Shown here piece by piece: positions 1-64,000 of a stretch of DNA of 64,000 nucleotides. The stretch is from positions 49,867 through 113,866 of the forward strand of contig JANLWW010000060.1 in assembly GCA_031364805.1 (NCBI GenBank). Direction: 5' to 3'. The notes beneath the pieces were generated by a model that had not been told where the DNA came from, searched no databases, and saw nothing but the letters and a program-made list of their open reading frames with translations. The position numbers and the translations under genes are program-made. Numbering within the stretch: position 1 is the first letter of the stretch; each line of letters begins with the position of its first letter. The stretch is from Acidobacteriota bacterium (lineage in GTDB: Bacteria; Acidobacteriota; Vicinamibacteria; Vicinamibacterales; UBA2999).

Positions 1-36
1 CGAGTATCTCCATAGGACCATGGGGGCCAGCCCCCT

Positions 37-762
37 TTACGTCTTCAGCAACGCTTCGATTCGGGCGCGCACCACTCCGATCAACTCGTCGCGATCGTCA
101 ACGCCCATCCCGGTCGTTTCCACCGGCTCGCCAATGCGAATGCGGCACATGACGGGCCGGACGAACCAACTGCCCTTGCGCATGGCATCGCGGCCGCCAG
201 AAATGGCCACTGGCACAATCGGCGCCTGCGCCTTGATGGCCATGATGAAGCCGCCCTTCTTGAATGGCAAGAGCTCCGAGGTCCGGCTGCGGGTGCCTTC
301 CGGAAAAATCAGGAAAGAGTTACCGGCGCGAATGGAATCGGCCGCGCGATCGATCGATGCCATCGAAGCCTCTTTGCGCTCGCGCTCCACTGCGACGAAG
401 CCGCCAGCCAGCATAACCTTGCCGAGGATGGGCAGCTTCTTGAGCTCGGCCTTGAACAGCACATGCAACCGACGGTGCAGCGCCTGAAACAGTACGGGCG
501 GGTCGACGTTGCTTTCGTGGTTGGAACAGAAGACCACCGCTCGCCCGGCCGGGGCCTTCTCCGCTCCGGTCACCCGGTAACGGATTCCCGCCAGCCCCAG
601 GGCGAGGCCGACGCCGATGTGCCCAAGCTCGTAGAGCACACCTTTAAGTTTGAAGGGAATGGCGATGCCGAGACCAATGGGGCCGGCGATCAGGACGTAC
701 ACGGAGACGACGAGGTAGGTCAGTACAGACCTGACCCCGGCAATCAAAGACGCCAGGCTCAT
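37..762 (-). CDS. plsC: 1-acyl-sn-glycerol-3-phosphate acyltransferase
   Basis: HX4D motif NHESNVDP and FPEGTRS motif; N-terminal membrane helices. Confidence 0.85.
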   Translation of the reverse strand: MSLASLIAGVRSVLTYLVVSVYVLIAGPIGLGIAIPFKLKGVLYELGHIGVGLALGLAGIRYRVTGAEKAPAGRAVVFCSNHESNVDPPVLFQALHRRLHVLFKAELKKLPILGKVMLAGGFVAVERERKEASMASIDRAADSIRAGNSFLIFPEGTRSRTSELLPFKKGGFIMAIKAQAPIVPVAISGGRDAMRKGSWFVRPVMCRIRIGEPVETTGMGVDDRDELIGVVRARIEALLKT

Positions 763-807
763 TTCTTCCCTTGTTTCAAGGAAAAATGAACCCGGCGTCC
801 TAGGGAA

Positions 808-1416
808 TTACGACGCGCGGGCCTGGCGACGAGCCGGAGCCGCCACTGGCGTCACGCGTGCGACCGCTTTCGCCGGGGCGGCCTTGGTCGCGCGGGTCGC
901 GGCCCGCTGCGCCGAGCGCGCCTTCTGGACGAAGCACTTCTCGAGCGCGGTGTTCACGCGCTCTTCGATGTCGGCCGCAGTGGTCCGCATCACTTCGGAA
1001 ATCTCCGAAACGATCAGGGCCTTGGCGCGATCGAGCATGCGCTTTTCGCGGAACGACAGGCTCTTCGACTTGGCCAGAAACGTGAGGCTCTTCAGCACAT
1101 CGGCCATGTCGTAAATCGAGCCGGTGCGCATCTTGTCGGAGTTGTCCTTGAAGCGACCCTTCCAGTTCTGGTGGTTGTCGATCTTGCCGTCGCCCAGCAG
1201 CTGGAACAGTCGTTCAACTTCTTCATCCGTAATCGCGCGGCGCAATCCAACGTTGTCGACGTTAGCTACGGGCACTAAGACGGTCGTTTCGTTCGAAAGA
1301 ATCCGAAGGTGAAAAAATCCACAAGTGGTTCCGAGAATGGTCTTCTCTTCGACCTTCTCGACAACCCCGAGCCCATGATTCGGGTAAATGACCTTGTCAC
1401 CGATCTTAAATCCCAC
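808..1416 (-). CDS. carD: CarD/CdnL family transcriptional regulator
   Basis: FKIGDKVIYPNHGLGVVEKVEE is the typical CarD N-terminal domain. GTG at 1416 is preceded by GAGGGG and fits homolog starts better than the ORF-track start at 1467. Confidence 0.85.
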   Translation of the reverse strand: MGFKIGDKVIYPNHGLGVVEKVEEKTILGTTCGFFHLRILSNETTVLVPVANVDNVGLRRAITDEEVERLFQLLGDGKIDNHQNWKGRFKDNSDKMRTGSIYDMADVLKSLTFLAKSKSLSFREKRMLDRAKALIVSEISEVMRTTAADIEERVNTALEKCFVQKARSAQRAATRATKAAPAKAVARVTPVAAPARRQARAS

Positions 1417-1623
1417 GTGCCCCTCGTTTCGAGATGGTGATACTGGCAGGACTGAGTGCGCTATCAAGTTCAGTGAGTATAGCCGAGAAAACAGGCAAAA
1501 TCAACGGAAATAGGCCAAAAAAGGCTCCTTTTCGTGAATTCAAGGCGACCACACCCGCCCCGAGTAACCCCTGATTCGACACACGGTTAGGCGCTTTTAC
1601 CCCCCTGTTAAGAGGGCCTTGAT

Positions 1624-2214
1624 ATGCTCACGCACATGTTCAAATTTGTCCTGCAGCTCGGCCTGGCCACCATTCTGACTACCGGCACGTTTGCAGACAG
1701 TCAGGCCCCAGCGCCCAAGCGACCCGATGCCCCTCAACTGGCCCCGTATGTGCCGACTCCACCGGAGGTCGTCGAGCGGATGTTGACGCTGGCCGGGGTC
1801 AACAAGAGTGATGTCGTGATCGATCTGGGCTGCGGCGACGGCCGCATCCCCATTGCCGCGGCCAAGAACTACGGTGCGCGCGGTGTTGGGGTTGATATCG
1901 ACCCGCAACGCATTGCCGAGGCGAATGCCAACGCGAAGGCCGCTGGGGTCGAGCACCTCGTCTCCTTCAAGCTGCAGGACGCGATGACGACCGACGTATC
2001 GGGCGCGTCGGTCGTGACTCTCTATCTGCTCTCGGCGTCGAACCTCAAACTGCGCCCCATTCTCACCAAGCAGCTCAAGCCAGGTGCTCGCATCGTCGCC
2101 CACTCGTTCGGCATGGGCGACTGGACGCCGGAGAAGGCCGACTCGTTTACCGATGCCGAGGGCCGCAGCCGCATGCTGTTCCTCTACCGGGCAGACGGGA
2201 GGGTGCGCCAGTGA
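1624..2214 (+). CDS. class I SAM-dependent methyltransferase with N-terminal hydrophobic anchor or signal peptide
   Basis: Motif I VIDLGCGDGRI preceded by PYVPTPPEVVERML; hydrophobic N-terminus FKFVLQLGLATILTTGTFA; stop overlaps the next start (GTGA). Confidence 0.75.
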   Translation: MLTHMFKFVLQLGLATILTTGTFADSQAPAPKRPDAPQLAPYVPTPPEVVERMLTLAGVNKSDVVIDLGCGDGRIPIAAAKNYGARGVGVDIDPQRIAEANANAKAAGVEHLVSFKLQDAMTTDVSGASVVTLYLLSASNLKLRPILTKQLKPGARIVAHSFGMGDWTPEKADSFTDAEGRSRMLFLYRADGRVRQ

Positions 2215-4607
2215 CCGACTTCGAAAAGCTCGGCCTGTTCTACCTTGGTCGTGAGGTCGACCCGGCCAGCAGGACGCGCGGCGACCTGCCGGTGCTGTAC
2301 GACTCGTCCGACATGGTCACTCACGGGGTAATCGTCGGCATGACCGGGAGCGGCAAGACCGGGCTGGGCGTAGATCTGATCGAAGAGGCCGCCATTGACG
2401 GCGTGCCCGTCATTGCCATCGATCCAAAGGGCGACCTCGGCAATCTGCTGCTGACGTTTCCAGGATTGTCGGCGGCGGAGTTTACGCCGTGGGTAAACCC
2501 CGATGAGGCTCGTCGGGTCGGTCAGTCACCCGAGGCGTTTGGGCAGGCCGAAGCGGCGCGGTGGGCCAAGGGACTGGCCGAGTGGGGCCAGGACGGATCG
2601 CGGATCCAACGGCTGCGCGACGCGGCCGAGTTTGCCCTCTACACGCCCGGCAGTTCCAGTGGCCGGCCGATCTCGATCGTCAGGTCGTTCTCGGCGCCCG
2701 AGCCGGCAATTCTGAACGACCCGGAGCTGCTGTCGGACCGGGTGACAACGGCCGCAACCAGCGTGCTGACGCTGGCCGGCGTCAACGCTGAACCGTTCCG
2801 CAGCCGCGAGCACATCCTCGTTTCCACCTTGTTCACCGAAGCCTGGAGGGCCGGTATCGATCTCGACCTGCCGGCGCTGATTGCGCAGGTGCAGTCGCCG
2901 CCGCTCACCAAGGTCGGCGTGCTCGATCTCGAATCGTTCTACCCCGCCAAGGAACGCTTCGAGCTGGCCATGCAACTGAACCAGTTGTTGGCGGCGCCCG
3001 GCTTCGGCGCGTGGCTGCAAGGCGAGCCGCTCGACATCGACAAGCTGCTGTACGGCAACAACGGGCGGCCCCGGGTCAGCATCATCACCCTGTCGCACCT
3101 CGACGATCAGGAGCGGATGTTCTTCGTGTCGCTCCTCTTGAACGAACTGGTTGGCTGGATGCGCAGCCAGCGCGGCACATCGAGCCTGCGAGCCCTGGTC
3201 TACTTCGACGAGATTTTCGGCTTTCTGCCACCGGTGGCCAATCCGCCGTCGAAAGCGCCATTGCTCACGCTGCTGAAGCAGGCACGCGCGTTTGGGTTGG
3301 GCCTGACGGTGGCCACGCAGAATCCGGTGGACCTGGATTACAAGGCGCTCGCCAACGCCGGCACGTGGATGCTGGGCCGACTGCAGACCGATCGGGACAA
3401 GGCCCGCGTGCTCGATGGCCTTGAAGGCGCGGCCGGCACGGCCGGCGCCAGCTTCGATCGCGCCCACCTGGATCAGCTGCTGTCGTCGCTCGGCAAGCGC
3501 GTGTTCCTCTTGCACAACGTGCACGAGAAAGAGCCGGTGGTCTTCGAAACCCGTTGGGCGCTCTCTTATTTACGAGGGCCGCTTGGACGAGACGAGATCA
3601 GGACGCTGACGGCTTCGTCAGTGCCAGCTGTGGCCAAGGTACCGGCCAACGCAGCCGAAGGCCAATCTGGCGAGACCTCACCGAAGCTCGCTCAGCAAAC
3701 CAACGCGAGCGCCGGCTGGCCGATCCTCGATCCCGGCATTCAGCAGTACTTCGTGCCTGGCGGCGACTCGTCTGTGCCGATGGTGCTTGGCGTCGCGAGG
3801 GTCTCGTACTCGGATGCCAAACTCGGGCTCGATGAAACGCGCGAGATCGCAGTGCTCACGCCGATCGCGGAGGGTCCGGTCGCGGTGGACTGGGAGCAGG
3901 CCGAACCGGCTGACTTCGCGGTGAAGGACCTGCTGACGTCACCTGAGAGATCGTCGGCCAGGTTCGCGCCGCTGCCGGCGGCCGCCGCGAAACCCAGGAG
4001 TTACGCCACCTGGGAAAAAGACTTTGCGCGATGGGCGGCGCAGTCGCAGTCGATTGAGCTGTTCAAGAGCCCGCGAGCCAAGGTCCTGTCGGCACCCGAT
4101 GAATCTGAGCGCGACTTCCGCATCAGGCTTGGCAGTGACGCGCGCGAGGCCCGCGATGCCGCGCTGGCCAAGGTCCGGGACAAGTACGCGGCCAAGCTCA
4201 CCGCGATTGAGGACCGCATTCGTCGCGCCGAGCAGGCCGTGCAGGTGCAGAGCGAACAAGCGACGGGCGCCAAGATGTCGGCCGCCGTGTCGATTGGCGC
4301 GACGATTTTTGGCGCCCTGCTCGGCCGCAAAGCCGTGAGCGCCAGCACGCTCGGTCGCGCCACGACGGCGGCGCGTGGCATGGGCAAGGTCGGCCGCGAG
4401 GCGCAGGATGTGACCCGCGCCTCGGAGAACGTGACCGCGCTCACGCAGCAGCAGACGGATCTGCAGGCGGAACTCGAGACCGATCTGCAGGCGGTGTCGG
4501 CCGACTGGGACCTGTCGGCTGAAGCGCTCGAGCGCGTGCTGGTGAAGCCCAAGCGCGGTGGCGTGTCGGTGCAGTTGGTCGCACTGGCATGGGTCCCCCG
4601 CCCATGA
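2211..4607 (+). CDS. HerA/FtsK-like P-loop ATPase (DUF87-like) with long coiled-coil C-terminal region
   Basis: Walker A GMTGSGKTG, Walker B-like LVYFDEIFGF, ATQNPVDLD and GRLQTDRD motifs; 798 aa. Confidence 0.8.
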   Translation: MTDFEKLGLFYLGREVDPASRTRGDLPVLYDSSDMVTHGVIVGMTGSGKTGLGVDLIEEAAIDGVPVIAIDPKGDLGNLLLTFPGLSAAEFTPWVNPDEARRVGQSPEAFGQAEAARWAKGLAEWGQDGSRIQRLRDAAEFALYTPGSSSGRPISIVRSFSAPEPAILNDPELLSDRVTTAATSVLTLAGVNAEPFRSREHILVSTLFTEAWRAGIDLDLPALIAQVQSPPLTKVGVLDLESFYPAKERFELAMQLNQLLAAPGFGAWLQGEPLDIDKLLYGNNGRPRVSIITLSHLDDQERMFFVSLLLNELVGWMRSQRGTSSLRALVYFDEIFGFLPPVANPPSKAPLLTLLKQARAFGLGLTVATQNPVDLDYKALANAGTWMLGRLQTDRDKARVLDGLEGAAGTAGASFDRAHLDQLLSSLGKRVFLLHNVHEKEPVVFETRWALSYLRGPLGRDEIRTLTASSVPAVAKVPANAAEGQSGETSPKLAQQTNASAGWPILDPGIQQYFVPGGDSSVPMVLGVARVSYSDAKLGLDETREIAVLTPIAEGPVAVDWEQAEPADFAVKDLLTSPERSSARFAPLPAAAAKPRSYATWEKDFARWAAQSQSIELFKSPRAKVLSAPDESERDFRIRLGSDAREARDAALAKVRDKYAAKLTAIEDRIRRAEQAVQVQSEQATGAKMSAAVSIGATIFGALLGRKAVSASTLGRATTAARGMGKVGREAQDVTRASENVTALTQQQTDLQAELETDLQAVSADWDLSAEALERVLVKPKRGGVSVQLVALAWVPRP

Positions 4608-4683
4608 CCCACCCTCTCGCTCGCGGCTGCGCCTGAGCTTGTGTGGGCCTGCGGCCAGCGCTACCCTCGATCCCGGAGGTCGT

Positions 4684-5358
4684 GTGCGTCGACTTTGGTT
4701 ATCAAGTTTGATCGTTTCCCTCGCGGGGGTGGCAGCGTGTTCCAGTTCGCCCTCGTCGCCCACTCCCGCGCCACCGCCCACGGCGGCATGCTCGTACACG
4801 CTCGGCAGCACGACGCTGAGCATGGCAGGTGTCGGCGGCACTGCATCAATTGGCGTCACCACCAATAGCGGCTGCGCGTGGAGCGTGACTTCGAGCGGAT
4901 CGTTCTTCACGGTAACGTCAGCGACCAGCAGCTCGGGCCCCGGAACGGTGGGCATCACCGTCTCTGAGAACCTGGGTGACGCCCGCAGCGCGACGCTGAC
5001 CATCGCCGGGCAAACGGTCACCGTGAATCAAGCCGCTGGCGATCCGGTGTTTGGCAACTGGGCCGGAACCATCACCAAGGGGGCCGGCTGCGCCGCCAGC
5101 CTGCCGTCATCGGTGCAGTGGACGGGCTTGCTGCGCCGAAATGCCGGTGGGTTCCACGAGTTCGTCATCAACATCCCCGCGGTGCAGGTCGTGAACCAGA
5201 CCGTGAACGTCACGATCACTGGTAACACCCTGCAGTTCGCGGTGATCGTTGACGCGCTTTACACGTTCACCGCAACGTTGGCCGCGGACCGGCGGTCGCT
5301 GACTGGCACTTTTACGGGAGGGACCTGCAACGGAACCTGGAGCGGTTCGCGCCAGTAA
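4684..5358 (+). CDS. lipoprotein with BACON-like Ig-fold module
   Basis: GTG at 4684 gives VRRLWLSSLIVSLAGVAAC (lipobox-like). The pattern CSYTL...GCAWSVTS...ARSATLTIAGQTVTVNQ is typical of BACON-type domains. The ORF-track start at 4558 would overlap the upstream gene. Confidence 0.6.
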   Translation: MRRLWLSSLIVSLAGVAACSSSPSSPTPAPPPTAACSYTLGSTTLSMAGVGGTASIGVTTNSGCAWSVTSSGSFFTVTSATSSSGPGTVGITVSENLGDARSATLTIAGQTVTVNQAAGDPVFGNWAGTITKGAGCAASLPSSVQWTGLLRRNAGGFHEFVINIPAVQVVNQTVNVTITGNTLQFAVIVDALYTFTATLAADRRSLTGTFTGGTCNGTWSGSRQ

Positions 5359-5408
5359 CCAAACCTTGGCAGCGGCCTGGTAGGATTCCTACCAGTAAGA
5401 GTCTTACC

Positions 5409-5664
5409 ATGCGAATTACCAGTAAGGGCCAAGTCACCATTCCGCAGCACATCCGCGAAGAGCTGGGCCTGCACCCCAACACCGAGGTTGAGTTTTCGGT
5501 CGAGGACGGGCGAGCCGTGCTCAACCCCAAAGCCGATCCGCCTGAGTCCAGGCGAGAAACTGGTGAAGCATATTCGCGCGAGTGGGACGGGAAAAATGAT
5601 CATGAGCAGCAAGGAATTGATGGCGCTGCTGCGTGACGAGCCCGATGAACTCGACGCTGATTGA
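5409..5664 (+). pseudogene. vapB: AbrB/SpoVT-type VapB antitoxin, apparently frameshifted
   Basis: N-terminus MRITSKGQVTIPQHIREELGL lies in the frame of 5409. The family-typical C-terminus GEKLVKHIRASGTGKMIMSSKELMALLRDE lies in the +1 frame and ends with TGA at 5662-5664. The switch falls between about 5515 and 5550. Confidence 0.55.
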
Positions 5665-5973
5665 TTCGAACGTCCTGATCGATCTCCTGGACGACGAGTC
5701 GGAGTGGCGATCCTGGTCGGACGCGATGCTCCAGTTCTGTCGGGACCGGGGGCCCGTCGTCATCAACCCCATCATTTTTGCAGAAGTGTCGTCAGGCTTT
5801 ACCTCGGCGGACAGGCGTTTCGCGTGTATCGCCGACGTGGCGGCGAGCGCCGGTCACCCCTGCCTGACTTCTACATCGGCGCGCACGCTGCAGTGGCCGG
5901 CCACACTCTCCTGACCCGCGATGCCCGCCGGTATCGGCATTACTTCCCCAAGCTGCGGATCATCGCCCCTTAA
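5645..5973 (+). pseudogene. vapC: PIN-domain VapC toxin, disrupted by frameshift and probable internal deletion
   Basis: N-part MNSTLIDSNVLIDLL...IIFAEVSSGF lies in one frame. C-part AFRVYRRRGGERRSPLPDFYIGAHAAVAGHTLLTRDARRYRHYFPKL lies in another frame (ORFs 5633..5914 and 5704..5973). The combined length is about 100 aa, against roughly 135 aa expected. Confidence 0.7.
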
Positions 5974-5997
5974 CGAGGCCGCCGGTCAGGCTATAAT
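5970..5997 (+). promoter_or_regulatory. sigma70-type promoter for tRNA-Leu
   Basis: TTAACG (5970-5975), 16-nt spacer, perfect TATAAT (5992-5997), 11 nt before the tRNA 5' end. Confidence 0.5.
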
Positions 5998-6008
5998 TCC
6001 AAGTTCGG

Positions 6009-6095
6009 GCCGGAATGGCGGAACTGGCAGACGCGCGGGACTCAAAATCCCGTACTCGCAAGAGTGTGTGGGTTCGACCCCCTCTTCCGGCACCA
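6009..6095 (+). tRNA. tRNA-Leu (anticodon CAA), CCA encoded
   Basis: Acceptor GCCGGAA/TTCCGGC; anticodon stem-loop CGGGA-CTCAAAA-TCCCG; long variable arm; GTTCGA T-loop; 3' ACCA. Confidence 0.92.
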
Positions 6096-6101
6096 ACCTT
6101 C

Positions 6102-6123
6102 GCTCCCCCAGTTCCGAGGGAGC
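6102..6123. terminator. hairpin between tRNA-Leu and a convergent membrane-protein gene
   Basis: GCTCCC-N10-GGGAGC, 6-bp stem, no clear U tract. Confidence 0.35.
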
Positions 6124-6145
6124 TTCACACCGCGACATTGGCACG

Positions 6146-6550
6146 TCACGCCAAACTGACCCAGCACACCAGGGCCGCCCGTGCGGTCCAGGCGACCGTG
6201 CGAATCCAGTTCGTCGACACCAACCGCCGGTGGACGTCAGGAGAAAACCCTTTCGCGAGGCGCGCGTGGCACGGCACCTGTAGCGTGAACGTCGATACCC
6301 AAATGATGGTCAGCAACACCAGGCCCGCAACTGCCGTTGGCGACACACTTGGCGCCAGCGCAACAAGCGCGACGGCTGTGCCGAGTTCGATCACCATCGG
6401 TGGGACCACCACCCAGCTGGTGCGCGCGGCGTGGGCGTGCTCATAGTCGGGGAACGCCGAAGGTCCGGCCTGCGCGAACAGCGGGTAGTGCACGATCTGA
6501 ACAAACCAGATGATGCCCGCCATCACCAGCGTCGATGACATGTGGGACAT
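6146..6550 (-). CDS. small integral membrane protein (about 4 TM helices)
   Basis: Hydrophobic segments MAGIIWFVQIVHYPLF, VVVPPMVIELGTAVALVAL, GLVLLTIIWVSTF. ATG at 6550 is chosen, but a TTG at 6583 overlapping the upstream stop is also possible. Confidence 0.6.
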   Translation of the reverse strand: MSHMSSTLVMAGIIWFVQIVHYPLFAQAGPSAFPDYEHAHAARTSWVVVPPMVIELGTAVALVALAPSVSPTAVAGLVLLTIIWVSTFTLQVPCHARLAKGFSPDVHRRLVSTNWIRTVAWTARAALVCWVSLA

Positions 6551-6579
6551 GAGCAGCCCCGCTATCAGCGGATCGCTCG

Positions 6580-7053
6580 TCAACGTGACCGCTCCCACTC
6601 CCCCGACTCCACCAGGCGTTTCGTGGTCTCGTGGCGGTAAGCAAACATTCGCTCGATCTGTCGCGTGATCAGCCAGCCCCCAAACCACTGTCCCAGCATG
6701 CCGAGAGGCGGGGCGTAGTCCACCTGATCACGCAGGATGGTGCCGCCGGCACCGTCATCCAGGAACTCGTGACGGTGATGCCACTGCGCGAACGGACCCG
6801 ACACTTGTCGATCGGCAAACAGGTGCGGCGGATCATAGTCGGTATGCAGGGCAACCCAGGTGACTGGCAGTAATCCCAACATGCGACCCTTAAGGACCAC
6901 ACGGCTGCCCGGCTTCAGGGACCCGCTTGACTCGGCGACGCGCATGTTCTCCCAGGGCGGAATCAGCGACGTCAGCGCCGAGGGGCTCTCGTGGAAACGA
7001 AACACCACGGCCGGAGACGCGGCGATGCGCGACTCCTTGATGAACCGCGTCAC
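6580..7053 (-). CDS. SRPBCC (START/cyclase-dehydrase-like) family protein
   Basis: Pattern IAASPAVVFRFHESPSALTSLIPPW...FADRQVSGPFAQWHHRHEF; GTG at 7053 overlaps the upstream stop (GTGA). Confidence 0.75.
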   Translation of the reverse strand: MTRFIKESRIAASPAVVFRFHESPSALTSLIPPWENMRVAESSGSLKPGSRVVLKGRMLGLLPVTWVALHTDYDPPHLFADRQVSGPFAQWHHRHEFLDDGAGGTILRDQVDYAPPLGMLGQWFGGWLITRQIERMFAYRHETTKRLVESGEWERSR

Positions 7054-7331
7054 GGTTGAACCGAGACACCCTTCCAGAATGCCACCCGGCCGGCGACGTG
7101 GGCGGCCTCGGGCTTCGGCGCTGGATAGTACCAAGCCGCGTCAAGGTTGTCCTGGCCATTCACCGACACGGTGTAATACGACGCCAGCCCTTTCCATCCG
7201 CAGACCGTCGTCTTGGCGCTGGCGCGGAAGAACTCGGGCTTGATCGCGTCGGGCGGGAAATAGTGATTACCTTCGACAACTACGGTGTCTGCGCTTTCGG
7301 CGATCACCACGCCGTTCCAGATAGCCTGCAT
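7050..7331 (-). CDS. DUF427 domain protein
   Basis: WNGVVIAESADTVVVEGNHYFPPD...CGWKGLASYY...AAWYY matches the DUF427 pattern. Confidence 0.8.
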   Translation of the reverse strand: MQAIWNGVVIAESADTVVVEGNHYFPPDAIKPEFFRASAKTTVCGWKGLASYYTVSVNGQDNLDAAWYYPAPKPEAAHVAGRVAFWKGVSVQP

Positions 7332-7392
7332 ATGGAGTGTAGGACGCGGGCCCGGTCACCAGTGGTTCATGGCCGCGGCCGCGCCAATAAGA

Positions 7393-7728
7393 CTAGGCGC
7401 AGTTCGGGCACGACCTCCACTCGCCCACAGCGTTTCGCGTCAAGGACTTACCGCACTCAAGGCATTGCGCAATGTGGCCTACCGCTGGACCGGCTCGCGG
7501 CGTGGGCTTACTGGCTTCCAGTTCCGCCGCCGTCACCACCTCGAGAAATTGTTCGGCGAATGAGGTCTTGATGGTCTTGAGCTGGTCACCGAACCGGACG
7601 AACACACTCTCGCCGTTGGCGCCCTCGACCTTGCCAATGCCCCACTCAGGCCGTGATCGATGCCGTACGTGCTTGCCTGCGTCAATTGCCATCGCTATCA
7701 GCATAGCGCCTCGCAACTGACGCGGCAT
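7393..7728 (-). CDS. hypothetical protein, DUF3553-like N-domain plus C-terminal zinc ribbon
   Basis: GKHVRHRSRPEWGIGKVEG...VFVRFGD; CLECGK...CPNC. Confidence 0.5.
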   Translation of the reverse strand: MPRQLRGAMLIAMAIDAGKHVRHRSRPEWGIGKVEGANGESVFVRFGDQLKTIKTSFAEQFLEVVTAAELEASKPTPRAGPAVGHIAQCLECGKSLTRNAVGEWRSCPNCA

Positions 7729-7750
7729 CCAGGACGTGAGTTGATACGGA

Positions 7751-8350
7751 TCAGGCCAAGCGAAGGCGCTTCAACAGGCGCACGATCCTGGCCCGGAAGC
7801 GGTCATCGACCCACTCCTCCTTGACGTCGCGCTTGTCGTGTTGCGGCTGGCCGTCGGAGATCTGCCCGAACATCAGCAAGCGTGTCGCCTCGAGCAGGCC
7901 CTCAGCGCCGAACGGCTTCTCGATGAACGATTCGCCATCACCCAGTTCGTTGACACCCTGGAACAAGGTATCGGGAAAGCCGGTCACGTAAAGCACGCGC
8001 GTTGACGGATAGCGTTGACGCACGACATTCGCCAACTCGCGCCCGTTCATGTGCGGCATCATCAAGTCGGTCACCAGCAGATCGACGCCGAGGAAGGTCG
8101 GCATGTCGAGCAGCCGCGCCGCCTCGACGCCGGACTCGCTCGATTGAATCTCGTAGTTGTCGATCGACAGCACGCGCACCATCAGATTCAATACCGGCTG
8201 CTCGTCGTCGACGACGAGCACGCGCTTGCGAACGGTGAGCGGGGGACGCGACAGGGTGGCAGATGCGGGAACGTCCCCAGGCCGGTGAATCAGCGGGACG
8301 TTTGGAACCGGCATTTGAGCCGTTGGCTGCGGAGGACCGGCGGCGACCAT
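7751..8350 (-). CDS. response regulator receiver-domain protein with no obvious output domain
   Basis: KRVLVVDDEQPVL...DLLVTDLMMPHMNG...RVLYVTGF; the start could instead be the internal Met at 8314. Confidence 0.8.
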   Translation of the reverse strand: MVAAGPPQPTAQMPVPNVPLIHRPGDVPASATLSRPPLTVRKRVLVVDDEQPVLNLMVRVLSIDNYEIQSSESGVEAARLLDMPTFLGVDLLVTDLMMPHMNGRELANVVRQRYPSTRVLYVTGFPDTLFQGVNELGDGESFIEKPFGAEGLLEATRLLMFGQISDGQPQHDKRDVKEEWVDDRFRARIVRLLKRLRLA

Positions 8351-8479
8351 CGAACGTGTATCTTACCGCCTGGGGATGGGTTTGATTGTCGGGGATCGAA
8401 GTGCCAGCGGGACAGTTAGCAGACACCAGATGACGCAGGGGACATATGCCCCTGCGCCACCTGTCCGAATCGGCCGCGC

Positions 8480-9052
8480 TTAGCGCTTGGCCGACTCGTA
8501 AATCGTCGCCGCACCACCACCGATGGCGGCGCCGATGAGCGCGCCCTTCTTGCCGCCGATCAAGCCGCCGATGCCAGCGCCGCCGCCGGCGCTGCCGCCG
8601 ATGATCATCGCGGTCTTGCCCCACGAGCGGCCCTCACGCCGATCGGCCTCGCGCACGACCGCGCGTTGGCGATTCACAGCCGGTCGCGCCGCGGCGCGCG
8701 TGCGCTGCACCGGCATCGAGACCATCTCGGACGCGTACATCGGCTGAGGCGCGTAGGCGGGCTGCGGCGCGTAATACCCAGCCTGTGCACCAGTCGCGGT
8801 CGCACAGGTCACTTCTGCCACCTCGCGGCCACCGACGATCACGCGTCGAACCACCGGTTCCTGGTACGGCTGGCATTGCACGGACGCGCCCTGGCTGAGC
8901 GCACTCGGATTGGCCACCGTCATGGCATACGGGCTATTCGGGTCCGCGCCCATGACGGGAGCGGGCGTCGATCGCATCTGTGCCGACACACCGAGCGCCA
9001 CTGCGCCCGCCATGAGCCCCCCAATCGCCGATCCCAAAATGGTTCTCATCAT
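8480..9052 (-). CDS. secreted or membrane glycine-zipper protein
   Basis: Signal-like MMRTILGSAIGGLMAGAVALGVSA; C-terminal IIGGSAGGGAGIGGLIGGKKGALIGAAIGGGAA. Confidence 0.55.
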   Translation of the reverse strand: MMRTILGSAIGGLMAGAVALGVSAQMRSTPAPVMGADPNSPYAMTVANPSALSQGASVQCQPYQEPVVRRVIVGGREVAEVTCATATGAQAGYYAPQPAYAPQPMYASEMVSMPVQRTRAAARPAVNRQRAVVREADRREGRSWGKTAMIIGGSAGGGAGIGGLIGGKKGALIGAAIGGGAATIYESAKR

Positions 9053-9257
9053 GATCGTGTCTCCTCTGACGACAATCACTTACAAGGCATGTGCCAGCGT
9101 TTACCGGCGAAAAACGACTAGTTGTGAGGACGAAAGTCAGGGATCTCAGACGAGAAGCTGGGATGGATGTGCCGCCTACAGGACAGCTCAGCAGTTGTTC
9201 AGGGCAGCCAGGACAGGAAGAAAGGCTTCTTCACGAGGCCGCCCCATTGCGGACCAC

Positions 9258-9827
9258 TTAGGGAGAAATCACCCACGCGAGACTGACGCCAAGTGACACG
9301 CGCCAAAAGCCGAAGTTGTCGGGACGCCGCAGGTCAGGGTGATCGGCGAGAGTCCGGAAGTAGCGCGCGTCGCCGCGCACCGCGACGAGATCGTTCACGG
9401 CGACCACCGCGCCGCCGCCGGCATTGATGCCAAGATCGAACGTCCTCGCCGGACGGGTACAAGGAAAATCGCAGCCGTCGGCCTGAATGACACCCGCGCC
9501 CGCCGCGACGAACGGCCGCACGCGGCCCTTCGGCTGAATCCAGTTGCCGTTGAACATGTAGGTCGCCACCTCGAGTTGTTGACGGCCGGCATCGAGGTCG
9601 GCCGCATAACCGAAGTCGAACTCGGCGCCCCAGCCGCTCTCTTCCTGCACCGACACCGAGACGCCCGGCGTGAACACCGGAGATGAGACGTCGCCGCCAG
9701 TGGCCCAACCGGCGTGCCCGGTGAGGTAGCCGCGAAACGCGCCCATGCTCATCTGAGCTTCCGCCCGCGTGACGCCGGCCGCCACCAACCCGCACACACA
9801 CATCGCGAACACAACTATCCGCTTCAT
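9258..9827 (-). CDS. outer-membrane beta-barrel protein (OmpW/porin-like)
   Basis: Signal peptide MKRIVVFAMCVCGLVAAGVTRAEA; alternating beta-strand pattern with aromatic-rich C-terminus; AGGAG SD before ATG at 9827. Confidence 0.7.
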   Translation of the reverse strand: MKRIVVFAMCVCGLVAAGVTRAEAQMSMGAFRGYLTGHAGWATGGDVSSPVFTPGVSVSVQEESGWGAEFDFGYAADLDAGRQQLEVATYMFNGNWIQPKGRVRPFVAAGAGVIQADGCDFPCTRPARTFDLGINAGGGAVVAVNDLVAVRGDARYFRTLADHPDLRRPDNFGFWRVSLGVSLAWVISP

Positions 9828-9835
9828 CAGGTCTC

Positions 9836-10411
9836 CTAACACTCACCGCTTGCGGGTGTCCCGGTGAACAGCCGCTGCCCGGCACTCAACAACCACTGGC
9901 GCGCCTCCTGGTGACGCGGACACACGGCGCGCACGTGCCGCCAGAACCGCTCCGAGTGGTTCAACTCCCGGCGATGCATCAACTCGTGCAACATCACGTA
10001 CTCGCGCACGAAGTCGGGCACAAGGATCAACCGCCAGTTCAAGGTGATGGCTCCGGCGGCCGAACACGCGCCCCATCGTGAGCGCTGGTTGCGCACCGAA
10101 ATGCCGGTCACCGAAATACCATGCGCAACGGCCAGTTCGCGCAGCGCCGGCGGCAACTCGCGAAGTGCACGCTTGCGCAACGCCGGTTCATCCGGATGCA
10201 CCAGGGCCGGCCGGGCCATTCGCGACGCCCGCTGGCTGTCAATCCACGGCTGGCTCTTTTCGACAAACGCCAGGGCCGCGCGCTTCGAGCCCCAGCGCGG
10301 CAGCGTCACGCGGAGCGTGCCGTCATCCAAGACGCGAAGGATGTAACGCCGGGCCCAACGGTGACGCACGAACACCGTGGGCGCGACCCGAAGCGGCAAA
10401 TCCAGCTGCAT
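9836..10411 (-). CDS. M48/YgjP-like (DUF45) zinc metallohydrolase
   Basis: HELMHRRELNHSERFW (HExxH motif). Confidence 0.8.
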   Translation of the reverse strand: MQLDLPLRVAPTVFVRHRWARRYILRVLDDGTLRVTLPRWGSKRAALAFVEKSQPWIDSQRASRMARPALVHPDEPALRKRALRELPPALRELAVAHGISVTGISVRNQRSRWGACSAAGAITLNWRLILVPDFVREYVMLHELMHRRELNHSERFWRHVRAVCPRHQEARQWLLSAGQRLFTGTPASGEC

Positions 10412-10444
10412 GAGAGGACTCTAAGATAGCAGTAAAGTAGCAGC

Positions 10445-11947
10445 ATGGCCTCAGGCTTCGACGCCCTCGCAGACCTGGTGCGCGGCGCCACGTTCGACGA
10501 CTTCCTGCTGCGTCCGCACTACAGCGTGATCGAGCGCCGCGACCCATCGGTCATCGACCTGTCGTGCCGCTTCTCCACGAACATCACGCTCAGGCGTCCG
10601 CTGGTCTCGGCCAACATGGATACGGTCACGCGCGCGCCGATGGCGATTGTGCAGGCCGAAGAGGGTGGCCTCGGCATCATCGACCGCGGGTTCCGCAACG
10701 GCGACATCGAGCCGCAGGTGCGCGAAGTCGAGAAGGTGAAACGGATGCAGCACATCATCATCCGCGATCCCTACGCCGTGACACCGGAGACGTCGTTGGC
10801 CGATGCCACGCTGCTGATGAGGCGGGCGCGCGCGGGCACCCTGGTGGTGGTTGACGATCGGCGCCGGTTGCAGGGACTGCTCACCGAGCGGGACGTTCGA
10901 TTTGTCGACACGACGCAAGGCGCCGTCGCGTCGCGAATGACGCCCGTTGCGTCACTCGTGCTCGGACATGGCGAACTGTCTCTGGCGCTGGCCGAGCGCC
11001 TGATGGTCGAGCGAAAGGTCAAGAAGCTGCCACTGGTCGATGAGCACGGCACGCTGATCGGACTGATCACGGCGAAAGACATCGACCGCCAGGAGCGCCT
11101 GCCGTTTGCGACCCGCGACACGCACGGCCGTTTGCGCGTCGGCGCCGCGATCGGCGCGACCGGGGACTACCTCGAACGCGCGGCCGAACTGGTGAAGGCC
11201 CACGTTGACGTGATCGTCATCGACATTGCCCATGGCCACTCGACGGTCATGGCTAAGGCGATTGACGCCTTCCGTCTGGCTTTTCCGGATCTCGAACTGG
11301 TGGCCGGCAACGTGGCGACGGCCGACGGCGTGCGGTTTCTCGCCGAGCGCGGCGTCAATGCGATCAAGGTCGGCATTGGTCCCGGCGGCGGCTGCACGAC
11401 ACGGCTCACCACCAGCTTCGGCGTGCCGCAACTGCAGGCACTGTTCGAATGCCGGCAGGGCGCGGGAGATCTCGGGGTGCCGCTGATTGCCGATGGCGGC
11501 ATCAAGCGGCATGGCGCCATTCTCGAAGCGCTGCTTTTCGGCGGCGATACGGTGATGCTGGGCAGCATGTTTGCCGGCACCGAAGAAACGCCGGGCGACG
11601 TCGTCCAGAAATCGGTGGTGCTGCCCGATCAACAACGCTCGGTGAAGGTGCCGTTCAAGGTGCTGCGCGGGATGGCGTCAATCCAGGCGATTCGCGATCG
11701 GCTCGACGTCGAAGACGACGAAGTGGTGGATCTCGAAGCGCTCGGCGCCGAAGGGACCGAGGTCAGCGTTCCGGCGCGCGGCTCGGTGCGGCCAATCGTG
11801 CAGGATATTCTCAAGCACTTGTGCTCGTCGATTAGTTATGGCGGAGCCAGGAGCCTCGACGAACTGCGGCAGATGTTCCGCGCCGATCCGCTGCGCTATC
11901 TGGTCAAGTTGTCGGCGTCGTCCAAGCGAGAAAGCTACGAGCGCTAG
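10445..11947 (+). CDS. guaB: IMP dehydrogenase
   Basis: FDDFLLRP, SANMDTVT, tandem CBS region, GIGPGGGCTTR catalytic-Cys loop, ADGGI, GSMFAGTEETPG. Confidence 0.85.
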   Translation: MASGFDALADLVRGATFDDFLLRPHYSVIERRDPSVIDLSCRFSTNITLRRPLVSANMDTVTRAPMAIVQAEEGGLGIIDRGFRNGDIEPQVREVEKVKRMQHIIIRDPYAVTPETSLADATLLMRRARAGTLVVVDDRRRLQGLLTERDVRFVDTTQGAVASRMTPVASLVLGHGELSLALAERLMVERKVKKLPLVDEHGTLIGLITAKDIDRQERLPFATRDTHGRLRVGAAIGATGDYLERAAELVKAHVDVIVIDIAHGHSTVMAKAIDAFRLAFPDLELVAGNVATADGVRFLAERGVNAIKVGIGPGGGCTTRLTTSFGVPQLQALFECRQGAGDLGVPLIADGGIKRHGAILEALLFGGDTVMLGSMFAGTEETPGDVVQKSVVLPDQQRSVKVPFKVLRGMASIQAIRDRLDVEDDEVVDLEALGAEGTEVSVPARGSVRPIVQDILKHLCSSISYGGARSLDELRQMFRADPLRYLVKLSASSKRESYER

Positions 11948-12531
11948 CGGGACGAACGGCGCGACCAGCCCGCCAATAAGACGTGACTGTTCACGCCGGG
12001 GTTCGACGAGAGCTGGTTGCCGTTCGAGAAGTGCTGAAAGCGGTACGACAGCACCACGCTGTCACGCGGTGAGGTGTGCCACCTGGCGCCGCCGCCCCAG
12101 TGCGCTGTGAAGTTCACCGACTGGGTGTTCTCCGGGATCGGTTCGGTCGTCCACAGTCCGCCCATTGCCAACTCGCCAAATAGCGACCACCTGCGCAGCG
12201 GCAGGAAGTTCCAGCGCCACACAATCGGCGCGACGCCAGCGCCGTAAAGTCGCGATGGCTCGAACTGAACCATGAGCGGTGTCGCCTCAACGGCCCACGC
12301 AAAGCAGCCACGCAGCCAGCCGGGGCCATGGGGCCGGGTCAACGAGCGGCCCCACGACACGGTCTGCACACCGTAGTGGCGGTCACCGGTGGAATCGAAC
12401 AGTGCCACGCTGCGAGCGGCGCCTGCCGACACCATCCATTCCGAGCGCACTTCTCCGGTTCGTCCCGGTTGTAGGCAGGTCGCAACCGGCACTGTTGCCA
12501 ACTGCATGGCCAGCAGCGTCGTCAGGATCAT
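11944..12531 (-). CDS. acyloxyacyl hydrolase (PagL-like lipid A deacylase family)
   Basis: Signal peptide; YRFQHFSNGN motif near the C-terminus. Confidence 0.7.
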   Translation of the reverse strand: MILTTLLAMQLATVPVATCLQPGRTGEVRSEWMVSAGAARSVALFDSTGDRHYGVQTVSWGRSLTRPHGPGWLRGCFAWAVEATPLMVQFEPSRLYGAGVAPIVWRWNFLPLRRWSLFGELAMGGLWTTEPIPENTQSVNFTAHWGGGARWHTSPRDSVVLSYRFQHFSNGNQLSSNPGVNSHVLLAGWSRRSSR

Positions 12532-12935
12532 CAGTCGCCGGACAAGCGTTGCGCGAAGGTGATCACGTGGCCATCCGGGTCGGTCACCGCGAACTCGCGC
12601 ATGCCGTAGAACTGCGTCTTGAGCGGCATCACGATGGTTGCTTGCGGTGCCACCATCGCGTGCAGCGCGTCAACGTTGGTGACGATGAAGAACATGGTGC
12701 AAGTGCCGCCGGACGGCGTCGACGCCATCGCGGGGAAATCGTGCACAGCGGCGGTCACGTCGTTGAGGAACACAGGCACGCCATCGCGCTCGAGGCCGAC
12801 AAACACATACGGCGCCGCATCGGGCACGCTCATGCTAATGGTGAAGCCAAGCACATCGCGATAAAACGCCAGGCTTGAGGCGAGATCGCGCACCACAAGG
12901 TTAGGGGTTACGGAAGTAAAGCGGGTCATGGGCAC
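12531..12935 (-). CDS. VOC family protein (glyoxalase/bleomycin-resistance fold)
   Basis: PNLVVRDLASSLAFYRDVLGF...FAVTDPDGHVITF. Confidence 0.75.
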   Translation of the reverse strand: MPMTRFTSVTPNLVVRDLASSLAFYRDVLGFTISMSVPDAAPYVFVGLERDGVPVFLNDVTAAVHDFPAMASTPSGGTCTMFFIVTNVDALHAMVAPQATIVMPLKTQFYGMREFAVTDPDGHVITFAQRLSGD

Positions 12936-13162
12936 ACTCCGGCCGTAACTCGCGTTACCTCCATCCGCCGATCTGCGAGAAGAGATCGTCGAGTAGGGGC
13001 GCTGTTTGGGCAGCCCCGCGAGGGACCTGACCAGTTTATCAACCCACGCCGGGCGCTGCCAGCCCGGGGCGGCGACCAGGGCCCGCGCCGCTGGTTACGG
13101 GGGGATCAGGCCCTCTGGCTTGGTCGGATCTGCTCGAATGCAGCAACTGCTATGCTCCAGGT

Positions 13163-13399
13163 ATGGCGCGCGGCTGGGAGAGCAAATCGATCGAGTCGCA
13201 GCAAGACGATGCCGGTCGCAAGGCGGCGGGCGGCCCGGCATTGACGCCGGAGGAGCAGGCGCGAAATCTGCGAATAGCCGGGCTCCGGCTGGCCCTGGCT
13301 GAAACCCAGGCCCAAATGGGTGCCGCCTGCCGGCCAGCTCATCGGGAAATGCTGAAATTACGCCTTGAGGCGATCCAGGCTCAACTGAAGGACTTGTGA
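13163..13399 (+). CDS. small conserved hypothetical protein (helical)
   Basis: Starts MARGWESKSIESQQ; sits cleanly in a gap between other genes; coding-like codon usage. Confidence 0.5.
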   Translation: MARGWESKSIESQQDDAGRKAAGGPALTPEEQARNLRIAGLRLALAETQAQMGAACRPAHREMLKLRLEAIQAQLKDL

Positions 13400-13520
13400 C
13401 GAACGGGTAGATTTGCTAAGCTCATCGCCCAAGCCAAAGACAAACCAACATTCCACATCCACGTTGGATTTGACCACGATCACCCAATTGCCTTCAGCCG
13501 TCACCCGTTAGAGTTCACCA

Positions 13521-14240
13521 GTGCCACCAGTCCGATTGTTCGTGGGCAATTTGCCCTATCAGGCGACCGAAGACGACCTGCGTACCCACTTCGCGCAGGT
13601 GGGCCCACCCACTCAAATTGTGCGTCCGCTCGACCGGGAAACCGGTCGCGCGCGCGGATTTGCGTTCGTTGAGTACGCGGAGCGCGCGCCTGCAGAAGAA
13701 GCCATCAAGAAATTCGACGGCCAGTTGTTCATGGGCCGTCCGCTGGCTGTCAGCGAAGCCCGCGCCCGCGAGGCCGGAGGCCCGCCGCGACCTAGCGGCG
13801 GCTTCGGCGGCCCGCCTCGGCCCGGCGGCTTCAGCGGTGGCGGCGGATTCAGTGGTGGCGGCGGGTTTAGCGGCCCGCGACCAGGCGGGGGCTTCGGCGG
13901 CCCGCCTCGTCCCGGCGGATACGGTGGCGGCGAGGCCACCGGTGGCGCCAAGAACTTCGGTCCCCCGGCCCCGCCGAAGGACAAGAAAAAGCCCTTTACC
14001 AAGAAGGAAGACAAGCCGCGCGGCCCGATTCCCACCAAGTTCACCGGTCGGATGTATGACCTGGATGATTCGGAAGAAGACGCCGTCGACGCCATGCCCG
14101 ACTTCATGAAGCACGAGGATCCGGACCCCGACGCGCCGGACCCGGCCGTGGAAGCGGCCCCGGACAACGGCGGCGAACCCGAAGGCGGCAACGAACCCGA
14201 CGGCAGCGGCAACCCCGAACGCGGCGACGACAAAGAGTAG
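13521..14240 (+). CDS. RRM-type RNA-binding protein with Gly/Arg/Pro-rich repeats and acidic C-terminal tail
   Basis: RNP2 LFVGNL and RNP1 RGFAFVEY; then GGFGGPPRPGGFSGGGGFSGGGGFSGPRPGGGFGGPPRPGGYGGG; then a basic KDKKKPFTKKEDK stretch and a D/E/P-rich end. Confidence 0.85.
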   Translation: MPPVRLFVGNLPYQATEDDLRTHFAQVGPPTQIVRPLDRETGRARGFAFVEYAERAPAEEAIKKFDGQLFMGRPLAVSEARAREAGGPPRPSGGFGGPPRPGGFSGGGGFSGGGGFSGPRPGGGFGGPPRPGGYGGGEATGGAKNFGPPAPPKDKKKPFTKKEDKPRGPIPTKFTGRMYDLDDSEEDAVDAMPDFMKHEDPDPDAPDPAVEAAPDNGGEPEGGNEPDGSGNPERGDDKE

Positions 14241-14309
14241 TCAGGAGACTGACGCGTCTTGGGCGCAGGTCGTTCTTGAGCGTGTCGAACCGGTCGGCCG
14301 CAGACAGGT

Positions 14310-14864
14310 ATGATTCCGGCGAACATGACTGAATCGCCCATCCTCGCGGCCGCACTCGACGAATTCCAGAAGATCAAAAAACTGGCCGACAAGTCGATCG
14401 AACAACTGTCCGACGATCAACTACACACGAAGATCGACGCGGACGGTAACAGCGTTGCCGTGATCATGCGGCACCTGGCCGGCAACATGCGATCGCGGTG
14501 GGTCGACTTCCTAGCCAGCGACGGCGAGAAACCCGATCGCATGCGCGATCGAGAGTTCGAGGAGGTCGCGCAGACGCGCGCCGAACTGACAGCGGAGTGG
14601 GAGCACGGCTGGCAGTGCGTGTTCAGTGCGCTGACGCCACTCACCGACGCCGACCTGCAGCGCACTGTCATTATTCGCGGCGAGCCGCACTCGGTCTATA
14701 AGGCCATGAGCCGGCAGGTCGCGCACTATGCCGGCCATGCGTATCAGATCCTGTTCCTGGCCAAGCACCTGCTGGGGCCGGCGTGGAAAACACTGTCGAT
14801 TCCGCGCGGGCAATCCGAGGAGTTCAATCGGCGCATGCTGGCGAAGCTGAGAGCAGCAGGCTGA
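14310..14864 (+). CDS. DinB/DUF1572 family protein
   Basis: Four-helix DinB-like pattern with IMRHLAGNM...VAHYAGHAYQI. Confidence 0.7.
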   Translation: MIPANMTESPILAAALDEFQKIKKLADKSIEQLSDDQLHTKIDADGNSVAVIMRHLAGNMRSRWVDFLASDGEKPDRMRDREFEEVAQTRAELTAEWEHGWQCVFSALTPLTDADLQRTVIIRGEPHSVYKAMSRQVAHYAGHAYQILFLAKHLLGPAWKTLSIPRGQSEEFNRRMLAKLRAAG

Positions 14865-15844
14865 TGGCCCTGCGCTGGGGCATTCTCGGCACGGCGCGCA
14901 TCAACCGGCGGCTGATTCCGGCCCTGCGGCTGGCGGCGCGCAGCGAGCTGGTGGCGGTGGCGAGCCGCACGCGGACCCGAGCCGACGCCTACGCCGCCGA
15001 GTGGAACATTCCGCGCGCGTTCGCAGGCTACCAGGCCCTGCTCGACCAACCGGGCATCGACGCCGTCTACATCCCACTCCCCAACAGTCATCACGTGCCA
15101 TGGACGCTCGCCGCGGTCGCCGCCGGCAAGCATGTGCTGTGCGAGAAGCCGATGGCCCTGGCTCCTGCCGATGTCGATCGCATTCACGCCTCCGCGTCGG
15201 CCGCGAAGGTGGTCGTGGAAGAGGGCTTCATGTATCGCCACGAACCGCTGACGGCCAAGGTGCTCGAACTCGTCCATGGCGGGGCAATTGGCAGGGTGCG
15301 CGCGATCGTGTCTGGATTCACGTTCGCGTTGACCAACGCCTCCGACCCGCGGCTCGATCCGGCGCTCGGCGGTGGCTCGCTGTGGGACGTCGGCTGCTAC
15401 CCGGTGACCTACGCGCGGCTGCTTGTGGGACGCGATCCCAAGATGGTGTTCGGCTCGGCGCATTGGCATACGACCGGCGTGGATGAAGAGTTCACGGGCA
15501 TGCTGCGTTTCCCTGGCGGCACGACGGCGACGATCTATTCCGGATTTCGCGCGGCGCTGCGCACCTGGCTCGAAGTGCTGGGTAGCGACGGCGCGTTGAC
15601 GGTGCCGAACCCTTTCAAGCCCGGTGTCCGGGAATCCCTGGTAATCGAGCGGGGCGGCCGCGTCGAAACCATCGAGGTCGCCGGCTCGCCGGAACTGTTT
15701 GTGCGGCAGATTGAACACTTCGAGCAGTCCGCCCTCGACGGGGCGCCATCAGTCGTGACGTTCGCCGACAGCCGTTACGCCGCCGCAACATTGTCGGCCC
15801 TGCTCGACTCGGCACGCGACACGACGGCGTTGTATCCTGAGTAG
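14864..15844 (+). CDS. Gfo/Idh/MocA family oxidoreductase
   Basis: MALRWGILGTARINRRLIPAL Rossmann start; EKPMA motif; ATG at 14864 overlaps the upstream TGA. Confidence 0.85.
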   Translation: MALRWGILGTARINRRLIPALRLAARSELVAVASRTRTRADAYAAEWNIPRAFAGYQALLDQPGIDAVYIPLPNSHHVPWTLAAVAAGKHVLCEKPMALAPADVDRIHASASAAKVVVEEGFMYRHEPLTAKVLELVHGGAIGRVRAIVSGFTFALTNASDPRLDPALGGGSLWDVGCYPVTYARLLVGRDPKMVFGSAHWHTTGVDEEFTGMLRFPGGTTATIYSGFRAALRTWLEVLGSDGALTVPNPFKPGVRESLVIERGGRVETIEVAGSPELFVRQIEHFEQSALDGAPSVVTFADSRYAAATLSALLDSARDTTALYPE

Positions 15845-16063
15845 GTGCAGTCGGCAGCTCCGACCATTCTGTGGCGGTTGTTTAAGACCGGACGCGAGCA
15901 TGCCCGCGCGGTGATACTGCCCGGCGGTCCGCCCTACACCCTGGCCTTCTTTTCCAGCGACCAGATGGACCGGGTCGAGAATTACGAGACGACCGAAATC
16001 GCGGTCTTCCGCGCGGACGAAATTAAGCGGTCGCTGGCCGCTGAAGGCTGGACTGAGGAATAG
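15845..16063 (+). CDS. hypothetical small protein
   Basis: GTG start immediately after the upstream stop; 72 codons; no recognised motif. Confidence 0.4.
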
Positions 16064-16098
16064 GGGCTTGGGGGCTTGGGGGCTTTGGGGGCTTGGGG
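16063..16098 (+). repeat. tandem GGGGGCTT octamer array (5 G-runs), G-quadruplex motif
   Basis: G-runs at 16063-66, 16070-74, 16078-82, 16087-91 and 16095-98, separated by CTT/CTTT; the array fills the spacer before ispG. Confidence 0.9.
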
Positions 16099-16106
16099 AT
16101 TTGCGC

Positions 16107-17354
16107 ATGTTGACGATAGACAAGCGGCATCGAACGGTCGGCGTCCAGGTCGGTAACGTCATGGTCGGCGGCGGCGCGCCGGTCGTCGTGCAGTCGATGA
16201 CCATGACCGACACCGCCGATGCGAAGGGCACCGCCCAGCAGTGCATTGAGCTGTGGCAGGCTGGCTCGGAGATGGTGCGGGTCACCGTCAACGTGCCCGA
16301 AGCGGCGGCCGCAGTCCCCGAGATCAAGCAGCGCATGCTTGACGCCGGCTGCACGGCGCCGCTGATCGGCGACTTCCACTACAACGGCCACCTGCTGCTC
16401 ACGCGCCAGCCCGATTGCGCGCGCGCGCTCGACAAATACCGCATCAACCCTGGCAACGTCGGCACCGGCAAGCGGCGCGACGAACAGTTCGCCACCATCT
16501 GCCAGGTCGCGATCGATCACGGCAAGCCTGTGCGCATTGGCGTCAACGGCGGCTCCCTCAATCAGGAGCTGGTGATGGCGAAGATGCAGGAGAACACTGA
16601 CCGCAATCTCGGCAAGGAATCGGATGACATCATTAGTGAATGCATGGTGCTGTCGGCCGTGCAGTCCACGGAGCTGGCGATCGAAACCGGCCTGCGCCCG
16701 GATCAGATCATCATCTCGTGCAAGCTGTCGCGGCCTCGGCACTTGATTGACGTCTATCGCGCGCTGGCGCGCCAGACCACGCAGCCGCTTCACCTTGGGT
16801 TGACCGAAGCCGGCATGGGCACCAAGGGCCTGGTGTGGTCGTCGGCGGCCATGGGCGTACTGCTCGCCGAGGGCATTGGCGATACGGTGCGCGTGTCGCT
16901 GACGCCGCGCCCCGGCGGCGATCGGCGCGAAGAGGTCTATGCCGCCTGCGAACTGCTGCAGTCGCTGGGCATCCGTACGTTTGCGCCCAGCGTGACGGCC
17001 TGCCCGGGCTGCGGACGCACGACCAGCAGCACGTTCCAGGAACTGGCCGAAGCGGTGCAGGGCTACATCCGCCAGCAGATGCCGGCGTGGAAGAAGAGCT
17101 ACGAAGGCGTGGAGACCCTGACGCTGGCCGTGATGGGCTGTGTCGTGAATGGTCCCGGCGAATCGAAGGCGGCGAACATCGGCATTTCACTGCCGGGCAC
17201 GGGTGAGGCGCCCCACTGCCCCGTGTTCATCGACGGTGTGCACGCGACCACGCTAAAAGGCACCTACGAAGAGTTGGCGCTCGCCTTCCAGCAACTGTTG
17301 GACGACTACGTCGAGCGTAAGTATCCGAAAAAGGCGTCGCTCGTCGCCGGATGA
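16107..17354 (+). CDS. ispG: 4-hydroxy-3-methylbut-2-en-1-yl diphosphate synthase
   Basis: [28 protein letters not shown] and C-terminal CPGCGRT...[10 protein letters not shown] Fe-S motifs. ATG at 16107 is chosen because the ORF-track TTG at 16068 would translate the G-repeat. Confidence 0.9.
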
Positions 17355-17812
17355 CCATTCGTCCCGCCCAACCGTCCGACCGCGACTTCGTGCTCGCCAT
17401 GGCCGATCGCCTGGTGTCGTTCGAGGTGCCGGCCTTTCGCACGAAGGACGAACTGGCGGATGGCGATCGGCGCGCGCTTGCCGAATGGTTCCGCGATCCC
17501 AAGCCAGATGAGGCGTTGTTCGTCGCCGAGACAGATGGCCGGCAGGCCGGTTGCGCATATCTGGTGACCCTGGTTGATTACTTCAACGAGCGGCCGCACG
17601 CGCACCTGTCGGTCCTCGCCGTTGCCGCTGACGCCGAGGGAAAAGGTGTCGGCTCGGCCTTGCTCGATCGCTCGGAGGCCTGGGCCAGAGAGCGCAATTC
17701 AGATCGGCTGACGCTGAGCGCCCTGGTCACCAACAGCCGCGCCCGTGCCCTGTACGAACGCCGCGGTTTTAGTGGCGAATACATTCGCTACGTCCTGCCA
17801 CTCAAGGGATAA
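17351..17812 (+). CDS. GNAT family N-acetyltransferase
   Basis: Acetyl-CoA motif [11 protein letters not shown]...[10 protein letters not shown]; ATGA overlap with ispG. Confidence 0.8.
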
Positions 17813-17820
17813 TTCGCGCC

Positions 17821-19392
17821 ATGCGCTTCGCACGCTTGGCACTCTTGGCACTCTTGGCTCCCTTGTCGTTGGGTGCCCAAGCCCCCACGTTCGACATTCT
17901 GATTAAGAATGGTCGCGTTCTCGATGGCACCGGCAATCCCTGGTATCGCGCCGACATCGGAATCACCGGCGACCGCATCCGCGCCATGGGCACTCTCACC
18001 GATGCGACGGCGAAGACCGTCATCGACGCGGCCGACCGGTTCGTGACGCCCGGCTTCATCGACGTGCACTCGCATGCCGGCGAGGGACTGGCGACCGAGG
18101 TGTTGAAACATGGTCAGCCACTGCTGGCGCAAGGGCTGACGACCGTGTTCGTGAATCCCGATGGCGGCGGTCCGGTTGACCTGGCCGCCCAGCGCGCCAC
18201 TTACGAGAAGCAGCGCATTGGCACTAACGTCGGCCAGTTCGTACCGCACGGCTCGATTCGCCGCGCGGTGATGAACATGTCAGACCGCGATCCGGACGCG
18301 GGCGAAGTCGCGAAGATGGTCGAGCTCACCCGCCAGGGCATGCTTGCCGGGGCGGTCGGCTTGTCGAGCGGTCTCTACTACGCGCCCGGCAGCTATTCGA
18401 AGACCGCGGAGGTCGTGGCGATGGCCAGGGCCACGGCGCCGTTCGGCGGCGTCTACTCCAGTCATATTCGCGATGAATCCGACTACACGATCGGCGTGGT
18501 CGCCGCGGTCCAGGAAGTCATCGACATTGCCGAACAGGGTGGCGTCACCGGTGTGGTGTCGCACATGAAGGCGCTGGGGCCCGCGAGCTGGGGGTTGTCG
18601 AAGACGCTGATCGAGCGAATTGAAGCGGCGCGCGGCCGGGGCGTCCAGGTGTTTGCCGACCAGTATCCCTACGAAGCCAGCGGCACCGGCATCGTCGGCG
18701 CCCTGATGCCGCGCTCGGCCCAGGTCGGCGGACGCGAGGCGATGATGAAACGCATTCTTGGCGAGTTGCGCGACGAGATTCGCGCCGACGTCAAGACCAA
18801 CATCGCCCGGCGCGGCGGCGCCGAGACGCTGATGATCAGCCGCTACACGGCGGACCCGTCGTTCGAGGGGCAGCGGCTTGCCACGCTGGCCGCGAGAGCC
18901 GGGATGGCGCCCGAAGAGTTTGCGCTCAAGATGCTGGAAAAGGGAGATGCCAGCCTGGTGTCGTTCAATATGTCCGAAGGCGACATCGAAGGCATCATGC
19001 GGCAGCCGTGGACGATGACCTGCACCGATGGCGACCTCGTGCCGATGGGCGTCGGCGTGCCTCACCCGCGCGCCTACGGCGCGTTCGCGCGCAAGCTGAA
19101 GCGCTACGTCCGCGAGCGCGGCGCCATCGACATTGCCGGTGCCGTGCGCTCGATGACGACATTACCGGCAACGGTGTTTGGCTTGAAGGACCGCGGCCAG
19201 CTACGCGCCGGCGCGTTTGCGGATGTCTTGATCTTTGACCTGGCGAAGGTGAACGACGCGGCCACTTACGAGAAGCCGCACCAACTCGCCGAGGGGATGA
19301 ACGACATCATCGTCAACGGCGAATTGGTGCGGCGAAATGGTGCGTTTACCTCTGCCCTGGTTGGACGGGTTTTGCGCCCTGAGCGGCGGTAA
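17821..19392 (+). CDS. N-acyl-D-amino-acid deacylase family amidohydrolase (secreted)
   Basis: Signal peptide; FDILIKNGRVLDGTGNPWYRADIGITGDRI; FIDVHSH metal motif. Confidence 0.8.
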   Translation: MRFARLALLALLAPLSLGAQAPTFDILIKNGRVLDGTGNPWYRADIGITGDRIRAMGTLTDATAKTVIDAADRFVTPGFIDVHSHAGEGLATEVLKHGQPLLAQGLTTVFVNPDGGGPVDLAAQRATYEKQRIGTNVGQFVPHGSIRRAVMNMSDRDPDAGEVAKMVELTRQGMLAGAVGLSSGLYYAPGSYSKTAEVVAMARATAPFGGVYSSHIRDESDYTIGVVAAVQEVIDIAEQGGVTGVVSHMKALGPASWGLSKTLIERIEAARGRGVQVFADQYPYEASGTGIVGALMPRSAQVGGREAMMKRILGELRDEIRADVKTNIARRGGAETLMISRYTADPSFEGQRLATLAARAGMAPEEFALKMLEKGDASLVSFNMSEGDIEGIMRQPWTMTCTDGDLVPMGVGVPHPRAYGAFARKLKRYVRERGAIDIAGAVRSMTTLPATVFGLKDRGQLRAGAFADVLIFDLAKVNDAATYEKPHQLAEGMNDIIVNGELVRRNGAFTSALVGRVLRPERR

Positions 19393-19395
19393 AGC

Positions 19396-19845
19396 CTAGT
19401 TCCAGGGGATATCAACCTCGGGATCTTCGGTATAGCCATTGGCCGTCACGTTGTACTTATAGCGGCCGTCCTTGGCGCCCTGGCAACTGACCCTCGCATT
19501 GCCGCCCTTGATATAGATCGGGGCGTCGCCCCAAGGTCCGCCCTCCGGCCAGCTAATTTCAACATCGACGTGCTCGTCGGAGGTGAGATTAACCACCGTC
19601 CACTCGATGAAACCGGGACCAGCCGGTAGCAACTGCGGCGAGGTGCGAACGCGATGGCCGCCGTCAGTCTTATACAAGAAGATCGTCGCCGCCGCGGTGC
19701 GGTTGCTCGGAACGGCAGAACTTACTGCCGGTGTCGGGGCCTTGCGTGCCGCCGCTTTCTTCCTGGGGGCCGCCTTGCTGGGAGCCGATTTTTTCATCGG
19801 CGACTTCTTGGCCTTGCTTTTTGTTGCTGGCTTCTTTTTGCTCAT
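19396..19845 (-). CDS. hypothetical protein with histone-H1-like Lys/Ala/Pro N-terminal tail and beta-rich C-domain
   Basis: MSKKKPATKSKAKKSPMKKSAPSKAAPRKKAAARKAPTP; ATGA overlap with the upstream kinase gene. Confidence 0.6.
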   Translation of the reverse strand: MSKKKPATKSKAKKSPMKKSAPSKAAPRKKAAARKAPTPAVSSAVPSNRTAAATIFLYKTDGGHRVRTSPQLLPAGPGFIEWTVVNLTSDEHVDVEISWPEGGPWGDAPIYIKGGNARVSCQGAKDGRYKYNVTANGYTEDPEVDIPWN

Positions 19846-22412
19846 CGCTTCACCTCAGTTGGGGTTGACACCAGCGCCACAAAACGCGGCATGGTTCGTA
19901 GTCGTGCAAAATCTTCTTCGTCGGCGATCAACCGTGGCGACAAGCCGGCGGCAACTGCGCGCTCGATCGCGTTCAGCGATTCAGTGGTGCGGCCCGCCAG
20001 GACATGAACCACGCCCGCGCGCTGCAGCACTTGCTCGTCGCGCGGCGCCAATTCCTGGGCCCGCCGCAGGCTGTTCAGGGCGGCGGCATCGTCGCCGGCC
20101 TTCGCCTGGTACACCGCCAGACGCGCAATGGTTCGTGCGTCGGAGGGGCTGACCGACACCTCGGCTTCAGCCCGCGTCACCGCCTGCCGGTAAGCCCGCA
20201 TGGCATCCGCCTTCCGGCCAAGATGCGCGTACGCATCGCCAAGGTTCCGATGCTGGATCGCTCCCATCGGGCGAATCAGCAGTGCTCCTTCGTAGGCGCT
20301 GGCAGCTTTTGCATGGTCGCCGAGCCGATAATAGATCGTTCCCATGTTCGAAAACGTCTCGGCGCGCGGCTGGATGGCATTGGCGCGTTCGTAGAAGCCG
20401 AGCGCCTGCTGGTCGTTCCCCATCATTTGCGAGGCCGAGCCCGCTCGAACCAGGCTCACAGCCGAACTGGGTGACAACTGGATGGCGCGCTCGAATGCCT
20501 CGAGCGCCCCTGGATAGCGAGCCGCGGCGTAAAGGGCCAGACCCATGTCGCTGAACAGCGATACTGAATTCGGTCGGATCGTCATCAGTCGCTGAAACTC
20601 GGCCAAGCCGCGGTCGAGATCGCCGCTTCGCATCAGCACGGTGGCATGCAGGCGGATGGCATCTTCGTAAGTCGGCTGTAGAGCCAGGGCCCGTTCGACT
20701 TCGGAATTCGCTGCCTGGAATCGGCCACTGCGGAACAGTGTCAGCGCAGCGATATACCGTACGCTCGGGCGCTCCGGCTCTAACGCAATCGCCCGGGTCG
20801 TCGAGGTCATTGCGCTCTCGGCCCAACTCTGGTCGTTGGTCTGCGTATACATGGCCCATTGCGCCTCGGCCAGACTGGCGTGAGCCACCGCAAACTTGGG
20901 ATCGATCGCCACTGCATCACCGAATTCCTTCAGTGCCGCCTGAATGCTGCCAGTGAGATCGCGTCGATCGAGGTGCGCGCGGCCCTTCCAGTACGACATC
21001 TGGGCCGGCTCACTGGCGGTGGTGGGCGCGGCCGGCGCCACTCGCTCGGCCGACGGCGTCTGGTCGGCAATCGCGTTACCGAGGGCCGTCGCCAGACGGG
21101 TTTGCAGCTCGAACAGTTCCTTGACCGGCCCCTCGACCGTTTCGCCCCACGCCACTGACGCATCGGGCCGCTCGAGATTCAGCGTGACCCGCAAACGGTC
21201 GGCGATCGATTGCACGGAGCCGGTGACGATATAGCTGGCGTCGAGGGAGCGCACGAAACCGGCGCGATCGGGATTCTGCTGGCGGCTCTCCTCGACCGCC
21301 GATCGCGACAGCACGGTGACGCGGGGCACGGACGCGAGACCGGTAATCAGGCTTTCGGCAAGGCCGGCGCCAAGGTAGTCGTTGGCGGGATCGCCGCTTG
21401 AATTGGTGAGCGGCAACACGGCGATGACCGGCGCTTCAGGCCCCAGGGGACGCGCGTTCCATTGCAGCCAGACGACGATGGCCGCCACCGCCATCAACGT
21501 CAGTGCCGCGACCACCAGCGTGATGGTCGGGACGTGCTGGCGCACCAGCACCGTGCGGCGCGCCAGCGGCGACGACTCGATGTCACGAAGCGGACTCAGT
21601 TCGATCAACACCTCTTCGCCAGAGGCCGGCCGCCGCGATGGCTCGCGCTCGAGCAGCCGCTCGACCAGTTGCGCCAATTGCGGCGGCACCCACGGTCCAG
21701 CGCTCGTCAACTTCGGGGCATCGTCTCGGAGCACTGAGCTCGCGAGACGGATGGCGTCGCTGCCGGGAAATGGGCGCCGCCCGGCGACCATTTCGAAGAG
21801 CATCACGCCCAGCGAGTAGAGATCGGCGCGGCCATCGACGTTACGCGATAGGTATTGCTCCGGCGCCGCGTAGCCAGGGGTGCCGACCAGGCCGCCGCCC
21901 ACCGTGCCGGGTGCGGTGGCCGACAGGTCGGCGCCGGCCGGCACCAGGCGGGCGATGCCGAAGTCCAGGACCTTGGCGCGGCCGTCGGGCCCCAGCACCA
22001 CGTTCGACGGCTTGAGGTCGCGATGGATCACACCTTGCGCGTGCGCGGATGCCAGCGCGTCGGCGAGCTGCCAGGAAATTTCAACCGCCTCGGCCACCGA
22101 CATGGGGCCGCGCTGCAGGCGCGCTGCCAGCGTGTCGCCCTCCACGTACTCGAAGACGACCACGACCTGGCCGTCGACATCGAGCACATCGTGCACGGTG
22201 GCGATGTTGGGATGATTGAGAGTGGCGGCGGCGCGCGCCTCGCGCATCAAGCGCTGGCGGCCGTCAGTGGTATCGGCGTCGGCGCCCTTGACCGTCTTCA
22301 AGGCGACCTTGCGCTGCAGCCGCGTGTCTTCCGCCAGCCACACGACGCCCATGCCACCAGCTCCTAGCTGGTGGACGATCTGGTACGGTCCGACAACGGT
22401 TCCGGCGTGCAC
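19842..22412 (-). CDS. serine/threonine protein kinase with TM segment and C-terminal TPR repeats
   Basis: GAGGMGVV...VALK, HRDLKPSN, DFG, APE motifs; a TM helix; many TPR-like repeats. Confidence 0.85.
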   Translation of the reverse strand: MHAGTVVGPYQIVHQLGAGGMGVVWLAEDTRLQRKVALKTVKGADADTTDGRQRLMREARAAATLNHPNIATVHDVLDVDGQVVVVFEYVEGDTLAARLQRGPMSVAEAVEISWQLADALASAHAQGVIHRDLKPSNVVLGPDGRAKVLDFGIARLVPAGADLSATAPGTVGGGLVGTPGYAAPEQYLSRNVDGRADLYSLGVMLFEMVAGRRPFPGSDAIRLASSVLRDDAPKLTSAGPWVPPQLAQLVERLLEREPSRRPASGEEVLIELSPLRDIESSPLARRTVLVRQHVPTITLVVAALTLMAVAAIVVWLQWNARPLGPEAPVIAVLPLTNSSGDPANDYLGAGLAESLITGLASVPRVTVLSRSAVEESRQQNPDRAGFVRSLDASYIVTGSVQSIADRLRVTLNLERPDASVAWGETVEGPVKELFELQTRLATALGNAIADQTPSAERVAPAAPTTASEPAQMSYWKGRAHLDRRDLTGSIQAALKEFGDAVAIDPKFAVAHASLAEAQWAMYTQTNDQSWAESAMTSTTRAIALEPERPSVRYIAALTLFRSGRFQAANSEVERALALQPTYEDAIRLHATVLMRSGDLDRGLAEFQRLMTIRPNSVSLFSDMGLALYAAARYPGALEAFERAIQLSPSSAVSLVRAGSASQMMGNDQQALGFYERANAIQPRAETFSNMGTIYYRLGDHAKAASAYEGALLIRPMGAIQHRNLGDAYAHLGRKADAMRAYRQAVTRAEAEVSVSPSDARTIARLAVYQAKAGDDAAALNSLRRAQELAPRDEQVLQRAGVVHVLAGRTTESLNAIERAVAAGLSPRLIADEEDFARLRTMPRFVALVSTPTEVKR

Positions 22413-22577
22413 AGCTCTAATGGAAAATAGGTTCGATAAGTAAGCAGGCCGCTTTATCGGAACAGCCCAGAATCCGTCGACGAGCGGTTCTGCTCATCGC
22501 TGCGCTTTCGTCGAGAGGCCCCACTGAAGGTCCCCGAGCAGAGGAGGATAGCACCGAACGCGCGACCGCTTGCGCAA

Positions 22578-23831
22578 TCAAGAGCCCGGGTTGCGCGTAA
22601 TCAGCCGGACACTTCGCTGGTGGGTGAGATAAGCCGCGGCCCACTGCAGCAAGACGGACAGGCGATTGCGGAAGCCAATCAGAAACAACACATGTACGAA
22701 TAGCCACATCAGCCATCCAAGGAAACCAGATACTTGCAGGAAGCCGAAATCGGCGATCGCGTTCGCCCGGCCGATCGTGGCCATGTTACCGGGATCGAGG
22801 TAGCGAAACGGCCGGGTCTGCTCACCGCGAATCAACCGGGCGATGTTGCGAGCGGCGTGTGCGCCCTGCTGCTTGGCCACTTGCGCAACCCCCGGCAACG
22901 GCTTGCCGGTTTGGTGCAGGAAGCTCGCAAGGTCGCCGACCACGAACACGCCGGCATGGCCGGGTGCCGACAGATCGGGCTCGACGTTGATGCGCCCCGC
23001 GCGATCGAGCGCAGGTCCGAGGTCGCGCGCCACCGGCGCGGCGGCCACGCCGGCCGCCCACATGATGGTGTGTGCGTCGATGCGCTCACCGCCCATGCTC
23101 ACTGCCCCTTCCTCCACGTGTGTGACCGCCGTGCCTTCGAGTACCTCGACGCCGAGCCTGGCGAGGGCGCGCCTCGCCGACGCGCGCAAGGTTTCCGGAA
23201 ACGCGGGCAGGATCGAGGGCCCCGCCTCGATCAGCAGGATCCGCGCCGACGCGGGGTCAATCGCGTCGAACTCGGACCGCAGCGCCTGCTTCGCGATTTC
23301 GGCGAGCGCGCCGGCCATTTCCACGCCGGTCGGGCCGCCGCCGATGATCACGAACGTCAGCAGGCGGCGTTGCCGGGCGCCGTCAGGTTCACGTTCCGCC
23401 TGTTCAAACGCCAGCAGCAGCCGCCGCCGAATCGCCAGCGCATCGTCCAGGGTCTTGAGGCCGGGCGCAACCCTGCTCCATTCGTCGTGGCCAAAATAGG
23501 AATGCGTGGCGCCCGCCGCCACGACCAGGTAATCGTACGACAGGGCGTCGTGACCGTCCATCCAGACCTGGCGCGCGCTGCTGTCGATGCGTTCAACGGT
23601 ACCCAGCAGCACCCGCAAACGCGGCTGTTTGCGCAGGATCCAGCGAATCGGCGAGGCAATGTCGCCCGGCGACAGGCCGGCCGTGGCTACCTGATAAAGC
23701 AGCGGCTGGAAGACGTGATGATTGTGACGATCGATGATCGTCACCTCGCAGGCCACGTTACTGAGCGTGCGTGCCGCCGACAGCCCGCCGAAGCCGCCGC
23801 CGATGATCACCACTTGGGGTAGGCGTGCCAT
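22578..23831 (-). CDS. ndh: type II NADH:quinone oxidoreductase (NDH-2 family)
   Basis: VVIIGGGFGGL and VIIGGGPTGVEMAG dinucleotide motifs; ATG at 23831 preceded by AGGAG. Confidence 0.85.
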   Translation of the reverse strand: MARLPQVVIIGGGFGGLSAARTLSNVACEVTIIDRHNHHVFQPLLYQVATAGLSPGDIASPIRWILRKQPRLRVLLGTVERIDSSARQVWMDGHDALSYDYLVVAAGATHSYFGHDEWSRVAPGLKTLDDALAIRRRLLLAFEQAEREPDGARQRRLLTFVIIGGGPTGVEMAGALAEIAKQALRSEFDAIDPASARILLIEAGPSILPAFPETLRASARRALARLGVEVLEGTAVTHVEEGAVSMGGERIDAHTIMWAAGVAAAPVARDLGPALDRAGRINVEPDLSAPGHAGVFVVGDLASFLHQTGKPLPGVAQVAKQQGAHAARNIARLIRGEQTRPFRYLDPGNMATIGRANAIADFGFLQVSGFLGWLMWLFVHVLFLIGFRNRLSVLLQWAAAYLTHQRSVRLITRNPGS

Positions 23832-23851
23832 CTCCTCTATTCTAGGAGCGT

Positions 23852-25882
23852 ATGGCGAAGCCAGGCGCTGCTCCCACGGAATCCAACGTCCAAACCGCGT
23901 GTCCGCTCGATTGTCCCGATGCCTGCACGCTGGACGTGACACTACGGTCGGGCCGCATCACGAAGATCGATGGGTCGAAGGACAACCACATCACCAACGG
24001 CTACATCTGCGCCAAGGTGCGGACCTTTCACGAGCGCGTCTACGGCGACGACCGCCTACTCTACCCGGCAATCCGGCGCGGCGCCAAGGGGGCCGGGCAG
24101 TTCAAGCGCGTCAGCTGGGACGATGCGCTCGACTTGATCGCGACCAAGATGCGGGAAGCGAGCGCCTCCGGGGGAGCCGAAACCATCCTGCCACTTTGCT
24201 ACGGCGGCTCGAACGGCTTCATGACACAGGACTACGCGGATGCGATCCTGTTCCGCCGGCTTGGGACCTCGCGCCTGTTGCGCACGGTGTGCGCGGCGCC
24301 GACCGGCGCGGCCAACCAGGGCCTGTACGGCAAGATGGCATCGGTCAGCTACGAAGACTATCCGTCGGCCAAGATGATCATCATCTGGGGCGTGAACCCC
24401 GGCGTGTCGGGCATTCACTTGATGCCGTTCCTCAAAGACGCACGCGACAATGGCGCTTATGTCGTGGTGCTCGACCCGCGCGCCACCACGGTGGCACGGC
24501 AGGCCGACTTGCATCTGGCGGTGAGGCCCGGCACCGACCTCCCGGTGGCACTGGCCATTCATCGCTACCTCTTTGCAGAGGGCTTCGCCGACCAGGCTTT
24601 CCTCGATCAGCACACCAACGGCGCCGGCGAGCTGCGCACGAAGGCCGAACCGTGGACGTTCGAGCGGGCCGCTGACGTGAGCGGCATCGATGCCGGGCAA
24701 CTGCGCGGACTGGCCGAGCGCTATGCGAAGGCGTCGCCCGCACTGGTCAAGTGCGGATGGGGGCTTGAGCGCAACCGCAACGGCGGCAGCGCCGCGGCAG
24801 CCGTCCTCGCCCTGCCTGCAGTCGCGGGCAAGTTCGGCGTGCGCGGCGGCGGGTTCTCGATGAGCAACTCGGCATCGTGGAATATCGATCGCACGTGGCT
24901 CACCGATGCCGAACCACCCACCCGCGCCGTCAACATGAACAAGGTCGGCCGCGTGTTGACCGAGCCGGAAGGCACGCCGGTCAACATGCTGTTCGTCTAC
25001 AACTGCAATCCCGTCGCGATCCTGCCCGATCAGCGCCGCGTAATTCGCGGCTTCGAGCGCGAAGATCTCTTCACGGTAGTGTTCGATCAGGTGATGACCG
25101 ACTCGGCGATGTATGCCGACGTTGTGCTGCCGGCTACTACGTTTCTCGAACACTACGACTTCGCGCGCGGCTACGGCCCGATCACCCTGCAGTTGGGCAA
25201 GCCGGTAATCGATGCGGTCGGCGAATCGCGGCCAAACAGCGATGTCTTCCTTGAGTTGTCCCGCCGCCTGGAACTGTCAGTCGAGGGGGACCCCGAAGAC
25301 GACCTTGAATCGATGCTCGCGGTGCTCGGCCACCTGCCGCAGCAAGTTGGCAACGACTTACGCGAGAACTGGAAAGCGGCGCCGCCGCACGACGGACGTC
25401 CCGTGCAATTCGTGGACGTGTTTCCGAAAACCACTGACCGCAAGGTCGACCTGTTTCCCAAAGCGCTCGATACGCAGGCACCGATGGGCCTCTACGGCTA
25501 CCAGCCGGATCCCGGCACCTCGGAGTTTCCCCTGGCGTTGATTTCACCTGCAAGCGATCGCACCATCAGTTCAACCCTCGGCGAATTGCCTCGCCCCGAA
25601 GTGCGGTTAGAAATGAACCCGGACGATGCGTCAGCGCGCGGGGTGCAGGAGGGCGATGGGCTGCGGGTCTGGAACGGGCTCGGGGAAGTACGCATCAAGG
25701 CGCACCTCACGCACCTGATGAGGCCCGGCACCGTCGCCATGCCTAAGGGGGTGTGGCGTCGTAATACGGCGAACGGCTACACGTCGAACGCGCTCTCGCC
25801 CGACAGCTTGTCGGATTTGGGTGGTGGCGCGTGCTTCAACGATGCGCGCGTGCAGGTTGAGAAGACTGAGAAGGCTTATTGA
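23852..25882 (+). CDS. molybdopterin-dependent oxidoreductase with N-terminal 4Fe-4S motif
   Basis: CPLDCPDACTLDV cluster motif; molybdopterin oxidoreductase and C-terminal MopB barrel-like pattern; no in-frame TGA. Confidence 0.85.
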   Translation: MAKPGAAPTESNVQTACPLDCPDACTLDVTLRSGRITKIDGSKDNHITNGYICAKVRTFHERVYGDDRLLYPAIRRGAKGAGQFKRVSWDDALDLIATKMREASASGGAETILPLCYGGSNGFMTQDYADAILFRRLGTSRLLRTVCAAPTGAANQGLYGKMASVSYEDYPSAKMIIIWGVNPGVSGIHLMPFLKDARDNGAYVVVLDPRATTVARQADLHLAVRPGTDLPVALAIHRYLFAEGFADQAFLDQHTNGAGELRTKAEPWTFERAADVSGIDAGQLRGLAERYAKASPALVKCGWGLERNRNGGSAAAAVLALPAVAGKFGVRGGGFSMSNSASWNIDRTWLTDAEPPTRAVNMNKVGRVLTEPEGTPVNMLFVYNCNPVAILPDQRRVIRGFEREDLFTVVFDQVMTDSAMYADVVLPATTFLEHYDFARGYGPITLQLGKPVIDAVGESRPNSDVFLELSRRLELSVEGDPEDDLESMLAVLGHLPQQVGNDLRENWKAAPPHDGRPVQFVDVFPKTTDRKVDLFPKALDTQAPMGLYGYQPDPGTSEFPLALISPASDRTISSTLGELPRPEVRLEMNPDDASARGVQEGDGLRVWNGLGEVRIKAHLTHLMRPGTVAMPKGVWRRNTANGYTSNALSPDSLSDLGGGACFNDARVQVEKTEKAY

Positions 25883-25953
25883 GGGAAGGGACGAGATGGT
25901 GAGAAGTGAGAAGTACCGGCCAGGGGTAGGTGGCGCAGCACTTCTCTCTTCCC
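25883..25953 (+). terminator. long imperfect hairpin containing a GTGAGAA tandem repeat
   Basis: GGGAAG (25883-88) pairs with CTTCCC (25948-53). GAGAAGTG (25901-08) pairs with CACTTCTC (25939-46). GTGAGAA x2 at 25899-25912. No U tract. Confidence 0.4.
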
Positions 25954-25985
25954 GAGTGTCGTGTTCTTACAAACGTGCCAGAAAA

Positions 25986-26186
25986 CTATCCGACAGACGG
26001 AAGCTTGCCCCGTCCGCCTCGGCTGGCTTGGCCACCCTTGCGTCCGGCGCGTCGCGCTTCATCGGCTGACCATTCGTGCGCGGTTCCCTTGGCATGAGCG
26101 GCTCGGCCGCCTTTGCTGGCAATTTCGCGCTGCTTCTCTGCTGACATCGAGGCAAAACCCCGGCGTGCCTTTCGAATCTCAAACAC
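25986..26186 (-). CDS. KGG-repeat general stress protein (YciG/Con-6-like)
   Basis: EKQREIASKGGRAAH and EARRAGRKGGQAS repeats; the start may be the internal Met. Confidence 0.7.
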   Translation of the reverse strand: MFEIRKARRGFASMSAEKQREIASKGGRAAHAKGTAHEWSADEARRAGRKGGQASRGGRGKLPSVG

Positions 26187-26391
26187 GGTGACCTCCCATT
26201 GGTCGAGTACGCCTTTACTTACCTCGGTATTAGCTAATTTCGTGCCAGCTCAACAGACTTCACGATCGCGTAAGATGTTCTGTGTCAGTCGTTTGCGAAG
26301 ATACAAACTGAGACACAATAGCCGTAAGCCCAACTGTCTGCATTGAAACATTACAGTTGGGCTCCATACTGCCGAGGATCAATACAAACCG

Positions 26392-27168
26392 ATGATGACC
26401 AAATCGAAGCTGGCAGTGGTCTTCGCAATCGCGCTGCCGCTGGTCGCCGGGGCCGCGATCCTAAGCCCGCGAGGTCGGGCATTCGCCAGCCACCTCGACG
26501 AAAATCGGCGCTGCTGCCAACTGACATTTGGCCGGGCATTTGTCATCGCCGTGCAGGAGACGCTGGGCAACCCGCCCTATCCGTCAGAGATCGGGCAGGA
26601 CAAGTGGGTCGCCGAAGTGATGTTCCCTGAGGTTCAGGACGGCGTCTTCCTGGACGTCGGTTCCGGTCACGGCCAGATCGGCTCCAACACCAAGGCGCTG
26701 GAGGATCGAGGCTGGACCGGCATCTGTGTTGACCCCTTCCCAACCGCCATGGAAGGACGTGACTGCCAGATGGTCAAGGAAGTCGTCTCGAGCGAGGCCG
26801 GCAAGAAGGTGTCGTTCCATACCCACGACGGGCTGGGCGGCATCGCCGATACGCTGGGGAAGTGGAAAGATGAAGCCTCAAAGGCGCCCACCGTCGAGCT
26901 GGTCACGGTGACGCTGGCCGACGTCTTGGCGCGAACCGGTGCGCCCGCATTCATTCACTTTCTCAGCCTCGACATTGAAGGCGCGGAACTCGAGGCACTG
27001 CGCGGCATCCCCTTCGACAAGTATCAATTCGGCGCGATGGCCATTGAGCACAACGAAGAGGAGCCCAAGCGCGGCGACATCATTGCGTTCCTGGCAGAAC
27101 GTGGCTACCGGCGCGTCCATACTTACAAGCAGGACGACTTCTTCGCCCCGGCGACGGCCCAGCGTTAG
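26392..27168 (+). CDS. FkbM family methyltransferase with N-terminal membrane anchor
   Basis: VFLDVGSGHGQIGSN; HFLSLDIEGAELEAL. Confidence 0.75.
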   Translation: MMTKSKLAVVFAIALPLVAGAAILSPRGRAFASHLDENRRCCQLTFGRAFVIAVQETLGNPPYPSEIGQDKWVAEVMFPEVQDGVFLDVGSGHGQIGSNTKALEDRGWTGICVDPFPTAMEGRDCQMVKEVVSSEAGKKVSFHTHDGLGGIADTLGKWKDEASKAPTVELVTVTLADVLARTGAPAFIHFLSLDIEGAELEALRGIPFDKYQFGAMAIEHNEEEPKRGDIIAFLAERGYRRVHTYKQDDFFAPATAQR

Positions 27169-27383
27169 GAATCGCTGGCCTGGCGCTGGGCGCGGCGCGC
27201 CTTGAAGACGTCGCAGTCTTCGCAGTTCCTGAGGTCAAACTCGTAGCGGACGACGGGCCAGTACATGGGATGAGCGCAGTAGACCAACTCGCCGTCAACG
27301 ATCGTGTGCGAGCCGAGGTCCTCGGGCAGATCGGCGGTGCGCCGGCCGTACCAGCAGCACCGGTGACGTTCCTCAGGCTCCAC
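27165..27383 (-). CDS. Cys-rich small hypothetical protein
   Basis: 72 codons with CCW, YCAH and CEDC motifs; fills a gap; 4-nt convergent overlap with the FkbM gene. Confidence 0.4.
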   Translation of the reverse strand: MEPEERHRCCWYGRRTADLPEDLGSHTIVDGELVYCAHPMYWPVVRYEFDLRNCEDCDVFKARRAQRQASDS

Positions 27384-27442
27384 AACCGTGATGATAGCCG
27401 GGATGCGCCGTCGGGGTAAGATTGGAACGAGGCGATGTCTTT

Positions 27443-27772
27443 ATGAGCATGTGTGGAGGACCGACGGGTCCAGCAAATGAACCGGCCACCAATAAGTCGG
27501 GCCGCAAGGTTTTTTGCGTGAAGTTCCAGAAGGACCTTCCTGGCCTCGACGCGGCGCCCTGGCCGGGTGAAATTGGCCAGCGCGTTTACGAGAACGTCTC
27601 AGTCCAGGCGTGGAAGCTCTGGGAAGAACGCCAGAAAATGATCCTCAACGAATACCGCCTGATGCCCTGGCAGAAAGAGGGCCAGGAGGTCATTCGCAAG
27701 CAGATGGAAGAATTCTTCTTTGGGGAAGGGTCGGCGCTGCCGCCGGACTTCGTGCCCCAGCAATCGAAGTAA
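27443..27772 (+). CDS. yggX: oxidative-damage protection protein (Fe2+-trafficking, YggX family)
   Basis: VFCVKFQKDLPGLDAAPWPGEIGQRVYENVS..AW..W...Q.MILNEYRL matches the YggX pattern. Confidence 0.8.
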   Translation: MSMCGGPTGPANEPATNKSGRKVFCVKFQKDLPGLDAAPWPGEIGQRVYENVSVQAWKLWEERQKMILNEYRLMPWQKEGQEVIRKQMEEFFFGEGSALPPDFVPQQSK

Positions 27773-27781
27773 GCCACCGAT

Positions 27782-27811
27782 TGGCTGCAGCCCCAGGAGT
27801 CGGTGCAGCCA
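27782..27811. terminator. hairpin between convergent yggX and ATP-grasp genes
   Basis: TGGCTGCA (27782-89) and TGCAGCCA (27804-11), 8-bp stem with 14-nt loop. Confidence 0.4.
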
Positions 27812-27831
27812 CCGATCAGACGCCGACAGAT

Positions 27832-29121
27832 TTATCGGTTGACGACGTCCAGCCAGGGGTCGATGGTCAGGCGCAGGCAGGCATGCGCGTTGCGCACGGC
27901 CTGCTCTGCGCCGTCGGGTGTCGGCGCATGCGCGAAGATGAACCCGAGATAGCTTGACCCCTCAGGCAACGCCAGCAAGTGCTGGTCCGCCTTCGCCGTG
28001 ATCAGTACCTCGTCCACACCCGCCACCGCCTTCGCTTCGTCCACGCCAGCCGCGCCGCGAAACAATCCGCTGCGCGGAATCGGGATCATCATCACAGCGG
28101 ACGCTTCGCTCTCGCGGAGCCACTCGCCGACCGGCTCGCCGACTGCGTGGCGTAGCAGCAACTGTTCGAGGCCAATTGACGGCTCACCCGGTTTGACGAA
28201 TCGCAAGGCTCTTGCACAGAGGCCGCCGATCGGCCGCGCCGCAACTTCCAACACGTAAACGCCCCGGCTGTTGACCCGGCACTCGGCGTGCAGGGGCCCA
28301 TGATGCAGGCCGAGCGCCTTGGCGGCGCGCTCGACGACATCCTTGATCTGCCGCTCGGTGCCGACATTGACTCGCGACGGCGTCACGTAGATGGATTCTT
28401 CGAAGAACGGACCCTCCAGTGGATCCGGCTTGTCGAAGATGGCCAGCGTGTGGAACACGCCGTGTTCGAGAATACCCTCAAGCGCATACTCCGCACCGGG
28501 GATATAAGACTCGATCTGGATGACGTCCGACCCGGGATCGCGCAGCTCCTTGATGTCGTTCGACGCGAGCAGCCTCTGCACCCGGCCAAACGCCGTCACA
28601 AAGCTCAACGCATCGTCAGCGCGAATGACACCGCGGCTCGCGGAAAGCACGGTTGGTTTGACAACGGCCGGGAACGTCACCTTCGATAACAGCGTCGAGG
28701 GATCAATCGTCGTCGGCACCGCGAAATAGTCAGGCACCAGCAGTCCTGCGGTCTTCAGGCGTTCGCGCGAGAGGCGCTTGTCGCGGGCGATTCCAGCCGC
28801 CTCCGGCGAATGTCCGGGCAATCCGAGCTGCCGCGTAATGTCTGCGGCCATCACGCCTGGCCGGTCGCCGACGACCAGCACGCCCGACACGGGGCGCGCG
28901 TCCAGCGCCTTCAGCACCGCATCAACCGAGCGCCGCTCCTCGTGAAAGCGGACCGGAATCGCGCCGTCGCGCCAGGGGTCGGCCAGCTGATCGCAGCGGT
29001 CGGTCGCGTACACGACCTCGATGCCGAGGCTCGCGGCCGCTTCCGCGAACATGCGGGTCTGGTAGCCGGTGGTCGTGGCGAGCAGGAGTACTCGCCGGGT
29101 TTGCCCGGAGCGAGGCGTCAC
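27832..29121 (-). CDS. ATP-grasp domain protein (carboxylate-amine ligase-like)
   Basis: PreATP-grasp Rossmann-like N-domain followed by ATP-grasp pattern FPAVVKP....SRGV...; GTG start at 29121 preceded by GGGAGA. Confidence 0.8.
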   Translation of the reverse strand: MTPRSGQTRRVLLLATTTGYQTRMFAEAAASLGIEVVYATDRCDQLADPWRDGAIPVRFHEERRSVDAVLKALDARPVSGVLVVGDRPGVMAADITRQLGLPGHSPEAAGIARDKRLSRERLKTAGLLVPDYFAVPTTIDPSTLLSKVTFPAVVKPTVLSASRGVIRADDALSFVTAFGRVQRLLASNDIKELRDPGSDVIQIESYIPGAEYALEGILEHGVFHTLAIFDKPDPLEGPFFEESIYVTPSRVNVGTERQIKDVVERAAKALGLHHGPLHAECRVNSRGVYVLEVAARPIGGLCARALRFVKPGEPSIGLEQLLLRHAVGEPVGEWLRESEASAVMMIPIPRSGLFRGAAGVDEAKAVAGVDEVLITAKADQHLLALPEGSSYLGFIFAHAPTPDGAEQAVRNAHACLRLTIDPWLDVVNR

Positions 29122-29203
29122 GCGAGTCTCCCGAGCGGGATATCGAGTCGAAGGGCGTGGCCTGAGCGAGGCATTACTCGAGTCGCCCGACCGAGTCGAA
29201 GGG

Positions 29204-30574
29204 TCATAGCAGAGCCAACTGCTCTGCGGTTGGTTCCGCTCAACAGTACCAGGGCTCGTTCATGTAAGGGATCGACGTGCGTGGATCCAGTGATGTGGTG
29301 ATCTCGCGATCTCGTGGTTTGGCCAGATTGCGAATCGCGTCAAAGGTCTCGTGGCGTGGTGCACTGATGTGGGCACCAGCGATAGCCATGGCGCTGGCTT
29401 GCAGTTCATCAACGCGGGAATCGGGATGTCGCCACGGAAACGTCAGCGAGGTGCGATCGAAGGGGCCGACCAGCGCCTGGATGTCTGGCAACTCAAGCAG
29501 TCGCGATTGCCAGGTCACCAGCAACCGAATGCCCCACTGCACAGGGGCCACATTGGCGACCAGGCCCAGCTCGGCGACGACGTCAAGCAAATCGCGGTAG
29601 CTCTCGACTGTCGTCCACGGCGTGAAGGCGACGAATGTCGGCACCAGCGTCAGCCCGGCGTCGCGACACAACCTGGCGGCCGCATAGAAATCGGCGCGCG
29701 TGTGTCCCTTCTCGAGTTTTGCCAACACCTCGTCGTCCACCGATTCGACCGCGCTGGTCACGAACAGGCAACCGGTGCTGGCCAGTAGTGGCAGCAGTTC
29801 ACGCTGCTGAAGCAGGTGTTCGACCTTGATGATGGCGTCGTAGGTCAACGCGGGGAACTCGGCATGCAGCGCTTCGATCAGTTTGCGCGCGTGCGTGGGA
29901 CCATTCAGGAAGTCCGGATCACCAAAGGTGATGTGGGTCGCACCCAGCGCGACCTGCGCGCGAACGTCTGCAAGCACCACAGCAACCGGGATCACGCGGA
30001 ACTGACCGTCGTAGACCGGAACGATCGGGCAATGCCGGCAACGATGCTTGCAGCCGCGCGTCGCCTCGGTGGCGCCGACTATCTTTTGAGAACCATCGGG
30101 CATCTGCAGGCTGGCGTACCGATCAAGGGCCGGTAGTCCAGTCCGGTCCGGTGGAATGAAGGCCAAGCGGGCCAAAGGTGCCAGATGTGCCTGGGGTGCC
30201 AAGGTGCCGGTGCTCAGCGCGCTGGCTGCGTTCACCATGTCCTGTTCGCACTCGGGACCGAGCACGATCGAGACGCCGTTCTCGCGCAGCAGTGCGTCGT
30301 TCAGGGGCGCGTACAAGCCGTAGGCGGCGATCGTGATCGCCGGATTGGCGGCTCGCAGGCGCTGCACGACGGGAATCGCCAGGCGCGTCGCCGTGTGCAT
30401 GGGCAGGTAGATCGCGGCCAACTGCGTGGCGGCGACCACGTCGGCGGATAGTTTTTCGCGCGACAAGTCGACGCACGTCACGTCGAACCCGGCCCGCTTC
30501 AACCACGCCGCCGGCGAAGCCAGGCCGAAGGGCTGGCGGCCAAGGTCGTAGGTACTCAACAGAACGACGCGCAC
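29204..30574 (-). CDS. B12-binding radical SAM protein, probable selenoprotein with C-terminal C-U-A-E-P tail (UGA at 29242-29240 recoded)
   Basis: B12-binding N-domain; CKHRCRHC (CxxxCxxC). The in-frame TGA is followed by GCG GAA CCA... up to TGA at 29206-29204, and a SECIS-like hairpin lies 12 nt after the UGA. The core CDS 29240..30574 is certain; the extension is inferred. Confidence 0.7.
29209..29227 (-). promoter_or_regulatory. candidate bacterial SECIS hairpin
   Basis: GCAGAGC-AGUUG-GCUCUGC, perfect 7-bp stem with 5-nt loop containing G and U; the stem starts 12 nt after the UGA. Confidence 0.6.
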
Positions 30575-30604
30575 AGCTGCGATCTTACTCTGTGCGGTTC
30601 CGAG

Positions 30605-32104
30605 CTACTTCGGCGTCTGGCCATGCTGCGGCAGCAGCTTGCGAATTGACGGCACCAGCGCGAGCAGGATGAGGCCGGCGACGATGGCAAACGCCGCGAC
30701 GGTGCCGAACAAATCCGGAAGCGCGAACGATTCGTAGAGGCCAGAGACACGACCGCCGATGAAATTGCCCACCGACGTGGCCAGGAACCAGACGCCCATC
30801 ATGAGGCCGGCAATGCGCGCCGGTGCCAGGGTGGTCATGGCGCTCAGGCCCACCGGGCTCAATGCCAGCTCGCCAATCGTGTGGAGCAGATACGTGGCTG
30901 TCAGCCACATCGGGCTGACCAGGGCGCCCTGCTCTGCCATGCGGGCGGGGATCACGAGGATCAGGAAGCCGGCGCCGACGAAGATCAAGCCAAACGCGAA
31001 CTTGGTCGGGCTGGTCGGTTCCTTCCCGGTCGATGCGAGCTTGATCCACAACCAGGCGATGATCGGCGCAAACGCGAAGATGAATAACGAGTTCATCGAC
31101 TGGAACCAACTGCTGGGATAGGCCATGCCGGCCACTTCATTGCGCGTGCTGCGGTCGGCAAACAGGTTGAGCGTGGATCCCGCCTGCTCGAACACCGACC
31201 AGAACAGCGACGCGGCGAGAAACAGGACACCGATGACGTAGAGGCGCTTCTTCTCGTCGGGCGTCCACCCGCCAGAGAACATCAGCCAACCGAAGAAGCC
31301 GACCACCACCAGCAACAGGAACACGCCCGCGGCATCGGAGACCTGCGTGGCCGTCACCTGGATGACGCCAAGGTAGGCGGCCAGGCCGGCCACGATGACC
31401 AGCGCCGCGGCACCGCCGACCCAGGTCTGCACCTGGCGCTTCCACTGGGCTGCAATCGCCGGTGTTGGAGCGGGAGCAGGGGCGAGGCCGGCATCACCCA
31501 GGTTGGCACTGCCCATTACATACTGGATCACACCAATCAGCATGCCGACGCCGGCGGCGGCGAATCCCAGGTGCCAGTTCACTTGCTGGCCGAGGTACCC
31601 GCACACCAGCGGCGCCAGGAATGCGCCGAGGTTGATCCCCATGTAGAAGATCGAGAAGCCGGCATCGCGGCGAATATCGGTCGCTCCGTATAGCTTGCCG
31701 ACGATCACGCTGACATTGCCCTTGAGCAGGCCGGTGCCAATCACGATCAGGAACAAGCCGAAGTAAAACATCGCCAGCGACGGCACCGCCATGCTGAAGT
31801 GCCCGGCGGCGATGATGATGCCACCATAGAGCACCGCGCGCCGCGGGCCAATTAGCCGGTCGGCAATCCAGCCACCCGGCAGCGTCGCCAGGTAGACCAT
31901 CGAGGTATAGAGGCCGTAGATGGCACCGCCCTGGGCGGCATCAAAGCCCAATCCGCCCGCCGACAGCGGCGCGGTCATGTACAGCAGCAGCAGCGCGCGC
32001 ATGCCGTAATAGCTGAACCGTTCCCACATCTCTGTGAAGAACAACGTTGACAGACCACGGGGGTGGCCGAAGAACGCGCGATCCTGAGCTGCAGGTGTGG
32101 CCAT
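30605..32104 (-). CDS. POT/PTR2 family di/tripeptide:proton symporter
   Basis: FGHPRGLSTLFFTEMWERFSYYGMRALLLLYM signature; about 14 TM helices. Confidence 0.85.
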   Translation of the reverse strand: MATPAAQDRAFFGHPRGLSTLFFTEMWERFSYYGMRALLLLYMTAPLSAGGLGFDAAQGGAIYGLYTSMVYLATLPGGWIADRLIGPRRAVLYGGIIIAAGHFSMAVPSLAMFYFGLFLIVIGTGLLKGNVSVIVGKLYGATDIRRDAGFSIFYMGINLGAFLAPLVCGYLGQQVNWHLGFAAAGVGMLIGVIQYVMGSANLGDAGLAPAPAPTPAIAAQWKRQVQTWVGGAAALVIVAGLAAYLGVIQVTATQVSDAAGVFLLLVVVGFFGWLMFSGGWTPDEKKRLYVIGVLFLAASLFWSVFEQAGSTLNLFADRSTRNEVAGMAYPSSWFQSMNSLFIFAFAPIIAWLWIKLASTGKEPTSPTKFAFGLIFVGAGFLILVIPARMAEQGALVSPMWLTATYLLHTIGELALSPVGLSAMTTLAPARIAGLMMGVWFLATSVGNFIGGRVSGLYESFALPDLFGTVAAFAIVAGLILLALVPSIRKLLPQHGQTPK

Positions 32105-32150
32105 ATGCGAAACGTATTCTACCCTCGCATTCTGCCGGCCGGACCCGGTA

Positions 32151-34289
32151 TCAAAACCGCTTACGGCTCTCGAGGTTGGCCTCGATGTCGGCCTTCGTCC
32201 GCCACATCGGCCGCATCTGCTTGCGCGAGGCCAGCGGCAGCTGGTCGTCGATGTGCTTGGAGCCCTTCTTCGACCAGTTGCCGTAGTTGAGCAGCACTTC
32301 GGCGCGCTGCGGCACCGAGTACTCGATCACCGCGTAGAACGTGTCGCCCTGTACCGCCTCGACCTTGCCCTCCTTGAACGGGCTGACGCCGATGGTGCGG
32401 ATGGCGCCGAGCTGCGACGGCGCGCCGTTGCCGGGTAGGTCGGTGTTGCCGCGGCGAAAGCGCATCACGTCGCCCCACTTCACCGACAGCGACCCGTATT
32501 CCTTCTCGACCTCACCGGCCACCTGGTCGAGCGCCGCCATCGCCCGGGACGGGTCCTTGAAGCCGCGCGGAGTGTCCAACGGACGCGCGTCGTCGGTGGG
32601 CACCTTGAAGCCGCCGATGTCACCGAACGCCGGTCCGGCGGCCGTCATGAACTTGTAGAAGAGCAGCATGCCGTCGCTGTCCACTTCGGCTTGACGGTCC
32701 CACTTGGCCAGCACGTCGGCGGCGCGCCTGGCACGTGCGGTGCCGCGGGCCTTGGCAGTGGCTACGAGGTCGTCCACGAACTGGTCCGCCGTCTCGACGC
32801 GGGTCGAGAGCTTCCACGACTTGATGTTCTCGAAGGTCATCTTCTCGGGCGCCGTGCTGAGAATACGGATGCCGCGCTGGGCGCGCTGCGTGATGCCCTG
32901 CGGCGCAGCGAAACCGGCCGCGAACTTCGTGGCATCGAGCGTGGCCGGATACGTGGACGTCCACGGCATGTCGTTCGAGTTCTGCACCCAGCCCTGCGGC
33001 GGGTCGATGACTTTCGGAATCTGGTCGTAGGGCACGATTTCGCGGCCGATCAGATCCGACTTGTCGCCGGGCACGACGCCCTGCCAGAAGCGGTAGTCGC
33101 CGGTGGCGTGCTTCCACAGCGTCGCGTTGTAGACGTAGGCGATGTGGCCGTCGCGGTCGGCGTAGGCCGTGTGAAAGAGCGGGAGCTGCTGCATGCGCAT
33201 CGCCGCCTCCCACTCCGTGAAGTTCTTCGCCAGGCCCATTCGCCAGAACTGTTCGAACATCTTCGGGCGGTCCAGGGCGGCCACGCGCATCGCGATCGGC
33301 GCGCCGCCACGTTCCGCGACGACCGGCCCGTGCTCGCTGCGCCGCACGGTCAGCGTCTCTTCCCTGGTCGTGCCATCGGCCTGCCGCACCTTGATGGTCT
33401 CGCTATGGGTGTCAAATTGCTTGACCTGGCCGTCGAGCAGGTAGCCGCCGTCCTTCAGGACCAGCCGGTAGAGGTCTGATTGCGAGGGGTTGTTGGTGGT
33501 CTGCGTCCAGCCCACATACTCGGTAAAGCACTGTCGCAGCACCGGGAAGCCGACCCATACCGCGCCGTAGGAGGTGACGCCGGGAGCGGTCAGCTGCACC
33601 TCGAAGTAGGTGTGGATGTCGCCCCACTGCAGGTGCGAGTTGCTCATCAGCAGCGCCTTACCGGTAGCCGAGCGGGCCGGAGCGATGGCCCATTCGTTCG
33701 AGCCGTGCACGTCCTGTTCCCAGCGCGCCAGCCGGCTTTCGAGCCGGCGCGGGCTCACGACCCAGTCGTAGTGGATGACGCGCAGGCCATGCGCGTAAAC
33801 GTCTTCGACCGTGATCGGCAGCACGCCCTTGGCCTCGGCGCTGATCTCGGCTTGGTGCTCGTCGGCCCACGCGTTCAGGCCCCTGGCAAAGGCGGCGATC
33901 AGCGGCGCGAATTCCTGGCTCTGCCCCGCCGCCCACTGTTTCGCCGTCGCCGGCAGGCCGTTGGTGCGCACCCAGCGGTCGGAATCGAGGTACTGCTCGC
34001 CGTAGAACTCCGCGCCGCGGCCTCGCGCCTGGGCGTAGAGGCGAACCAGCAGTTCGCTGTGGGCCTCCATTTGGGCGTAGCCGTACGCCTGGAACAGGCT
34101 CGGATGGTCGGGCGCGAAGATATGCGGGACGCCGTAAGTGTCCCAGAGGATCTCCGTGCCGGTGGCCGCGGCCTTCTGCGCTTCCAGCGCCGGAGCCGGA
34201 TTGCAGGCGCCCAGCACCAGGGAGGCAACGACGACGGCCGACAAGCACGACGAGCGAACGAGACGGGCCGAGAACGATAAACGGGTCAT
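32151..34289 (-). CDS. penicillin acylase family Ntn-hydrolase (possible acyl-homoserine-lactone acylase)
   Basis: Signal peptide; HGSNEWAIAP nucleophile-Ser junction; family length about 710 aa. Confidence 0.8.
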   Translation of the reverse strand: MTRLSFSARLVRSSCLSAVVVASLVLGACNPAPALEAQKAAATGTEILWDTYGVPHIFAPDHPSLFQAYGYAQMEAHSELLVRLYAQARGRGAEFYGEQYLDSDRWVRTNGLPATAKQWAAGQSQEFAPLIAAFARGLNAWADEHQAEISAEAKGVLPITVEDVYAHGLRVIHYDWVVSPRRLESRLARWEQDVHGSNEWAIAPARSATGKALLMSNSHLQWGDIHTYFEVQLTAPGVTSYGAVWVGFPVLRQCFTEYVGWTQTTNNPSQSDLYRLVLKDGGYLLDGQVKQFDTHSETIKVRQADGTTREETLTVRRSEHGPVVAERGGAPIAMRVAALDRPKMFEQFWRMGLAKNFTEWEAAMRMQQLPLFHTAYADRDGHIAYVYNATLWKHATGDYRFWQGVVPGDKSDLIGREIVPYDQIPKVIDPPQGWVQNSNDMPWTSTYPATLDATKFAAGFAAPQGITQRAQRGIRILSTAPEKMTFENIKSWKLSTRVETADQFVDDLVATAKARGTARARRAADVLAKWDRQAEVDSDGMLLFYKFMTAAGPAFGDIGGFKVPTDDARPLDTPRGFKDPSRAMAALDQVAGEVEKEYGSLSVKWGDVMRFRRGNTDLPGNGAPSQLGAIRTIGVSPFKEGKVEAVQGDTFYAVIEYSVPQRAEVLLNYGNWSKKGSKHIDDQLPLASRKQMRPMWRTKADIEANLESRKRF

Positions 34290-34392
34290 GGGATCACTCC
34301 GTGGCAGCGGAGTCTAGCAGAACCCCCGCCTGGACTTGGGCCGGTTCCTCGATCGGGCGAGCAACTGCCGTTCAAGGTATTCTGCGTGACGC

Positions 34393-35154
34393 GTGGCCCT
34401 CGACGACTACCGGAAGAAGCGCGACTTTACCAGGTCGCCCGAGCCTGCCGGCGAACCGTCACCGCAGAAGAGCAAGGCCGGTGCGCCACTATTCTTCTGC
34501 GTCCAGAAGCACCTCGCCTCGCACCTGCATTACGACCTCCGGCTCGAGTGGAATGGCGTGCTGCTGTCGTGGGCGGTGCCCAAGGGGCCGTCGATCGACT
34601 CGCGCGACAAGCGGCTGGCCATGCACGTCGAGGACCATCCCATCGAGTACGGCACCTTCGAGGGCGTCATCCCCGAGGGCTATGGTGCCGGCATCGTGAT
34701 GTTGTGGGACGTCGGCACGTGGGAACCTGAGGTCGACGTTGATGCGGCCTTTCACAAGGGCGACCTCAAGTTCCGCCTGAACGGCTACAAGCTCAAGGGC
34801 TCGTGGGTGCTGGTGAAGACCCGCGGTTTCGGGGGCGCACCGAACAGCTGGCTGCTGATCAAACACAAGGACGACTGGTCGGGCCCGATCGACATCGCCG
34901 AGTTCGCGCCGCTGAGCGTCAAGACCCCGAACGCCGACTTTGCCGAAATCCTGCAAGGCAAGACGCCGGACCTGTGGCTGAGCAACGCACCCGCCAAGGG
35001 CGGCGACACGGGTCAGATGTTCAAGAAGATCATCGCGCGCGCGTTGACGATGAAAGGGCCGAAGGTGACCACGAAGGACACGAAGGACACGAAGACCAAA
35101 AAGACCAAGGCTTCAAAACTCAAGGCGACGAAATCGCCGGCTAAGAAGCGCTAG
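34393..35154 (+). CDS. stand-alone LigD-type 3'-phosphoesterase domain protein with Lys-rich tail
   Basis: YRKKRDFTRSPEP, FCVQKHLASHLHYDLRLE, SWAVPKGPS; C-terminal TKDTKDTKTKKTKASKLKATKSPAKKR. Confidence 0.75.
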   Translation: MALDDYRKKRDFTRSPEPAGEPSPQKSKAGAPLFFCVQKHLASHLHYDLRLEWNGVLLSWAVPKGPSIDSRDKRLAMHVEDHPIEYGTFEGVIPEGYGAGIVMLWDVGTWEPEVDVDAAFHKGDLKFRLNGYKLKGSWVLVKTRGFGGAPNSWLLIKHKDDWSGPIDIAEFAPLSVKTPNADFAEILQGKTPDLWLSNAPAKGGDTGQMFKKIIARALTMKGPKVTTKDTKDTKTKKTKASKLKATKSPAKKR

Positions 35155-35174
35155 GCCGTCGGCGATCGCCGGGT

Positions 35175-36605
35175 CTATTTCCGATAGTCCAGAGCGGGCT
35201 TTCGGTCCGCCAGCCTGGTCGAGTAAATGAAGTTCGGTCCGCGTCGCTTGTCGAATTCCTCCCGCGCCTTGGCGATGTGCGTGGGGTCGGAGAACAGATC
35301 GATCGCCATCAGGCTCATCGACTTGGCAGCCACCATCATGCCCTTGGCGCCAATCGACATGCCGCCGGCCGCCACCGCTTGCCAGCTGTGGGCCGGTGTA
35401 CCTGGAACCCACGTCGCCGCAGTCAGCTGCACCGTCGGCACGCGCCAGCTGATGTCGCCGAGGTCGGTGGAGGCGCTGCCGATGCCGGCCTCCGGGGCGA
35501 ACACCGAGTTGGCACTGTCGATCGGCGGCAATTCGCCCTCGAGCGACTTGCGAATGCCTTCCGCGAACTGGAGCTCAGCCGGCGTGTATTCATAGCCGCC
35601 GACCTTGCGCAGGTTCTCTTGCATCAGGCCAACGAGGTAACTATTCGGCAACACATTCCATACCGCGCCGGTCAGCTCCAGTTCCATGGTCGTGCCGGTC
35701 CCGAGCGCGGCTCCGCGCGCCGCGTTGGTAATGCGCTCCCAGATGCCTTCGAGCACCCGCATATCGTTGTGACGCGCGTAGTAGTACGCCTCCGCGAAGT
35801 CGGGAACGACATTCGGCGCGCGGCCGCCGTTGGTGATCACGTAGTGGATGCGTGAGTCGGAGGGCACGTGCTCGCGCATCAGGTTCACCATGGCGTTCAT
35901 CGCCTCGACGCCGTCGAGCGCCGAGCGGCCGCGATCGGGCGCGGTGGAGGCATGCGCCGACAGACCGCGGAACCGGAACTTGCCGGTGATATTGGCGAGC
36001 GTGCTCGACGCGCTCGACGCATTGCGATCACCAGGATGCATCGTCACCACCGCATCGACATCGTCAAAGAGGCCGGCGCGGAGCATGTAGACCTTGCCGG
36101 CGCCGCCTTCTTCGGCCGGTGTGCCATAGAAGCGCAAGGTGCCGGACCGCTGGTTGGCGATCAGCCACTCTTTCACGGCGATGGCCGACGCAGTGGCGGC
36201 GGTGCCAAACAGGTGGTGCCCGCAGCCGTGTCCCGCGCCTTCGGGCACCAGCGCGCGACGATCCGCTTCGGCCGCCTGCGACAGGCCGGGCAAGGCGTCG
36301 AACTCGCCGATGATTCCGATCACCGGCTTGCCCGATCCCCACGTGGCGGTGAACGCGGTGGGAATTTCTGCGACGCCGGCGTTGACGGTGAAGCCGGCCG
36401 CCTTCAGTTGCTCCTGCAACAACGCGCTGCTCCTGGTTTCCTGGTAGCCGACCTCGGCGAACGACCAGATCTTCTGCGCGACGTCGCGATAGACAGCCGC
36501 CTTCTGATCGATCGATGCCATCACCGCGTTGGCATCCATCGTCTGGGCCGAGCCGGACGAGGCGCCGAGCAGGAGGGCAGCAACTACCGTCGCAATCCGC
36601 TTCAT
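35175..36605 (-). CDS. M20 family amidohydrolase (AbgB-like), secreted
   Basis: Signal peptide; GEFDALPG, GHGCGHHL metal-binding pattern; paralog of the genes at 44203 and 45824. Confidence 0.8.
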   Translation of the reverse strand: MKRIATVVAALLLGASSGSAQTMDANAVMASIDQKAAVYRDVAQKIWSFAEVGYQETRSSALLQEQLKAAGFTVNAGVAEIPTAFTATWGSGKPVIGIIGEFDALPGLSQAAEADRRALVPEGAGHGCGHHLFGTAATASAIAVKEWLIANQRSGTLRFYGTPAEEGGAGKVYMLRAGLFDDVDAVVTMHPGDRNASSASSTLANITGKFRFRGLSAHASTAPDRGRSALDGVEAMNAMVNLMREHVPSDSRIHYVITNGGRAPNVVPDFAEAYYYARHNDMRVLEGIWERITNAARGAALGTGTTMELELTGAVWNVLPNSYLVGLMQENLRKVGGYEYTPAELQFAEGIRKSLEGELPPIDSANSVFAPEAGIGSASTDLGDISWRVPTVQLTAATWVPGTPAHSWQAVAAGGMSIGAKGMMVAAKSMSLMAIDLFSDPTHIAKAREEFDKRRGPNFIYSTRLADRKPALDYRK

Positions 36606-37567
36606 GCGAGCAATCTCCTTGAGAGGACGGACCAGACCGCGTACGACAAGCGCTGGCGATCGTGGCGCGCGATCTCCGAGCGCCAGAATTCGCCGGTCAC
36701 GACTTCAGTGCCGGCCGGCGGCTGGCCAATGGCGAGCGGATGCTTGTGTTCGGCCGCATACTTGGCGAGGGCTTCTGCCGAGGGCTGGCCCTCGTTGGCA
36801 ATCACGACATCGACGGGCCGGCCGATCGTGCGGCTAACCCACGACACCTCGTCGGCCGCGGTGAAGCCGTTCATGCCCTGGCCTTCGGTCAACAAGTTGG
36901 TGACGAGCACGATTGGCCCTTTGACGTCGGCCAGCACCTCAGCGACGCCATCGACCAGTAGCGTGGGCAACAAGCTGGTGAAGAAGCTGCCGGGGCCAAT
37001 CACCACCGCGTCGAAGGTGCCGATGGCAGCCTTGACGCCGGAGTGGATTTGCGCCGGTGGCTCGAGCCACAGCCTGGTGACCAGGTGGCCACGCGCGTGT
37101 CCGGCATCGACTTCCACTTCGCCGCGAGTCACCTGCCCGTCGGCATACTCGGCGCACAGCGTGGCTTGTTCGACGCTCACCGGCCAGACGTAGCCGCGAC
37201 ACCCCAGTAATGCGCGAAGGCCATCCACAGCGGCGAGAAAATCGCCGCTGTAGCGTTCCATCATCGACAGCAGCAGGTTGCCACCGGTGTGCCCCCCCAG
37301 ACGGGCGTGCTCGAGCGTCGGCAGTCGCGCCAGCAGCACCCGGCGCGCTTCGCCTTCGTTGCGCGACAGCGCCAGCGCGCAGCGCAACACGTCTCCGGGT
37401 GGCAACACGCCAAGCTCATCACGAAGCTGGCCGGAACTGCCGCCGGAGTCGAACATGGTGACCACGGCGTTGAGGCGCAGCCAGGGATTGCGCTTGAGGC
37501 CGCCGAGCAAGCTCGGCAGGCCGGTGCCGCCACCAAAACATCCCAGATTGATTTCGCGAAGACGCAT
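36602..37567 (-). CDS. YvcK/CofD family protein (gluconeogenesis factor-like)
   Basis: INLGCFGGGTGLPSLLGGLK start motif; ATGA overlap with the downstream M20 gene. Confidence 0.8.
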   Translation of the reverse strand: MRLREINLGCFGGGTGLPSLLGGLKRNPWLRLNAVVTMFDSGGSSGQLRDELGVLPPGDVLRCALALSRNEGEARRVLLARLPTLEHARLGGHTGGNLLLSMMERYSGDFLAAVDGLRALLGCRGYVWPVSVEQATLCAEYADGQVTRGEVEVDAGHARGHLVTRLWLEPPAQIHSGVKAAIGTFDAVVIGPGSFFTSLLPTLLVDGVAEVLADVKGPIVLVTNLLTEGQGMNGFTAADEVSWVSRTIGRPVDVVIANEGQPSAEALAKYAAEHKHPLAIGQPPAGTEVVTGEFWRSEIARHDRQRLSYAVWSVLSRRLLA

Positions 37568-37607
37568 ATTCGAACAGCTGACCCGGAAGAGTCGTATTCT
37601 ACAAGAG

Positions 37608-38303
37608 ATGGACAGTCTGCACGGCGGGCCTCTCACAGCCACGCTTCACGATCTCCAACACATCTTCGGCGACCGGCTCGAGGCGTTTGTCGCCTATGGC
37701 CAGCCGCACGCCGCGCCGGCACCGAGCGTCGCCCTGGTGCGCACGCTGACGAGCGACGATCTCTCCGCGTGCGCCGCGCGGGCGGCGTCGTGGCATCGCG
37801 CCGGCAGCGCCACGCCGCTGTTGCTGACGCGCGACGAGTTTGCCGGGTCGCTCGACGCCTTTCCGGTGGAGTACGGCGAGATCATCGACACGCACCGGCT
37901 GCTGTTCGGTATCGACCCGTTCGCGGGCCTGACCATTCGCGCTGAAGATCTGCGGCGCGCGTGCGAGGTGCAGGTCAAGAGCCACCTGCTGCACCTGCGC
38001 GAAGACTTCGTCGAATGCGGGGGCCGGCCGTCGGCGGTCGCCGCGCTGGTCGGCGACTCGGCGCCGGCGTTTGCGCTGCTGCTGCGGCGGCTGGCGCAGC
38101 TGGACGGTCACGCGGCGGCGACGCTGGTCGATCTCGGCGCGTATGCCGAGCGCCGTCCGGGTCTCGACCCGCGCGTGGTGGGCGACGTCCTGGCGCTGAC
38201 CTCGGGCCCGGCGTCGGGCGTTGACGCATCGCGGTTGTTCACGGCCTATGTGGCCGCGGTCGAACGACTCGCGCACTTCATCGATACATGGAAACTGGCG
38301 TGA
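37608..38303 (+). CDS. hypothetical protein
   Basis: ATG at 37608 in the ORF 37278..38303 frame; coding-like; no motif recognised; overlaps the TPM gene start by 16 nt. Confidence 0.5.
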   Translation: MDSLHGGPLTATLHDLQHIFGDRLEAFVAYGQPHAAPAPSVALVRTLTSDDLSACAARAASWHRAGSATPLLLTRDEFAGSLDAFPVEYGEIIDTHRLLFGIDPFAGLTIRAEDLRRACEVQVKSHLLHLREDFVECGGRPSAVAALVGDSAPAFALLLRRLAQLDGHAAATLVDLGAYAERRPGLDPRVVGDVLALTSGPASGVDASRLFTAYVAAVERLAHFIDTWKLA

Positions 38304-39121
38304 TCACGCTCGCCGTGTCCCGCCCCCGCCCCGGGCGATGGCGGGGACTTCGCCCGCTGTGTCTCGCTCTGGCGCTCGTCGCGTGCGCGCTGCCGGCGCG
38401 CGCCCAGACCCCGCCGCCCGAGCTGAGCGCGCCGGTCAACGATTTCGCCAACGTGATCGATGGCGCGTCCGAACAGGCAATCGAAACGCTGATCCGGCAG
38501 TTGCAGGCGGCCAGCGGCGACGTGCTGGTCATCGCCACCGTGAAGACCTATCAGCCGTGGGCAGACTTGAAGTCGTACGCCGTTCAGATGTTCGAGAACG
38601 GCGGCAAGGGTATTGGTGTCAAGGGTCAGGACAACGGCGTCCTGCTCGTGCTGGCGCTCGACGACCGGCAGGTGTGGATCGAATCGGGGTACGGCCTCGA
38701 GGGATTCATCACTGACGGCTTCGCCGGGGAAACCAGCCGCGCGATGGTGCCGTTCTTCCGAAGCGGCGATTACGGGCGCGGGCTGCTCGCGGGCGCCACC
38801 ACCGTCGCACAGCGCGTGGCCCAGGGCCGCAACGTCACCCTCGACGTGGCCCCGATCCAGGCGCCGCGCGCCGAGCGCCGCGGGAGCAGTGGCGGCCGCT
38901 TTCCGGTCGGGCTGATCGTCATCCTGCTGATCATCTTCCTCAACATGATGGGCGGCGGACGCGGACGCGGCCTGCGGCGCGGTAACCGCTGGGTCAGCGG
39001 CGTCGGTCCATTCGGCGGCGGCTTCGGTGGCGGTGGCAGTTGGGGTGGCGGCGGTGGTGGCTTCGGCGGCGGTTTCGGCGGTGGCCGCTCGGGCGGCGGT
39101 GGCGGCGGCGCTGGCTGGTAA
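38288..39121 (+). CDS. TPM domain protein (YgcG-like) with Gly-rich C-terminus
   Basis: LSAPVNDFANVID...VLVIATVKT...GVLLVLALDDRQVWIESGYGLEG; TM helix; GGFGGGGSWGGGGGGFGGGFGGG tail. Confidence 0.8.
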   Translation: METGVITLAVSRPRPGRWRGLRPLCLALALVACALPARAQTPPPELSAPVNDFANVIDGASEQAIETLIRQLQAASGDVLVIATVKTYQPWADLKSYAVQMFENGGKGIGVKGQDNGVLLVLALDDRQVWIESGYGLEGFITDGFAGETSRAMVPFFRSGDYGRGLLAGATTVAQRVAQGRNVTLDVAPIQAPRAERRGSSGGRFPVGLIVILLIIFLNMMGGGRGRGLRRGNRWVSGVGPFGGGFGGGGSWGGGGGGFGGGFGGGRSGGGGGGAGW

Positions 39122-39124
39122 GAC

Positions 39125-39152
39125 GCGAACGGCGAATGGCGAAAAGCGAATT
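39125..39152 (+). repeat. tandem heptamer GCGAANN x4
   Basis: GCGAACG GCGAATG GCGAAAA GCGAATT, lying between the TPM stop (39121) and the lemA start (39170). Confidence 0.9.
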
Positions 39153-39169
39153 CTGATAGAAAGGTAGCT

Positions 39170-39745
39170 ATGAAGACTCTGAAGCGAATGCTCGTGGTTG
39201 TGGCCCTGGTCGGTTCGGCTGTCGCGACGTCGGGCTGTTCGTACAACAAGTTCGTCAGCCAGGAAGAAGCGATCAAGACGCAGTGGGCGCAGGTCGAGAA
39301 CCAGCTCCAGCGGCGCAACGACCTGATTCCAAACCTGGTGGAAACCACCAAGGGGTTTGCCCAACAGGAAAAGGACGTCTTCCAGGCCATTGCCGACTCG
39401 CGGGCGAAGCTGGCGGGAGCGACCACGACCGACCAGAAGATGGCGGCCGCCAACGAACAAACGTCGGCGCTGGCCCGGCTGCTCGTGGTGGTCGAGAACT
39501 ATCCCGTCCTCAAGTCGGACGCGACGTTCGCCCGGCTGATGGACGAGTTGGCCGGCACCGAGAACCGTATTGCGGTCGAGCGCATGCGTTACAACGAGAC
39601 CATCCAGGTTTACAACACGGGCCGCCGCCAGTTCCCGGGCAACATTACGGCCGGGATTTTCGGCTTCAAGGACGACTACAAGCTGTTTGAGGCACCGCCC
39701 GAGGCGAAAGTTGCGCCGAAAGTCGAGTTTACGAAGAAACCGTAA
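39170..39745 (+). CDS. lemA: LemA family protein
   Basis: QWAQVENQLQRRNDLIPNLVETTKG...RMRYNE...FPGNI matches the LemA pattern. Confidence 0.9.
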   Translation: MKTLKRMLVVVALVGSAVATSGCSYNKFVSQEEAIKTQWAQVENQLQRRNDLIPNLVETTKGFAQQEKDVFQAIADSRAKLAGATTTDQKMAAANEQTSALARLLVVVENYPVLKSDATFARLMDELAGTENRIAVERMRYNETIQVYNTGRRQFPGNITAGIFGFKDDYKLFEAPPEAKVAPKVEFTKKP

Positions 39746-39746
39746 G

Positions 39747-39768
39747 GGAAGGGGGGCAACCCCCTTCC
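39747..39768 (+). terminator. GC-rich hairpin with GNRA loop after lemA
   Basis: GGAAGGGGG-GCAA-CCCCCTTCC, perfect 9-bp stem, 2 nt after the stop; no U tract. Confidence 0.5.
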
Positions 39769-39805
39769 AACCCTTCCTTCCCTCCCATCATCCAACCAGA
39801 CGCTG

Positions 39806-40324
39806 GTGGACGACGTTGCCCTTGCGACCGAAGGGGATGCGGCGGCTTTCGAGCGGGTCTACCGGGCTCATATGCCGCGCATTTTCAACCTCGCGCGACG
39901 CATGGCCGGTCCCGACGCAGCCGACGAGCTGACGCAGGACGTCTTTGTCCGCGCATGGCAGAAACTCGCCCTCTTTCGCGGTGAGTCGTCTTTTTCCACG
40001 TGGCTCCACCGCTTGGCGGTGAACGTGATCATCGAGCGATTTCGGACGCTCGGCACGGCCCGCGAGCGGTTCCTCGCCGATAGCGAGGCGGTGCTCGAGA
40101 TTGCGCACGCCAGGCGCACCAAGCACCTGGACCTGAGTATGGACCTGCAGGTCGCGATCGAACAGTTGCCGCACGGGGCGCGCACGGTGTTCGTGCTGCA
40201 CGACGTCGAGGGCTACAAGCACGCAGAGATTGGCGACATTCTCGGCGTGTCGGCGGGAACATCAAAATCGCAGCTGCATCGCGCACGGCAAACGTTGCGC
40301 GGGTTGCTCAGAAAAGAAGTGTAG
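39806..40324 (+). CDS. ECF-type RNA polymerase sigma factor
   Basis: Region 2 FERVYRAHMPRIFNLARRM...DVFVRAW; region 4 VFVLHDVEGYKHAEIGDILGVSAGTSKSQLHRAR. Confidence 0.85.
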   Translation: MDDVALATEGDAAAFERVYRAHMPRIFNLARRMAGPDAADELTQDVFVRAWQKLALFRGESSFSTWLHRLAVNVIIERFRTLGTARERFLADSEAVLEIAHARRTKHLDLSMDLQVAIEQLPHGARTVFVLHDVEGYKHAEIGDILGVSAGTSKSQLHRARQTLRGLLRKEV

Positions 40325-40339
40325 GGCAGAGACGACGCG

Positions 40340-40939
40340 ATGACGGACCAAGGACAGTTCGGAGAACGCGACCACGAGCCGCTCGGCGCCGACGACATCT
40401 TGTCGCAGGCGATCGAGCAGTGCCGCGACGAGATGCCGGCGCAGGACCTGTGGCCGGCGGTGTCGGCCCGGCTTGAGATCAAGTCCGCGCCACGCCGATC
40501 GCAGATCTCTTTGACCCTGCCGCAGCTCGCCCTGGCGGCGTCGCTGTTGATGGCAGTGGCGTCTGGCCTGACGTGGCTGGCCTCGCGCCAGCCGCTGGCG
40601 CCGGCCGAGGCGCAGCCGATGGTGGTCGCCCAGGGCGAATCTGCCGGCGAAGTCGAAGGCGGCATCGTCAACGCCAACTTCGCCGATGCACAGTTCAACG
40701 CCGCGGTCATCGACCTCGAACAGATTCTTCGCGATGAACGGGACCGGCTCGATCCGCGGACCGTGCTCGTGATTGAACGTAACTTGAAGACCATTGACCT
40801 TGCCATCCAGGAAGCGCGGATGGCGCTCAACGACGACCCCGCCAATGCGTATCTCAATTCCCATTTGGCCGACGCGCGGCGGCGCAAGCTTGACCTGCTG
40901 CGTCATGCCACGACGCTTGCGTCTGCTGGAGGAAACTAA
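40340..40939 (+). CDS. putative anti-sigma factor (single TM helix)
   Basis: Position directly after the ECF sigma gene; TM helix LALAASLLMAVASGLTWL; helical periplasmic part. Confidence 0.55.
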   Translation: MTDQGQFGERDHEPLGADDILSQAIEQCRDEMPAQDLWPAVSARLEIKSAPRRSQISLTLPQLALAASLLMAVASGLTWLASRQPLAPAEAQPMVVAQGESAGEVEGGIVNANFADAQFNAAVIDLEQILRDERDRLDPRTVLVIERNLKTIDLAIQEARMALNDDPANAYLNSHLADARRRKLDLLRHATTLASAGGN

Positions 40940-40942
40940 CCG

Positions 40943-42268
40943 ATGATTCGAATTCCCATTCGTGCCGACGGACCTGCAGGTCTGTCGATTCTGGCCGCCC
41001 TCCTGCTCGCGAGCGCGGCCCCGTTGTTCGCACAACCGCACGACGCGGCCGGTGATGCGCAGCAGCCAATCCAGGCCCGCCCGGGTGGCCCTGACACCAA
41101 CCCCAAGTCCGACCAGACGGTGGATGCCGTCAAGGGCACGAGACTGGTGCTCAGCAACAACGCCGGCGAAGTCGTCGTGCGGTCGTGGGATCAGGACAAG
41201 GTCCGCATCCAGGCCACCCACGGCGCCCGCGACACCGTGACCGCCGAGACCACCGACCTGACGCTGCGCATTCGCACGCGTTCGGCCCGCGGGCCGTCAG
41301 GACTGGTGGACTACCAGATCACTGTGCCGAAGTGGATGCCGGTTAACTTATCGGGCACCTATCTCGACGCCACCATCGAAGGCACGGCCGCCGAAGTCAC
41401 GGTTGAGACCGTGCACGGTAACGCGCGCGTCACCGGCGGCACCGGCTCGGTCACTGTCCGTTCGGTGGAGGGCATCATCACCATCGACAAGGCCAGCGGC
41501 CGCGTGCAGGCCACGACGGTCAACGAAGGCATTCGCGTCACTAACTCGACCGGTGAGATCACCGCCGAGACCACCAACGGCGACATCGTCATCGACAACG
41601 CACAGACGTCGAATCTCGAAGCCTCGACGGTGAACGGCGACCTGACGTTCAATGGCACGATCCGCGACAACGGTGTCTATCGCCTGACCACCCACGGCGG
41701 CGACATTCGTGTCGGATTGGGCGGCGCGGCCAACGCGACGATTTTCGTCCGCACGTTCCAGGGCGACTTCACCGCCGACTTCCCTATCCAGCTGCCTGAC
41801 GGCCAGACCGCCCGCAGCGGCAGCAAGCGCTTCAACTTCACGCTGGGCACCGGCAGCGCGCGCATCGAGGCGCAGTCGTTCAACGGCGACATCGTGCTGG
41901 CGCGCAAGGCCATCGTCAGCAAGGACGACGAACGCCAGCGCCGCCGCATGGGCACGCCGATGGCTCCGCCGGCGCCTCCCGCTCCACCCGCGCCCGGCGC
42001 GACGCCGGCACCCAAGCCGCCCAAGCCGCCGATGTGGGACGCGCAATGGGACACGGTGTTCGAACATGACTTCGACTTCGCGGAGTTCGAGACCCAGATG
42101 GAAGCGTTCGGTGAGAAGTTCGGCGCAGAGTTCGAAGCGAGCTTCGGCAAGAGTCTTGAGAAGGACTTCGAGAACAACTTCGAGAAGGGTTTTGAGCAGG
42201 GGATCAAGGGCTGGCTCAAGGGTTTCGGCGACAACTCGAAGGGCGGTCCGGTCAAGCCCAAGCAGTAA
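40943..42268 (+). CDS. DUF4097-like beta-strand repeat protein with Pro-rich and acidic tail
   Basis: Repeated units of type G.I.V....G.V.A.T.NG.I; signal peptide; PPAPPAPPAPGATPAPKPPKPP. Confidence 0.7.
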   Translation: MIRIPIRADGPAGLSILAALLLASAAPLFAQPHDAAGDAQQPIQARPGGPDTNPKSDQTVDAVKGTRLVLSNNAGEVVVRSWDQDKVRIQATHGARDTVTAETTDLTLRIRTRSARGPSGLVDYQITVPKWMPVNLSGTYLDATIEGTAAEVTVETVHGNARVTGGTGSVTVRSVEGIITIDKASGRVQATTVNEGIRVTNSTGEITAETTNGDIVIDNAQTSNLEASTVNGDLTFNGTIRDNGVYRLTTHGGDIRVGLGGAANATIFVRTFQGDFTADFPIQLPDGQTARSGSKRFNFTLGTGSARIEAQSFNGDIVLARKAIVSKDDERQRRRMGTPMAPPAPPAPPAPGATPAPKPPKPPMWDAQWDTVFEHDFDFAEFETQMEAFGEKFGAEFEASFGKSLEKDFENNFEKGFEQGIKGWLKGFGDNSKGGPVKPKQ

Positions 42269-42287
42269 GCGGATCTAGAATATCGGG

Positions 42288-42788
42288 ATGCCGCTGATCG
42301 ATTCGCTGCTGCCCGAGTTCGACCGAGAAATGGGTCAGACCCGCAAGGTGCTGGACCGGGTGCCGGACGGCCAGTTCGACTGGCGTCCGCACCCGACTAG
42401 CGTAACGCTCGGCCGCCTGGCCGAGCATCTCGCCGAAATGCCACTGTGGGCCACGACGACTATGGCCCAAAGCGAGCTCGACATGTTGACGGCGCGGCAG
42501 GTGGGCTACACCTCGCCCGGTACCCGCGCCGAGGTCCTGGCGATGTTCGACGGCAACCTCAAGACCGGCCGCACCAACCTGGTCAACAAGACCGACGGTG
42601 AATTCGACGCCCCCTGGAAGTTGAAGGCTGGCGGCAAGGAAGTGTTCACCATGCCGAAGGCGTCGGTCATGCGGTTCTTCGTGCTGAACCACATGGTGCA
42701 TCACCGCGGCCAGATGGCCGTCTACCTGCGCATGCTCGGCGTGAGGATTCCCTCGATTTACGGGCCATCGGGCGACGAACAAATGTAG
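42288..42788 (+). CDS. DinB family protein
   Basis: LAEHLAEMP...LNHMVHHRGQMAVYLR matches the DinB pattern. Confidence 0.75.
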   Translation: MPLIDSLLPEFDREMGQTRKVLDRVPDGQFDWRPHPTSVTLGRLAEHLAEMPLWATTTMAQSELDMLTARQVGYTSPGTRAEVLAMFDGNLKTGRTNLVNKTDGEFDAPWKLKAGGKEVFTMPKASVMRFFVLNHMVHHRGQMAVYLRMLGVRIPSIYGPSGDEQM

Positions 42789-42790
42789 GC

Positions 42791-42907
42791 CACCGATGTA
42801 GAACAGCCACAGATTAGGCGCCGAACAGACACAGACTAAGACAGGTCACTTCTTGAATCAGTGCTTAATCGGTGTCGAATCTGTGGCTGTCTTCAGGTAA
42901 TCTGCGG
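42791..42907 (+). repeat. intergenic element with interleaved inverted repeats and CAGATT-type units
   Basis: CACCGAT (42791-97) pairs with ATCGGTG (42868-74). ACAGCCACAGATT (42803-15) pairs with AATCTGTGGCTGT (42878-90). ACAGAC x2 at 42825-36. AATCTGCGG at 42899-907. Confidence 0.85.
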
Positions 42908-42910
42908 CCT

Positions 42911-44197
42911 ATGAACGCACCAGTATCCCGTCGCGACTTCGCCCGCCTGTTTGCTGTCGGTGGCTCGGCTGCGCTGTTCGCCGACCCGGTGTGGGCGAAG
43001 ACGGCGCCACAGGTGCCGGCGTTCAATCCCGGCACGGCGGGCTCGGGTGAAGCGTTCTGGAAGTCGGTGCGCGCGCAGTTTGTGATGCCGGCCGACCTCG
43101 GCGTGCTGAACGCCGCCAACCTCTGCCCCGCCTCGCGGCCCGTGCTCGAAGCGCTCCGGCGCGAAACCGACAGCGTCGACCGCGACCCGTCGGGCCAGAA
43201 TCGTGCGCGCCTCTCCGGCGAGAAAGAAAACACGCGCACTGCGCTCGCGACGTTCCTGCGGGTCACGCCGGAAGAAATTGTGATCACGCGCAACACCAGC
43301 GAGGCCAACAACATGGTCTCGAGCGGCCTCGACCTCAAGGCCGGCGATGAAGTGATCGTCTTTCACGACAACCACCCCAGCAACCTGGTGGCGTGGAACG
43401 AGAAAGCCAAGCGCTTCGGCTTCACCGTCGTCGAGATCGCCCAGAAGAACCCGCACCCCGGGATGGAGTACTACCTGGATGCCTACAAGAAGGCGATCAC
43501 CCCGAAGACCAAGATCCTGACATTCACGCATCTCACCAGCTCGGTCGGCGACCTGTTTCCGGCCAAGGAACTGTGCGCCATAGCGAAGGAACATGGCGTC
43601 ATGTCGCTCGTGGACGGCGCGCAGACGTTCGGCTTGCTCGACGTTAATCTGGCCGACATCTCGCCAGACTTCTACACCGGCAGCTCGCACAAGTGGCCGT
43701 GCGGCGCGCGCGAATGCGGCGTGCTCTTCATCAACGCGCGGACCCACACGAAGATCTGGCCCTCAATCTACAGCGCTTATCCAGGAGCGGTCGGCATCGC
43801 GAAAACGTTCGAAAGCTTCGGCCAGCGCGACGAGGCGACGATGATCGCGCTGCGCGAAGCGCTGGAGTTCCAGGCCAGGGTCGGCCGGGCCGCCATCGAG
43901 CAGCGCTCACGGGCGCTGGCGAATCAGCTGATCGCCGGGCTCTCGAAGCTGCCAGAGGTAAAGGTGTGGACGTCGCCCAATCCGGCGTTGAACGCCGCGG
44001 TCGTCTCGTTCCAGCCCGGCTCGCTGAACGCGGCGACGCTAGGTCAAGTGCTGTATGAGAAGGACAAGATCGGCACCGCAGGACGCGGCCCCAACGATCG
44101 CGGCGGGCTGCGCGCCTCCCCGCACTTCTACAACAGCCCCGAAGAGATCGATCGCCTCGTCGGGGCTGTTGCCAAGTACTTGAAGTCGGGAGTCTAG
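42911..44197 (+). CDS. class V-fold PLP-dependent aminotransferase/epimerase-like enzyme with Tat signal
   Basis: MNAPVSRRDFARLFAVGGSAALFA twin-arginine signal; SSHKW PLP-lysine motif. Confidence 0.8.
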   Translation: MNAPVSRRDFARLFAVGGSAALFADPVWAKTAPQVPAFNPGTAGSGEAFWKSVRAQFVMPADLGVLNAANLCPASRPVLEALRRETDSVDRDPSGQNRARLSGEKENTRTALATFLRVTPEEIVITRNTSEANNMVSSGLDLKAGDEVIVFHDNHPSNLVAWNEKAKRFGFTVVEIAQKNPHPGMEYYLDAYKKAITPKTKILTFTHLTSSVGDLFPAKELCAIAKEHGVMSLVDGAQTFGLLDVNLADISPDFYTGSSHKWPCGARECGVLFINARTHTKIWPSIYSAYPGAVGIAKTFESFGQRDEATMIALREALEFQARVGRAAIEQRSRALANQLIAGLSKLPEVKVWTSPNPALNAAVVSFQPGSLNAATLGQVLYEKDKIGTAGRGPNDRGGLRASPHFYNSPEEIDRLVGAVAKYLKSGV

Positions 44198-44202
44198 CCC
44201 GC

Positions 44203-45795
44203 CTATTTGCGCAGAGTGGGATAGGTGATCCCGAGCTGCTCGAGGTAGCTCCCGAACTTGGTCGGGTCGTAGTAGAACTTCCGCATCTGCTCGCGGTACC
44301 TCTCGAGAATCGCCTTGTTCAGGTGCGTCGGCGCCGGCGTGTCCTTGGCGATGAACGGGATGTACTTCACATCCTTCGTCTGCACATCGTTGAAGTACGC
44401 CCAGGCTCCCTTCACCAGTTCCGGCTTGGTCAGCAGGTCGAGCACCGTCATCGCCTGCGCCTTGGCGCCGGCGACCACGCCCTTGTGAGCGATCGGCGTC
44501 GCGCTGGCAATGCCGCTCGACCAGTTGTGGCCGGGCAGTCCGGGAATGTTGGCCGGGTAGCTCAGCGTGATGGTCGGCATGTTCCACGAGATGTCGCCGA
44601 TGTCGTCCGAGCCGCCGCCGTTGTTGTCTTCGAGCGCCACCGGCTTGCCGAGTTCGCCCAGCTTCACGGCCAGGCCGTTCTGCGTGGCGTTACCAAGTTC
44701 CTTCTGCAGGCCCTTGGCGAGCATCTGGTCCTGTTCACTCCAGGTCGGCAGGCCCACGGCCTGGATGTTGGCGTACATCGTCTCTGCCACCACCTTGTTC
44801 ATGTGGCGAGGATAGGCGGTGCCGAGAATGCGCGAGGTGACCTTGGTGTTGGTCATCAGCGCGGCGCCCTCCGCCATCTTGTTGCCAATTTCCACCAGCT
44901 CCTTGATGTGCGGCTGGTCGATTTCTCGGAAGTAGAACCAGATGCTGGCATTGCGCGGCACCACGTTGGGCTGGTCGCCGCCGTTGGTGATGATCGAGTG
45001 CGAGCGCTGCGACAGGCGCAGGTGCTCGCGGCGATAGTTCCAGCCCACACTCATCAGCTCGACCGCGTCGAGCGCCGAGCGGCCGCGCCACGGCGCGCCG
45101 GCGCTATGCGCCGTCTCGCCTTCGAATGTGTATTCGATCGATACCAGGCCGGTGCCGCCCTGCTGGCCCCACGAGGTACTGAGGTTGCCGCCAACGTGCG
45201 TGAACAGGTTGACATCCACGTCCTTGAACATGCCGTCGCGGACGAACCACGCCTTCGAGGCGACCAGTTCTTCGGCGACGCCCGGCCACAGCATGATCGT
45301 GCCGGGCAGCTTGTCGCGCTCCATGATTCGCTTCACCGCAATGGCCGCGATGATATTGAGCGGCATGCCGGTGTTGTGGCCTTCGCCGTGCCCCGGCGCG
45401 CCCTCGATGATCGGGTCGTGGTACGCCACGCCCGGCTTCTGCGACGACTGCGGAATACCGTCGATGTCAGAACCGAGCGCGATCACCGGCTTGCCCGAGC
45501 CATAGGTCGCCACCCAGGCGGTCGGCATGCCCGACTGCCCGCGCGTGATCTTGAAGCCGAACTTCTCGAGCTGCGCCGTCAGGTACTTCGAGGTCTCGAC
45601 TTCCTGCATGCCGAGCTCGCCGAAACTGAAGACGGAATCGACCATCTCCTGCGCCAGCTTGGCCATCTCGTCAACGCCCTTGACCGCATCCTTCTTCTGC
45701 TCGGACAACTTAGCGCTGTCCTGAGCCGACGCGGTCGTGCCGAGCGCGGCGAGCAGCGCCGCAATTGCCACCAAACGAACAGACTTCATCAACAT
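44203..45795 (-). CDS. M20 family amidohydrolase, secreted (tandem paralog 1)
   Basis: Signal peptide MKSVRLVAIAALLAALGTTASA; GSDIDGIPQ, GHGEGHNTG; near-identical blocks shared with the gene at 45824. Confidence 0.8.
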   Translation of the reverse strand: MLMKSVRLVAIAALLAALGTTASAQDSAKLSEQKKDAVKGVDEMAKLAQEMVDSVFSFGELGMQEVETSKYLTAQLEKFGFKITRGQSGMPTAWVATYGSGKPVIALGSDIDGIPQSSQKPGVAYHDPIIEGAPGHGEGHNTGMPLNIIAAIAVKRIMERDKLPGTIMLWPGVAEELVASKAWFVRDGMFKDVDVNLFTHVGGNLSTSWGQQGGTGLVSIEYTFEGETAHSAGAPWRGRSALDAVELMSVGWNYRREHLRLSQRSHSIITNGGDQPNVVPRNASIWFYFREIDQPHIKELVEIGNKMAEGAALMTNTKVTSRILGTAYPRHMNKVVAETMYANIQAVGLPTWSEQDQMLAKGLQKELGNATQNGLAVKLGELGKPVALEDNNGGGSDDIGDISWNMPTITLSYPANIPGLPGHNWSSGIASATPIAHKGVVAGAKAQAMTVLDLLTKPELVKGAWAYFNDVQTKDVKYIPFIAKDTPAPTHLNKAILERYREQMRKFYYDPTKFGSYLEQLGITYPTLRK

Positions 45796-45823
45796 TCCTC
45801 CACGGCGCCCTTGAAAGGACGCC

Positions 45824-47431
45824 CTACTGCTGCTGCGAGGGGGTCGTGCGAACAGTAGGGTACTTGATGCCAAGCTGTTCGAGGTAGGTCCCGAACTTCG
45901 TCGGGTCGTAGTAGAACTTTTTCATCTGCTCTCGATACTTAGCGAGAATGTTGGCGTTCAGATGCGTTGGCGCCGGCGTGTCGCTCTTCAGGAACGGGAT
46001 GTACTTCACATCCTTGGTCTGGACGTTCTTGAAGTAGTCCCACGCCTGCTGCACCAGCTCCGGCCGGGTCAGCAGGTCGAGCACCGTCATGGCCTGCACC
46101 TTGGCGCCGGCGACCACGCCCTTGTGAGCAATCGGCGTCGCACTGGCGATGGCACTCGACCAGTTGTGGCCGGGCAGGCCGGGAATGTTCGCCGGGTAGC
46201 GCAGCGTCACCGTCGGAAAGTTCCACGACACGTCGCCGATGTCGTCGGAGCCACCGCCGGTGTTCTCGCGATCCGGGTTTGGCACGCCAAGGTTGCCGAG
46301 CTTCACTGCGAGGCCCTCCTGCGTGGGGTTGCCGAGTTCCTTCTGCAGCGCCTTAGCCAGCGTCTGGTCTTCCGTGCTCCAGGTGGGCAGGCCGACGGTC
46401 TTGATGTTCTCGTACATCGTTTCCGCGACCGTCTTGTTCATGTGTTGCGGATAAGCCGTGCCGAGAATGCGCGAGGTCACAGCGGTGTTGGTCATCAGCG
46501 CCGCGCCCTGCGCCATCTTGTCGCCGATCTCCCACAGCTCCTTGATGTGCGGCTGGTCGGTTTCACGGAAGTAGAACCAGATGCTGGCGTTGCGGGGCAC
46601 TACGTTCGGTTGATCGCCGCCGTTGGTGATCACGGAATGCGAACGCTGCGACAGCCGCAGGTGCTCGCGCCGATAATTCCAGCCCACGCTCATCAGCTCG
46701 ACCGCGTCGAGTGCGGAGCGTCCGCGCCACGGCGCGCCGGCACTGTGCGCGGTCTCGCCTTCAAAGGTGTATTCAACCGACACCATGCCGTTGCCGCCGC
46801 CTTCTCCCCACGACACGCCGAGGTTATTGCCGACGTGCGTGAACAGCACGACATCAACATCCTTGAACACGCCGTCGCGGACATACCAGGCCTTCGACGC
46901 TAGCTGCTCTTCCGCCACGCCCGGCCACAGCATGATCGTGCCCGGCAGCTTGTCGCGCTCCATGATCTTCTTCACCGCGATGGCGGCGACGATGTTCAGC
47001 GGCATGCCGGTGTTATGGCCTTCGCCATGACCGGGCGCGCCGGCGATGATCGGGTCGGGATAGGCGACGCCGGGCTTTTGTGACGCCTGCGGTATGCCAT
47101 CGATGTCGGAGCCCAGGGCAATCACCGGCTTGCCGGAGCCCCAGGTTGCAACCCAGGCCGTGGGAATGCCGGCCACCCCGCGCTGAACCCTGAAGCCAAA
47201 CTTCTCGAGCTGGGCGGTCAGGTAGCGCGAGGTCTCGACCTCCTGCATGCCCAGCTCACCGAAGCTGAACACCGAATCGACCATCTCCTGCGCCAGCTTG
47301 GCCATCTCGTCAACGCCCTTGACCGCCTCGGTCTTGTAGCCAGCGAGCTTGGGATTGGCCTGTCCGAATGCCGGACCGACCCCGGCCACCAACAACGTGA
47401 CAACTACAGACAAGTATTTCAATGCTCTCAT
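45824..47431 (-). CDS. M20 family amidohydrolase, secreted (tandem paralog 2)
   Basis: Signal peptide MRALKYLSVVVTLLVAGVGPAFG; same motifs as paralog 1. Confidence 0.8.
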   Translation of the reverse strand: MRALKYLSVVVTLLVAGVGPAFGQANPKLAGYKTEAVKGVDEMAKLAQEMVDSVFSFGELGMQEVETSRYLTAQLEKFGFRVQRGVAGIPTAWVATWGSGKPVIALGSDIDGIPQASQKPGVAYPDPIIAGAPGHGEGHNTGMPLNIVAAIAVKKIMERDKLPGTIMLWPGVAEEQLASKAWYVRDGVFKDVDVVLFTHVGNNLGVSWGEGGGNGMVSVEYTFEGETAHSAGAPWRGRSALDAVELMSVGWNYRREHLRLSQRSHSVITNGGDQPNVVPRNASIWFYFRETDQPHIKELWEIGDKMAQGAALMTNTAVTSRILGTAYPQHMNKTVAETMYENIKTVGLPTWSTEDQTLAKALQKELGNPTQEGLAVKLGNLGVPNPDRENTGGGSDDIGDVSWNFPTVTLRYPANIPGLPGHNWSSAIASATPIAHKGVVAGAKVQAMTVLDLLTRPELVQQAWDYFKNVQTKDVKYIPFLKSDTPAPTHLNANILAKYREQMKKFYYDPTKFGTYLEQLGIKYPTVRTTPSQQQ

Positions 47432-47486
47432 CACAACTCCTCCACCGCGCCTGCCCAGAACGGTCAATTCTAGTGTGTTCCCGCGA

Positions 47487-49597
<2,111 letters not shown>

Positions 49598-49607
<10 letters not shown>

Positions 49608-50626
49608 GCCGCATTATAGAATCAGTCATTACTTCCTACACGCCTCTTCCCCGCTTTGCCGGCGGGCACAAGATGACGCTGTATGCGTGGGCGCGCCGGC
49701 GGGCCTTTCCGGCCCTTGCCGCAGCCGAACCGCGTTACTTCGACGTGGCCCCGGATGCCCGCGTCCTGGCCCATTGCAACTGGCAACCGGACCGCGCGGC
49801 GGCCCCGACGCTGTTGATGCTGCACGGGCTCGAAGGCTCCAGCGAGGCGCACTACATGTGCGGCATGGCCGACAAGGCGCTGGCCGCCGGGTTTAACGTG
49901 GTGCGGCTGAACCAGCGCAACTGCGGCGGCACCGAGCACCTGTCGCGCGGGCTGTATCACTCGGGCCTCACCGCGGATCCCCTGTTCGTGCTGCGCGAGT
50001 TGCGCGACCGCGATCAGCTCACCCGTTTCGCCGTCGCCGGCTATTCGCTGGGCGGCAACATCACCATGAAGCTGGCGGGCGAACTGGGCGCCACCGATTT
50101 TCCCGAGGTGAAGGCCTTCGCCGCGGTGTCGCCGGTGATCGAGCTCGAAGCCTGCATGCAGTCGATCGAGCGGCGCGAGAACCGCATCTACGAGTGGAAT
50201 TTCTGCCGCAACCTGCAGGGCCGCATGCGGCGCAAGGAGTTGGCCTTCCCGGGTCAGTTTGACCTGTCGGGGTTGTGGAAGGTGTGGTCCATCCGCACGT
50301 TCGACGATCGCTATACCGCGCCGCATCACGGCTACGATGGCGCGTCCGACTACTACCATCGCGCCAGCGCGATGCGGATAATTGACCGGGTCGCGAGGCC
50401 GGCGCTGATTCTGAGCGCGGCGGACGACCCCTTCGTGCCACCGCATATCTTCGACACGCCGGCGCTGCGGAACAATCCGAGCATCACGACCGTCGTAACA
50501 TCCCATGGTGGCCACTGCGCCTACGTTGAACCCACCTCCGCTAAAGCTACGGTGGGTAAACCAAACGGCTATGATGGCTACTACGCCGAACGAACCGTCG
50601 TGGACTTCTTGAGGGCTCAACTATGA
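49598..50626 (+). CDS. alpha/beta hydrolase (YheT-like)
   Basis: LMLHGLEGSS, GYSLGGN nucleophile elbow. The start is uncertain: GTG at 49598 overlaps the divergent gene start by 10 nt, and ATG at 49673 is the alternative. Confidence 0.75.
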
Positions 50627-50991
50627 CTACTCTGCGCGTCGCGGTCGCTACCGTCGCTATTTTGCTATCGGCATCCGCTGCTCACGCTCAACAGGCCGCG
50701 CTCGGCACCTGGGATCTCACCACCATCTCTCCGGAAGGTGAGTTTAAGTCCGTGATGGAGATCCGCATGGACGGTGACAGGCTGGTCGCGGTCGGCAAGA
50801 GCCCACAGGGCGAACGCAAGTACGACAGCGTCGCCGTCGAGGGCAGCAACCTCACGATGGTGATCACGATCGATTACAACGGGTCGCCGATGGTGATCAC
50901 CTACGTTGGCAAGATCGACGGGCCCAAAATCGAAGGTTCAGCGGATTACGGCGGGCTGGCCACGGGAACCTTCTCGGCAGCCAAAAAGTAA
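50623..50991 (+). CDS. small secreted hypothetical protein
   Basis: Signal peptide MTTLRVAVATVAILLSASAAHA; ATGA overlap with the upstream gene. Confidence 0.6.
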   Translation: MTTLRVAVATVAILLSASAAHAQQAALGTWDLTTISPEGEFKSVMEIRMDGDRLVAVGKSPQGERKYDSVAVEGSNLTMVITIDYNGSPMVITYVGKIDGPKIEGSADYGGLATGTFSAAKK

Positions 50992-51050
50992 GGCTCGCGG
51001 AGCGGCGGGTGCGGCCTACATTCCAGTAGGCTGCGTCCGATACGCATTGC

Positions 51051-51443
51051 ATGGAGGAACCAGTCCCCGGGGATGCGCCCGCAGCGAAGCGCGAAACAGC
51101 GCAGTCGTATGCAGAAGCGGCCTTCGAACTCGAGGGCGGCGTCTGGGACGTTCCACTCGATTGGCAGCCCGAACTCGATGTTGCCCTAGAAACCATCGAC
51201 TGCGGCTTGGTGAAGCGCCGGCGGGCGAGCGATCCTCCCGACACGCCGCCCTTCCCACGTGCGGAGGTAAGCGCGCTCACGTTCACGCCGGAAATTCTGG
51301 AGGCCCTGGCCAGCCGGGTCGCCGCCAAGCTGCAACCGGCCGAAACCCCGCCGATGAAAGCCGGTGCCATCGTCTCGATCCGGTTCCGGTGGCCGCTCTT
51401 CTCATTCACGCGTGGCAGACGCCGCTCTAGGGCGCGAGGGTAA
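51051..51443 (+). CDS. hypothetical protein (weak call)
   Basis: Only plausible ORF in the 430-nt gap; moderately coding-like codon bias; no motif; 17-nt convergent overlap with the amidase gene. Confidence 0.35.
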   Translation: MEEPVPGDAPAAKRETAQSYAEAAFELEGGVWDVPLDWQPELDVALETIDCGLVKRRRASDPPDTPPFPRAEVSALTFTPEILEALASRVAAKLQPAETPPMKAGAIVSIRFRWPLFSFTRGRRRSRARG

Positions 51444-53061
51444 CCTTGTACTGGGGCGCTTTGCGCGCCTTGGTCGCCTGCTCCAGGGCATAGCCAAACC
51501 CGATCAGTTCGCCCTCACTGTAGGCAGATCCCATGAAGGTCACGCCGAGTGGCAGGCCATGGCTGGCACCAATCGGCACCGTGAGGCTGGGTGTGCCCGC
51601 GACGGCCGACATGCCGTAGCCGGCGCCGACAAAGTGATCGCCCAGCACGTGGTCGGTTGGCCACGCCGGCGACAGGCTCGGCGCGATCACCGCATCCAGT
51701 TGCTCTTTGGCGAGCACCGCCAACAGGCCGTCCTTCCCCGCCAGGCGGCGCGCCTCGCCTCGCGCCTTCTTGTAGGCCGGCTCGGTGAGCGGCCCCTTCG
51801 CCTGCGCCTGCTCGAAGATCTCCTGGCCGAAGATCGGCATCGCCGTCGCCGCGTTCGCCTTGTTCCACGCGATCAGCGCCTCGAGCGACGTGTGCGGCGA
51901 GCGGCTCTTCTTCAGGTATGCGTTCAGCCCGTCCTTGAACTCGTAGAGCAAGACGCTGAACTCGGGATCGTTCCAGGCGTTATAGGTAGGAATCTTCACG
52001 TCGATCACTTCCGCACCGGCGGCCTTCATGGCTTCGATGGCCGTGGCGATGGAGGCATCGACATCGGGGTGATACCCCATCGCCTGCCGGACCACACCAA
52101 AGCGCTTTCCCTTCAGTGCATCGGCCTTCAGGAAGGTCGTGTAGTCGGCGGGAATCTTGCCCACGCCGGCTGGCCCCGACGGATCCGCCGCATCAACCGC
52201 CGCCATGCCGTTCAGCATCAGCGCGACGTCGGCGACGGTCCGCGCCATCGGGCCGGCCGTATCTTGCGACACGGAAATCGGGATAATGCCGGTGCGGCTG
52301 ACCAGGCCCACCGTGGGCTTGAGTCCCGCCAGACCATTCACTGACGCCGGGCAAATAATGCTGCCGTCGGTCTCGGTGCCCACGCCAACCGCGGCAAGGC
52401 TCGCGGCGATCGCCGAACCCGTGCCGGAACTCGATCCGCACGGATTGCGGTCGAGCACGTAGGGGTTCTTGGTTTGCCCGCCACGCGAACTCCATCCCGA
52501 GGTTGATCGCGTGGAGCGAAAGTTGGCCCACTCGCTAAGATTGGTCTTGCCGAGAATCACTGCGCCGGCGGCACGCAAGCGGGCCGCAACAAAGGCGTCG
52601 GCGGCCGGACGGTTATCGGCCAGCGCCAGCGAGCCGGCAGAGTTGACCATGCCGGCAACGTCGATGTTGTCCTTGAGCAATACGGGAATGCCGTGCAGCG
52701 GGCCACGCAGTGTGCCGGCCTTGCGTTCCGCATCCAGGGCCGTGGCCTCGGCCACCGCCTGCGCATTGATCTCGATAACGGCGCCCAGCATCGGACCCGC
52801 GTCGTCGACCATGGCAATGCGATCGAGATAGGCCTGCGTCAGGGCCGCTGACGTCAACTCGCCTGACGCCATGCGCGCCTTCGCGTCGGTCGCACTCAAC
52901 TCGACGACGTCAACTTGGGCGGGTCGGGCAGGTGGGGCTGGTGGTGGCGCGCAGCCGACAGCGAGAACAAAAACCAAGACCCCAAGTCCCCCCACCTTCG
53001 CCAAGGCTACGGCGGGCAGGCAAGCCCCCAGGACCTCGCATGACATGACTCGTCTCTTCAT
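51427..53061 (-). CDS. amidase-signature family amidase, probably secreted
   Basis: GGSSSGTGSAIA amidase signature and GPLHGIPVLLKDN. The N-terminal 40 codons are encoded by repeat element R1, so the start is uncertain. ATGA overlap with the DUF72 gene. Confidence 0.8.
   Translation of the reverse strand: MKRRVMSCEVLGACLPAVALAKVGGLGVLVFVLAVGCAPPPAPPARPAQVDVVELSATDAKARMASGELTSAALTQAYLDRIAMVDDAGPMLGAVIEINAQAVAEATALDAERKAGTLRGPLHGIPVLLKDNIDVAGMVNSAGSLALADNRPAADAFVAARLRAAGAVILGKTNLSEWANFRSTRSTSGWSSRGGQTKNPYVLDRNPCGSSSGTGSAIAASLAAVGVGTETDGSIICPASVNGLAGLKPTVGLVSRTGIIPISVSQDTAGPMARTVADVALMLNGMAAVDAADPSGPAGVGKIPADYTTFLKADALKGKRFGVVRQAMGYHPDVDASIATAIEAMKAAGAEVIDVKIPTYNAWNDPEFSVLLYEFKDGLNAYLKKSRSPHTSLEALIAWNKANAATAMPIFGQEIFEQAQAKGPLTEPAYKKARGEARRLAGKDGLLAVLAKEQLDAVIAPSLSPAWPTDHVLGDHFVGAGYGMSAVAGTPSLTVPIGASHGLPLGVTFMGSAYSEGELIGFGYALEQATKARKAPQYKVTLAP
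52981..53037 (-). repeat. composite repeat element, copy R1
   Basis: Shares the identical 21-mer CCTTCGCCAAGGCTACGGCGG (52995-53015) and CCCCAGGACCTC (53026-37) with copy R2, flanked by degenerate GGGG(A/G/T)CTT units on the minus strand. Confidence 0.9.
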
Positions 53062-53771
53062 TCCGTGATTCCCAGGTTTCGCATCATCTGTTGTCCAAAC
53101 GCCGCCCCCTTCCCCTCGTCTTCGTGCTTGAAATACACGTAGACGTCTGAGCAGGTGGCAGCCAATTGTTTAGCGGTCTCGGTCCAGCGCGTGATCTCGG
53201 CGTCGCCGTAGCCTTCGTCTCGCAGCCGCAAGTACGCGTAGTCCGCCGTGGCAATCGCCGGGGTCTGGCGCGCCTCGCTGTCGGCAACGCACAGCGCGAT
53301 GTTGCGCGCCCGCAGCGCGTCGAACACCTCATCGTCCAGCCACGAAGCATTGCGAAACTCGAACGCCGCGGTGGTCTTCGGCGGCAGCAGCGAGAGAAAC
53401 TCGTTGAGCAGGACGATGTCCTTCTTGAAGTTGGGCGGCAGTTGAAACAGCAACGCGGCCAGCTGCGGCCCCAGTTCGCCGGCGACCGAGACAAAGGTCC
53501 GCAGCGAATCGGCGACCTCGGCAGCACGCAGCCGCTTGTCGTGCGTGATGCGCTTGGGCGCCTTCAGGGTGAACCTGAACTCCGGCGGCACCTGCGCCGC
53601 CCATCCGGCCACGATCTTCGAGGTCGGCATGCGATAAAACGTGTAGTTGATCTCGACGGTCTTGAACTTGCTCGCGTAGTAGGGCAGCATCTTCGCCGCC
53701 GAAAGATCCGACGGATAGAAGCTGCCCTTCCATTCCGGATAGTTGTAGCCGCTGGTACCAACCAGAATCAT
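53058..53771 (-). CDS. DUF72 domain protein
   Basis: MILVGTSGYNYPEWKGSFYP...EINYTFY matches the DUF72 pattern; ATG at 53771 is preferred over the ORF-track TTG at 53783. Confidence 0.85.
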   Translation of the reverse strand: MILVGTSGYNYPEWKGSFYPSDLSAAKMLPYYASKFKTVEINYTFYRMPTSKIVAGWAAQVPPEFRFTLKAPKRITHDKRLRAAEVADSLRTFVSVAGELGPQLAALLFQLPPNFKKDIVLLNEFLSLLPPKTTAAFEFRNASWLDDEVFDALRARNIALCVADSEARQTPAIATADYAYLRLRDEGYGDAEITRWTETAKQLAATCSDVYVYFKHEDEGKGAAFGQQMMRNLGITE

Positions 53772-53780
53772 TTCTTGACC

Positions 53781-53858
53781 CAAGCCCCTCCGCCTTCGCC
53801 AAGGCTACGGCGGACAAGCATCGCCAAGTCCCCAGGACCTCAAGCCCCCAAGCCCCCG
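53781..53858 (-). repeat. composite repeat element, copy R2
   Basis: 21-mer at 53793-53813, CCCCAGGACCTC at 53830-41, then two perfect AAGCCCCC units at 53842-57 (GGGGGCTT on the minus strand). Confidence 0.9.
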
Positions 53859-53862
53859 TACG

Positions 53863-55143
53863 CTACCACGCCCGCATGGCCTCTTCGAACAACCGCGCCA
53901 AGTCGTCGGGACCGGCGGGCCGCGGAGACAGCTTCGTCACGCGATGTTGCGGCAACGTGCCCGCAACCAGGTCCGGGATGTCAGACGATGAATAACCGAG
54001 CTCGGCGAGGCCGTTCGGCACTCTCAGCCGTTGCATGAACCAGGTGATGCGATCGGCAAGGATACGGCCCGCATCCGCCGCCTTTGCACCAGAGACATCC
54101 ACGCCGAGCGCCTCGGCAGCCTGCAAGTGTCGCTCGGGAGTCGAGGGTGCCGTGAACCGGAACACGGCCGGCGCGTTGAGAATCACGGAGATGCCGTGCG
54201 GCACGAGCGGATGATCGGCCTCGTAGCCTGGCGCCCGGTAGCTTTTGACGCTGCCCGACACCGGATACGACATGCCATGCGGCAAGTGCACGCCGGCGTT
54301 ACCGAAGCCGACACCGGCATACGACGCGGCCAGCAGCATGTTCGCGCGCGCCTCCGCGTCGGTCGGGTCGTCCACGGCGCGCACGAGGTACTGCGCCACC
54401 ATGCGGAGCGCCTGCAACGACCAGACATCGCTGTTGGGGTTCGAGCCCTGATACGCCGGGCGCAGTGCCGGACGTTCCGGCAGCGGCCGGCCGGTGAATG
54501 GCAATGCCGTGAACGACTCGATCGCGTGGCTCAGGATGTCGAGGCCACTTGACGCGGCCACTTCCGGCGGCATGGTCCGCGTGTTGTCAGGATCGAGATA
54601 GCCGAGGGTGGGCTTCAGGCGCCGGCTCGCAATGCCCGTCTTCGCGTGCATCTTGCTCAGGTCGAAAATGCTGACGCCGGTCGTCTCGCTTCCCGTCCCG
54701 GCCGTCGTCGGAATCGCCATCAGCGGTTTCAACGGCCCGGGCACCGGAAGGCCCTTACCGATCGGCGGATTGACGTAGTCGAGAAAGTCGGCGGGTGGAT
54801 AACAGGTGTAGAGGTTGACCGCCTTTGCCGTGTCGATCGTCGAGCCACCGCCGACCGCGACGATGGCACCGAATGGATGGCCGCGTGCAAACTCGATGGC
54901 GTGGAGGAACGACTCGTCGCTCGGCTCGATGCGGACCTGGTCGTAGAGATCGAACGCGATCCCGCTGGCCTCAAGCGACTCCACCACCGTCTGCACCGGC
55001 GCCAGACGCCGCACGATTGGGTCGGTGATCACCAGCGCCCGCTTGATGCCCAACTCCGCCAGGTCCGCGCCTACCTCGCGCGTGACGCCGGTGCCGAAGC
55101 GCACGGCCGATGCTGCCATCTCGAATGCGAAGTCGTTGGCCAT
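53863..55143 (-). CDS. iron-containing alcohol dehydrogenase family (hydroxyacid-oxoacid transhydrogenase-like)
   Basis: AVGGGSTIDTAK, PTTAGTGSE and GVHLPHGMSYP metal-site motifs. Confidence 0.85.
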   Translation of the reverse strand: MANDFAFEMAASAVRFGTGVTREVGADLAELGIKRALVITDPIVRRLAPVQTVVESLEASGIAFDLYDQVRIEPSDESFLHAIEFARGHPFGAIVAVGGGSTIDTAKAVNLYTCYPPADFLDYVNPPIGKGLPVPGPLKPLMAIPTTAGTGSETTGVSIFDLSKMHAKTGIASRRLKPTLGYLDPDNTRTMPPEVAASSGLDILSHAIESFTALPFTGRPLPERPALRPAYQGSNPNSDVWSLQALRMVAQYLVRAVDDPTDAEARANMLLAASYAGVGFGNAGVHLPHGMSYPVSGSVKSYRAPGYEADHPLVPHGISVILNAPAVFRFTAPSTPERHLQAAEALGVDVSGAKAADAGRILADRITWFMQRLRVPNGLAELGYSSSDIPDLVAGTLPQHRVTKLSPRPAGPDDLARLFEEAMRAW

Positions 55144-55166
55144 AGCAGGAACCGGCGCAGACTATC

Positions 55167-56039
55167 ATGTTCACGATGCATCGAGTCGCGTTGCTCCTGC
55201 TCGTTGGCCTGGTGACCGTCGCGGCCTGCACCCGCGAGCCCGAGGCGCCCACCTACCAGCTGACCGGCCAGGTGCTCGCCGTCAGACCCGAGACCAGCGA
55301 AATTCTGGTGAAGCACGAGGACATCAAGGGCTTCATGCCGGCGATGACCAGGCCCTACAAGGTCAAGGAGCCGGCGCTGTTGAAGGAGCTTGTGCCCGGC
55401 GACCTGATCACCGCCACGCTCCACGTGGCACCGGACTTGGCGTGGTTGTCGGCAATTACCAAGACCGGCTCCGCGCCTGTTCCAGAGGGTTCGGCGACCA
55501 GAATTCCAACCGCCGCCGGCGTGCAGCTGCTCAAAGCCGGCGATGCGGTGCCGGACACCGCGTTGCTCGACCAGGACGGCAAGATGCTGGCATTGGCAGA
55601 ATGGCGCGGCTCGGCAATCGTGGTCACCTTTATCTATACGCGCTGTCCATTACCCCAGTTCTGCCCGATGATGGACCGCCGCTTCGCGGAGATTCAGGCA
55701 CTTGCGGCCGCGGCCCCGGCGTTGAAGCGAAAGGTGCGATTGCTGTCGGTTAGCTTCGATCCCACGACCGACCGGGCCGCGGTTTTGCGAGCGCACGCTG
55801 CCAAAGCGGGCGCCGATGCTTCCGTGTGGCGATTTGCCACCGCCGAAGAAGCCGTCGTCGATCGCATGGCGGCGGCGTTCGGCGTCAACGTGATTCGCGA
55901 GCAAGACGGCACCATCACGCATAACCTGCGAACGGCGGTGATCGATCCGCGCGGCCGCCTGGTTTCCATCCACGACAACAACGCCTGGTCTGCCTCTACC
56001 ATCGTCGATGAACTCACAGCCGCAGTTCTCGCGCGCTGA
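55167..56039 (+). CDS. SCO1/SenC family copper chaperone fused to an N-terminal CusF-like domain
   Basis: YQLTGQVLAV....ILVKHEDIKGFMPAMT; thioredoxin-fold VTFIYTRCPLPQFCP (CxxxC). Confidence 0.8.
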   Translation: MFTMHRVALLLLVGLVTVAACTREPEAPTYQLTGQVLAVRPETSEILVKHEDIKGFMPAMTRPYKVKEPALLKELVPGDLITATLHVAPDLAWLSAITKTGSAPVPEGSATRIPTAAGVQLLKAGDAVPDTALLDQDGKMLALAEWRGSAIVVTFIYTRCPLPQFCPMMDRRFAEIQALAAAAPALKRKVRLLSVSFDPTTDRAAVLRAHAAKAGADASVWRFATAEEAVVDRMAAAFGVNVIREQDGTITHNLRTAVIDPRGRLVSIHDNNAWSASTIVDELTAAVLAR

Positions 56040-56667
56040 ACGCGCGCTCGTCGCCCGGCTCAACACCCCGGCGAAGGTGCAGCGGTGGTTGAACGCGCTG
56101 CCCTACAACACCGAGCATGGGGGCGAAACCCAGCACAGCTTCCGCCCGGTGGTGCAGTTGCGCACGGCCCATTGCATGGAGGCGGCGCTGTTTGCCGCGG
56201 TGGTGCTCGAGCAGCACGGCTATCCGCCGCTCGTGATGAGCCTGGAATCGCAAGACTGGCTCGACCATGTGATCTTCGTCTACCAAGTGCGAGGCCGCTG
56301 GGGATCGGTGGCCCGATCGCGAGATCCCGGGTTGCACGGCCGTAAGCCGGTCTTCAGCTCACCGCGGGTGCTGGCGCGCAGCTACATGGATCCGTATGTG
56401 GATTACACGGGGCGCATGAAGGGGTTTGGCGTCGCCAACCTCGCGGGGACAATGGGGACGTACGACTGGCGGTTCACCGGGAAGAGTGTGTGGAAGGTCG
56501 AGCAGATGCTGATCGATCTCCCGCACCAGAAACTGAAGAGCTCGACGCGGCGCTATCGCCAGCTGCTCAAGAAGTACCGCGCCTATCGCAAGGCCAACAA
56601 CGATCGGAAGCCGCTCTACTACCGCGGCCGCGAGAAGTGGGAGCCAATTCCTCCGGAGTTCCGGTAG
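56008..56667 (+). CDS. hypothetical protein with possible Cys/His papain- or transglutaminase-like core
   Basis: TAHCMEAALFAA and LDHVIFVY spacing suggests a Cys-His dyad; basic C-terminus; the call is tentative. Confidence 0.5.
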   Translation: MNSQPQFSRAERALVARLNTPAKVQRWLNALPYNTEHGGETQHSFRPVVQLRTAHCMEAALFAAVVLEQHGYPPLVMSLESQDWLDHVIFVYQVRGRWGSVARSRDPGLHGRKPVFSSPRVLARSYMDPYVDYTGRMKGFGVANLAGTMGTYDWRFTGKSVWKVEQMLIDLPHQKLKSSTRRYRQLLKKYRAYRKANNDRKPLYYRGREKWEPIPPEFR

Positions 56668-56684
56668 CAGGCAGTGCCCCGAGG

Positions 56685-56702
56685 GCGGAACTTTAGTTCC
56701 GC
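56685..56702. terminator. bidirectional hairpin between convergent genes
   Basis: GCGGAAC-TTTA-GTTCCGC, 7-bp stem. Confidence 0.5.
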
Positions 56703-56709
56703 TTGGCGC

Positions 56710-57012
56710 CTAATCGAGATCGAACCCGCGCAGCGGCTTGGTCGCTGGCGCCTTCTTGGCTTCCTTCAGCGCCTCTTCGAAGCGCTTCGACAGTGCATCG
56801 CCCTTGTTCTTTTCCGCCTCGAACGACTGCGCGAACAGCGCGTCGCGCCTGGCCGCTTGCTCGGCGAGAATCCGGTGCGCGTCGTTCAATTCGGGGCGAT
56901 CGGGATTGGGCGGAGCCTCGTGATGAATGATACGGCCGAGGTTCAAGTCCACGGTCAAGACCGCCCCGCAGCACGGGCACGGCAACTCGCGTTCGCTCTC
57001 TAACTTGGCCAT
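56710..57012 (-). CDS. small zinc-ribbon/helical hypothetical protein
   Basis: MAKLESERELPCPCCGAVLTVD; helical Lys/Glu-rich remainder. Confidence 0.55.
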   Translation of the reverse strand: MAKLESERELPCPCCGAVLTVDLNLGRIIHHEAPPNPDRPELNDAHRILAEQAARRDALFAQSFEAEKNKGDALSKRFEEALKEAKKAPATKPLRGFDLD

Positions 57013-57034
57013 GGCTACAGCTTAGCGTGGAGTT

Positions 57035-57085
57035 GGGGGCTTGGGGGCTTGGGGGCTTGGGGGCTTGGGGACTTGGGGACTTGGG
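57035..57085 (+). repeat. tandem GGGGGCTT x4 plus GGGGACTT x2 array (7 G-runs), G-quadruplex motif
   Basis: G-runs at 57035-39, 43-47, 51-55, 59-63, 67-70, 75-78 and 83-85. Confidence 0.9.
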
Positions 57086-57101
57086 TTGGCGACAGGGTAG
57101 G

Positions 57102-57851
57102 ATGAAGCTGATGCCAGTTGATGAGCCCAAGCGGACGCGGACGGTACGCGTTGCCACCTACAACATTCATCGCGGCCGCGGGCTTGATGGGCGCACCCGC
57201 CTCGAGCGAATCGCCGGGGTCCTGGCCGGAATCGACGCCGACATCATCGCCCTGCAGGAAGTTGTCGGCGCCAGCCCCCTGAAGGCGGGCCAGGCCGCGG
57301 AGCTGGGCGCCGCGCTCGGCATGGGCTGGGTGATGGCACCGACCCGCCATTTACGAACGGCGTTGTTTGGCAATGTCGTCCTGACACGGTTTCCCGTGCG
57401 GCACCACGTGCAATACGACCTCACCTGGAAGACCTGCGAGCATCGCGGCGTCCAGCGGGTCGATGTCGGCCTTGAAGACGACACGCTGCATTTCTACAAT
57501 GTGCACCTTGGGACGTCTCTGTTGGAGCGCCGAAACCAGGCGGCGCGGCTGGCCACGCTGGTGCACGATCGCCGGGTCACCGGCCCGAAGATCATCCTCG
57601 GCGATTTCAACGAGTGGGCGCGCGGCATTGCGAAAGACGTGCTCGCCGAGCGACTCCAGAGCATCGATCTCAGCAAGCACCTGAGCCGGCGACGGACCTA
57701 TCCCGGCATCTTCCCAGTCCTTCACCTCGACCACATCTACTACGAGGGCCAGGTCGAGGTGCTCAAGGTCACGCTGCCGCGCGACCGCATGGCGCTGATG
57801 GCGTCCGACCATCTGCCGCTCGTCGCTGACCTGAGAATCGGCTTCGACTAG
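57102..57851 (+). CDS. endonuclease/exonuclease/phosphatase (EEP) family protein
   Basis: VRVATYNIHRG, ALQEV, SDHLPL motifs. ATG at 57102 is chosen because the ORF-track start at 57027 would translate the G-repeat. Confidence 0.8.
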   Translation: MKLMPVDEPKRTRTVRVATYNIHRGRGLDGRTRLERIAGVLAGIDADIIALQEVVGASPLKAGQAAELGAALGMGWVMAPTRHLRTALFGNVVLTRFPVRHHVQYDLTWKTCEHRGVQRVDVGLEDDTLHFYNVHLGTSLLERRNQAARLATLVHDRRVTGPKIILGDFNEWARGIAKDVLAERLQSIDLSKHLSRRRTYPGIFPVLHLDHIYYEGQVEVLKVTLPRDRMALMASDHLPLVADLRIGFD

Positions 57852-57853
57852 GC

Positions 57854-57883
57854 CGCAGATTCACGCAGATTGACGCCGATCCT
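57854..57883 (+). repeat. tandem decamer CGCAGATTCA / CGCAGATTGA / CGCCGATCCT
   Basis: Directly after the EEP stop codon, between convergent genes. Confidence 0.8.
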
Positions 57884-57894
57884 CGACACGGCGC

Positions 57895-59154
57895 CTAGCT
57901 GAGCTCGTCGCCGGCGCGCGCCAGCACGAAATGCACCAGGCCGAGGTTGCGCGTGCGGAACGCGGCTTCGCAGGTGGCCAGGTAATATTCCCACATCCGG
58001 ATGAAGCGATCGTCGAAGCCCAAATCGCGGACTTGATCGAGCTGCGCGAAGAATTGACGCCGCCAGGCCAGCAGCGTGCGGGCGTAGTCGAGCGCGCGGT
58101 CCTCAAGCGCAACCAGTCCCAGCCTGGTATCCGCCGCACAGACACTGGCAATCTCACGAATCGACGGCAGCAGCCCGCCGGGGAAAATGTACTTCTGGAT
58201 CCAGTCGCAGTGCTGGCGATACGCATCAAAGCGATGGTCCACCATGGTGATTGACTGGATGCCGGCCACGCCACCGGGTGCGAGCACTTCGTCAATCTTG
58301 GTGAAGAAGGCGGGCCAATAGCGCTCGCCGACCGCCTCAATCATCTCGATCGACACCACGCGGCTGTACTGTCCGCGCACGTCGCGGTAGTCGCAGAACT
58401 CGATCGCGACCCGGTCGGCGAGACCGGCCGCGGCGACGCGCTGACGTGACAAGGCGAGCTGCTGTTCTGACACCGTGATGCCGGTCACGCGGCAACCACG
58501 GGTCTGCGCGGCATGAATGGCGAACCCGCCCCAGCCGGATCCGATCTCCAGCACGTGATCGGTGGGTCCGATGCGGAGGGCCGCGCACCAGCGCTCGAAC
58601 TTCTGGCGCTGTGCGTCTTCCAGCGCTTCTTCGCCCGAGTGAAAGACCGCGCTCGAATACGCCATGGTCTGGTCGAGGAATGTCGCGAACAGCTCGTTGC
58701 TCAGGTCGTAGTGCGCACGGATATTGCGACGGCTGCCGCGCCGGCTGTTGCGACGGCGGACGTGCAGCCAGTCGTTGGGCAGGTTGAGCGCGCGCGACAG
58801 CCAGGAATCAAGCGGCAAGTAGTTTTGGTTCCGCAGCACGACCTCGACAAAGCGGCACAAATCGTCGGTCCGCCAGTCACCATCCATGTACGATTCGCCG
58901 GCGCCGAGGTCGCCGCCCAGTGCAAATTTGCGGAAGAACGCATCGCGCGCAATCCACATCGTCGCGTGCAACTCTGCGTCAGGATCGCCGGCCTCGATGA
59001 CCGCGGCGTCGGGCAGGTGCACCGTGAGCCGGCCCACCCGCAGCGCGGCCAGCGATTCCAGCAGCCGCCGGCGCGCGATCGGCGCGATCAAGCGGTCGGC
59101 GACATTGGTGGCCGCCGGCTCGGCGCGGTTGGCGGTCAATTCGATGCTATTCAC
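57895..59154 (-). CDS. cfa: cyclopropane-fatty-acyl-phospholipid synthase family methyltransferase
   Basis: HYDLSNELF, VLEIGSGWGGFA SAM motif; GTG at 59154 overlaps the DUF1365 stop (GTGA). Confidence 0.85.
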   Translation of the reverse strand: MNSIELTANRAEPAATNVADRLIAPIARRRLLESLAALRVGRLTVHLPDAAVIEAGDPDAELHATMWIARDAFFRKFALGGDLGAGESYMDGDWRTDDLCRFVEVVLRNQNYLPLDSWLSRALNLPNDWLHVRRRNSRRGSRRNIRAHYDLSNELFATFLDQTMAYSSAVFHSGEEALEDAQRQKFERWCAALRIGPTDHVLEIGSGWGGFAIHAAQTRGCRVTGITVSEQQLALSRQRVAAAGLADRVAIEFCDYRDVRGQYSRVVSIEMIEAVGERYWPAFFTKIDEVLAPGGVAGIQSITMVDHRFDAYRQHCDWIQKYIFPGGLLPSIREIASVCAADTRLGLVALEDRALDYARTLLAWRRQFFAQLDQVRDLGFDDRFIRMWEYYLATCEAAFRTRNLGLVHFVLARAGDELS

Positions 59155-59918
59155 TCTGAACTCCCAGTGCGGGCCGCCTCGGGGTCGAGGGGCGGTTTCG
59201 GGTAATAGGTGGCGCCCTTCCACCACAGGCGGAGGGCTTGCCAGTGGATCCGCGCGATCACGCCGAAGGTGACGAGCGGATAACGCACCAGCGCCCAGGC
59301 AAGACTGCGATCGGTCAACGGCCGCCGGGCGAGCGACAGCCGTGACACGAAGACCGGAATGCCCAGGCGATACAGGTCGATGCGGACATCGACGTGATCG
59401 GGCGAGACATCGAACGCGAAACGATACGTGCCGTCAAGCGTCATGAACGGCGAGACGTGAAACACCTTCTTGGCGGCCATCGGTTCGCCGTCGGGCGTGA
59501 GCACGTACGTGTGCGACTCGCCAAACGTGTTGTTGACCTCGACCACCACCGCCGCGAGCACCTCGTGCTCGTCGTAGCAGAAGAAGAACGACACCGGGTT
59601 GAAGACGTAGCCAAACACCCGACAGTGCGTCACCAGCTCAATGGCGCCCACCGGGGCCGTCACACCGTGCTCACGCAACCGTGCCGCCACGCGCTGGCGC
59701 AGCGTTCCTGGTCTACCGGGCAGGTGATCGGCCTCAAAGAACGCCGACGGCCGCCAACGATTGATCCCCAGCATTCGCAGGCGAACCGACAGCTCCGACA
59801 GCTCGTCGAGCGCCAGGCGATGCATATAGAGGCGATAACCGAAGCCATGCCGTTGCGGTGACAGGCGCTCGTGCATCACGCGGCCTACCAGCAGGGACGA
59901 CCGCAGTTTAGAGATCAA
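59151..59918 (-). CDS. DUF1365 domain protein
   Basis: GRVMHERLSPQRHGFGYRLYM start typical of DUF1365; classic position between the FAD oxidoreductase and cfa. Confidence 0.85.
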   Translation of the reverse strand: MISKLRSSLLVGRVMHERLSPQRHGFGYRLYMHRLALDELSELSVRLRMLGINRWRPSAFFEADHLPGRPGTLRQRVAARLREHGVTAPVGAIELVTHCRVFGYVFNPVSFFFCYDEHEVLAAVVVEVNNTFGESHTYVLTPDGEPMAAKKVFHVSPFMTLDGTYRFAFDVSPDHVDVRIDLYRLGIPVFVSRLSLARRPLTDRSLAWALVRYPLVTFGVIARIHWQALRLWWKGATYYPKPPLDPEAARTGSSE

Positions 59919-61158
59919 GGCCGAAAGTCCTCGTCACGGCCAGCGCCGACATCACGCCGTCTTCGTGGAAACCATTACGCAAGTGCGCGCCGCAATAAAA
60001 CGTGTGCCGCGCGCCGTTCAGCCGCGCAACCGCGGCCTGCCCCTCGAAGGCGGCGCCGTCGAGCACCGGATGCTCGTAGGTCATCCGCGCAAGGGCCACG
60101 CCGCTCACCGGGGTCAGGGGGTTGAGCGAGCACAACAACGGGCGTCCGGGCCGGTGCCCTTGCAGGCGATTCAAATCGTAGGTCACCGCCACAGCGGAGC
60201 CCTCGTCTCGGCAATCGGCGAGTTCGCAATTCCACGAGGCGCGGGCGGCCGCTACTGAAGGGAGCACGGTCTCGTCGCTGTGCAGCCAGGTGTCGTTGGT
60301 CGAATAGCGGAACTTCGACAACGCCGCGTGTTCGTCGCGGCTGGGGTCGCCCAACAGCGCCAGCGCTTGATTGGCGTGAGTCGCGATCACGACTCTATCG
60401 AATCGATACTCACTACCCGCCGCCGACGTGATGGTGACGCCGGTATCGTCGCGGACCACCGCGTGAACCGGTGTGGAGACGCGCACACCGGCACCAAGTC
60501 GTGAGGCCAGCGCAGCGACGTATCGCATGCTGCCGCCGACGACGGTCCGCCATACCGGTTGGCCCGCCGCGCGCAGCAAGCCATGGTTATCGAGAAAACG
60601 GAGGAACGACACCGCCGGAAACTTGCGGATGTCTGAACCGGGCGCCGACCAGATCGCGCCGCCCATCGGCAACACGAAATGCCGAACCAGACCGGGGCCA
60701 AAACCACCGCGATTCAGGAACTCGCCGAGCGTCAGCCGGCCGGCGCTGCCATCCTGCAGGGCCCGACGGCCCGCGCGAAAGAAGCGAAGCACGTCGGCCA
60801 GCATTCGCCAGTGCGACGGGCTGGCAAGTCGCGACGGCTGCGCAAACAGCCCACGCAGGCCCACGCTGGAAAACTCGACGCGGCATCGGCGGCAGCGCAC
60901 GCTGAACGACATGTCGCTCGCGCGGCTGGAAATGCCCAGCTGGTCTAACAGCCGTATGAACTGCGGATACGTGGCTGGATTGAACACCATGAACCCGGTG
61001 TCGACCGGCCAGGTTTGTCCAGCCAACTCAACCTCGTGTGTGTGGGCATGCCCGCCCAGCCGGCCATCTTTCTCGAAAATCGTGACGTCGTGAGCCTGCG
61101 CGAGCACGAACGCCGCAGACAATCCCGACACGCCCGCCCCGACCACCGCAATTCGCAC
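59908..61158 (-). CDS. NAD(P)/FAD-dependent oxidoreductase (amine-oxidase-like)
   Basis: MRIAVVGAGVSGLSAA dinucleotide motif; 11-nt overlap with the DUF1365 gene. Confidence 0.85.
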   Translation of the reverse strand: MRIAVVGAGVSGLSAAFVLAQAHDVTIFEKDGRLGGHAHTHEVELAGQTWPVDTGFMVFNPATYPQFIRLLDQLGISSRASDMSFSVRCRRCRVEFSSVGLRGLFAQPSRLASPSHWRMLADVLRFFRAGRRALQDGSAGRLTLGEFLNRGGFGPGLVRHFVLPMGGAIWSAPGSDIRKFPAVSFLRFLDNHGLLRAAGQPVWRTVVGGSMRYVAALASRLGAGVRVSTPVHAVVRDDTGVTITSAAGSEYRFDRVVIATHANQALALLGDPSRDEHAALSKFRYSTNDTWLHSDETVLPSVAAARASWNCELADCRDEGSAVAVTYDLNRLQGHRPGRPLLCSLNPLTPVSGVALARMTYEHPVLDGAAFEGQAAVARLNGARHTFYCGAHLRNGFHEDGVMSALAVTRTFGLDL

Positions 61159-61199
61159 ATGCCTTTAAACCCCTGAGCCAAGGCAGGTTATTCCAGCGG

Positions 61200-61227
61200 T
61201 TGACACCAGATATCCAAGTGATATCAA
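61200..61227 (+). promoter_or_regulatory. sigma70-type promoter for the SPFH gene
   Basis: TTGACA (61200-05), 16-nt spacer ending TGa, TATCAA (61222-27); AAGGAGGA SD at 61240-47. Confidence 0.45.
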
Positions 61228-61256
61228 ATTGAAATCGTCAAGGAGGACCCCAGTCC

Positions 61257-62126
61257 ATGATTCGTGAACGCTCTTACAACGGTCTACCCGGCTTGCCTGT
61301 GCTCTTCGTCCTGATCCTGGCCGACGCCGGATTGCTCTGGATGCTGGTGATGAACATCCGGACAGAATCGGCGCCTGAAATCGTCACCGCTGCCGTCGGC
61401 ATCGCTGTCGCCACTTTCCTGTCGGCCGGCCTGTTCATGGTCAACCCGAACGAAGGCAAGGTGCTGCAGCTGTTCGGGGCATACAAGGGCACGGCGAAGG
61501 AACAAGGCCTGCGATGGGCCAATCCCTTCTTCGCCAAGAAAAAGGTGTCGCTGCGCGTTCGCAACTTCGAGAGTTCCCACTTGAAGGTGAACGACATCGA
61601 CGGTAACCCGATCGAGATCGCGGCGGTCGTCGTGTGGAAGGTGTTCGAGACCGCTGAAGCCGTGTTCGAGGTGGACGACTACGAGCACTACGTCAAGGTG
61701 CAGAGCGAAGCGGCCTTGCGCAACCTCGCCACCAGCTATGCCTACGACGCGCACGACGATGCGCAGGTGTCGCTACGAGGGCATACCAACGCGGTGGCCG
61801 ATCACCTGAAGCGCGAGATTGGCGACCGGCTCGTGAAGGCCGGCGTCGAGGTAATCGAAGCCCGCATCAGCCACTTGGCCTACGCGCCGGAAATTGCCGC
61901 CGCGATGTTGCAGCGTCAACAGGCCGGCGCCATCATCGCCGCCCGCCAGAAAATCGTCGAGGGCGCGGTGGGCATGGTGGAAATGGCACTCGACATGCTG
62001 TCGCAGAAGTCGATCATCACGCTCGATGAAGACCGCAAGGCGGCCATGGTCAGTAACCTGCTGGTGGTGCTCTGCGGCGACCGCAACACGCAGCCGGTGA
62101 TTAACACGGGCACGATTTATCAGTAG
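61257..62126 (+). CDS. SPFH/band 7 domain protein
   Basis: N-terminal TM helices; the SPFH pattern [17 protein letters not shown]...LRVRNFE...[17 protein letters not shown]. Confidence 0.85.
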
Positions 62127-62131
62127 GTCCC

Positions 62132-62311
62132 GTGGCTGAACGAAAGCCGTTCCTTCTTCGTGTCGACCCTGCCCTGTTGGAGGCCCTCCAGCGCTGGGCA
62201 AACGACGATCTGCGCAGCCTGAACGGGCAGATCGAGTTCGTGCTGCGCAAGGCGGTCCAGCAGGCCGGACGCACGAAGGAGGGCGGCCCGGCCGACCCTT
62301 CGAACTCCTGA
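62132..62311 (+). CDS. Arc/ribbon-helix-helix-like small DNA-binding protein (not in the ORF track, 59 aa)
   Basis: GTG at 62132; VAERKPFLLRVDPALLEALQRWANDDLRSLNGQIEFVLRKAVQQAG fits the RHH beta-strand, helix, helix pattern; stop TGA at 62309-11. Confidence 0.65.
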   Translation: MAERKPFLLRVDPALLEALQRWANDDLRSLNGQIEFVLRKAVQQAGRTKEGGPADPSNS

Positions 62312-62398
62312 TTGTGCCGATCGGCCGCCCAATCCGGCCGTACGCCCGGCCGTGTCGAACTCTCGCTCTCCCAAACGACGTCAATATGTAGGACTGCT

Positions 62399-62427
62399 GA
62401 AGAACACGTTGTTCTTCGCCTTTTGTT
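62399..62427 (+). terminator. rho-independent-type terminator after the SPFH-Arc pair
   Basis: GAAGAACA-CGT-TGTTCTTC, perfect 8-bp stem, followed by GCCTTTTGTT. Confidence 0.5.
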
Positions 62428-62463
62428 CGCATAGCATTATTGGTTTCCGAAGGAAGCCCAACC

Positions 62464-63681
62464 GTGACTGATTCGATAGACGACTTGTCGGCCCTTCGCA
62501 TCGAGCGCGAACCGCTGCGTACCGGGGGCGCCCGTTGGGTGAAATGGGTGGTGCTCCTCGTCATTCTGGGCGGTGCCGGTGGCGGCGCCTGGTACTGGCT
62601 GAACCGCGAACGGCCGGTTGAGGTCGAGGTAGTAGCGGTCACGGAACGCGCGGCGGGGACGCAGGCGTCGGTCTTGAACGCCTCGGGCTACGTGACGGCG
62701 CGCCGGCGGGCGACCGTTTCATCGAAGGTCACCGGCAAGGTCATTGAGGTGAACGTCGAAGAAGGCATGGCGGTGCGCGAAGGCCAGGTGCTGGCCCGCC
62801 TGGACGACTCATCTCTCCGCGCGTCGATGGCGCTCGCACGCGCGCAGCTGGAAGCGGTGCGGCTGGCCGTGCCTGAAATCGAAGTCAGGCTTGCCGAAGC
62901 ACGCACCAACATGCGGCGTCAGGAGCAGCTGATGAAAGACGGCCTGACGACGCCGTCGGCGATCGACCAGGCCCAAGCCGAGGTCAATTCACTGATCGCG
63001 CGAATCAGTTCGACGCGCGAGCAGATCAACGTGGCGCAGAGCCAGGTGGCGCTGCAGCAAACCGCGATCGACGACATGGTGATCCGTGCGCCGTTCAGCG
63101 GCGTCGCGCTCTCCAAGGACGCGCAGCCAGGCGAGATGGTGTCGCCGGTGTCGGCGGGCGGCGGTTTCACCCGCACCGGCATCAGCACCATCGTTGACAT
63201 GCGATCGCTCGAAATCGAAGTGGACGTGAACGAAAGCTACATCAATCGTGTCAGCGCCGCGCAGCCGGTGACGGCCGTGCTCGATGCCTATCCTGATTTT
63301 CAAATTCCCGCCAAGGTCATCGCGGTGGTGCCCACGGCGGATCGGCAGAAGGCCACCGTGCTGGTCCGCATTGGCTTCAACGCACTCGACCCGCGCATCC
63401 TGCCCGACATGGGAGTCAAGGTGACCTTCTTGCGCGAGGCGGATGCCGCGACGCCGGTGGCGCAGGCCATGACGCTGGTGCCGAAGGGCGCGGTGAAAAC
63501 CGACAACGGGACGAGCTACGTGTTCCTCGTGAATCAGGCCACTGTCGAACGGCGCGCCGTCAAGACCGGCGGCGCTGACGGCGACCGTATCGAAGTCACC
63601 GCCGGATTAAAGGGGGGCGATCGTGTCGTGGTGTCTCCCCCGCCTGAACTCGCCGAGGGCGTTCAGATCATCATCAAGTAG
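62464..63681 (+). CDS. efflux transporter periplasmic adaptor subunit (HlyD/MacA-like)
   Basis: TM anchor, biotinyl-lipoyl-like GYVTARRRATVSSKVTGKV, coiled-coil hairpin, beta-barrel. GTG at 62464 preceded by GAAGGAAG is preferred to TTG at 62440. Confidence 0.8.
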   Translation: MTDSIDDLSALRIEREPLRTGGARWVKWVVLLVILGGAGGGAWYWLNRERPVEVEVVAVTERAAGTQASVLNASGYVTARRRATVSSKVTGKVIEVNVEEGMAVREGQVLARLDDSSLRASMALARAQLEAVRLAVPEIEVRLAEARTNMRRQEQLMKDGLTTPSAIDQAQAEVNSLIARISSTREQINVAQSQVALQQTAIDDMVIRAPFSGVALSKDAQPGEMVSPVSAGGGFTRTGISTIVDMRSLEIEVDVNESYINRVSAAQPVTAVLDAYPDFQIPAKVIAVVPTADRQKATVLVRIGFNALDPRILPDMGVKVTFLREADAATPVAQAMTLVPKGAVKTDNGTSYVFLVNQATVERRAVKTGGADGDRIEVTAGLKGGDRVVVSPPPELAEGVQIIIK

Positions 63682-63690
63682 TGCCAGGAG

Positions 63691-63710
63691 GCCGGCACTT
63701 TAGTGCCGGC
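63691..63710 (+). other. intercistronic GC hairpin between adaptor and ABC ATPase genes
   Basis: GCCGGCAC-TTTA-GTGCCGGC, perfect 8-bp stem; followed by the AGGAG SD and ATG at 63726. Confidence 0.6.
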
Positions 63711-63725
63711 GATTAGGAGTCAGGC

Positions 63726-64000
63726 ATGGAAGCACTGGTCAAGGTCAACGGCGTACACAAGTACTTCACCCGCGGCAGCGAACGGATCGACGTTCTCAAG
63801 GGCGTGAACCTCGAGATTCCAAAAGGCGACTTCCTCGCGTTGATGGGGCCGTCGGGGTCGGGCAAGACGTCGCTGCTCAACCTGATGGGTGGGCTCGACC
63901 AACCGTCGGCGGGTACCATCGACATTGGCGGCACCAACATCGCCAGCCTGTCGGGCAGTCAGTTGTCGCGGTGGCGTTCGCACCACATCGGCTTCGTGTT
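63726..64000 (+). CDS. ABC transporter ATP-binding protein (MacB/LolD-like), 5' partial at the window edge
   Basis: LKGVNLEIPKGDFLALMGPSGSGKTSLLNLMGGLD Walker A region; open to the end of the window, so absent from the ORF track. Confidence 0.85.
   Translation, partial: MEALVKVNGVHKYFTRGSERIDVLKGVNLEIPKGDFLALMGPSGSGKTSLLNLMGGLDQPSAGTIDIGGTNIASLSGSQLSRWRSHHIGFV

Follow-up and report, generated by a model that had tools for sequence, protein, structure and literature searches.

Organization of the locus

Between positions 27832 and 32104 of the window, i.e. the whole 64-kb stretch of DNA that was analysed, three open reading frames are located on the minus strand at the coordinates given by the initial annotation. 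They are predicted to encode a proton-dependent oligopeptide transporter (POT), a radical SAM selenoprotein and an ATP-grasp enzyme of the L-amino-acid ligase (LAL) type (Table 1). The transporter and radical SAM genes are separated by 30 nt (30575–30604) and, after read-through of an in-frame TGA, the radical SAM and ligase genes by 82 nt (29122–29203), as previously noted, and no terminator-like sites were seen between the three co-directional genes. The spacer and the start of the ligase gene are covered by the two copies of a direct repeat, which gives rise to an 18-codon upstream reading frame. The repeat is not a conserved element, because the length of the spacer in related loci ranges from ~0 to ~180 nt.

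Table 1. Features of the radical SAM–ligase locus and its surroundings (positions refer to the window).
Feature	Position	Strand	Description
YggX-type Fe(2+)-trafficking protein	27422..27772	+	PF04362 (111.6 bits); convergent with the ligase gene
L-amino-acid-ligase-type ATP-grasp enzyme	27832..29121	-	429 aa; ATP-grasp_4, LAL_C2, ATPgrasp_N
46-nt direct repeat, two copies	29092..29193		29092–29137 and 29148–29193; 76% identity
CUAEP-tail radical SAM selenoprotein	29204..30574	-	456 codons including Sec, then stop; NF040546
SECIS-like hairpin	29209..29227	-	7-bp stem GCAGAGC/GCUCUGC, loop AGUUG; begins 15 nt past the U of UGA
In-frame UGA, almost certainly read as Sec	29240..29242	-	residue 445, directly after Cys444
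POT/PTR2 proton-dependent oligopeptide transporter	30605..32104	-	499 aa; PF00854, TIGR00924

Selenocysteine in the C-terminal tail

Up to the in-frame TGA, the radical SAM reading frame comprises 444 aa (29240–30574). Read-through yields the C-terminal tail …EPWYC-U-AEPTAEQLALL, which is terminated by a stop codon at 29204–29206. The tail could be read in 79 homologous loci, of which 58 carry an identical in-frame TGA that is followed by the conserved sequence AEPxxEQxALx and a stop codon, and the other 21 encode Cys in place of Sec. A hairpin located 15–33 nt past the UGA is common to the Sec-type loci. In an alignment of 57 unique Sec-type sequences, 91.5% of the cells were paired, as compared with 38–51% in a control in which the 3' partner was slid along the sequence, and compensatory pairs were found at positions 16:32 (CG 36, GC 4, AU 8), 17:31 and 19:29. 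The SECIS-like hairpin was absent from the 21 Cys-type loci and had no match among the Rfam families. Since the downstream tail is retained, Cys is found in some homologs and the hairpin covaries, the UGA almost certainly encodes selenocysteine, and the proposed Cys-Sec tail is thus strongly supported. Within the 64-kb window, the tRNA content was limited to a tRNA-Leu gene.

Adjoining Cys and Sec residues close to the C-terminus and an interchange of Sec and Cys are likewise found in other selenoproteins (HgcA, MerB-like SAO proteins, MerT variants and thioredoxin reductase with its GCUG tail). The folds of these proteins are unrelated, whereas the dyad described here belongs to an ArsL-lineage radical SAM enzyme.

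Family assignment of the radical SAM protein

The radical SAM protein matched the NCBIfam profile NF040546 with 614.9 bits (cut-off 500; E 8.8e-185) over model positions 1–467 of 468, and the C-(U/C)-A-E-P tail typical of this family is present in the window protein and in 79 homologous loci. It also matched the radical SAM domain PF04055 and contains a CX3CX2C motif (C175/C179/C182) that is invariant in three alignments. By these profile and motif matches it is a member of the CUAEP/CCAEP-tail family NF040546, which is already named in NCBIfam but carries no assigned function.

As judged from sequence comparison, the characterised protein nearest to it is ArsL. This radical SAM enzyme moves the 3-amino-3-carboxypropyl group from SAM onto arsenite that is bound by the Cys-rich C-terminal tail of the enzyme. 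ArsL breaks the Cγ-S bond of SAM and is active without cobalamin; its tail binds the substrate through the three arsenite-binding Cys residues of the RCCLKC motif and is required for product formation but dispensable for SAM cleavage. A B. cereus protein with an RCCLKC tail was 34% identical to the window protein over 406 aa (E 1e-74), and 59 alignment columns, including RGCxHxCxxC…YxG and HxxFxDxD, were invariant across the two families. The homology extends over the full length (29–35% identity) and includes the context of the CX3CX2C motif, the Rossmann-like N-terminal domain and the vicinal dyad in the tail, with C444-U445 aligned to the CC of RCCLKC, so that U445 corresponds to the second Cys of ArsL. 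Fold and catalytic core correspond to those of ArsL. Transporter genes often adjoin in both cases, and several of the ArsL-type loci include an ATP-grasp gene of the LAL type. The two families differ in that the window protein falls short of the cut-off of the ArsL profile NF040542 (259.8 versus 450 bits), its family has a C-U/C-A-E-P tail without LKC and thus without the third Cys, and ~45 additional residues precede this tail. Moreover, members of the CUAEP family are encoded on the chromosome within a syntenic region and are very common across Acidobacteriota and Chloroflexota, whereas ArsL occurs sporadically in ars islands. A search of 88 loci (1.43 Mb) for arsM/ArsM, ArsR, ACR3, ArsC, ArsN1, aquaporin, CobW, ArsQ, ArsB and ArsH returned nothing significant apart from two short generic matches.

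The initial annotation had regarded the protein as a cobalamin-binding class-B radical SAM enzyme and accordingly expected methylation or rearrangement chemistry. Its score against the B12-binding profile PF02310 was 16.6 bits, which is below the cut-off of 32.1. A confident AlphaFold (AF2) model (pLDDT 90.8), in which the tail follows a low-confidence linker, had AprD4 as its best structural match in Foldseek (TM 0.72). Class-B methyltransferases (TsrM, TokK, Mmp10, OxsB) likewise combine an N-terminal Rossmann-like domain with a radical SAM barrel and reached TM values of 0.6–0.68, but the sub-threshold B12 score and the nearest fold set the window protein apart from them, as a 2026 review (PMC12931638) states that cobalamin is bound neither by AprD4 nor by ArsL homologs. 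The profile scores and the model thus argue against a class-B identity: the protein does not resemble a cobalamin methylase, and its N-terminal domain appears to be Rossmann-like and non-cobalamin. With a cobalamin-independent aminocarboxypropyl transferase as the nearest characterised relative, class-B chemistry was the wrong starting assumption.

The ATP-grasp ligase and its pairing with the radical SAM gene

The ATP-grasp protein scored above the cut-offs of ATP-grasp_4 (99.3 bits), LAL_C2 (52.0 bits) and ATPgrasp_N (31.2 bits), which bears out its annotation as a carboxylate-amine ligase. Its best match in the PDB was the L-amino acid ligase BL00235 (3VOT; E 9e-35), and BacD was matched with E 1e-12. 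Because of this domain content and these matches, it is assigned as a bona fide L-amino-acid ligase. It shares its three-domain architecture, including LAL_C2, with the ligases of antimetabolite pathways (BL00235, BacD/YwfE, TabS, DdaF, RizA), whose genomic partner, in known cases, makes a non-proteinogenic amino acid. It differs from them in scoring far below every equivalog cut-off (e.g. BacD, 55.9 versus 850 bits) and in having a radical SAM selenoprotein as its partner. No description of such a pairing was found in the literature searched, nor was there a match to a characterised pathway, as the initial annotation had anticipated.

In 73 of 80 related genome loci the radical SAM gene is directly followed by a co-directional ligase gene, so that the proposed conservation of the neighbourhood holds for the ATP-grasp gene; four of the seven loci without an adjoining ligase are contig ends. 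The gaps between the two genes have a median of tens of nucleotides, and in some loci stop and start codons abut or overlap. In Pyrinomonadaceae, there is a convergent sulfotransferase-LAL fusion. In three lineages (GC 0.42 to 0.70), one of them represented by an Acidimicrobiales MAG, the order is reversed (LAL, then radical SAM); their radical SAM proteins are ~34% identical to that of the window (about 32–35% in the Acidimicrobiales MAG); the Acidimicrobiales ligase shows 32% full-length identity to the window ligase (E 5e-55). ArsL-type loci of Bacillus, Priestia, Alicyclobacillus and Pantoea contain an orthologous LAL-type ATP-grasp gene together with an MFS gene, and ArsL-type plasmid loci also contain ligases of the LAL type. 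These comparisons support a real functional pair, which would form a conserved two-gene module rather than a trio. The ligase step does not appear to be universal, because an adjoining ligase gene is missing from the Chloroflexota members (Thermomicrobium roseum and three other contexts) and, among 33 diverse metagenome loci flanked by at least 1.3 kb in each direction, is present in only 12.

The module of Acidobacteriota lies in a housekeeping-like syntenic region, in which yggX (69/80 loci) and the unrelated LigD_N (59/80) and Moco oxidoreductase (42/80) genes are also conserved, which calls for caution with respect to the functional model proposed below. Correlations of sequence identity were equally high for unrelated neighbours. 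Part of the pairing signal within this phylum is due to vertical inheritance.

Transporter and iron-sulfur-related neighbours

The identification of the transporter as a POT was confirmed by matches to PF00854 (226.8 bits) and TIGR00924 (452.9 bits) and by the ExxERFxYY signature, present as EMWERFSYY in the N-terminal region. Of 76 Acidobacteriota loci, 50 have a transporter gene of some kind directly next to the radical SAM gene. This neighbour encodes a POT in 41 of them, with co-directional orientation in 15 and divergent orientation in 26 cases, and an SSF or MFS protein in nine; a POT was absent from 26 loci and was not found beside CUAEP-family members outside the phylum. The transporter thus appears to be a lineage-specific neighbour and not part of the conserved core, in disagreement with its proposed role in a functional trio, although in the window genome it is probably co-transcribed with the radical SAM gene.

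Unbiased clustering of the neighbours in 80 diverse metagenome loci placed a NifU-like family, found adjacent in 25 loci, and the LAL family (22 loci) at the top. In three metagenome loci (L140, L141, L178) yggX is co-directional with the radical SAM gene and immediately precedes it, which makes YggX a candidate helper in Fe-S maintenance.

Proposed function and alternative explanations

We tentatively favour a pathway, quite possible although not yet to be called probable, in which a γ-hetero-substituted 2-aminobutyrate is formed by the radical SAM enzyme and then incorporated into a dipeptide by the ligase. [quoted passage not shown] This reaction would yield L-2-amino-4-(X)-butanoate, a non-proteinogenic amino acid in which X is probably not arsenic; the neighbouring genes gave no indication of the substrate. 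The ligase may then use ATP to join the new amino acid to another one, similar to BacD, TabS and related ligases acting on antimetabolite warheads. In the window genome the POT may be responsible for transport of the product or of a substrate, whereas relatives have SSF, MFS or no adjoining transporters. Supply or repair of the Fe-S cluster is probably the task of YggX in this genome and of NifU-like proteins in others. The analogy to ArsL calls for caution, as the identity is only 29–35%, such that the mode of SAM cleavage could differ, and as the tail offers two chalcogen ligands instead of three Cys residues.

Alternatively, though this is rather unlikely, the enzyme could perform conventional 5'-deoxyadenosyl radical chemistry on an amino acid or dipeptide that the ligase makes or consumes. 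The Cys-Sec pair would then act as a swinging selenenylsulfide redox arm that provides electrons or a hydrogen atom, comparable to the GCUG tail of thioredoxin reductase. Such a role would fit the interchange of Cys and Sec at one position, which is typical of redox-active sites, the presence of only two chalcogens, the absence of metalloid-related genes from the 88 loci and the low-confidence linker, which is consistent with mobility. It is disfavoured by the different chemistry of the closest characterised homolog, the exact alignment of the dyad with the substrate-binding CC of ArsL and Haft's survey, in which CU motifs are tied to heavy-metal handling.

Improbable is the three-gene pathway suggested initially, in which a peptide is imported by the POT, methylated or rearranged in a cobalamin-dependent class-B reaction and re-ligated by the ATP-grasp enzyme. 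The tight co-directional arrangement of the genes and the frequency of adjoining transporter genes speak for it, but neither the evidence on cobalamin nor the variable orientation, replacement and phylum-restricted occurrence of the POT gene agrees with it.

A similarly poor case can be made for a modification of ribosomal peptides or proteins by both enzymes, possibly of the acidic tail of the radical SAM protein itself, in a RiPP or LysW/RimK-like manner. ATP-grasp and radical SAM pairs do occur in RiPP clusters, certain LAL-type enzymes (PGM1) ligate peptides, and the tail contains a conserved Glu. The ligase, though, matches ligases of free amino acids and not RimK or LysX, and the length and sequence of the tail show no correspondence with the presence or absence of the ligase. 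In line with the initial annotation, there was no precursor-peptide gene, as no conserved small ORF was found, the spacer is variable and sometimes absent, and the upstream ORF of the window stems from the local duplication.

That the genes lack any functional link and adjoin merely through inherited synteny, as the conservation and identity correlations of unrelated neighbours might suggest, is very improbable, given that the pair is retained in two Terriglobia loci (L075, L077) that lack the POT, LigD_N and Moco genes, recurs in reversed order in distant lineages and has a parallel in ArsL-type loci.

A wider reading of the favoured aminocarboxypropyl transfer, speculative and on the whole doubtful, is that the ArsL-type aminocarboxypropyl transferases have a second branch, much larger than the first, that consists of the CUAEP/CCAEP-tail enzymes. 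With the substrate bound to their Cys-Sec tail, these enzymes would form a carbon-heteroatom bond other than C-As (e.g. C-Se, C-S, C-Te or C-Sb) and, together with the ligase, yield an as yet unseen amino acid or dipeptide. The product would in this case be an antimetabolite, a metallophore or a redox-active small molecule, made by a large share of soil Acidobacteriota and some Actinomycetota and, without the ligase step, by Chloroflexota.

Gene organization of the locus

The three minus-strand ORFs previously assigned to a transporter, a radical SAM enzyme and an ATP-grasp ligase were recovered at the same positions (see table) in a window with a G+C content of ~64%. Judged by its full L-amino-acid ligase (LAL) domain architecture, the ATP-grasp protein is a bona fide member of the LAL family. 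The genes for the proton-dependent oligopeptide transporter (POT) and the radical SAM protein are separated by 30 nt. When the in-frame TGA of the radical SAM gene is read through, its stop codon lies at 29204-29206, followed by 82 nt up to the GTG start codon of the ligase gene. In this spacer, the ligase start region is duplicated as a 46-nt direct repeat (29092-29137 and 29148-29193, 76% identity), yielding an 18-codon upstream ORF (MPRSGHALRLDIPLGRLA) that overlaps the ligase GTG start. Since the length of the spacer varies among relatives, this repeat probably arose by duplication at this locus. A sigma-70 promoter scan returned no promoter-like sites, and all terminator-like sites detected fell inside genes.

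The penicillin-amidase-family protein encoded next to the transporter has a signal-peptide-like N-terminus; its gene is missing from all 80 related genome loci compared below. Together with the M20 peptidase gene, it suggests a peptide-scavenging context for the transporter. The oxidoreductase, KGG and FkbM genes lie downstream of the module.

Features of the window and of homologous loci (L numbers denote the homologous loci compared)
Feature	Location	Strand	Remarks
POT/PTR2 transporter	30605-32104	-	499 aa; PF00854 226.8 bits, TIGR00924 452.9 bits; EMWERFSYY signature
Radical SAM protein	29240-30574	-	444 aa up to TGA; PF04055
ATP-grasp protein (LAL)	27832-29121	-	429 aa; GTG start; ATP-grasp_4, LAL_C2 and ATPgrasp_N
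YggX-type Fe(2+)-trafficking protein	27422-27772	+	downstream of and convergent with ligase gene
Penicillin-amidase-family protein (Ntn hydrolase)	32151-34289	-	46 nt upstream of POT gene, co-strand
M20 peptidase	35175-36605
Molybdopterin oxidoreductase with Fe4S4 domain	23852-25882	+	syntenic in 42/80 loci
KGG stress-repeat protein	25986-26186	-	downstream of ligase module
FkbM-type methyltransferase	26392-27168	+	syntenic in 8/80 loci
Thermomicrobium roseum DSM 5159 homolog TRD_RS12835	L084:9935-11470		megaplasmid NC_011961; CUAEP/CCAEP-tail CDS
Sulfotransferase-ligase fusion, Pyrinomonadaceae MAG	L054:11420-13606		728 aa
PF11307 (Rv0495c-like) proteins	L098:8419-9183; L101:3987-4721; L100:2148-2318		also in L120, L126 and L133
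ArsL-type plasmid loci	L085; L086; L087; L088		B. cereus pAH820_272; Alicyclobacillus pAACI01; Priestia pB2.1; Pantoea pSUH1_C

Selenocysteine in the radical SAM protein

Read-through of the TGA extends the radical SAM protein to …EPWYC-U-AEPTAEQLALL, followed by a stop codon. The Cys-Sec tail (C444-U445) postulated in the initial annotation is strongly supported by conservation of the tail past the TGA, by cysteine at the same site in other loci and by a hairpin on the 3' side. In 58 homologous loci, an in-frame TGA after W-(Y/F)-C is followed in frame by AEPxxEQxAL(L/V/I) and a stop codon; 21 loci carry a Cys codon in place of the TGA (CCAEP…). A hairpin ~15 nt after the UGA, with a stem of 6-7 bp and the loop AGGUG or AGUUG, is common to all unique Sec-type sequences (57/57). 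Its pairing reaches 91.5% and drops to 38-51% on shifting the 3' arm by 1-2 nt, and compensatory changes are seen at three pairs (at 16:32, for instance, CG 36, GC 4 and AU 8). The Cys-type loci examined have no such hairpin. A search of Rfam for a SECIS family gave a chance match (E 0.31) as its sole hit, and no tRNA-Sec was found in the 64-kb window. The same TGA feature (…ESWFC-TGA-AEPLEDP…) is present in the homolog of Thermomicrobium roseum, a cultured aerobe. Its annotated CDS (TRD_RS12835) ends at the in-frame TGA, continued translation gives AEPLEDPSGPVASQVRMVDQPLR and then a stop, and the protein looks like a mis-truncated selenoprotein. Across the family, nearly every full-length representative shows one of two tails, a terminal W(Y/F)C (Sec-truncated) or W(Y/F)CCAEP.

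Family assignment and relation to ArsL

The window protein is a clear member of NCBIfam NF040546, the 'CUAEP/CCAEP-tail radical SAM (seleno)protein' family, as judged by a score of 614.9 bits against a cut-off of 500. Clustered at 50% identity, the family comprises at least 566 clusters with E ≤ 1e-30; at least 581 places in the species-representative genomes scanned encode a relative, with source names including Acidobacteriota, Thermomicrobiales, Dehalococcoidia, Acidimicrobiales and Planctomycetota. The only mention found in the literature searched lists NF040546 as uncharacterised; according to the same paper, Cys-Sec motifs are rare and otherwise occur in heavy-metal-handling proteins. 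The second-best model was that of ArsL (NF040542; 259.8 bits, under its cut-off), and the protein is 34% identical over 406 residues (E 1e-74) to a Bacillus cereus protein with an RCCLKC tail. In a joint alignment with the ArsL family, 59 columns are invariant across both families, and the first two Cys positions of the RCCLKC motif correspond to C444-U445.

The AlphaFold model, of high confidence (pLDDT 90.8, pTM 0.89), best matched AprD4 (TM 0.72), and a match to the B12-binding profile stayed below threshold (16.6 bits, cut-off 32.1). According to a 2026 review (PMC12931638), cobalamin is not bound by AprD4 and ArsL homologs, even though similarity networks group these proteins with B12 radical SAM enzymes. 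The AprD4-like predicted fold and this review leave the former placement among the class-B, typically methylating enzymes unsupported. An auxiliary Fe-S cluster on the extra cysteines C269 and C303 was discarded as a family trait, these residues being conserved in some clades only.

ArsL splits SAM at the Cγ-S bond, frees methylthioadenosine and moves the 3-amino-3-carboxypropyl group onto As(III), with no involvement of cobalamin. Arsenite is held by all three tail cysteines, and ArsL without its tail loses product formation and keeps SAM cleavage. The window protein departs from ArsL in three defining respects, namely its score with the ArsL model, the three-Cys tail and the ars context, and an annotation as ArsL would therefore be unwarranted, even though, from homology, this protein most likely works in an ArsL-like manner.

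Pairing with the ligase and variation of the transporter

Gene neighbourhoods were compared in the best 80 of at least 581 loci (54-80% identical, all Acidobacteriota-like), using heuristic gene calls based on GC3 filtering and targeted tblastn. Most loci stem from MAGs, some with doubtful taxonomic labels, and many metagenome contigs are short. In 73 of the 80 loci, the ligase gene lies directly downstream of the radical SAM gene on the same strand, in some cases with its start directly abutting the radical SAM stop; the remaining seven comprise four contig ends and three true absences. The pair is kept in two Terriglobia loci (L075, L077) although the rest of the synteny is lost. In one Pyrinomonadaceae MAG, the ligase is fused to an N-terminal sulfotransferase and its gene is convergent to the radical SAM gene, a hint that some lineages may process the product further. 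A mirror-tree-style identity correlation (r = 0.92 for the ligase) proved uninformative, reflecting vertical inheritance, because unrelated neighbours score 0.77-0.95.

The transporter was tallied over the 76 loci with sufficient upstream DNA. A POT gene abuts the radical SAM start in 41 of them (15 co-directional, 26 divergent), a sodium:solute symporter (SSF) gene takes its place in six and an MFS gene in three; 26 have no adjacent transporter. Queries with POT, SSF and MFS proteins against 80 diverse metagenome loci gave no matches. Thus, of the three-gene unit initially proposed, the radical SAM-ligase pair holds and the transporter drops out as a conserved member, leaving a pair plus helpers. 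It is rather doubtful that the POT protein moves the product or a substrate in the window genome.

The complete synteny typical of Acidobacteriota (LigD_N, POT, radical SAM, ligase, YggX and molybdopterin oxidoreductase) was also seen on contigs labelled 'Bifidobacteriaceae' (L014, L016, L042, L043), 'Cyanobacteria bacterium' (L081) and 'Acidimicrobiia' (L007, L009, L039). These contigs probably reflect mis-binned or mislabelled MAG taxonomy.

Recurrence in distant lineages and in ArsL-type loci

In three deep lineages (one named Acidimicrobiales; GC 0.42-0.70), whose radical SAM proteins are 34-40% identical to that of the window, the order is NifU(-), then LAL → radical SAM → PF11307 (Rv0495c-like), with overlapping or short-gap junctions. 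The Acidimicrobiales and window ligases are 32% identical over their full length (E 5e-55), a divergence about the same as that of the two radical SAM proteins. When flanking ORFs were clustered without bias over the 80 diverse metagenome loci, whose identity to the query is 33-39%, NifU-like (25 loci) and LAL proteins (22 loci) ranked as the top two, the LAL gene mostly lying upstream on the same strand (median gap 37 nt). Restricted to the 33 metagenome loci flanked by at least 1.3 kb on each side, the count is 12 for the ligase and 14 for a NifU-like gene; YggX lies directly upstream, co-strand, in three metagenome loci. The ligase was absent from four Thermomicrobiales contexts, two of which have an adjacent MFS gene.

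In plasmid-borne ars islands of Bacillus, Priestia, Alicyclobacillus and Pantoea, an RCCLKC-tail (ArsL-type) gene occurs together with an ATP-grasp gene. LAL domains are found in the Bacillus copy, the best PDB hit of the Pantoea copy is the ligase BL00235, and these two copies are orthologs (35% identity, E 4e-73). The same islands further harbour MFS or aquaporin genes, arsM, a CobW GTPase gene, a GNAT or ArsN gene and a carboxymuconolactone-decarboxylase-family gene. The canonical Pseudomonas arsQML locus (L089) has no ligase. As the ArsL product is an α-amino acid and the pairing is independent, this parallel supports the view that, in both families, the product of the radical SAM enzyme is what the ligase acts on. 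It also suggests peptide-conjugated arsinothricin or a ligase-based resistance in the ArsL-type loci, for whose ligase no paper was found in the literature searched.

Proposed chemistry

Function is deduced here throughout from homology and gene context. On these grounds, the radical SAM-ligase partnership is very probably functional, and the system is most likely of the ArsL-type, aminocarboxypropyl-transferring kind. In a first step, the radical SAM enzyme would take the aminocarboxypropyl group from SAM and attach it to a soft atom or a small ligand that the Cys-Sec tail holds, giving L-2-amino-4-(X)-butanoate; the ligase would then condense this compound with another amino acid. YggX or NifU-like proteins would serve the Fe-S cluster as helpers, a role that fits the Fe-C intermediate of the ArsL-type mechanism. 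The complete two-step scheme is put forward tentatively, its chances being somewhat below even. Arsenic was rejected as the default substrate: a search for ars-type genes in 88 loci (1.43 Mb) gave nothing significant, bar two short generic matches, and since all ArsL-type loci examined have such genes, arsenic is unlikely to be the normal substrate. The main alternative retains the partnership and assumes conventional 5'-deoxyadenosyl chemistry, with the Cys-Sec dyad as a redox arm; it is considered less likely.

[quoted passage not shown] The sister family, still uncharacterised, exceeds that of ArsL by far in size, is common in the phyla that dominate soils, and has Sec at the site that binds the substrate in ArsL. 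This family already bears a name (NF040546), and the ligase belongs to the LAL family. Their coupling in both gene orders, across phyla and with Fe-S helpers with or without PF11307, is not described in the literature searched. Its recurrence yields a concrete, testable pathway hypothesis, for which T. roseum is a convenient cultured source organism. Confirmation of the chemistry would widen non-canonical radical SAM chemistry and might uncover a widespread new metabolite. As a by-product, the ligase and MFS genes of the ArsL-type plasmid loci are a hint that arsinothricin may be conjugated to a peptide.

Other recurrent neighbours

An aminotransferase was considered and dismissed: the PLP enzymes encoded divergently beside the radical SAM gene in L019, L021, L026 and T. 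roseum come from different families that share only a weak local match (E 5e-8). The 625-aa 'GNAT' protein encoded close to the T. roseum gene is a fusion of GNAT and ABC-ATPase domains, not an ATP-grasp enzyme. In the LAL → radical SAM → PF11307 operons, which span low- and high-GC lineages and have a divergent NifU-like gene upstream, the Cys-rich PF11307 gene comes immediately after the radical SAM gene; the window contains no PF11307 homolog. In nine metagenome contexts that otherwise differ (L103, L104, L113, L121, L139, L156, L166, L169 and L182), a DUF169 (PF02596, COG2043) gene lies no more than a few kb from a CUAEP-family radical SAM gene.

Follow-up and report, generated by a model that had tools for sequence, protein, structure and literature searches.

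A CUAEP-tail radical SAM gene from Vicinamibacterales with a predicted selenocysteine codon and a conserved SECIS-like hairpin

The radical SAM gene, its extended reading frame and its family

We analysed a 64,000-nucleotide stretch of an Acidobacteriota genome of the order Vicinamibacterales (assembly GCA_031364805.1, contig JANLWW010000060.1), referred to below as the window. The minus strand of the window carries a radical SAM gene whose open reading frame (30574-29243) closes with the residues EPWYC, the last of which, Cys444, is encoded by TGT (29245-29243) and is followed directly by TGA. The initial annotation, made from the sequence alone, had proposed that the frame continues through TGA 29242-29240 into a C-U-A-E-P tail with a new stop at 29206-29204, and that a perfect 7-bp hairpin with a 5-nt loop containing G and U lies behind the TGA; each of these sequence statements was verified. 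The extended gene comprises 456 codons and a stop, with a GTG start at 30574 that corresponds in the alignment to the MRVVL start of homologues, and the in-frame UGA is codon 445. The tail codons after the TGA read, on the minus strand, GCG GAA CCA ACC GCA GAG CAG TTG GCT CTG CTA. The stem begins 12 nt past the UGA, and its two arms, GCAGAGC (29227-29221) and GCUCUGC (29215-29209), pair perfectly around the loop AGUUG (29220-29216), which opens at the 20th nucleotide past the UGA. An ATP-grasp ligase gene and a peptide transporter gene flank the radical SAM gene on the same strand (Table 1).

Table 1. Features of the radical SAM locus, in coordinates of the window
Feature	Position	Strand	Basis
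Full predicted selenoprotein gene, CUAEP-tail radical SAM (seleno)protein	29204..30574	-	Translation, NF040546.1, Pfam Radical_SAM
CxxxCxxC motif (C175, C179, C182), [4Fe-4S] cluster of the radical SAM core	30029..30052	-	Translation, conservation
In-frame UGA, predicted Sec445, immediately after Cys444	29240..29242	-	TGA/Cys alternation in orthologues
Eleven-codon tail AEPTAEQLALL past the predicted Sec codon	29207..29239	-	Translation, conservation
SECIS-like hairpin, 7-bp stem (29227-29221 with 29215-29209)	29209..29227	-	Fold, covariation, covariance model
Predicted true stop codon TGA, 2 nt past the stem	29204..29206	-	Same-position stop in 54/54 TGA forms
ATP-grasp L-amino-acid ligase, 82 nt downstream, probable operon partner	27832..29121	-	Pfam, structural relatives, synteny
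POT/PTR2 proton-dependent di/tripeptide transporter, 30 nt upstream	30605..32104	-	TIGR00924, Pfam PTR2
YggX-like Fe(2+)-trafficking protein, convergent with the ligase, link to the module uncertain	27443..27772	+	Pfam Iron_traffic, 111.9 bits

The extended protein, searched with U replaced by C, matched the NCBIfam model NF040546.1 (rSAM_CUAEP) with 614.9 bits (E = 8.8e-185, cutoff 500), and the alignment covers the tail (residues 3-454 of 456 against model positions 1-467 of 468). The family name that the initial annotation had given, 'CUAEP/CCAEP-tail radical SAM (seleno)protein', is real, and the HMM search of the 456-aa product that it had proposed places the protein within that family. 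The selenoprotein status of the family has already been curated by NCBI and is not a discovery of this work; the window gene is a further member, and the copy in the window appears unnamed in the protein collection. Comparison with the other NF040546 members revealed the same C-[U/C]-A-E-P motif, the same alternation of Sec and Cys, and no difference at the protein level. What is added here is the conserved covarying hairpin, the proportions of Sec and Cys forms, and the ligase and transporter neighbourhood in Acidobacteriota. The family is mentioned, uncharacterised, as a CU-motif selenoprotein in Haft's 2022 bioRxiv preprint (10.1101/2022.07.06.499078), which describes CU motifs as rare and as a feature of mercury-handling or organometal-bond-forming proteins such as HgcA, MerT-like and SAO proteins. 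No functional study of the CUAEP-tail family turned up in our searches of the literature, nor did anything on selenocysteine use in Vicinamibacterales or in Thermomicrobium roseum.

Relatives occur in at least 581 species-level genomes; clustered at 50% identity (E <= 1e-30) they form 566 groups, a figure in which related families are probably included. The NF040546-type family is large and is common in soil Acidobacteriota. All of the best 120 database homologues (120/120) end exactly at EPWYC, and the RefSeq coding sequence TRD_RS12835 of the cultured T. roseum also ends at the TGA, which bears out the expectation that gene callers shorten this protein. Public entries cut off at the Cys thus lack the residue and the motif by which the family, and probably its chemistry, is defined.

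Comparative evidence for recoding of the UGA

To examine codon 445 across relatives, we assembled 79 orthologous sites, consisting of 78 related loci and the window. The codon is TGA at 54 of these sites and TGC or TGT at the other 25, and A-E-P is kept after it, which answers in the affirmative the question, raised with the original proposal, of whether homologues hold Cys or Sec in this column followed by A-E-P. In every TGA form (54/54) the in-frame tail is exactly 11 codons long with its stop at the same position, and sequence conservation among the loci collapses past this second stop. The 12-nt spacer of the TGA forms varies almost only at third codon positions (columns 6, 9, 12 and 15), while the first two bases of each A-E-P codon do not change, a coding signature indicating that the tail is translated. 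Inside the stem the third positions behave differently from those of the spacer, with columns 21 and 24 being an invariant G and column 30 covarying with column 20. When one representative was taken from each of 150 clusters at 50% identity, W[YF]C was the end of the protein in 38 and CCAEP was read in another 38. An alignment of 61 diverse members showed that E440, W442, C444, [U/C]445 and A446-E447-P448 are invariant or nearly so.

Local folding gives the hairpin as its centroid structure (-12.6 kcal/mol). The z-score of the 61-nt fold is only -1.25, so that the window hairpin is not thermodynamically exceptional by itself, and a perfect 7-bp hairpin 8-16 nt past a given stop has a chance of about 0.9%, equivalent to about 0.5 genes per window. 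Taken alone, the hairpin is weak support; even so, the radical SAM gene is the only one of the window's 19 TGA-terminated genes to combine such a hairpin with a Cys codon before the TGA. It is the comparative data, namely the TGA/Cys alternation, the compensatory changes and the covariance model, that carry the case well beyond chance. In the hairpin alignment 91% of the cells are paired and 21 cells carry changes on both sides, values reached by none of 500 shuffles, and pairing falls to 37-55% when the register is slid. The six inner stem pairs are complete in 45/54 TGA forms and in 0/25 Cys forms. The apical loop of the TGA forms follows the pattern A-G-(G/U)-U-N, with the A, G and U positions invariant. 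A covariance model of the hairpin has a single match in the window (29204-29242, minus strand, 61.9 bits, E = 1.8e-18) and recovers 6/6 held-out TGA loci at 54-63 bits; no clear Cys form was recovered by it. The conservation of the downstream codons and of the hairpin in related genomes, on which the original proposal had made itself depend, is thus found in both the tails and the covarying stem.

Distant members with TGA carry hairpins that differ in sequence, lie in the same place (+12 to +15) and have GU in each loop. They are GGACCC-GUC-GGGUCC at +14 in T. roseum (41.6% identity), AAGAGUC-AGUU-GACUUUU at +12 in the marine locus L087, and GAGUCA-GUU-UGACUC at +15 in the marine locus L089. 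The SECIS element of the Escherichia coli fdhF type lies in the coding region right after the UGA, with a spacer of about 11-12 nt and with G and U exposed in the loop. The window element resembles it in its intragenic position, its spacer and its exposed loop G and U, and the hairpin type is seen only where the codon is UGA; it differs from the fdhF type in its short stem (6-7 bp) without a bulged U and in its location within the last 11 codons, with the stop 2 nt past the stem and no Rfam match. An Rfam search over the hairpin at a permissive threshold gave only chance-level matches, with no curated RNA family covering the element. An intrinsic terminator was also considered for the hairpin and rejected, as no U-run follows it and a terminator scan placed no site there.

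Because the TGA alternates with Cys codons, the covarying stem is specific to UGA forms and distant TGA members have hairpins of their own, the gene is best regarded as one that truly encodes a selenoprotein and contains a SECIS element of the bacterial kind. The apparent stop of the radical SAM gene almost certainly encodes selenocysteine, the real protein having a Cys-Sec-Ala-Glu-Pro tail, and on the comparative evidence we hold recoding at codon 445 to be very highly probable. SelB carrying Sec-tRNA(Sec) would bind the hairpin while the ribosome stands at the UGA, so that Sec would be inserted instead of termination; the ribosome would then melt the hairpin, translate the eleven further codons and terminate at 29206-29204.

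Within the 64-kb window we found no selA, selB, selD or tRNA-Sec. ARAGORN and Rfam detected no tRNA but tRNA-Leu in the window, ARAGORN found no tRNA-Sec within 10 kb of 80 related loci, and an NCBIfam scan of 30 window proteins (20 other ORFs of about 280 aa or more and the ten genes around the locus) gave no SelA, SelB or SelD. A SufS-like or selenocysteine-lyase-like protein at 42872-44197 scores far below all cutoffs and does not belong to the insertion machinery.

Protein architecture and relationship to ArsL

The CxxxCxxC motif is present in 60/60 diverse family members that cover the column, as well as in the ArsL-family protein, and Pfam Radical_SAM (PF04055) matches residues 171-311 with 54 bits. 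The AlphaFold model contains an N-terminal Rossmann-like domain resembling B12-binding domains, and the Pfam B12-binding model (PF02310) scores 16.5 bits, below its cutoff of 32.1; the B12 binding that the initial annotation ascribed to the protein is therefore only tentative. The best structural neighbour is AprD4 (PDB 6FD2, TM-score 0.68, sequence E = 5e-12, about 19-20% identity), and the cobalamin enzymes OxsB, TsrM and MgmA are also among the neighbours. AprD4 is a radical SAM 1,2-diol dehydratase that makes a 5'-deoxyadenosyl radical, acts on an aminoglycoside and has a B12-like domain that is not known to bind cobalamin. The likeness to AprD4 extends over the whole fold, that is, the B12-like Rossmann domain and the radical SAM barrel, whereas AprD4 lacks a Cys/Sec tail.

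A linker (residues ~391-436) that varies in sequence and in length (37-72 residues) separates the core from the tail. It is terminated by the conserved motif E-x-W-[YF]-C-[U/C]-A-E-P, and the adjoining and inner modelled residues 421-444 are of low confidence, with pLDDT below 50 at residues 421-433 and 441-444. The tail would act as a mobile arm on which a thiolate and a selenolate, side by side, reach the active site of the radical SAM core, a role that we consider somewhat more likely than not.

The closest characterised relative by sequence is ArsL, the radical SAM enzyme of arsinothricin biosynthesis. The ArsL family (NF040542) is the second-best NCBIfam match (259.8 bits, below its cutoff of 450), and a Bacillus cereus protein with an RCCLKC tail shares 34% identity with the window protein along 406 collinear residues (E = 1e-74). 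In ArsL the Cys-rich C-terminal tail binds As(III) while a SAM-derived aminocarboxypropyl (ACP) group is attached, and removal of the tail abolishes the product and keeps SAM cleavage. Catalysis proceeds via an ACP radical or an Fe-ACP intermediate, and the cleavage of SAM to methylthioadenosine and a 3-amino-3-carboxypropyl radical has been reported for ArsL only. Arsinothricin biosynthesis in vitro with ArsL and ArsM has been described with no mention of cobalamin.

The window protein and ArsL share one architecture: a Rossmann-like domain at the N-terminus, a radical SAM core with the CxxxCxxC motif and, at the very end of the chain, a short motif rich in Cys. The two differ in the motif itself, since the window tail reads C-U-A-E-P without CCxxC, while the Bacillus member ends in KRCCLKC; in the linker, as the RCCLKC motif of ArsL lies only about 20 residues past the core, compared with 37-72 residues for the CUAEP tail; and in the ligands, with two soft ones (Cys and Sec/Cys, one of them often selenium) compared with three cysteines in ArsL. 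C269 was considered as a universal third ligand and rejected, being conserved in 42/61 members and replaced by Val in the ArsL-type protein. The genomic setting differs as well, with no ars genes near the window gene and the Bacillus RCCLKC-tail locus lying within an ars island. By analogy with this closest characterised homologue, the Cys-Sec pair might hold a soft heteroatom (a metalloid or a chalcogen), and the product would then be a non-protein amino acid; such ArsL-like heteroatom chemistry is a tentative proposal, somewhat short of even odds. The role of the tail, the chemistry and the pathway considered below are all inferred by analogy at 34% identity.

Gene neighbourhood, alternative explanations and meaning

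The ligase gene encodes a protein with matches to ATP-grasp_4 (PF13535, 99.3 bits), LAL_C2 (PF18603, 52 bits) and PF18130 (31.2 bits), whose best solved relatives are BL00235 (3VOT, E = 9e-35) and BacD (E ~1e-12). BL00235 is an L-amino-acid ligase that makes Met-Gly and Met-Met. Methionine is an aminocarboxypropyl-X compound. The ligase follows the radical SAM gene in 71/80 loci, which corresponds to 71 of the 74 with enough downstream sequence, and in 68 of those 71 it lies within 500 nt on the same strand. The pairing persists under different synteny (L077) and under rearranged synteny (L054), and a terminator scan found none between the two genes. The ligase is not a universal partner: T. 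roseum and three of the Acidobacteriota loci have none beside the radical SAM gene. The transporter matches TIGR00924 with 452.9 bits (cutoff 130); a POT transporter is found near the radical SAM gene in 38/80 loci, directly adjacent in 32 of them, in co-directional or divergent orientation.

Other neighbours were not counted as pathway members. A molybdopterin oxidoreductase, an NDH-2-like flavoprotein, an FkbM methyltransferase (present in only 8/80 loci) and the YggX-like protein, whose gene lies just past the ligase in 56 loci, were left out because housekeeping genes, namely a LigD phosphoesterase, a CofD-like gene and IspG, show comparable conservation in the block. Conservation of the block thus partly reflects common descent rather than function. 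The presence of the ligase in 71 of the 74 informative loci and the frequent adjacency of a peptide transporter suggest that an unusual amino acid is made into a dipeptide. The ligase, probably co-transcribed, would couple this unusual product to another amino acid, and transport of the dipeptide would fall to the adjacent POT protein; judged from gene order, such a pathway in Acidobacteriota has about even chances of being correct. Dipeptide antimetabolite pathways built on an L-amino-acid ligase, such as bacilysin biosynthesis with BacD, and the ligase BL00235 share with the window locus the ATP-grasp_4 and LAL_C2 architecture and an adjacent transporter gene; the window ligase differs in its low identity to the characterised enzymes, and its neighbouring transporter is a POT protein, a type that as a rule takes peptides up.

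Taken together, these steps (selenocysteine recoding, the tail as an arm, ArsL-like chemistry and a dipeptide pathway) form an explanation to which we assign a probability of roughly 0.75. The nearest competitor accepts the selenoprotein and treats the Cys-Sec pair as a redox-active selenenylsulfide that holds no substrate atom and shuttles reducing equivalents on its mobile tail into the active site of a conventional 5'-deoxyadenosyl-radical SAM enzyme, much as the GCUG tail does in thioredoxin reductase and a pair of C-terminal cysteines does in ribonucleotide reductase. The initial annotation had likewise been reminded of thioredoxin reductase. Mammalian thioredoxin reductase is a eukaryotic flavoprotein with a penultimate Cys-Sec pair in a Gly-Cys-Sec-Gly tail and a SECIS element in the 3' UTR. 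The resemblance, a vicinal Cys-Sec near the C-terminus on a flexible extension, holds for the window protein, whose pair sits past a variable linker in a low-confidence region of the model, but there is no homology between the two proteins and 11 residues follow the pair here. Two conserved soft ligands are also more easily squared with a redox pair than with three-coordinate As(III), AprD4 as the best structural neighbour is a conventional 5'-deoxyadenosyl-radical dehydratase, and no metalloid-resistance genes lie nearby. Against this stand the substrate-binding Cys-rich tail that ArsL bears at the same end in place of a redox shuttle, the invariant Glu, Trp and A-E-P that surround the two residues and suggest a docking motif more than a simple dithiol, and the lack of a conserved thioredoxin-like or reductase partner beside the gene. 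A redox tail is thus only one reading of the likeness; the homology to ArsL favours a tail that holds substrate, which is the more likely role of the pair here, and we regard the purely redox function as unlikely.

A detoxifying enzyme whose selenoprotein tail binds toxic Hg or As for organometallic detoxification or methylation by a cobalamin-dependent class B mechanism would agree with the occurrence of CU motifs in mercury-handling or organometal-bond proteins (10.1101/2022.07.06.499078). The Rossmann-like N-terminal fold and the presence of OxsB, TsrM and MgmA among the structural neighbours point the same way. The subthreshold B12-binding match, the top neighbour AprD4, which is not known to bind cobalamin, and the silence of the in vitro ArsL/ArsM papers on cobalamin speak against it, as do the lack of mer or ars genes in the window and the close association with ligase and peptide transporter genes, which points to amino-acid or dipeptide chemistry; we consider it improbable. 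Least probable of all, and very unlikely in our judgement, is that the TGA is an ordinary stop, the tail is never translated and the hairpin is a regulatory RNA for the ligase gene acting in processing, stability or translational coupling. Gene callers and RefSeq do end the protein at the TGA, no selenocysteine machinery was seen within the window and the ligase gene is close downstream, but 25 orthologues have TGC or TGT here, with the frame running on as C-A-E-P, and the wobble in the spacer together with the fixed A-E-P codons marks translation. The hairpin is, moreover, lost exactly in the Cys forms though the ligase is still downstream, T. roseum keeps the TGA, the AEP and the hairpin without a downstream ligase, and the curated NF040546 model runs through the tail.

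Public collections contain the CUAEP-tail enzymes almost entirely as shortened products. As a hypothesis, the kinship with ArsL, the flexible tail with its selenolate and the conserved ligase/transporter module together suggest a selenium-dependent enzyme that forms a carbon-heteroatom bond and feeds a dipeptide product. More speculatively, and with the balance of probability against it, the CUAEP-tail enzymes could represent a second branch within the ArsL-like, non-canonical class of radical SAM enzymes, in which a Cys-Sec swinging arm would present a soft atom, non-arsenic or arsenic in a new context, for attachment of the 3-amino-3-carboxypropyl group through a C-heteroatom bond. In the abundant soil Acidobacteriota of the order Vicinamibacterales, the ligase would then turn the product into a dipeptide antimetabolite or a metallophore-like compound moved by the POT transporter. 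If true, these compounds would make up a hitherto unseen class of organo-element natural products with a selenium-dependent synthesis.

The read-through frame and its family

Re-reading of the sequence agreed throughout with the positions that the initial annotation had assigned to the in-frame TGA, the tail, the new stop and the hairpin of the focal radical SAM gene (see table). When searched against NCBIfam with U written as C, the read-through protein matched the equivalog model NF040546.1 (rSAM_CUAEP, 'CUAEP/CCAEP-tail radical SAM (seleno)protein') with 614.9 bits (E = 8.8e-185), residues 3–454 of 456 aligning to model positions 1–467 of 468. Because this score exceeds the cutoff of 500 bits, the family name given in the initial annotation is real and the focal protein is a member. 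The second-best family was that of ArsL (NF040542), the radical SAM enzyme of arsinothricin biosynthesis, with 259.8 bits, short of its cutoff of 450. In Pfam, Radical_SAM matched with 54 bits and B12-binding with 16.5 bits (cutoff 32.1); the earlier description as a 'B12-binding radical SAM protein' thus holds for the radical SAM part, and B12-binding is not to be taken as shown. The family is named in the preprint of Haft (10.1101/2022.07.06.499078), the sole paper we found naming it, and our literature search found no functional study of it. Since NCBI already curates this selenoprotein family, the core claim is not novel; the focal gene is a new, apparently unnamed member.

Features of the focal gene, its surroundings and the Thermomicrobium roseum member
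Feature	Coordinates	Strand	Remarks
Focal radical SAM ORF, 444 codons	GTG start 30574; last codon TGT 29245-29243	-	Ends ...I-P-Y-M-N-E-P-W-Y-C
In-frame TGA after Cys codon	29242-29240	-	Sequence reading
Tail past TGA, same frame		-	GCG GAA CCA ACC GCA GAG CAG TTG GCT CTG CTA = A-E-P-T-A-E-Q-L-A-L-L
Second TGA, closing the tail	29206-29204	-	
Hairpin	GCAGAGC 29227-29221; loop AGUUG 29220-29216; GCUCUGC 29215-29209	-	Starts 12 nt past first TGA
Penicillin-amidase-family gene	34289-32151	-	Same strand as focal gene
POT/PTR2 peptide transporter	32104-30605	-	Same strand as focal gene
ATP-grasp L-amino-acid ligase	29121-27832	-	Downstream, 82-nt spacer; ATP-grasp_4 and LAL_C2
Direct repeat in focal gene-ligase spacer	29092-29203		Imperfect, ~46 nt
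YggX-like Fe(2+)-trafficking protein	27443-27772	+	Pfam Iron_traffic, 111.9 bits; convergent with ligase
Cys-rich ORF, 72 residues	27165-27383	-	HRCCWYGR...YCAHP...NCEDCD
Molybdopterin oxidoreductase	23852-25882	+	Fe4S4, Molybdopterin, Molydop_binding
NDH-2-like flavoprotein	22578-23942	-	Adjoining, divergent
T. roseum member	NC_011961.1 8935-10440		Annotated CDS ends ...T-E-S-W-F-C, then TGA

Alignment of 61 diverse family members with one ArsL-family protein divided the protein into four parts: an N-terminal domain, a CxxxCxxC core (C175, C179 and C182), a W-x-H-P-D motif near residue 381, and the linker with the tail. The linker is poorly conserved and 37–72 residues long (about 391–436 in the focal protein), and leads into a strongly conserved tail, P-x-L-[TS]-E-x-W-[YF]-C-[U/C]-A-E-P-T-x-x-Q, in which E440, W442 and C444 are invariant among the 61 members; C269 is kept in only 42. 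The AlphaFold model of residues 1–444 (mean pLDDT 75.8, pTM 0.69) predicts a Rossmann-like N-terminal domain and a radical SAM barrel, with coil of pLDDT < 50 at residues 421–433 and 441–444. The nearest solved structures were, in order, AprD4 (6FD2, TM-score 0.68), the cobalamin enzymes OxsB, TsrM and MgmA, and MiaB and RimO; no ArsL structure was found among the PDB structures searched.

Codon usage and hairpin conservation after the tail cysteine

The focal UGA is very probably decoded as selenocysteine (probability about 95%), because the standard comparative criteria (homologues with Cys, a frame conserved past the codon and a SECIS element specific to UGA forms) all support the initial reading of an unannotated selenoprotein. 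At least 581 relatives were found when one genome of each GTDB species was scanned; the 80 top loci come nearly all from Acidobacteriota MAGs and for the most part from Vicinamibacterales. In the window and 78 informative loci, the codon after ...W[YF]C is TGA in 54 cases and TGC or TGT in 25, with A-E-P continuing in both. Every TGA form runs on for exactly 11 in-frame codons (A-E-P-x-x-E/G-Q-V/L-A-L-L/V/I) before a stop, past which similarity ends, while the Cys forms read C-C-A-E-P with a tail of equal length in 13 loci and a shorter one in 12. All of the best 120 matches in a collection of 5.8 billion proteins (69–100% identity) end exactly at ...EPWYC, the product expected when gene callers halt at TGA, bearing out the predicted truncation. 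Among the best 150 representatives at 50% identity, the sequence ends in W[YF]C in 38 and reads CCAEP in another 38, the remainder being fragments. The present analysis adds a Sec:Cys ratio of about 2:1 in close relatives and about 1:1 in diverse representatives.

Local folding gives the window hairpin as the centroid structure (-12.6 kcal/mol). By itself the hairpin is not remarkable: the 61-nt fold has a z of -1.25 against shuffles. Perfect 7-bp hairpins occur at about 1/1000 positions within the window, which gives a chance of about 0.9% that one starts 8–16 nt past a given stop; among the window's 19 TGA-terminated genes, the focal gene alone combines such a hairpin with a Cys codon before the stop. 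In an ungapped alignment of 47 distinct TGA-form sequences, standard pairs fill 91.2% of the cells of the 7-pair helix (shuffled mean 84.2%) and two-sided changes affect four pairs in 21 cells (shuffled mean 6.0), values attained by none of 500 shuffles; registers slid by 1–3 columns gave only 37–55% pairing. The compensatory changes couple a site on the 5' side of the stem, the second position of an Ala/Glu/Gly codon, where change is non-synonymous, with a Leu codon on the 3' side, whose third position changes synonymously. Within the 12-nt spacer, third positions (alignment columns 6, 9, 12 and 15) vary freely, the A-E-P codons being fixed at first and second positions; those of the stem and loop are either frozen (columns 21 and 24, G throughout) or covarying (column 30, a T or C that follows column 20). 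This pattern indicates that the stretch is translated and, at the same time, under constraint as an RNA.

Both the 11-codon tail and the hairpin are retained in the related TGA forms. Of the 54 TGA forms, 45 have all six inner pairs and 8 have five; none of the 25 Cys forms has all six. The apical loop of the TGA forms reads A-G-(G/U)-U-N, with invariant A, G and U positions; SelB recognises such placement and a G/U-bearing apical loop in bacterial SECIS elements of the fdhF type. A covariance model built from the TGA-form alignment has a single match in the window (29204-29242, minus strand, 61.9 bits, E = 1.8e-18) and matched all six TGA loci kept out of training (54–63 bits); among Cys forms it found L063 alone, with 27 bits and a decaying hairpin. 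This Bryobacterales locus (11339-11377, C-C-A-E-P-T-E-E-Q-L-A-H-V) retains five of six inner pairs and looks like a recent Sec-to-Cys replacement. The predicted SECIS structure, an addition of the present analysis, is well supported.

Distant members independently confirm the UGA and hairpin arrangement at the sequence level. Megaplasmid NC_011961.1 of the cultured T. roseum DSM 5159 encodes a member 41.6% identical to the focal protein, whose frame past the TGA reads A-E-P-L-E-D-P-S-G-P-V... to a stop 23 codons on, with the hairpin GGACCC-GUC-GGGUCC starting 14 nt past the TGA. Judged by this reading, which is likewise new here, its RefSeq protein is a truncated annotation of a predicted selenoprotein; the organism is in culture and its genome has been sequenced completely. 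Two low-G+C marine metagenome members (35–38% identity) are arranged alike: L087 continues A-E-P-T-K-S-Q-L-T-F-N with AAGAGUC-AGUU-GACUUUU at +12, and L089 continues A-E-P-I-D-E-S-V with GAGUCA-GUU-UGACUC at +15. The three stems are unlike in sequence and alike in placement, with GU in each loop. We found no selA, selB, selD or tRNA-Sec gene within the 64-kb window, and no tRNA-Sec within 10 kb of any of the 80 related loci. Four selenoproteins were already counted for Acidobacteria in a survey of 2006 (PMC1794560), so the trait is present in the phylum, as background only.

The conserved gene neighbourhood

No terminator was found by scanning the spacer between the focal gene and the ligase, whose nearest solved relatives are BL00235 (3VOT, E = 9e-35) and BacD; BL00235 produces Met-Gly and Met-Met (PMC6920838). 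Of the 80 loci, 71 have the ligase 3' of the radical SAM gene, 68 of these on the same strand within 500 nt; six of the other nine are ended by a contig edge and three truly lack it. The pairing occurs with Sec and Cys forms alike. It is kept in a Terriglobia locus (L077) whose neighbourhood otherwise differs and, rearranged, in a Pyrinomonadaceae locus (L054), where the ligase lies within a 728-aa ORF (11420-13606, minus strand, convergent with the radical SAM gene) bearing an N-terminal sulfotransferase domain, which could be a true fusion or an over-extended ORF. In T. roseum no ligase adjoins the gene, which has a PLP aminotransferase and an MFS transporter as neighbours and a GNAT acetyltransferase close by. 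In 38 of the 80 loci a POT transporter lies close to the radical SAM gene (32 directly adjacent), co-directional or divergent. Other kept neighbours are a YggX-like gene (56 loci), a molybdopterin oxidoreductase (40), an NDH-2-like flavoprotein (25) and an FkbM methyltransferase (8). Housekeeping genes (LigD phosphoesterase, CofD-like, IspG and LemA) are similarly conserved, and most of the block therefore reflects shared ancestry; of these genes, we take only the ligase to be functionally tied to the radical SAM gene, with a weaker tie for the transporter.

Further features were observed around this block. The YggX-like protein, at the same place in its 56 loci, might support the Fe-S enzyme in an aerobe or merely reflect conserved synteny. 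The Cys-rich ORF has no Pfam match, and gene calls of 72 aa stand at the matching position in two related loci (L081 and L083). The spacer repeat shows 76% identity at 56-nt spacing, and the exact 12-mer CGAGTCGAAGGG occurs twice in the spacer. The oxidoreductase, of cytoplasmic type, is far below every NCBIfam cutoff (top match Fdh-alpha, 249 bits vs 666); it and the flavoprotein lie 2–5 kb from the radical SAM gene in their respective loci. The window is unusually rich in amide/peptide hydrolases (32151-34289, 35175-36605, 44203-45873, 45824-47467, 47487-49607 and 51427-53061): a penicillin-amidase family protein, three M20-type amidohydrolases, an oligopeptidase-B-like protein and an amidase. 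Six loci from MAGs labelled Cyanobacteria, Acidimicrobiia or Bifidobacteriaceae (L081, L009, L014, L016, L042 and L043) carry, as far as their contigs reach, the Acidobacteriota-typical block of POT transporter, radical SAM gene, ligase and oxidoreductase (the last absent from L042) at 60–70% protein identity, and their bin labels are probably wrong.

A proposed role for the Cys-Sec tail

The focal protein shares 34% identity over 406 collinear residues (E = 1e-74) with an RCCLKC-tail (ArsL-family) protein of a Bacillus cereus plasmid, which ends ...KRCCLKC about 20 residues past the shared core. ArsL is reported to cleave SAM to methylthioadenosine and a 3-amino-3-carboxypropyl (ACP) radical; in a 2026 preprint, bound arsenite is proposed to attack an organometallic Fe-ACP intermediate. 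As(III) is reportedly bound by the three tail cysteines, and an enzyme with its tail deleted or mutated still cleaves SAM but forms no product. The Bacillus gene (L086; NC_011777.1, AH820 plasmid pAH820_272, 1-13212) lies inside an arsenic island with genes for a MIP channel, a GTP-binding protein, a GNAT acetyltransferase, ArsR, ACR3, ArsC, ArsD and ArsA; an ATP-grasp gene about 3.3 kb upstream of it encodes a protein 21% identical to the window ligase (E = 2e-15).

By analogy with ArsL, the Cys-Sec pair at the end of the flexible linker would hold an acceptor atom; as a soft ligand or nucleophile, a selenolate would suit this task very well. The CUAEP tail, however, has only two conserved soft ligands against the three tail cysteines of ArsL, and no ars genes lie near the focal gene, unlike in the Bacillus island; both differences count against a simple transfer of the ArsL model. 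The main rival explanation takes the Cys-Sec tail as a redox shuttle resembling that of thioredoxin reductase. Under the acceptor-holding reading, the radical SAM enzyme would make an unusual amino acid, which the ligase may join into a dipeptide for subsequent transport. This proposal, an addition of the present analysis resting on ArsL and on the ligase/transporter module, offers a testable functional hypothesis for the family.
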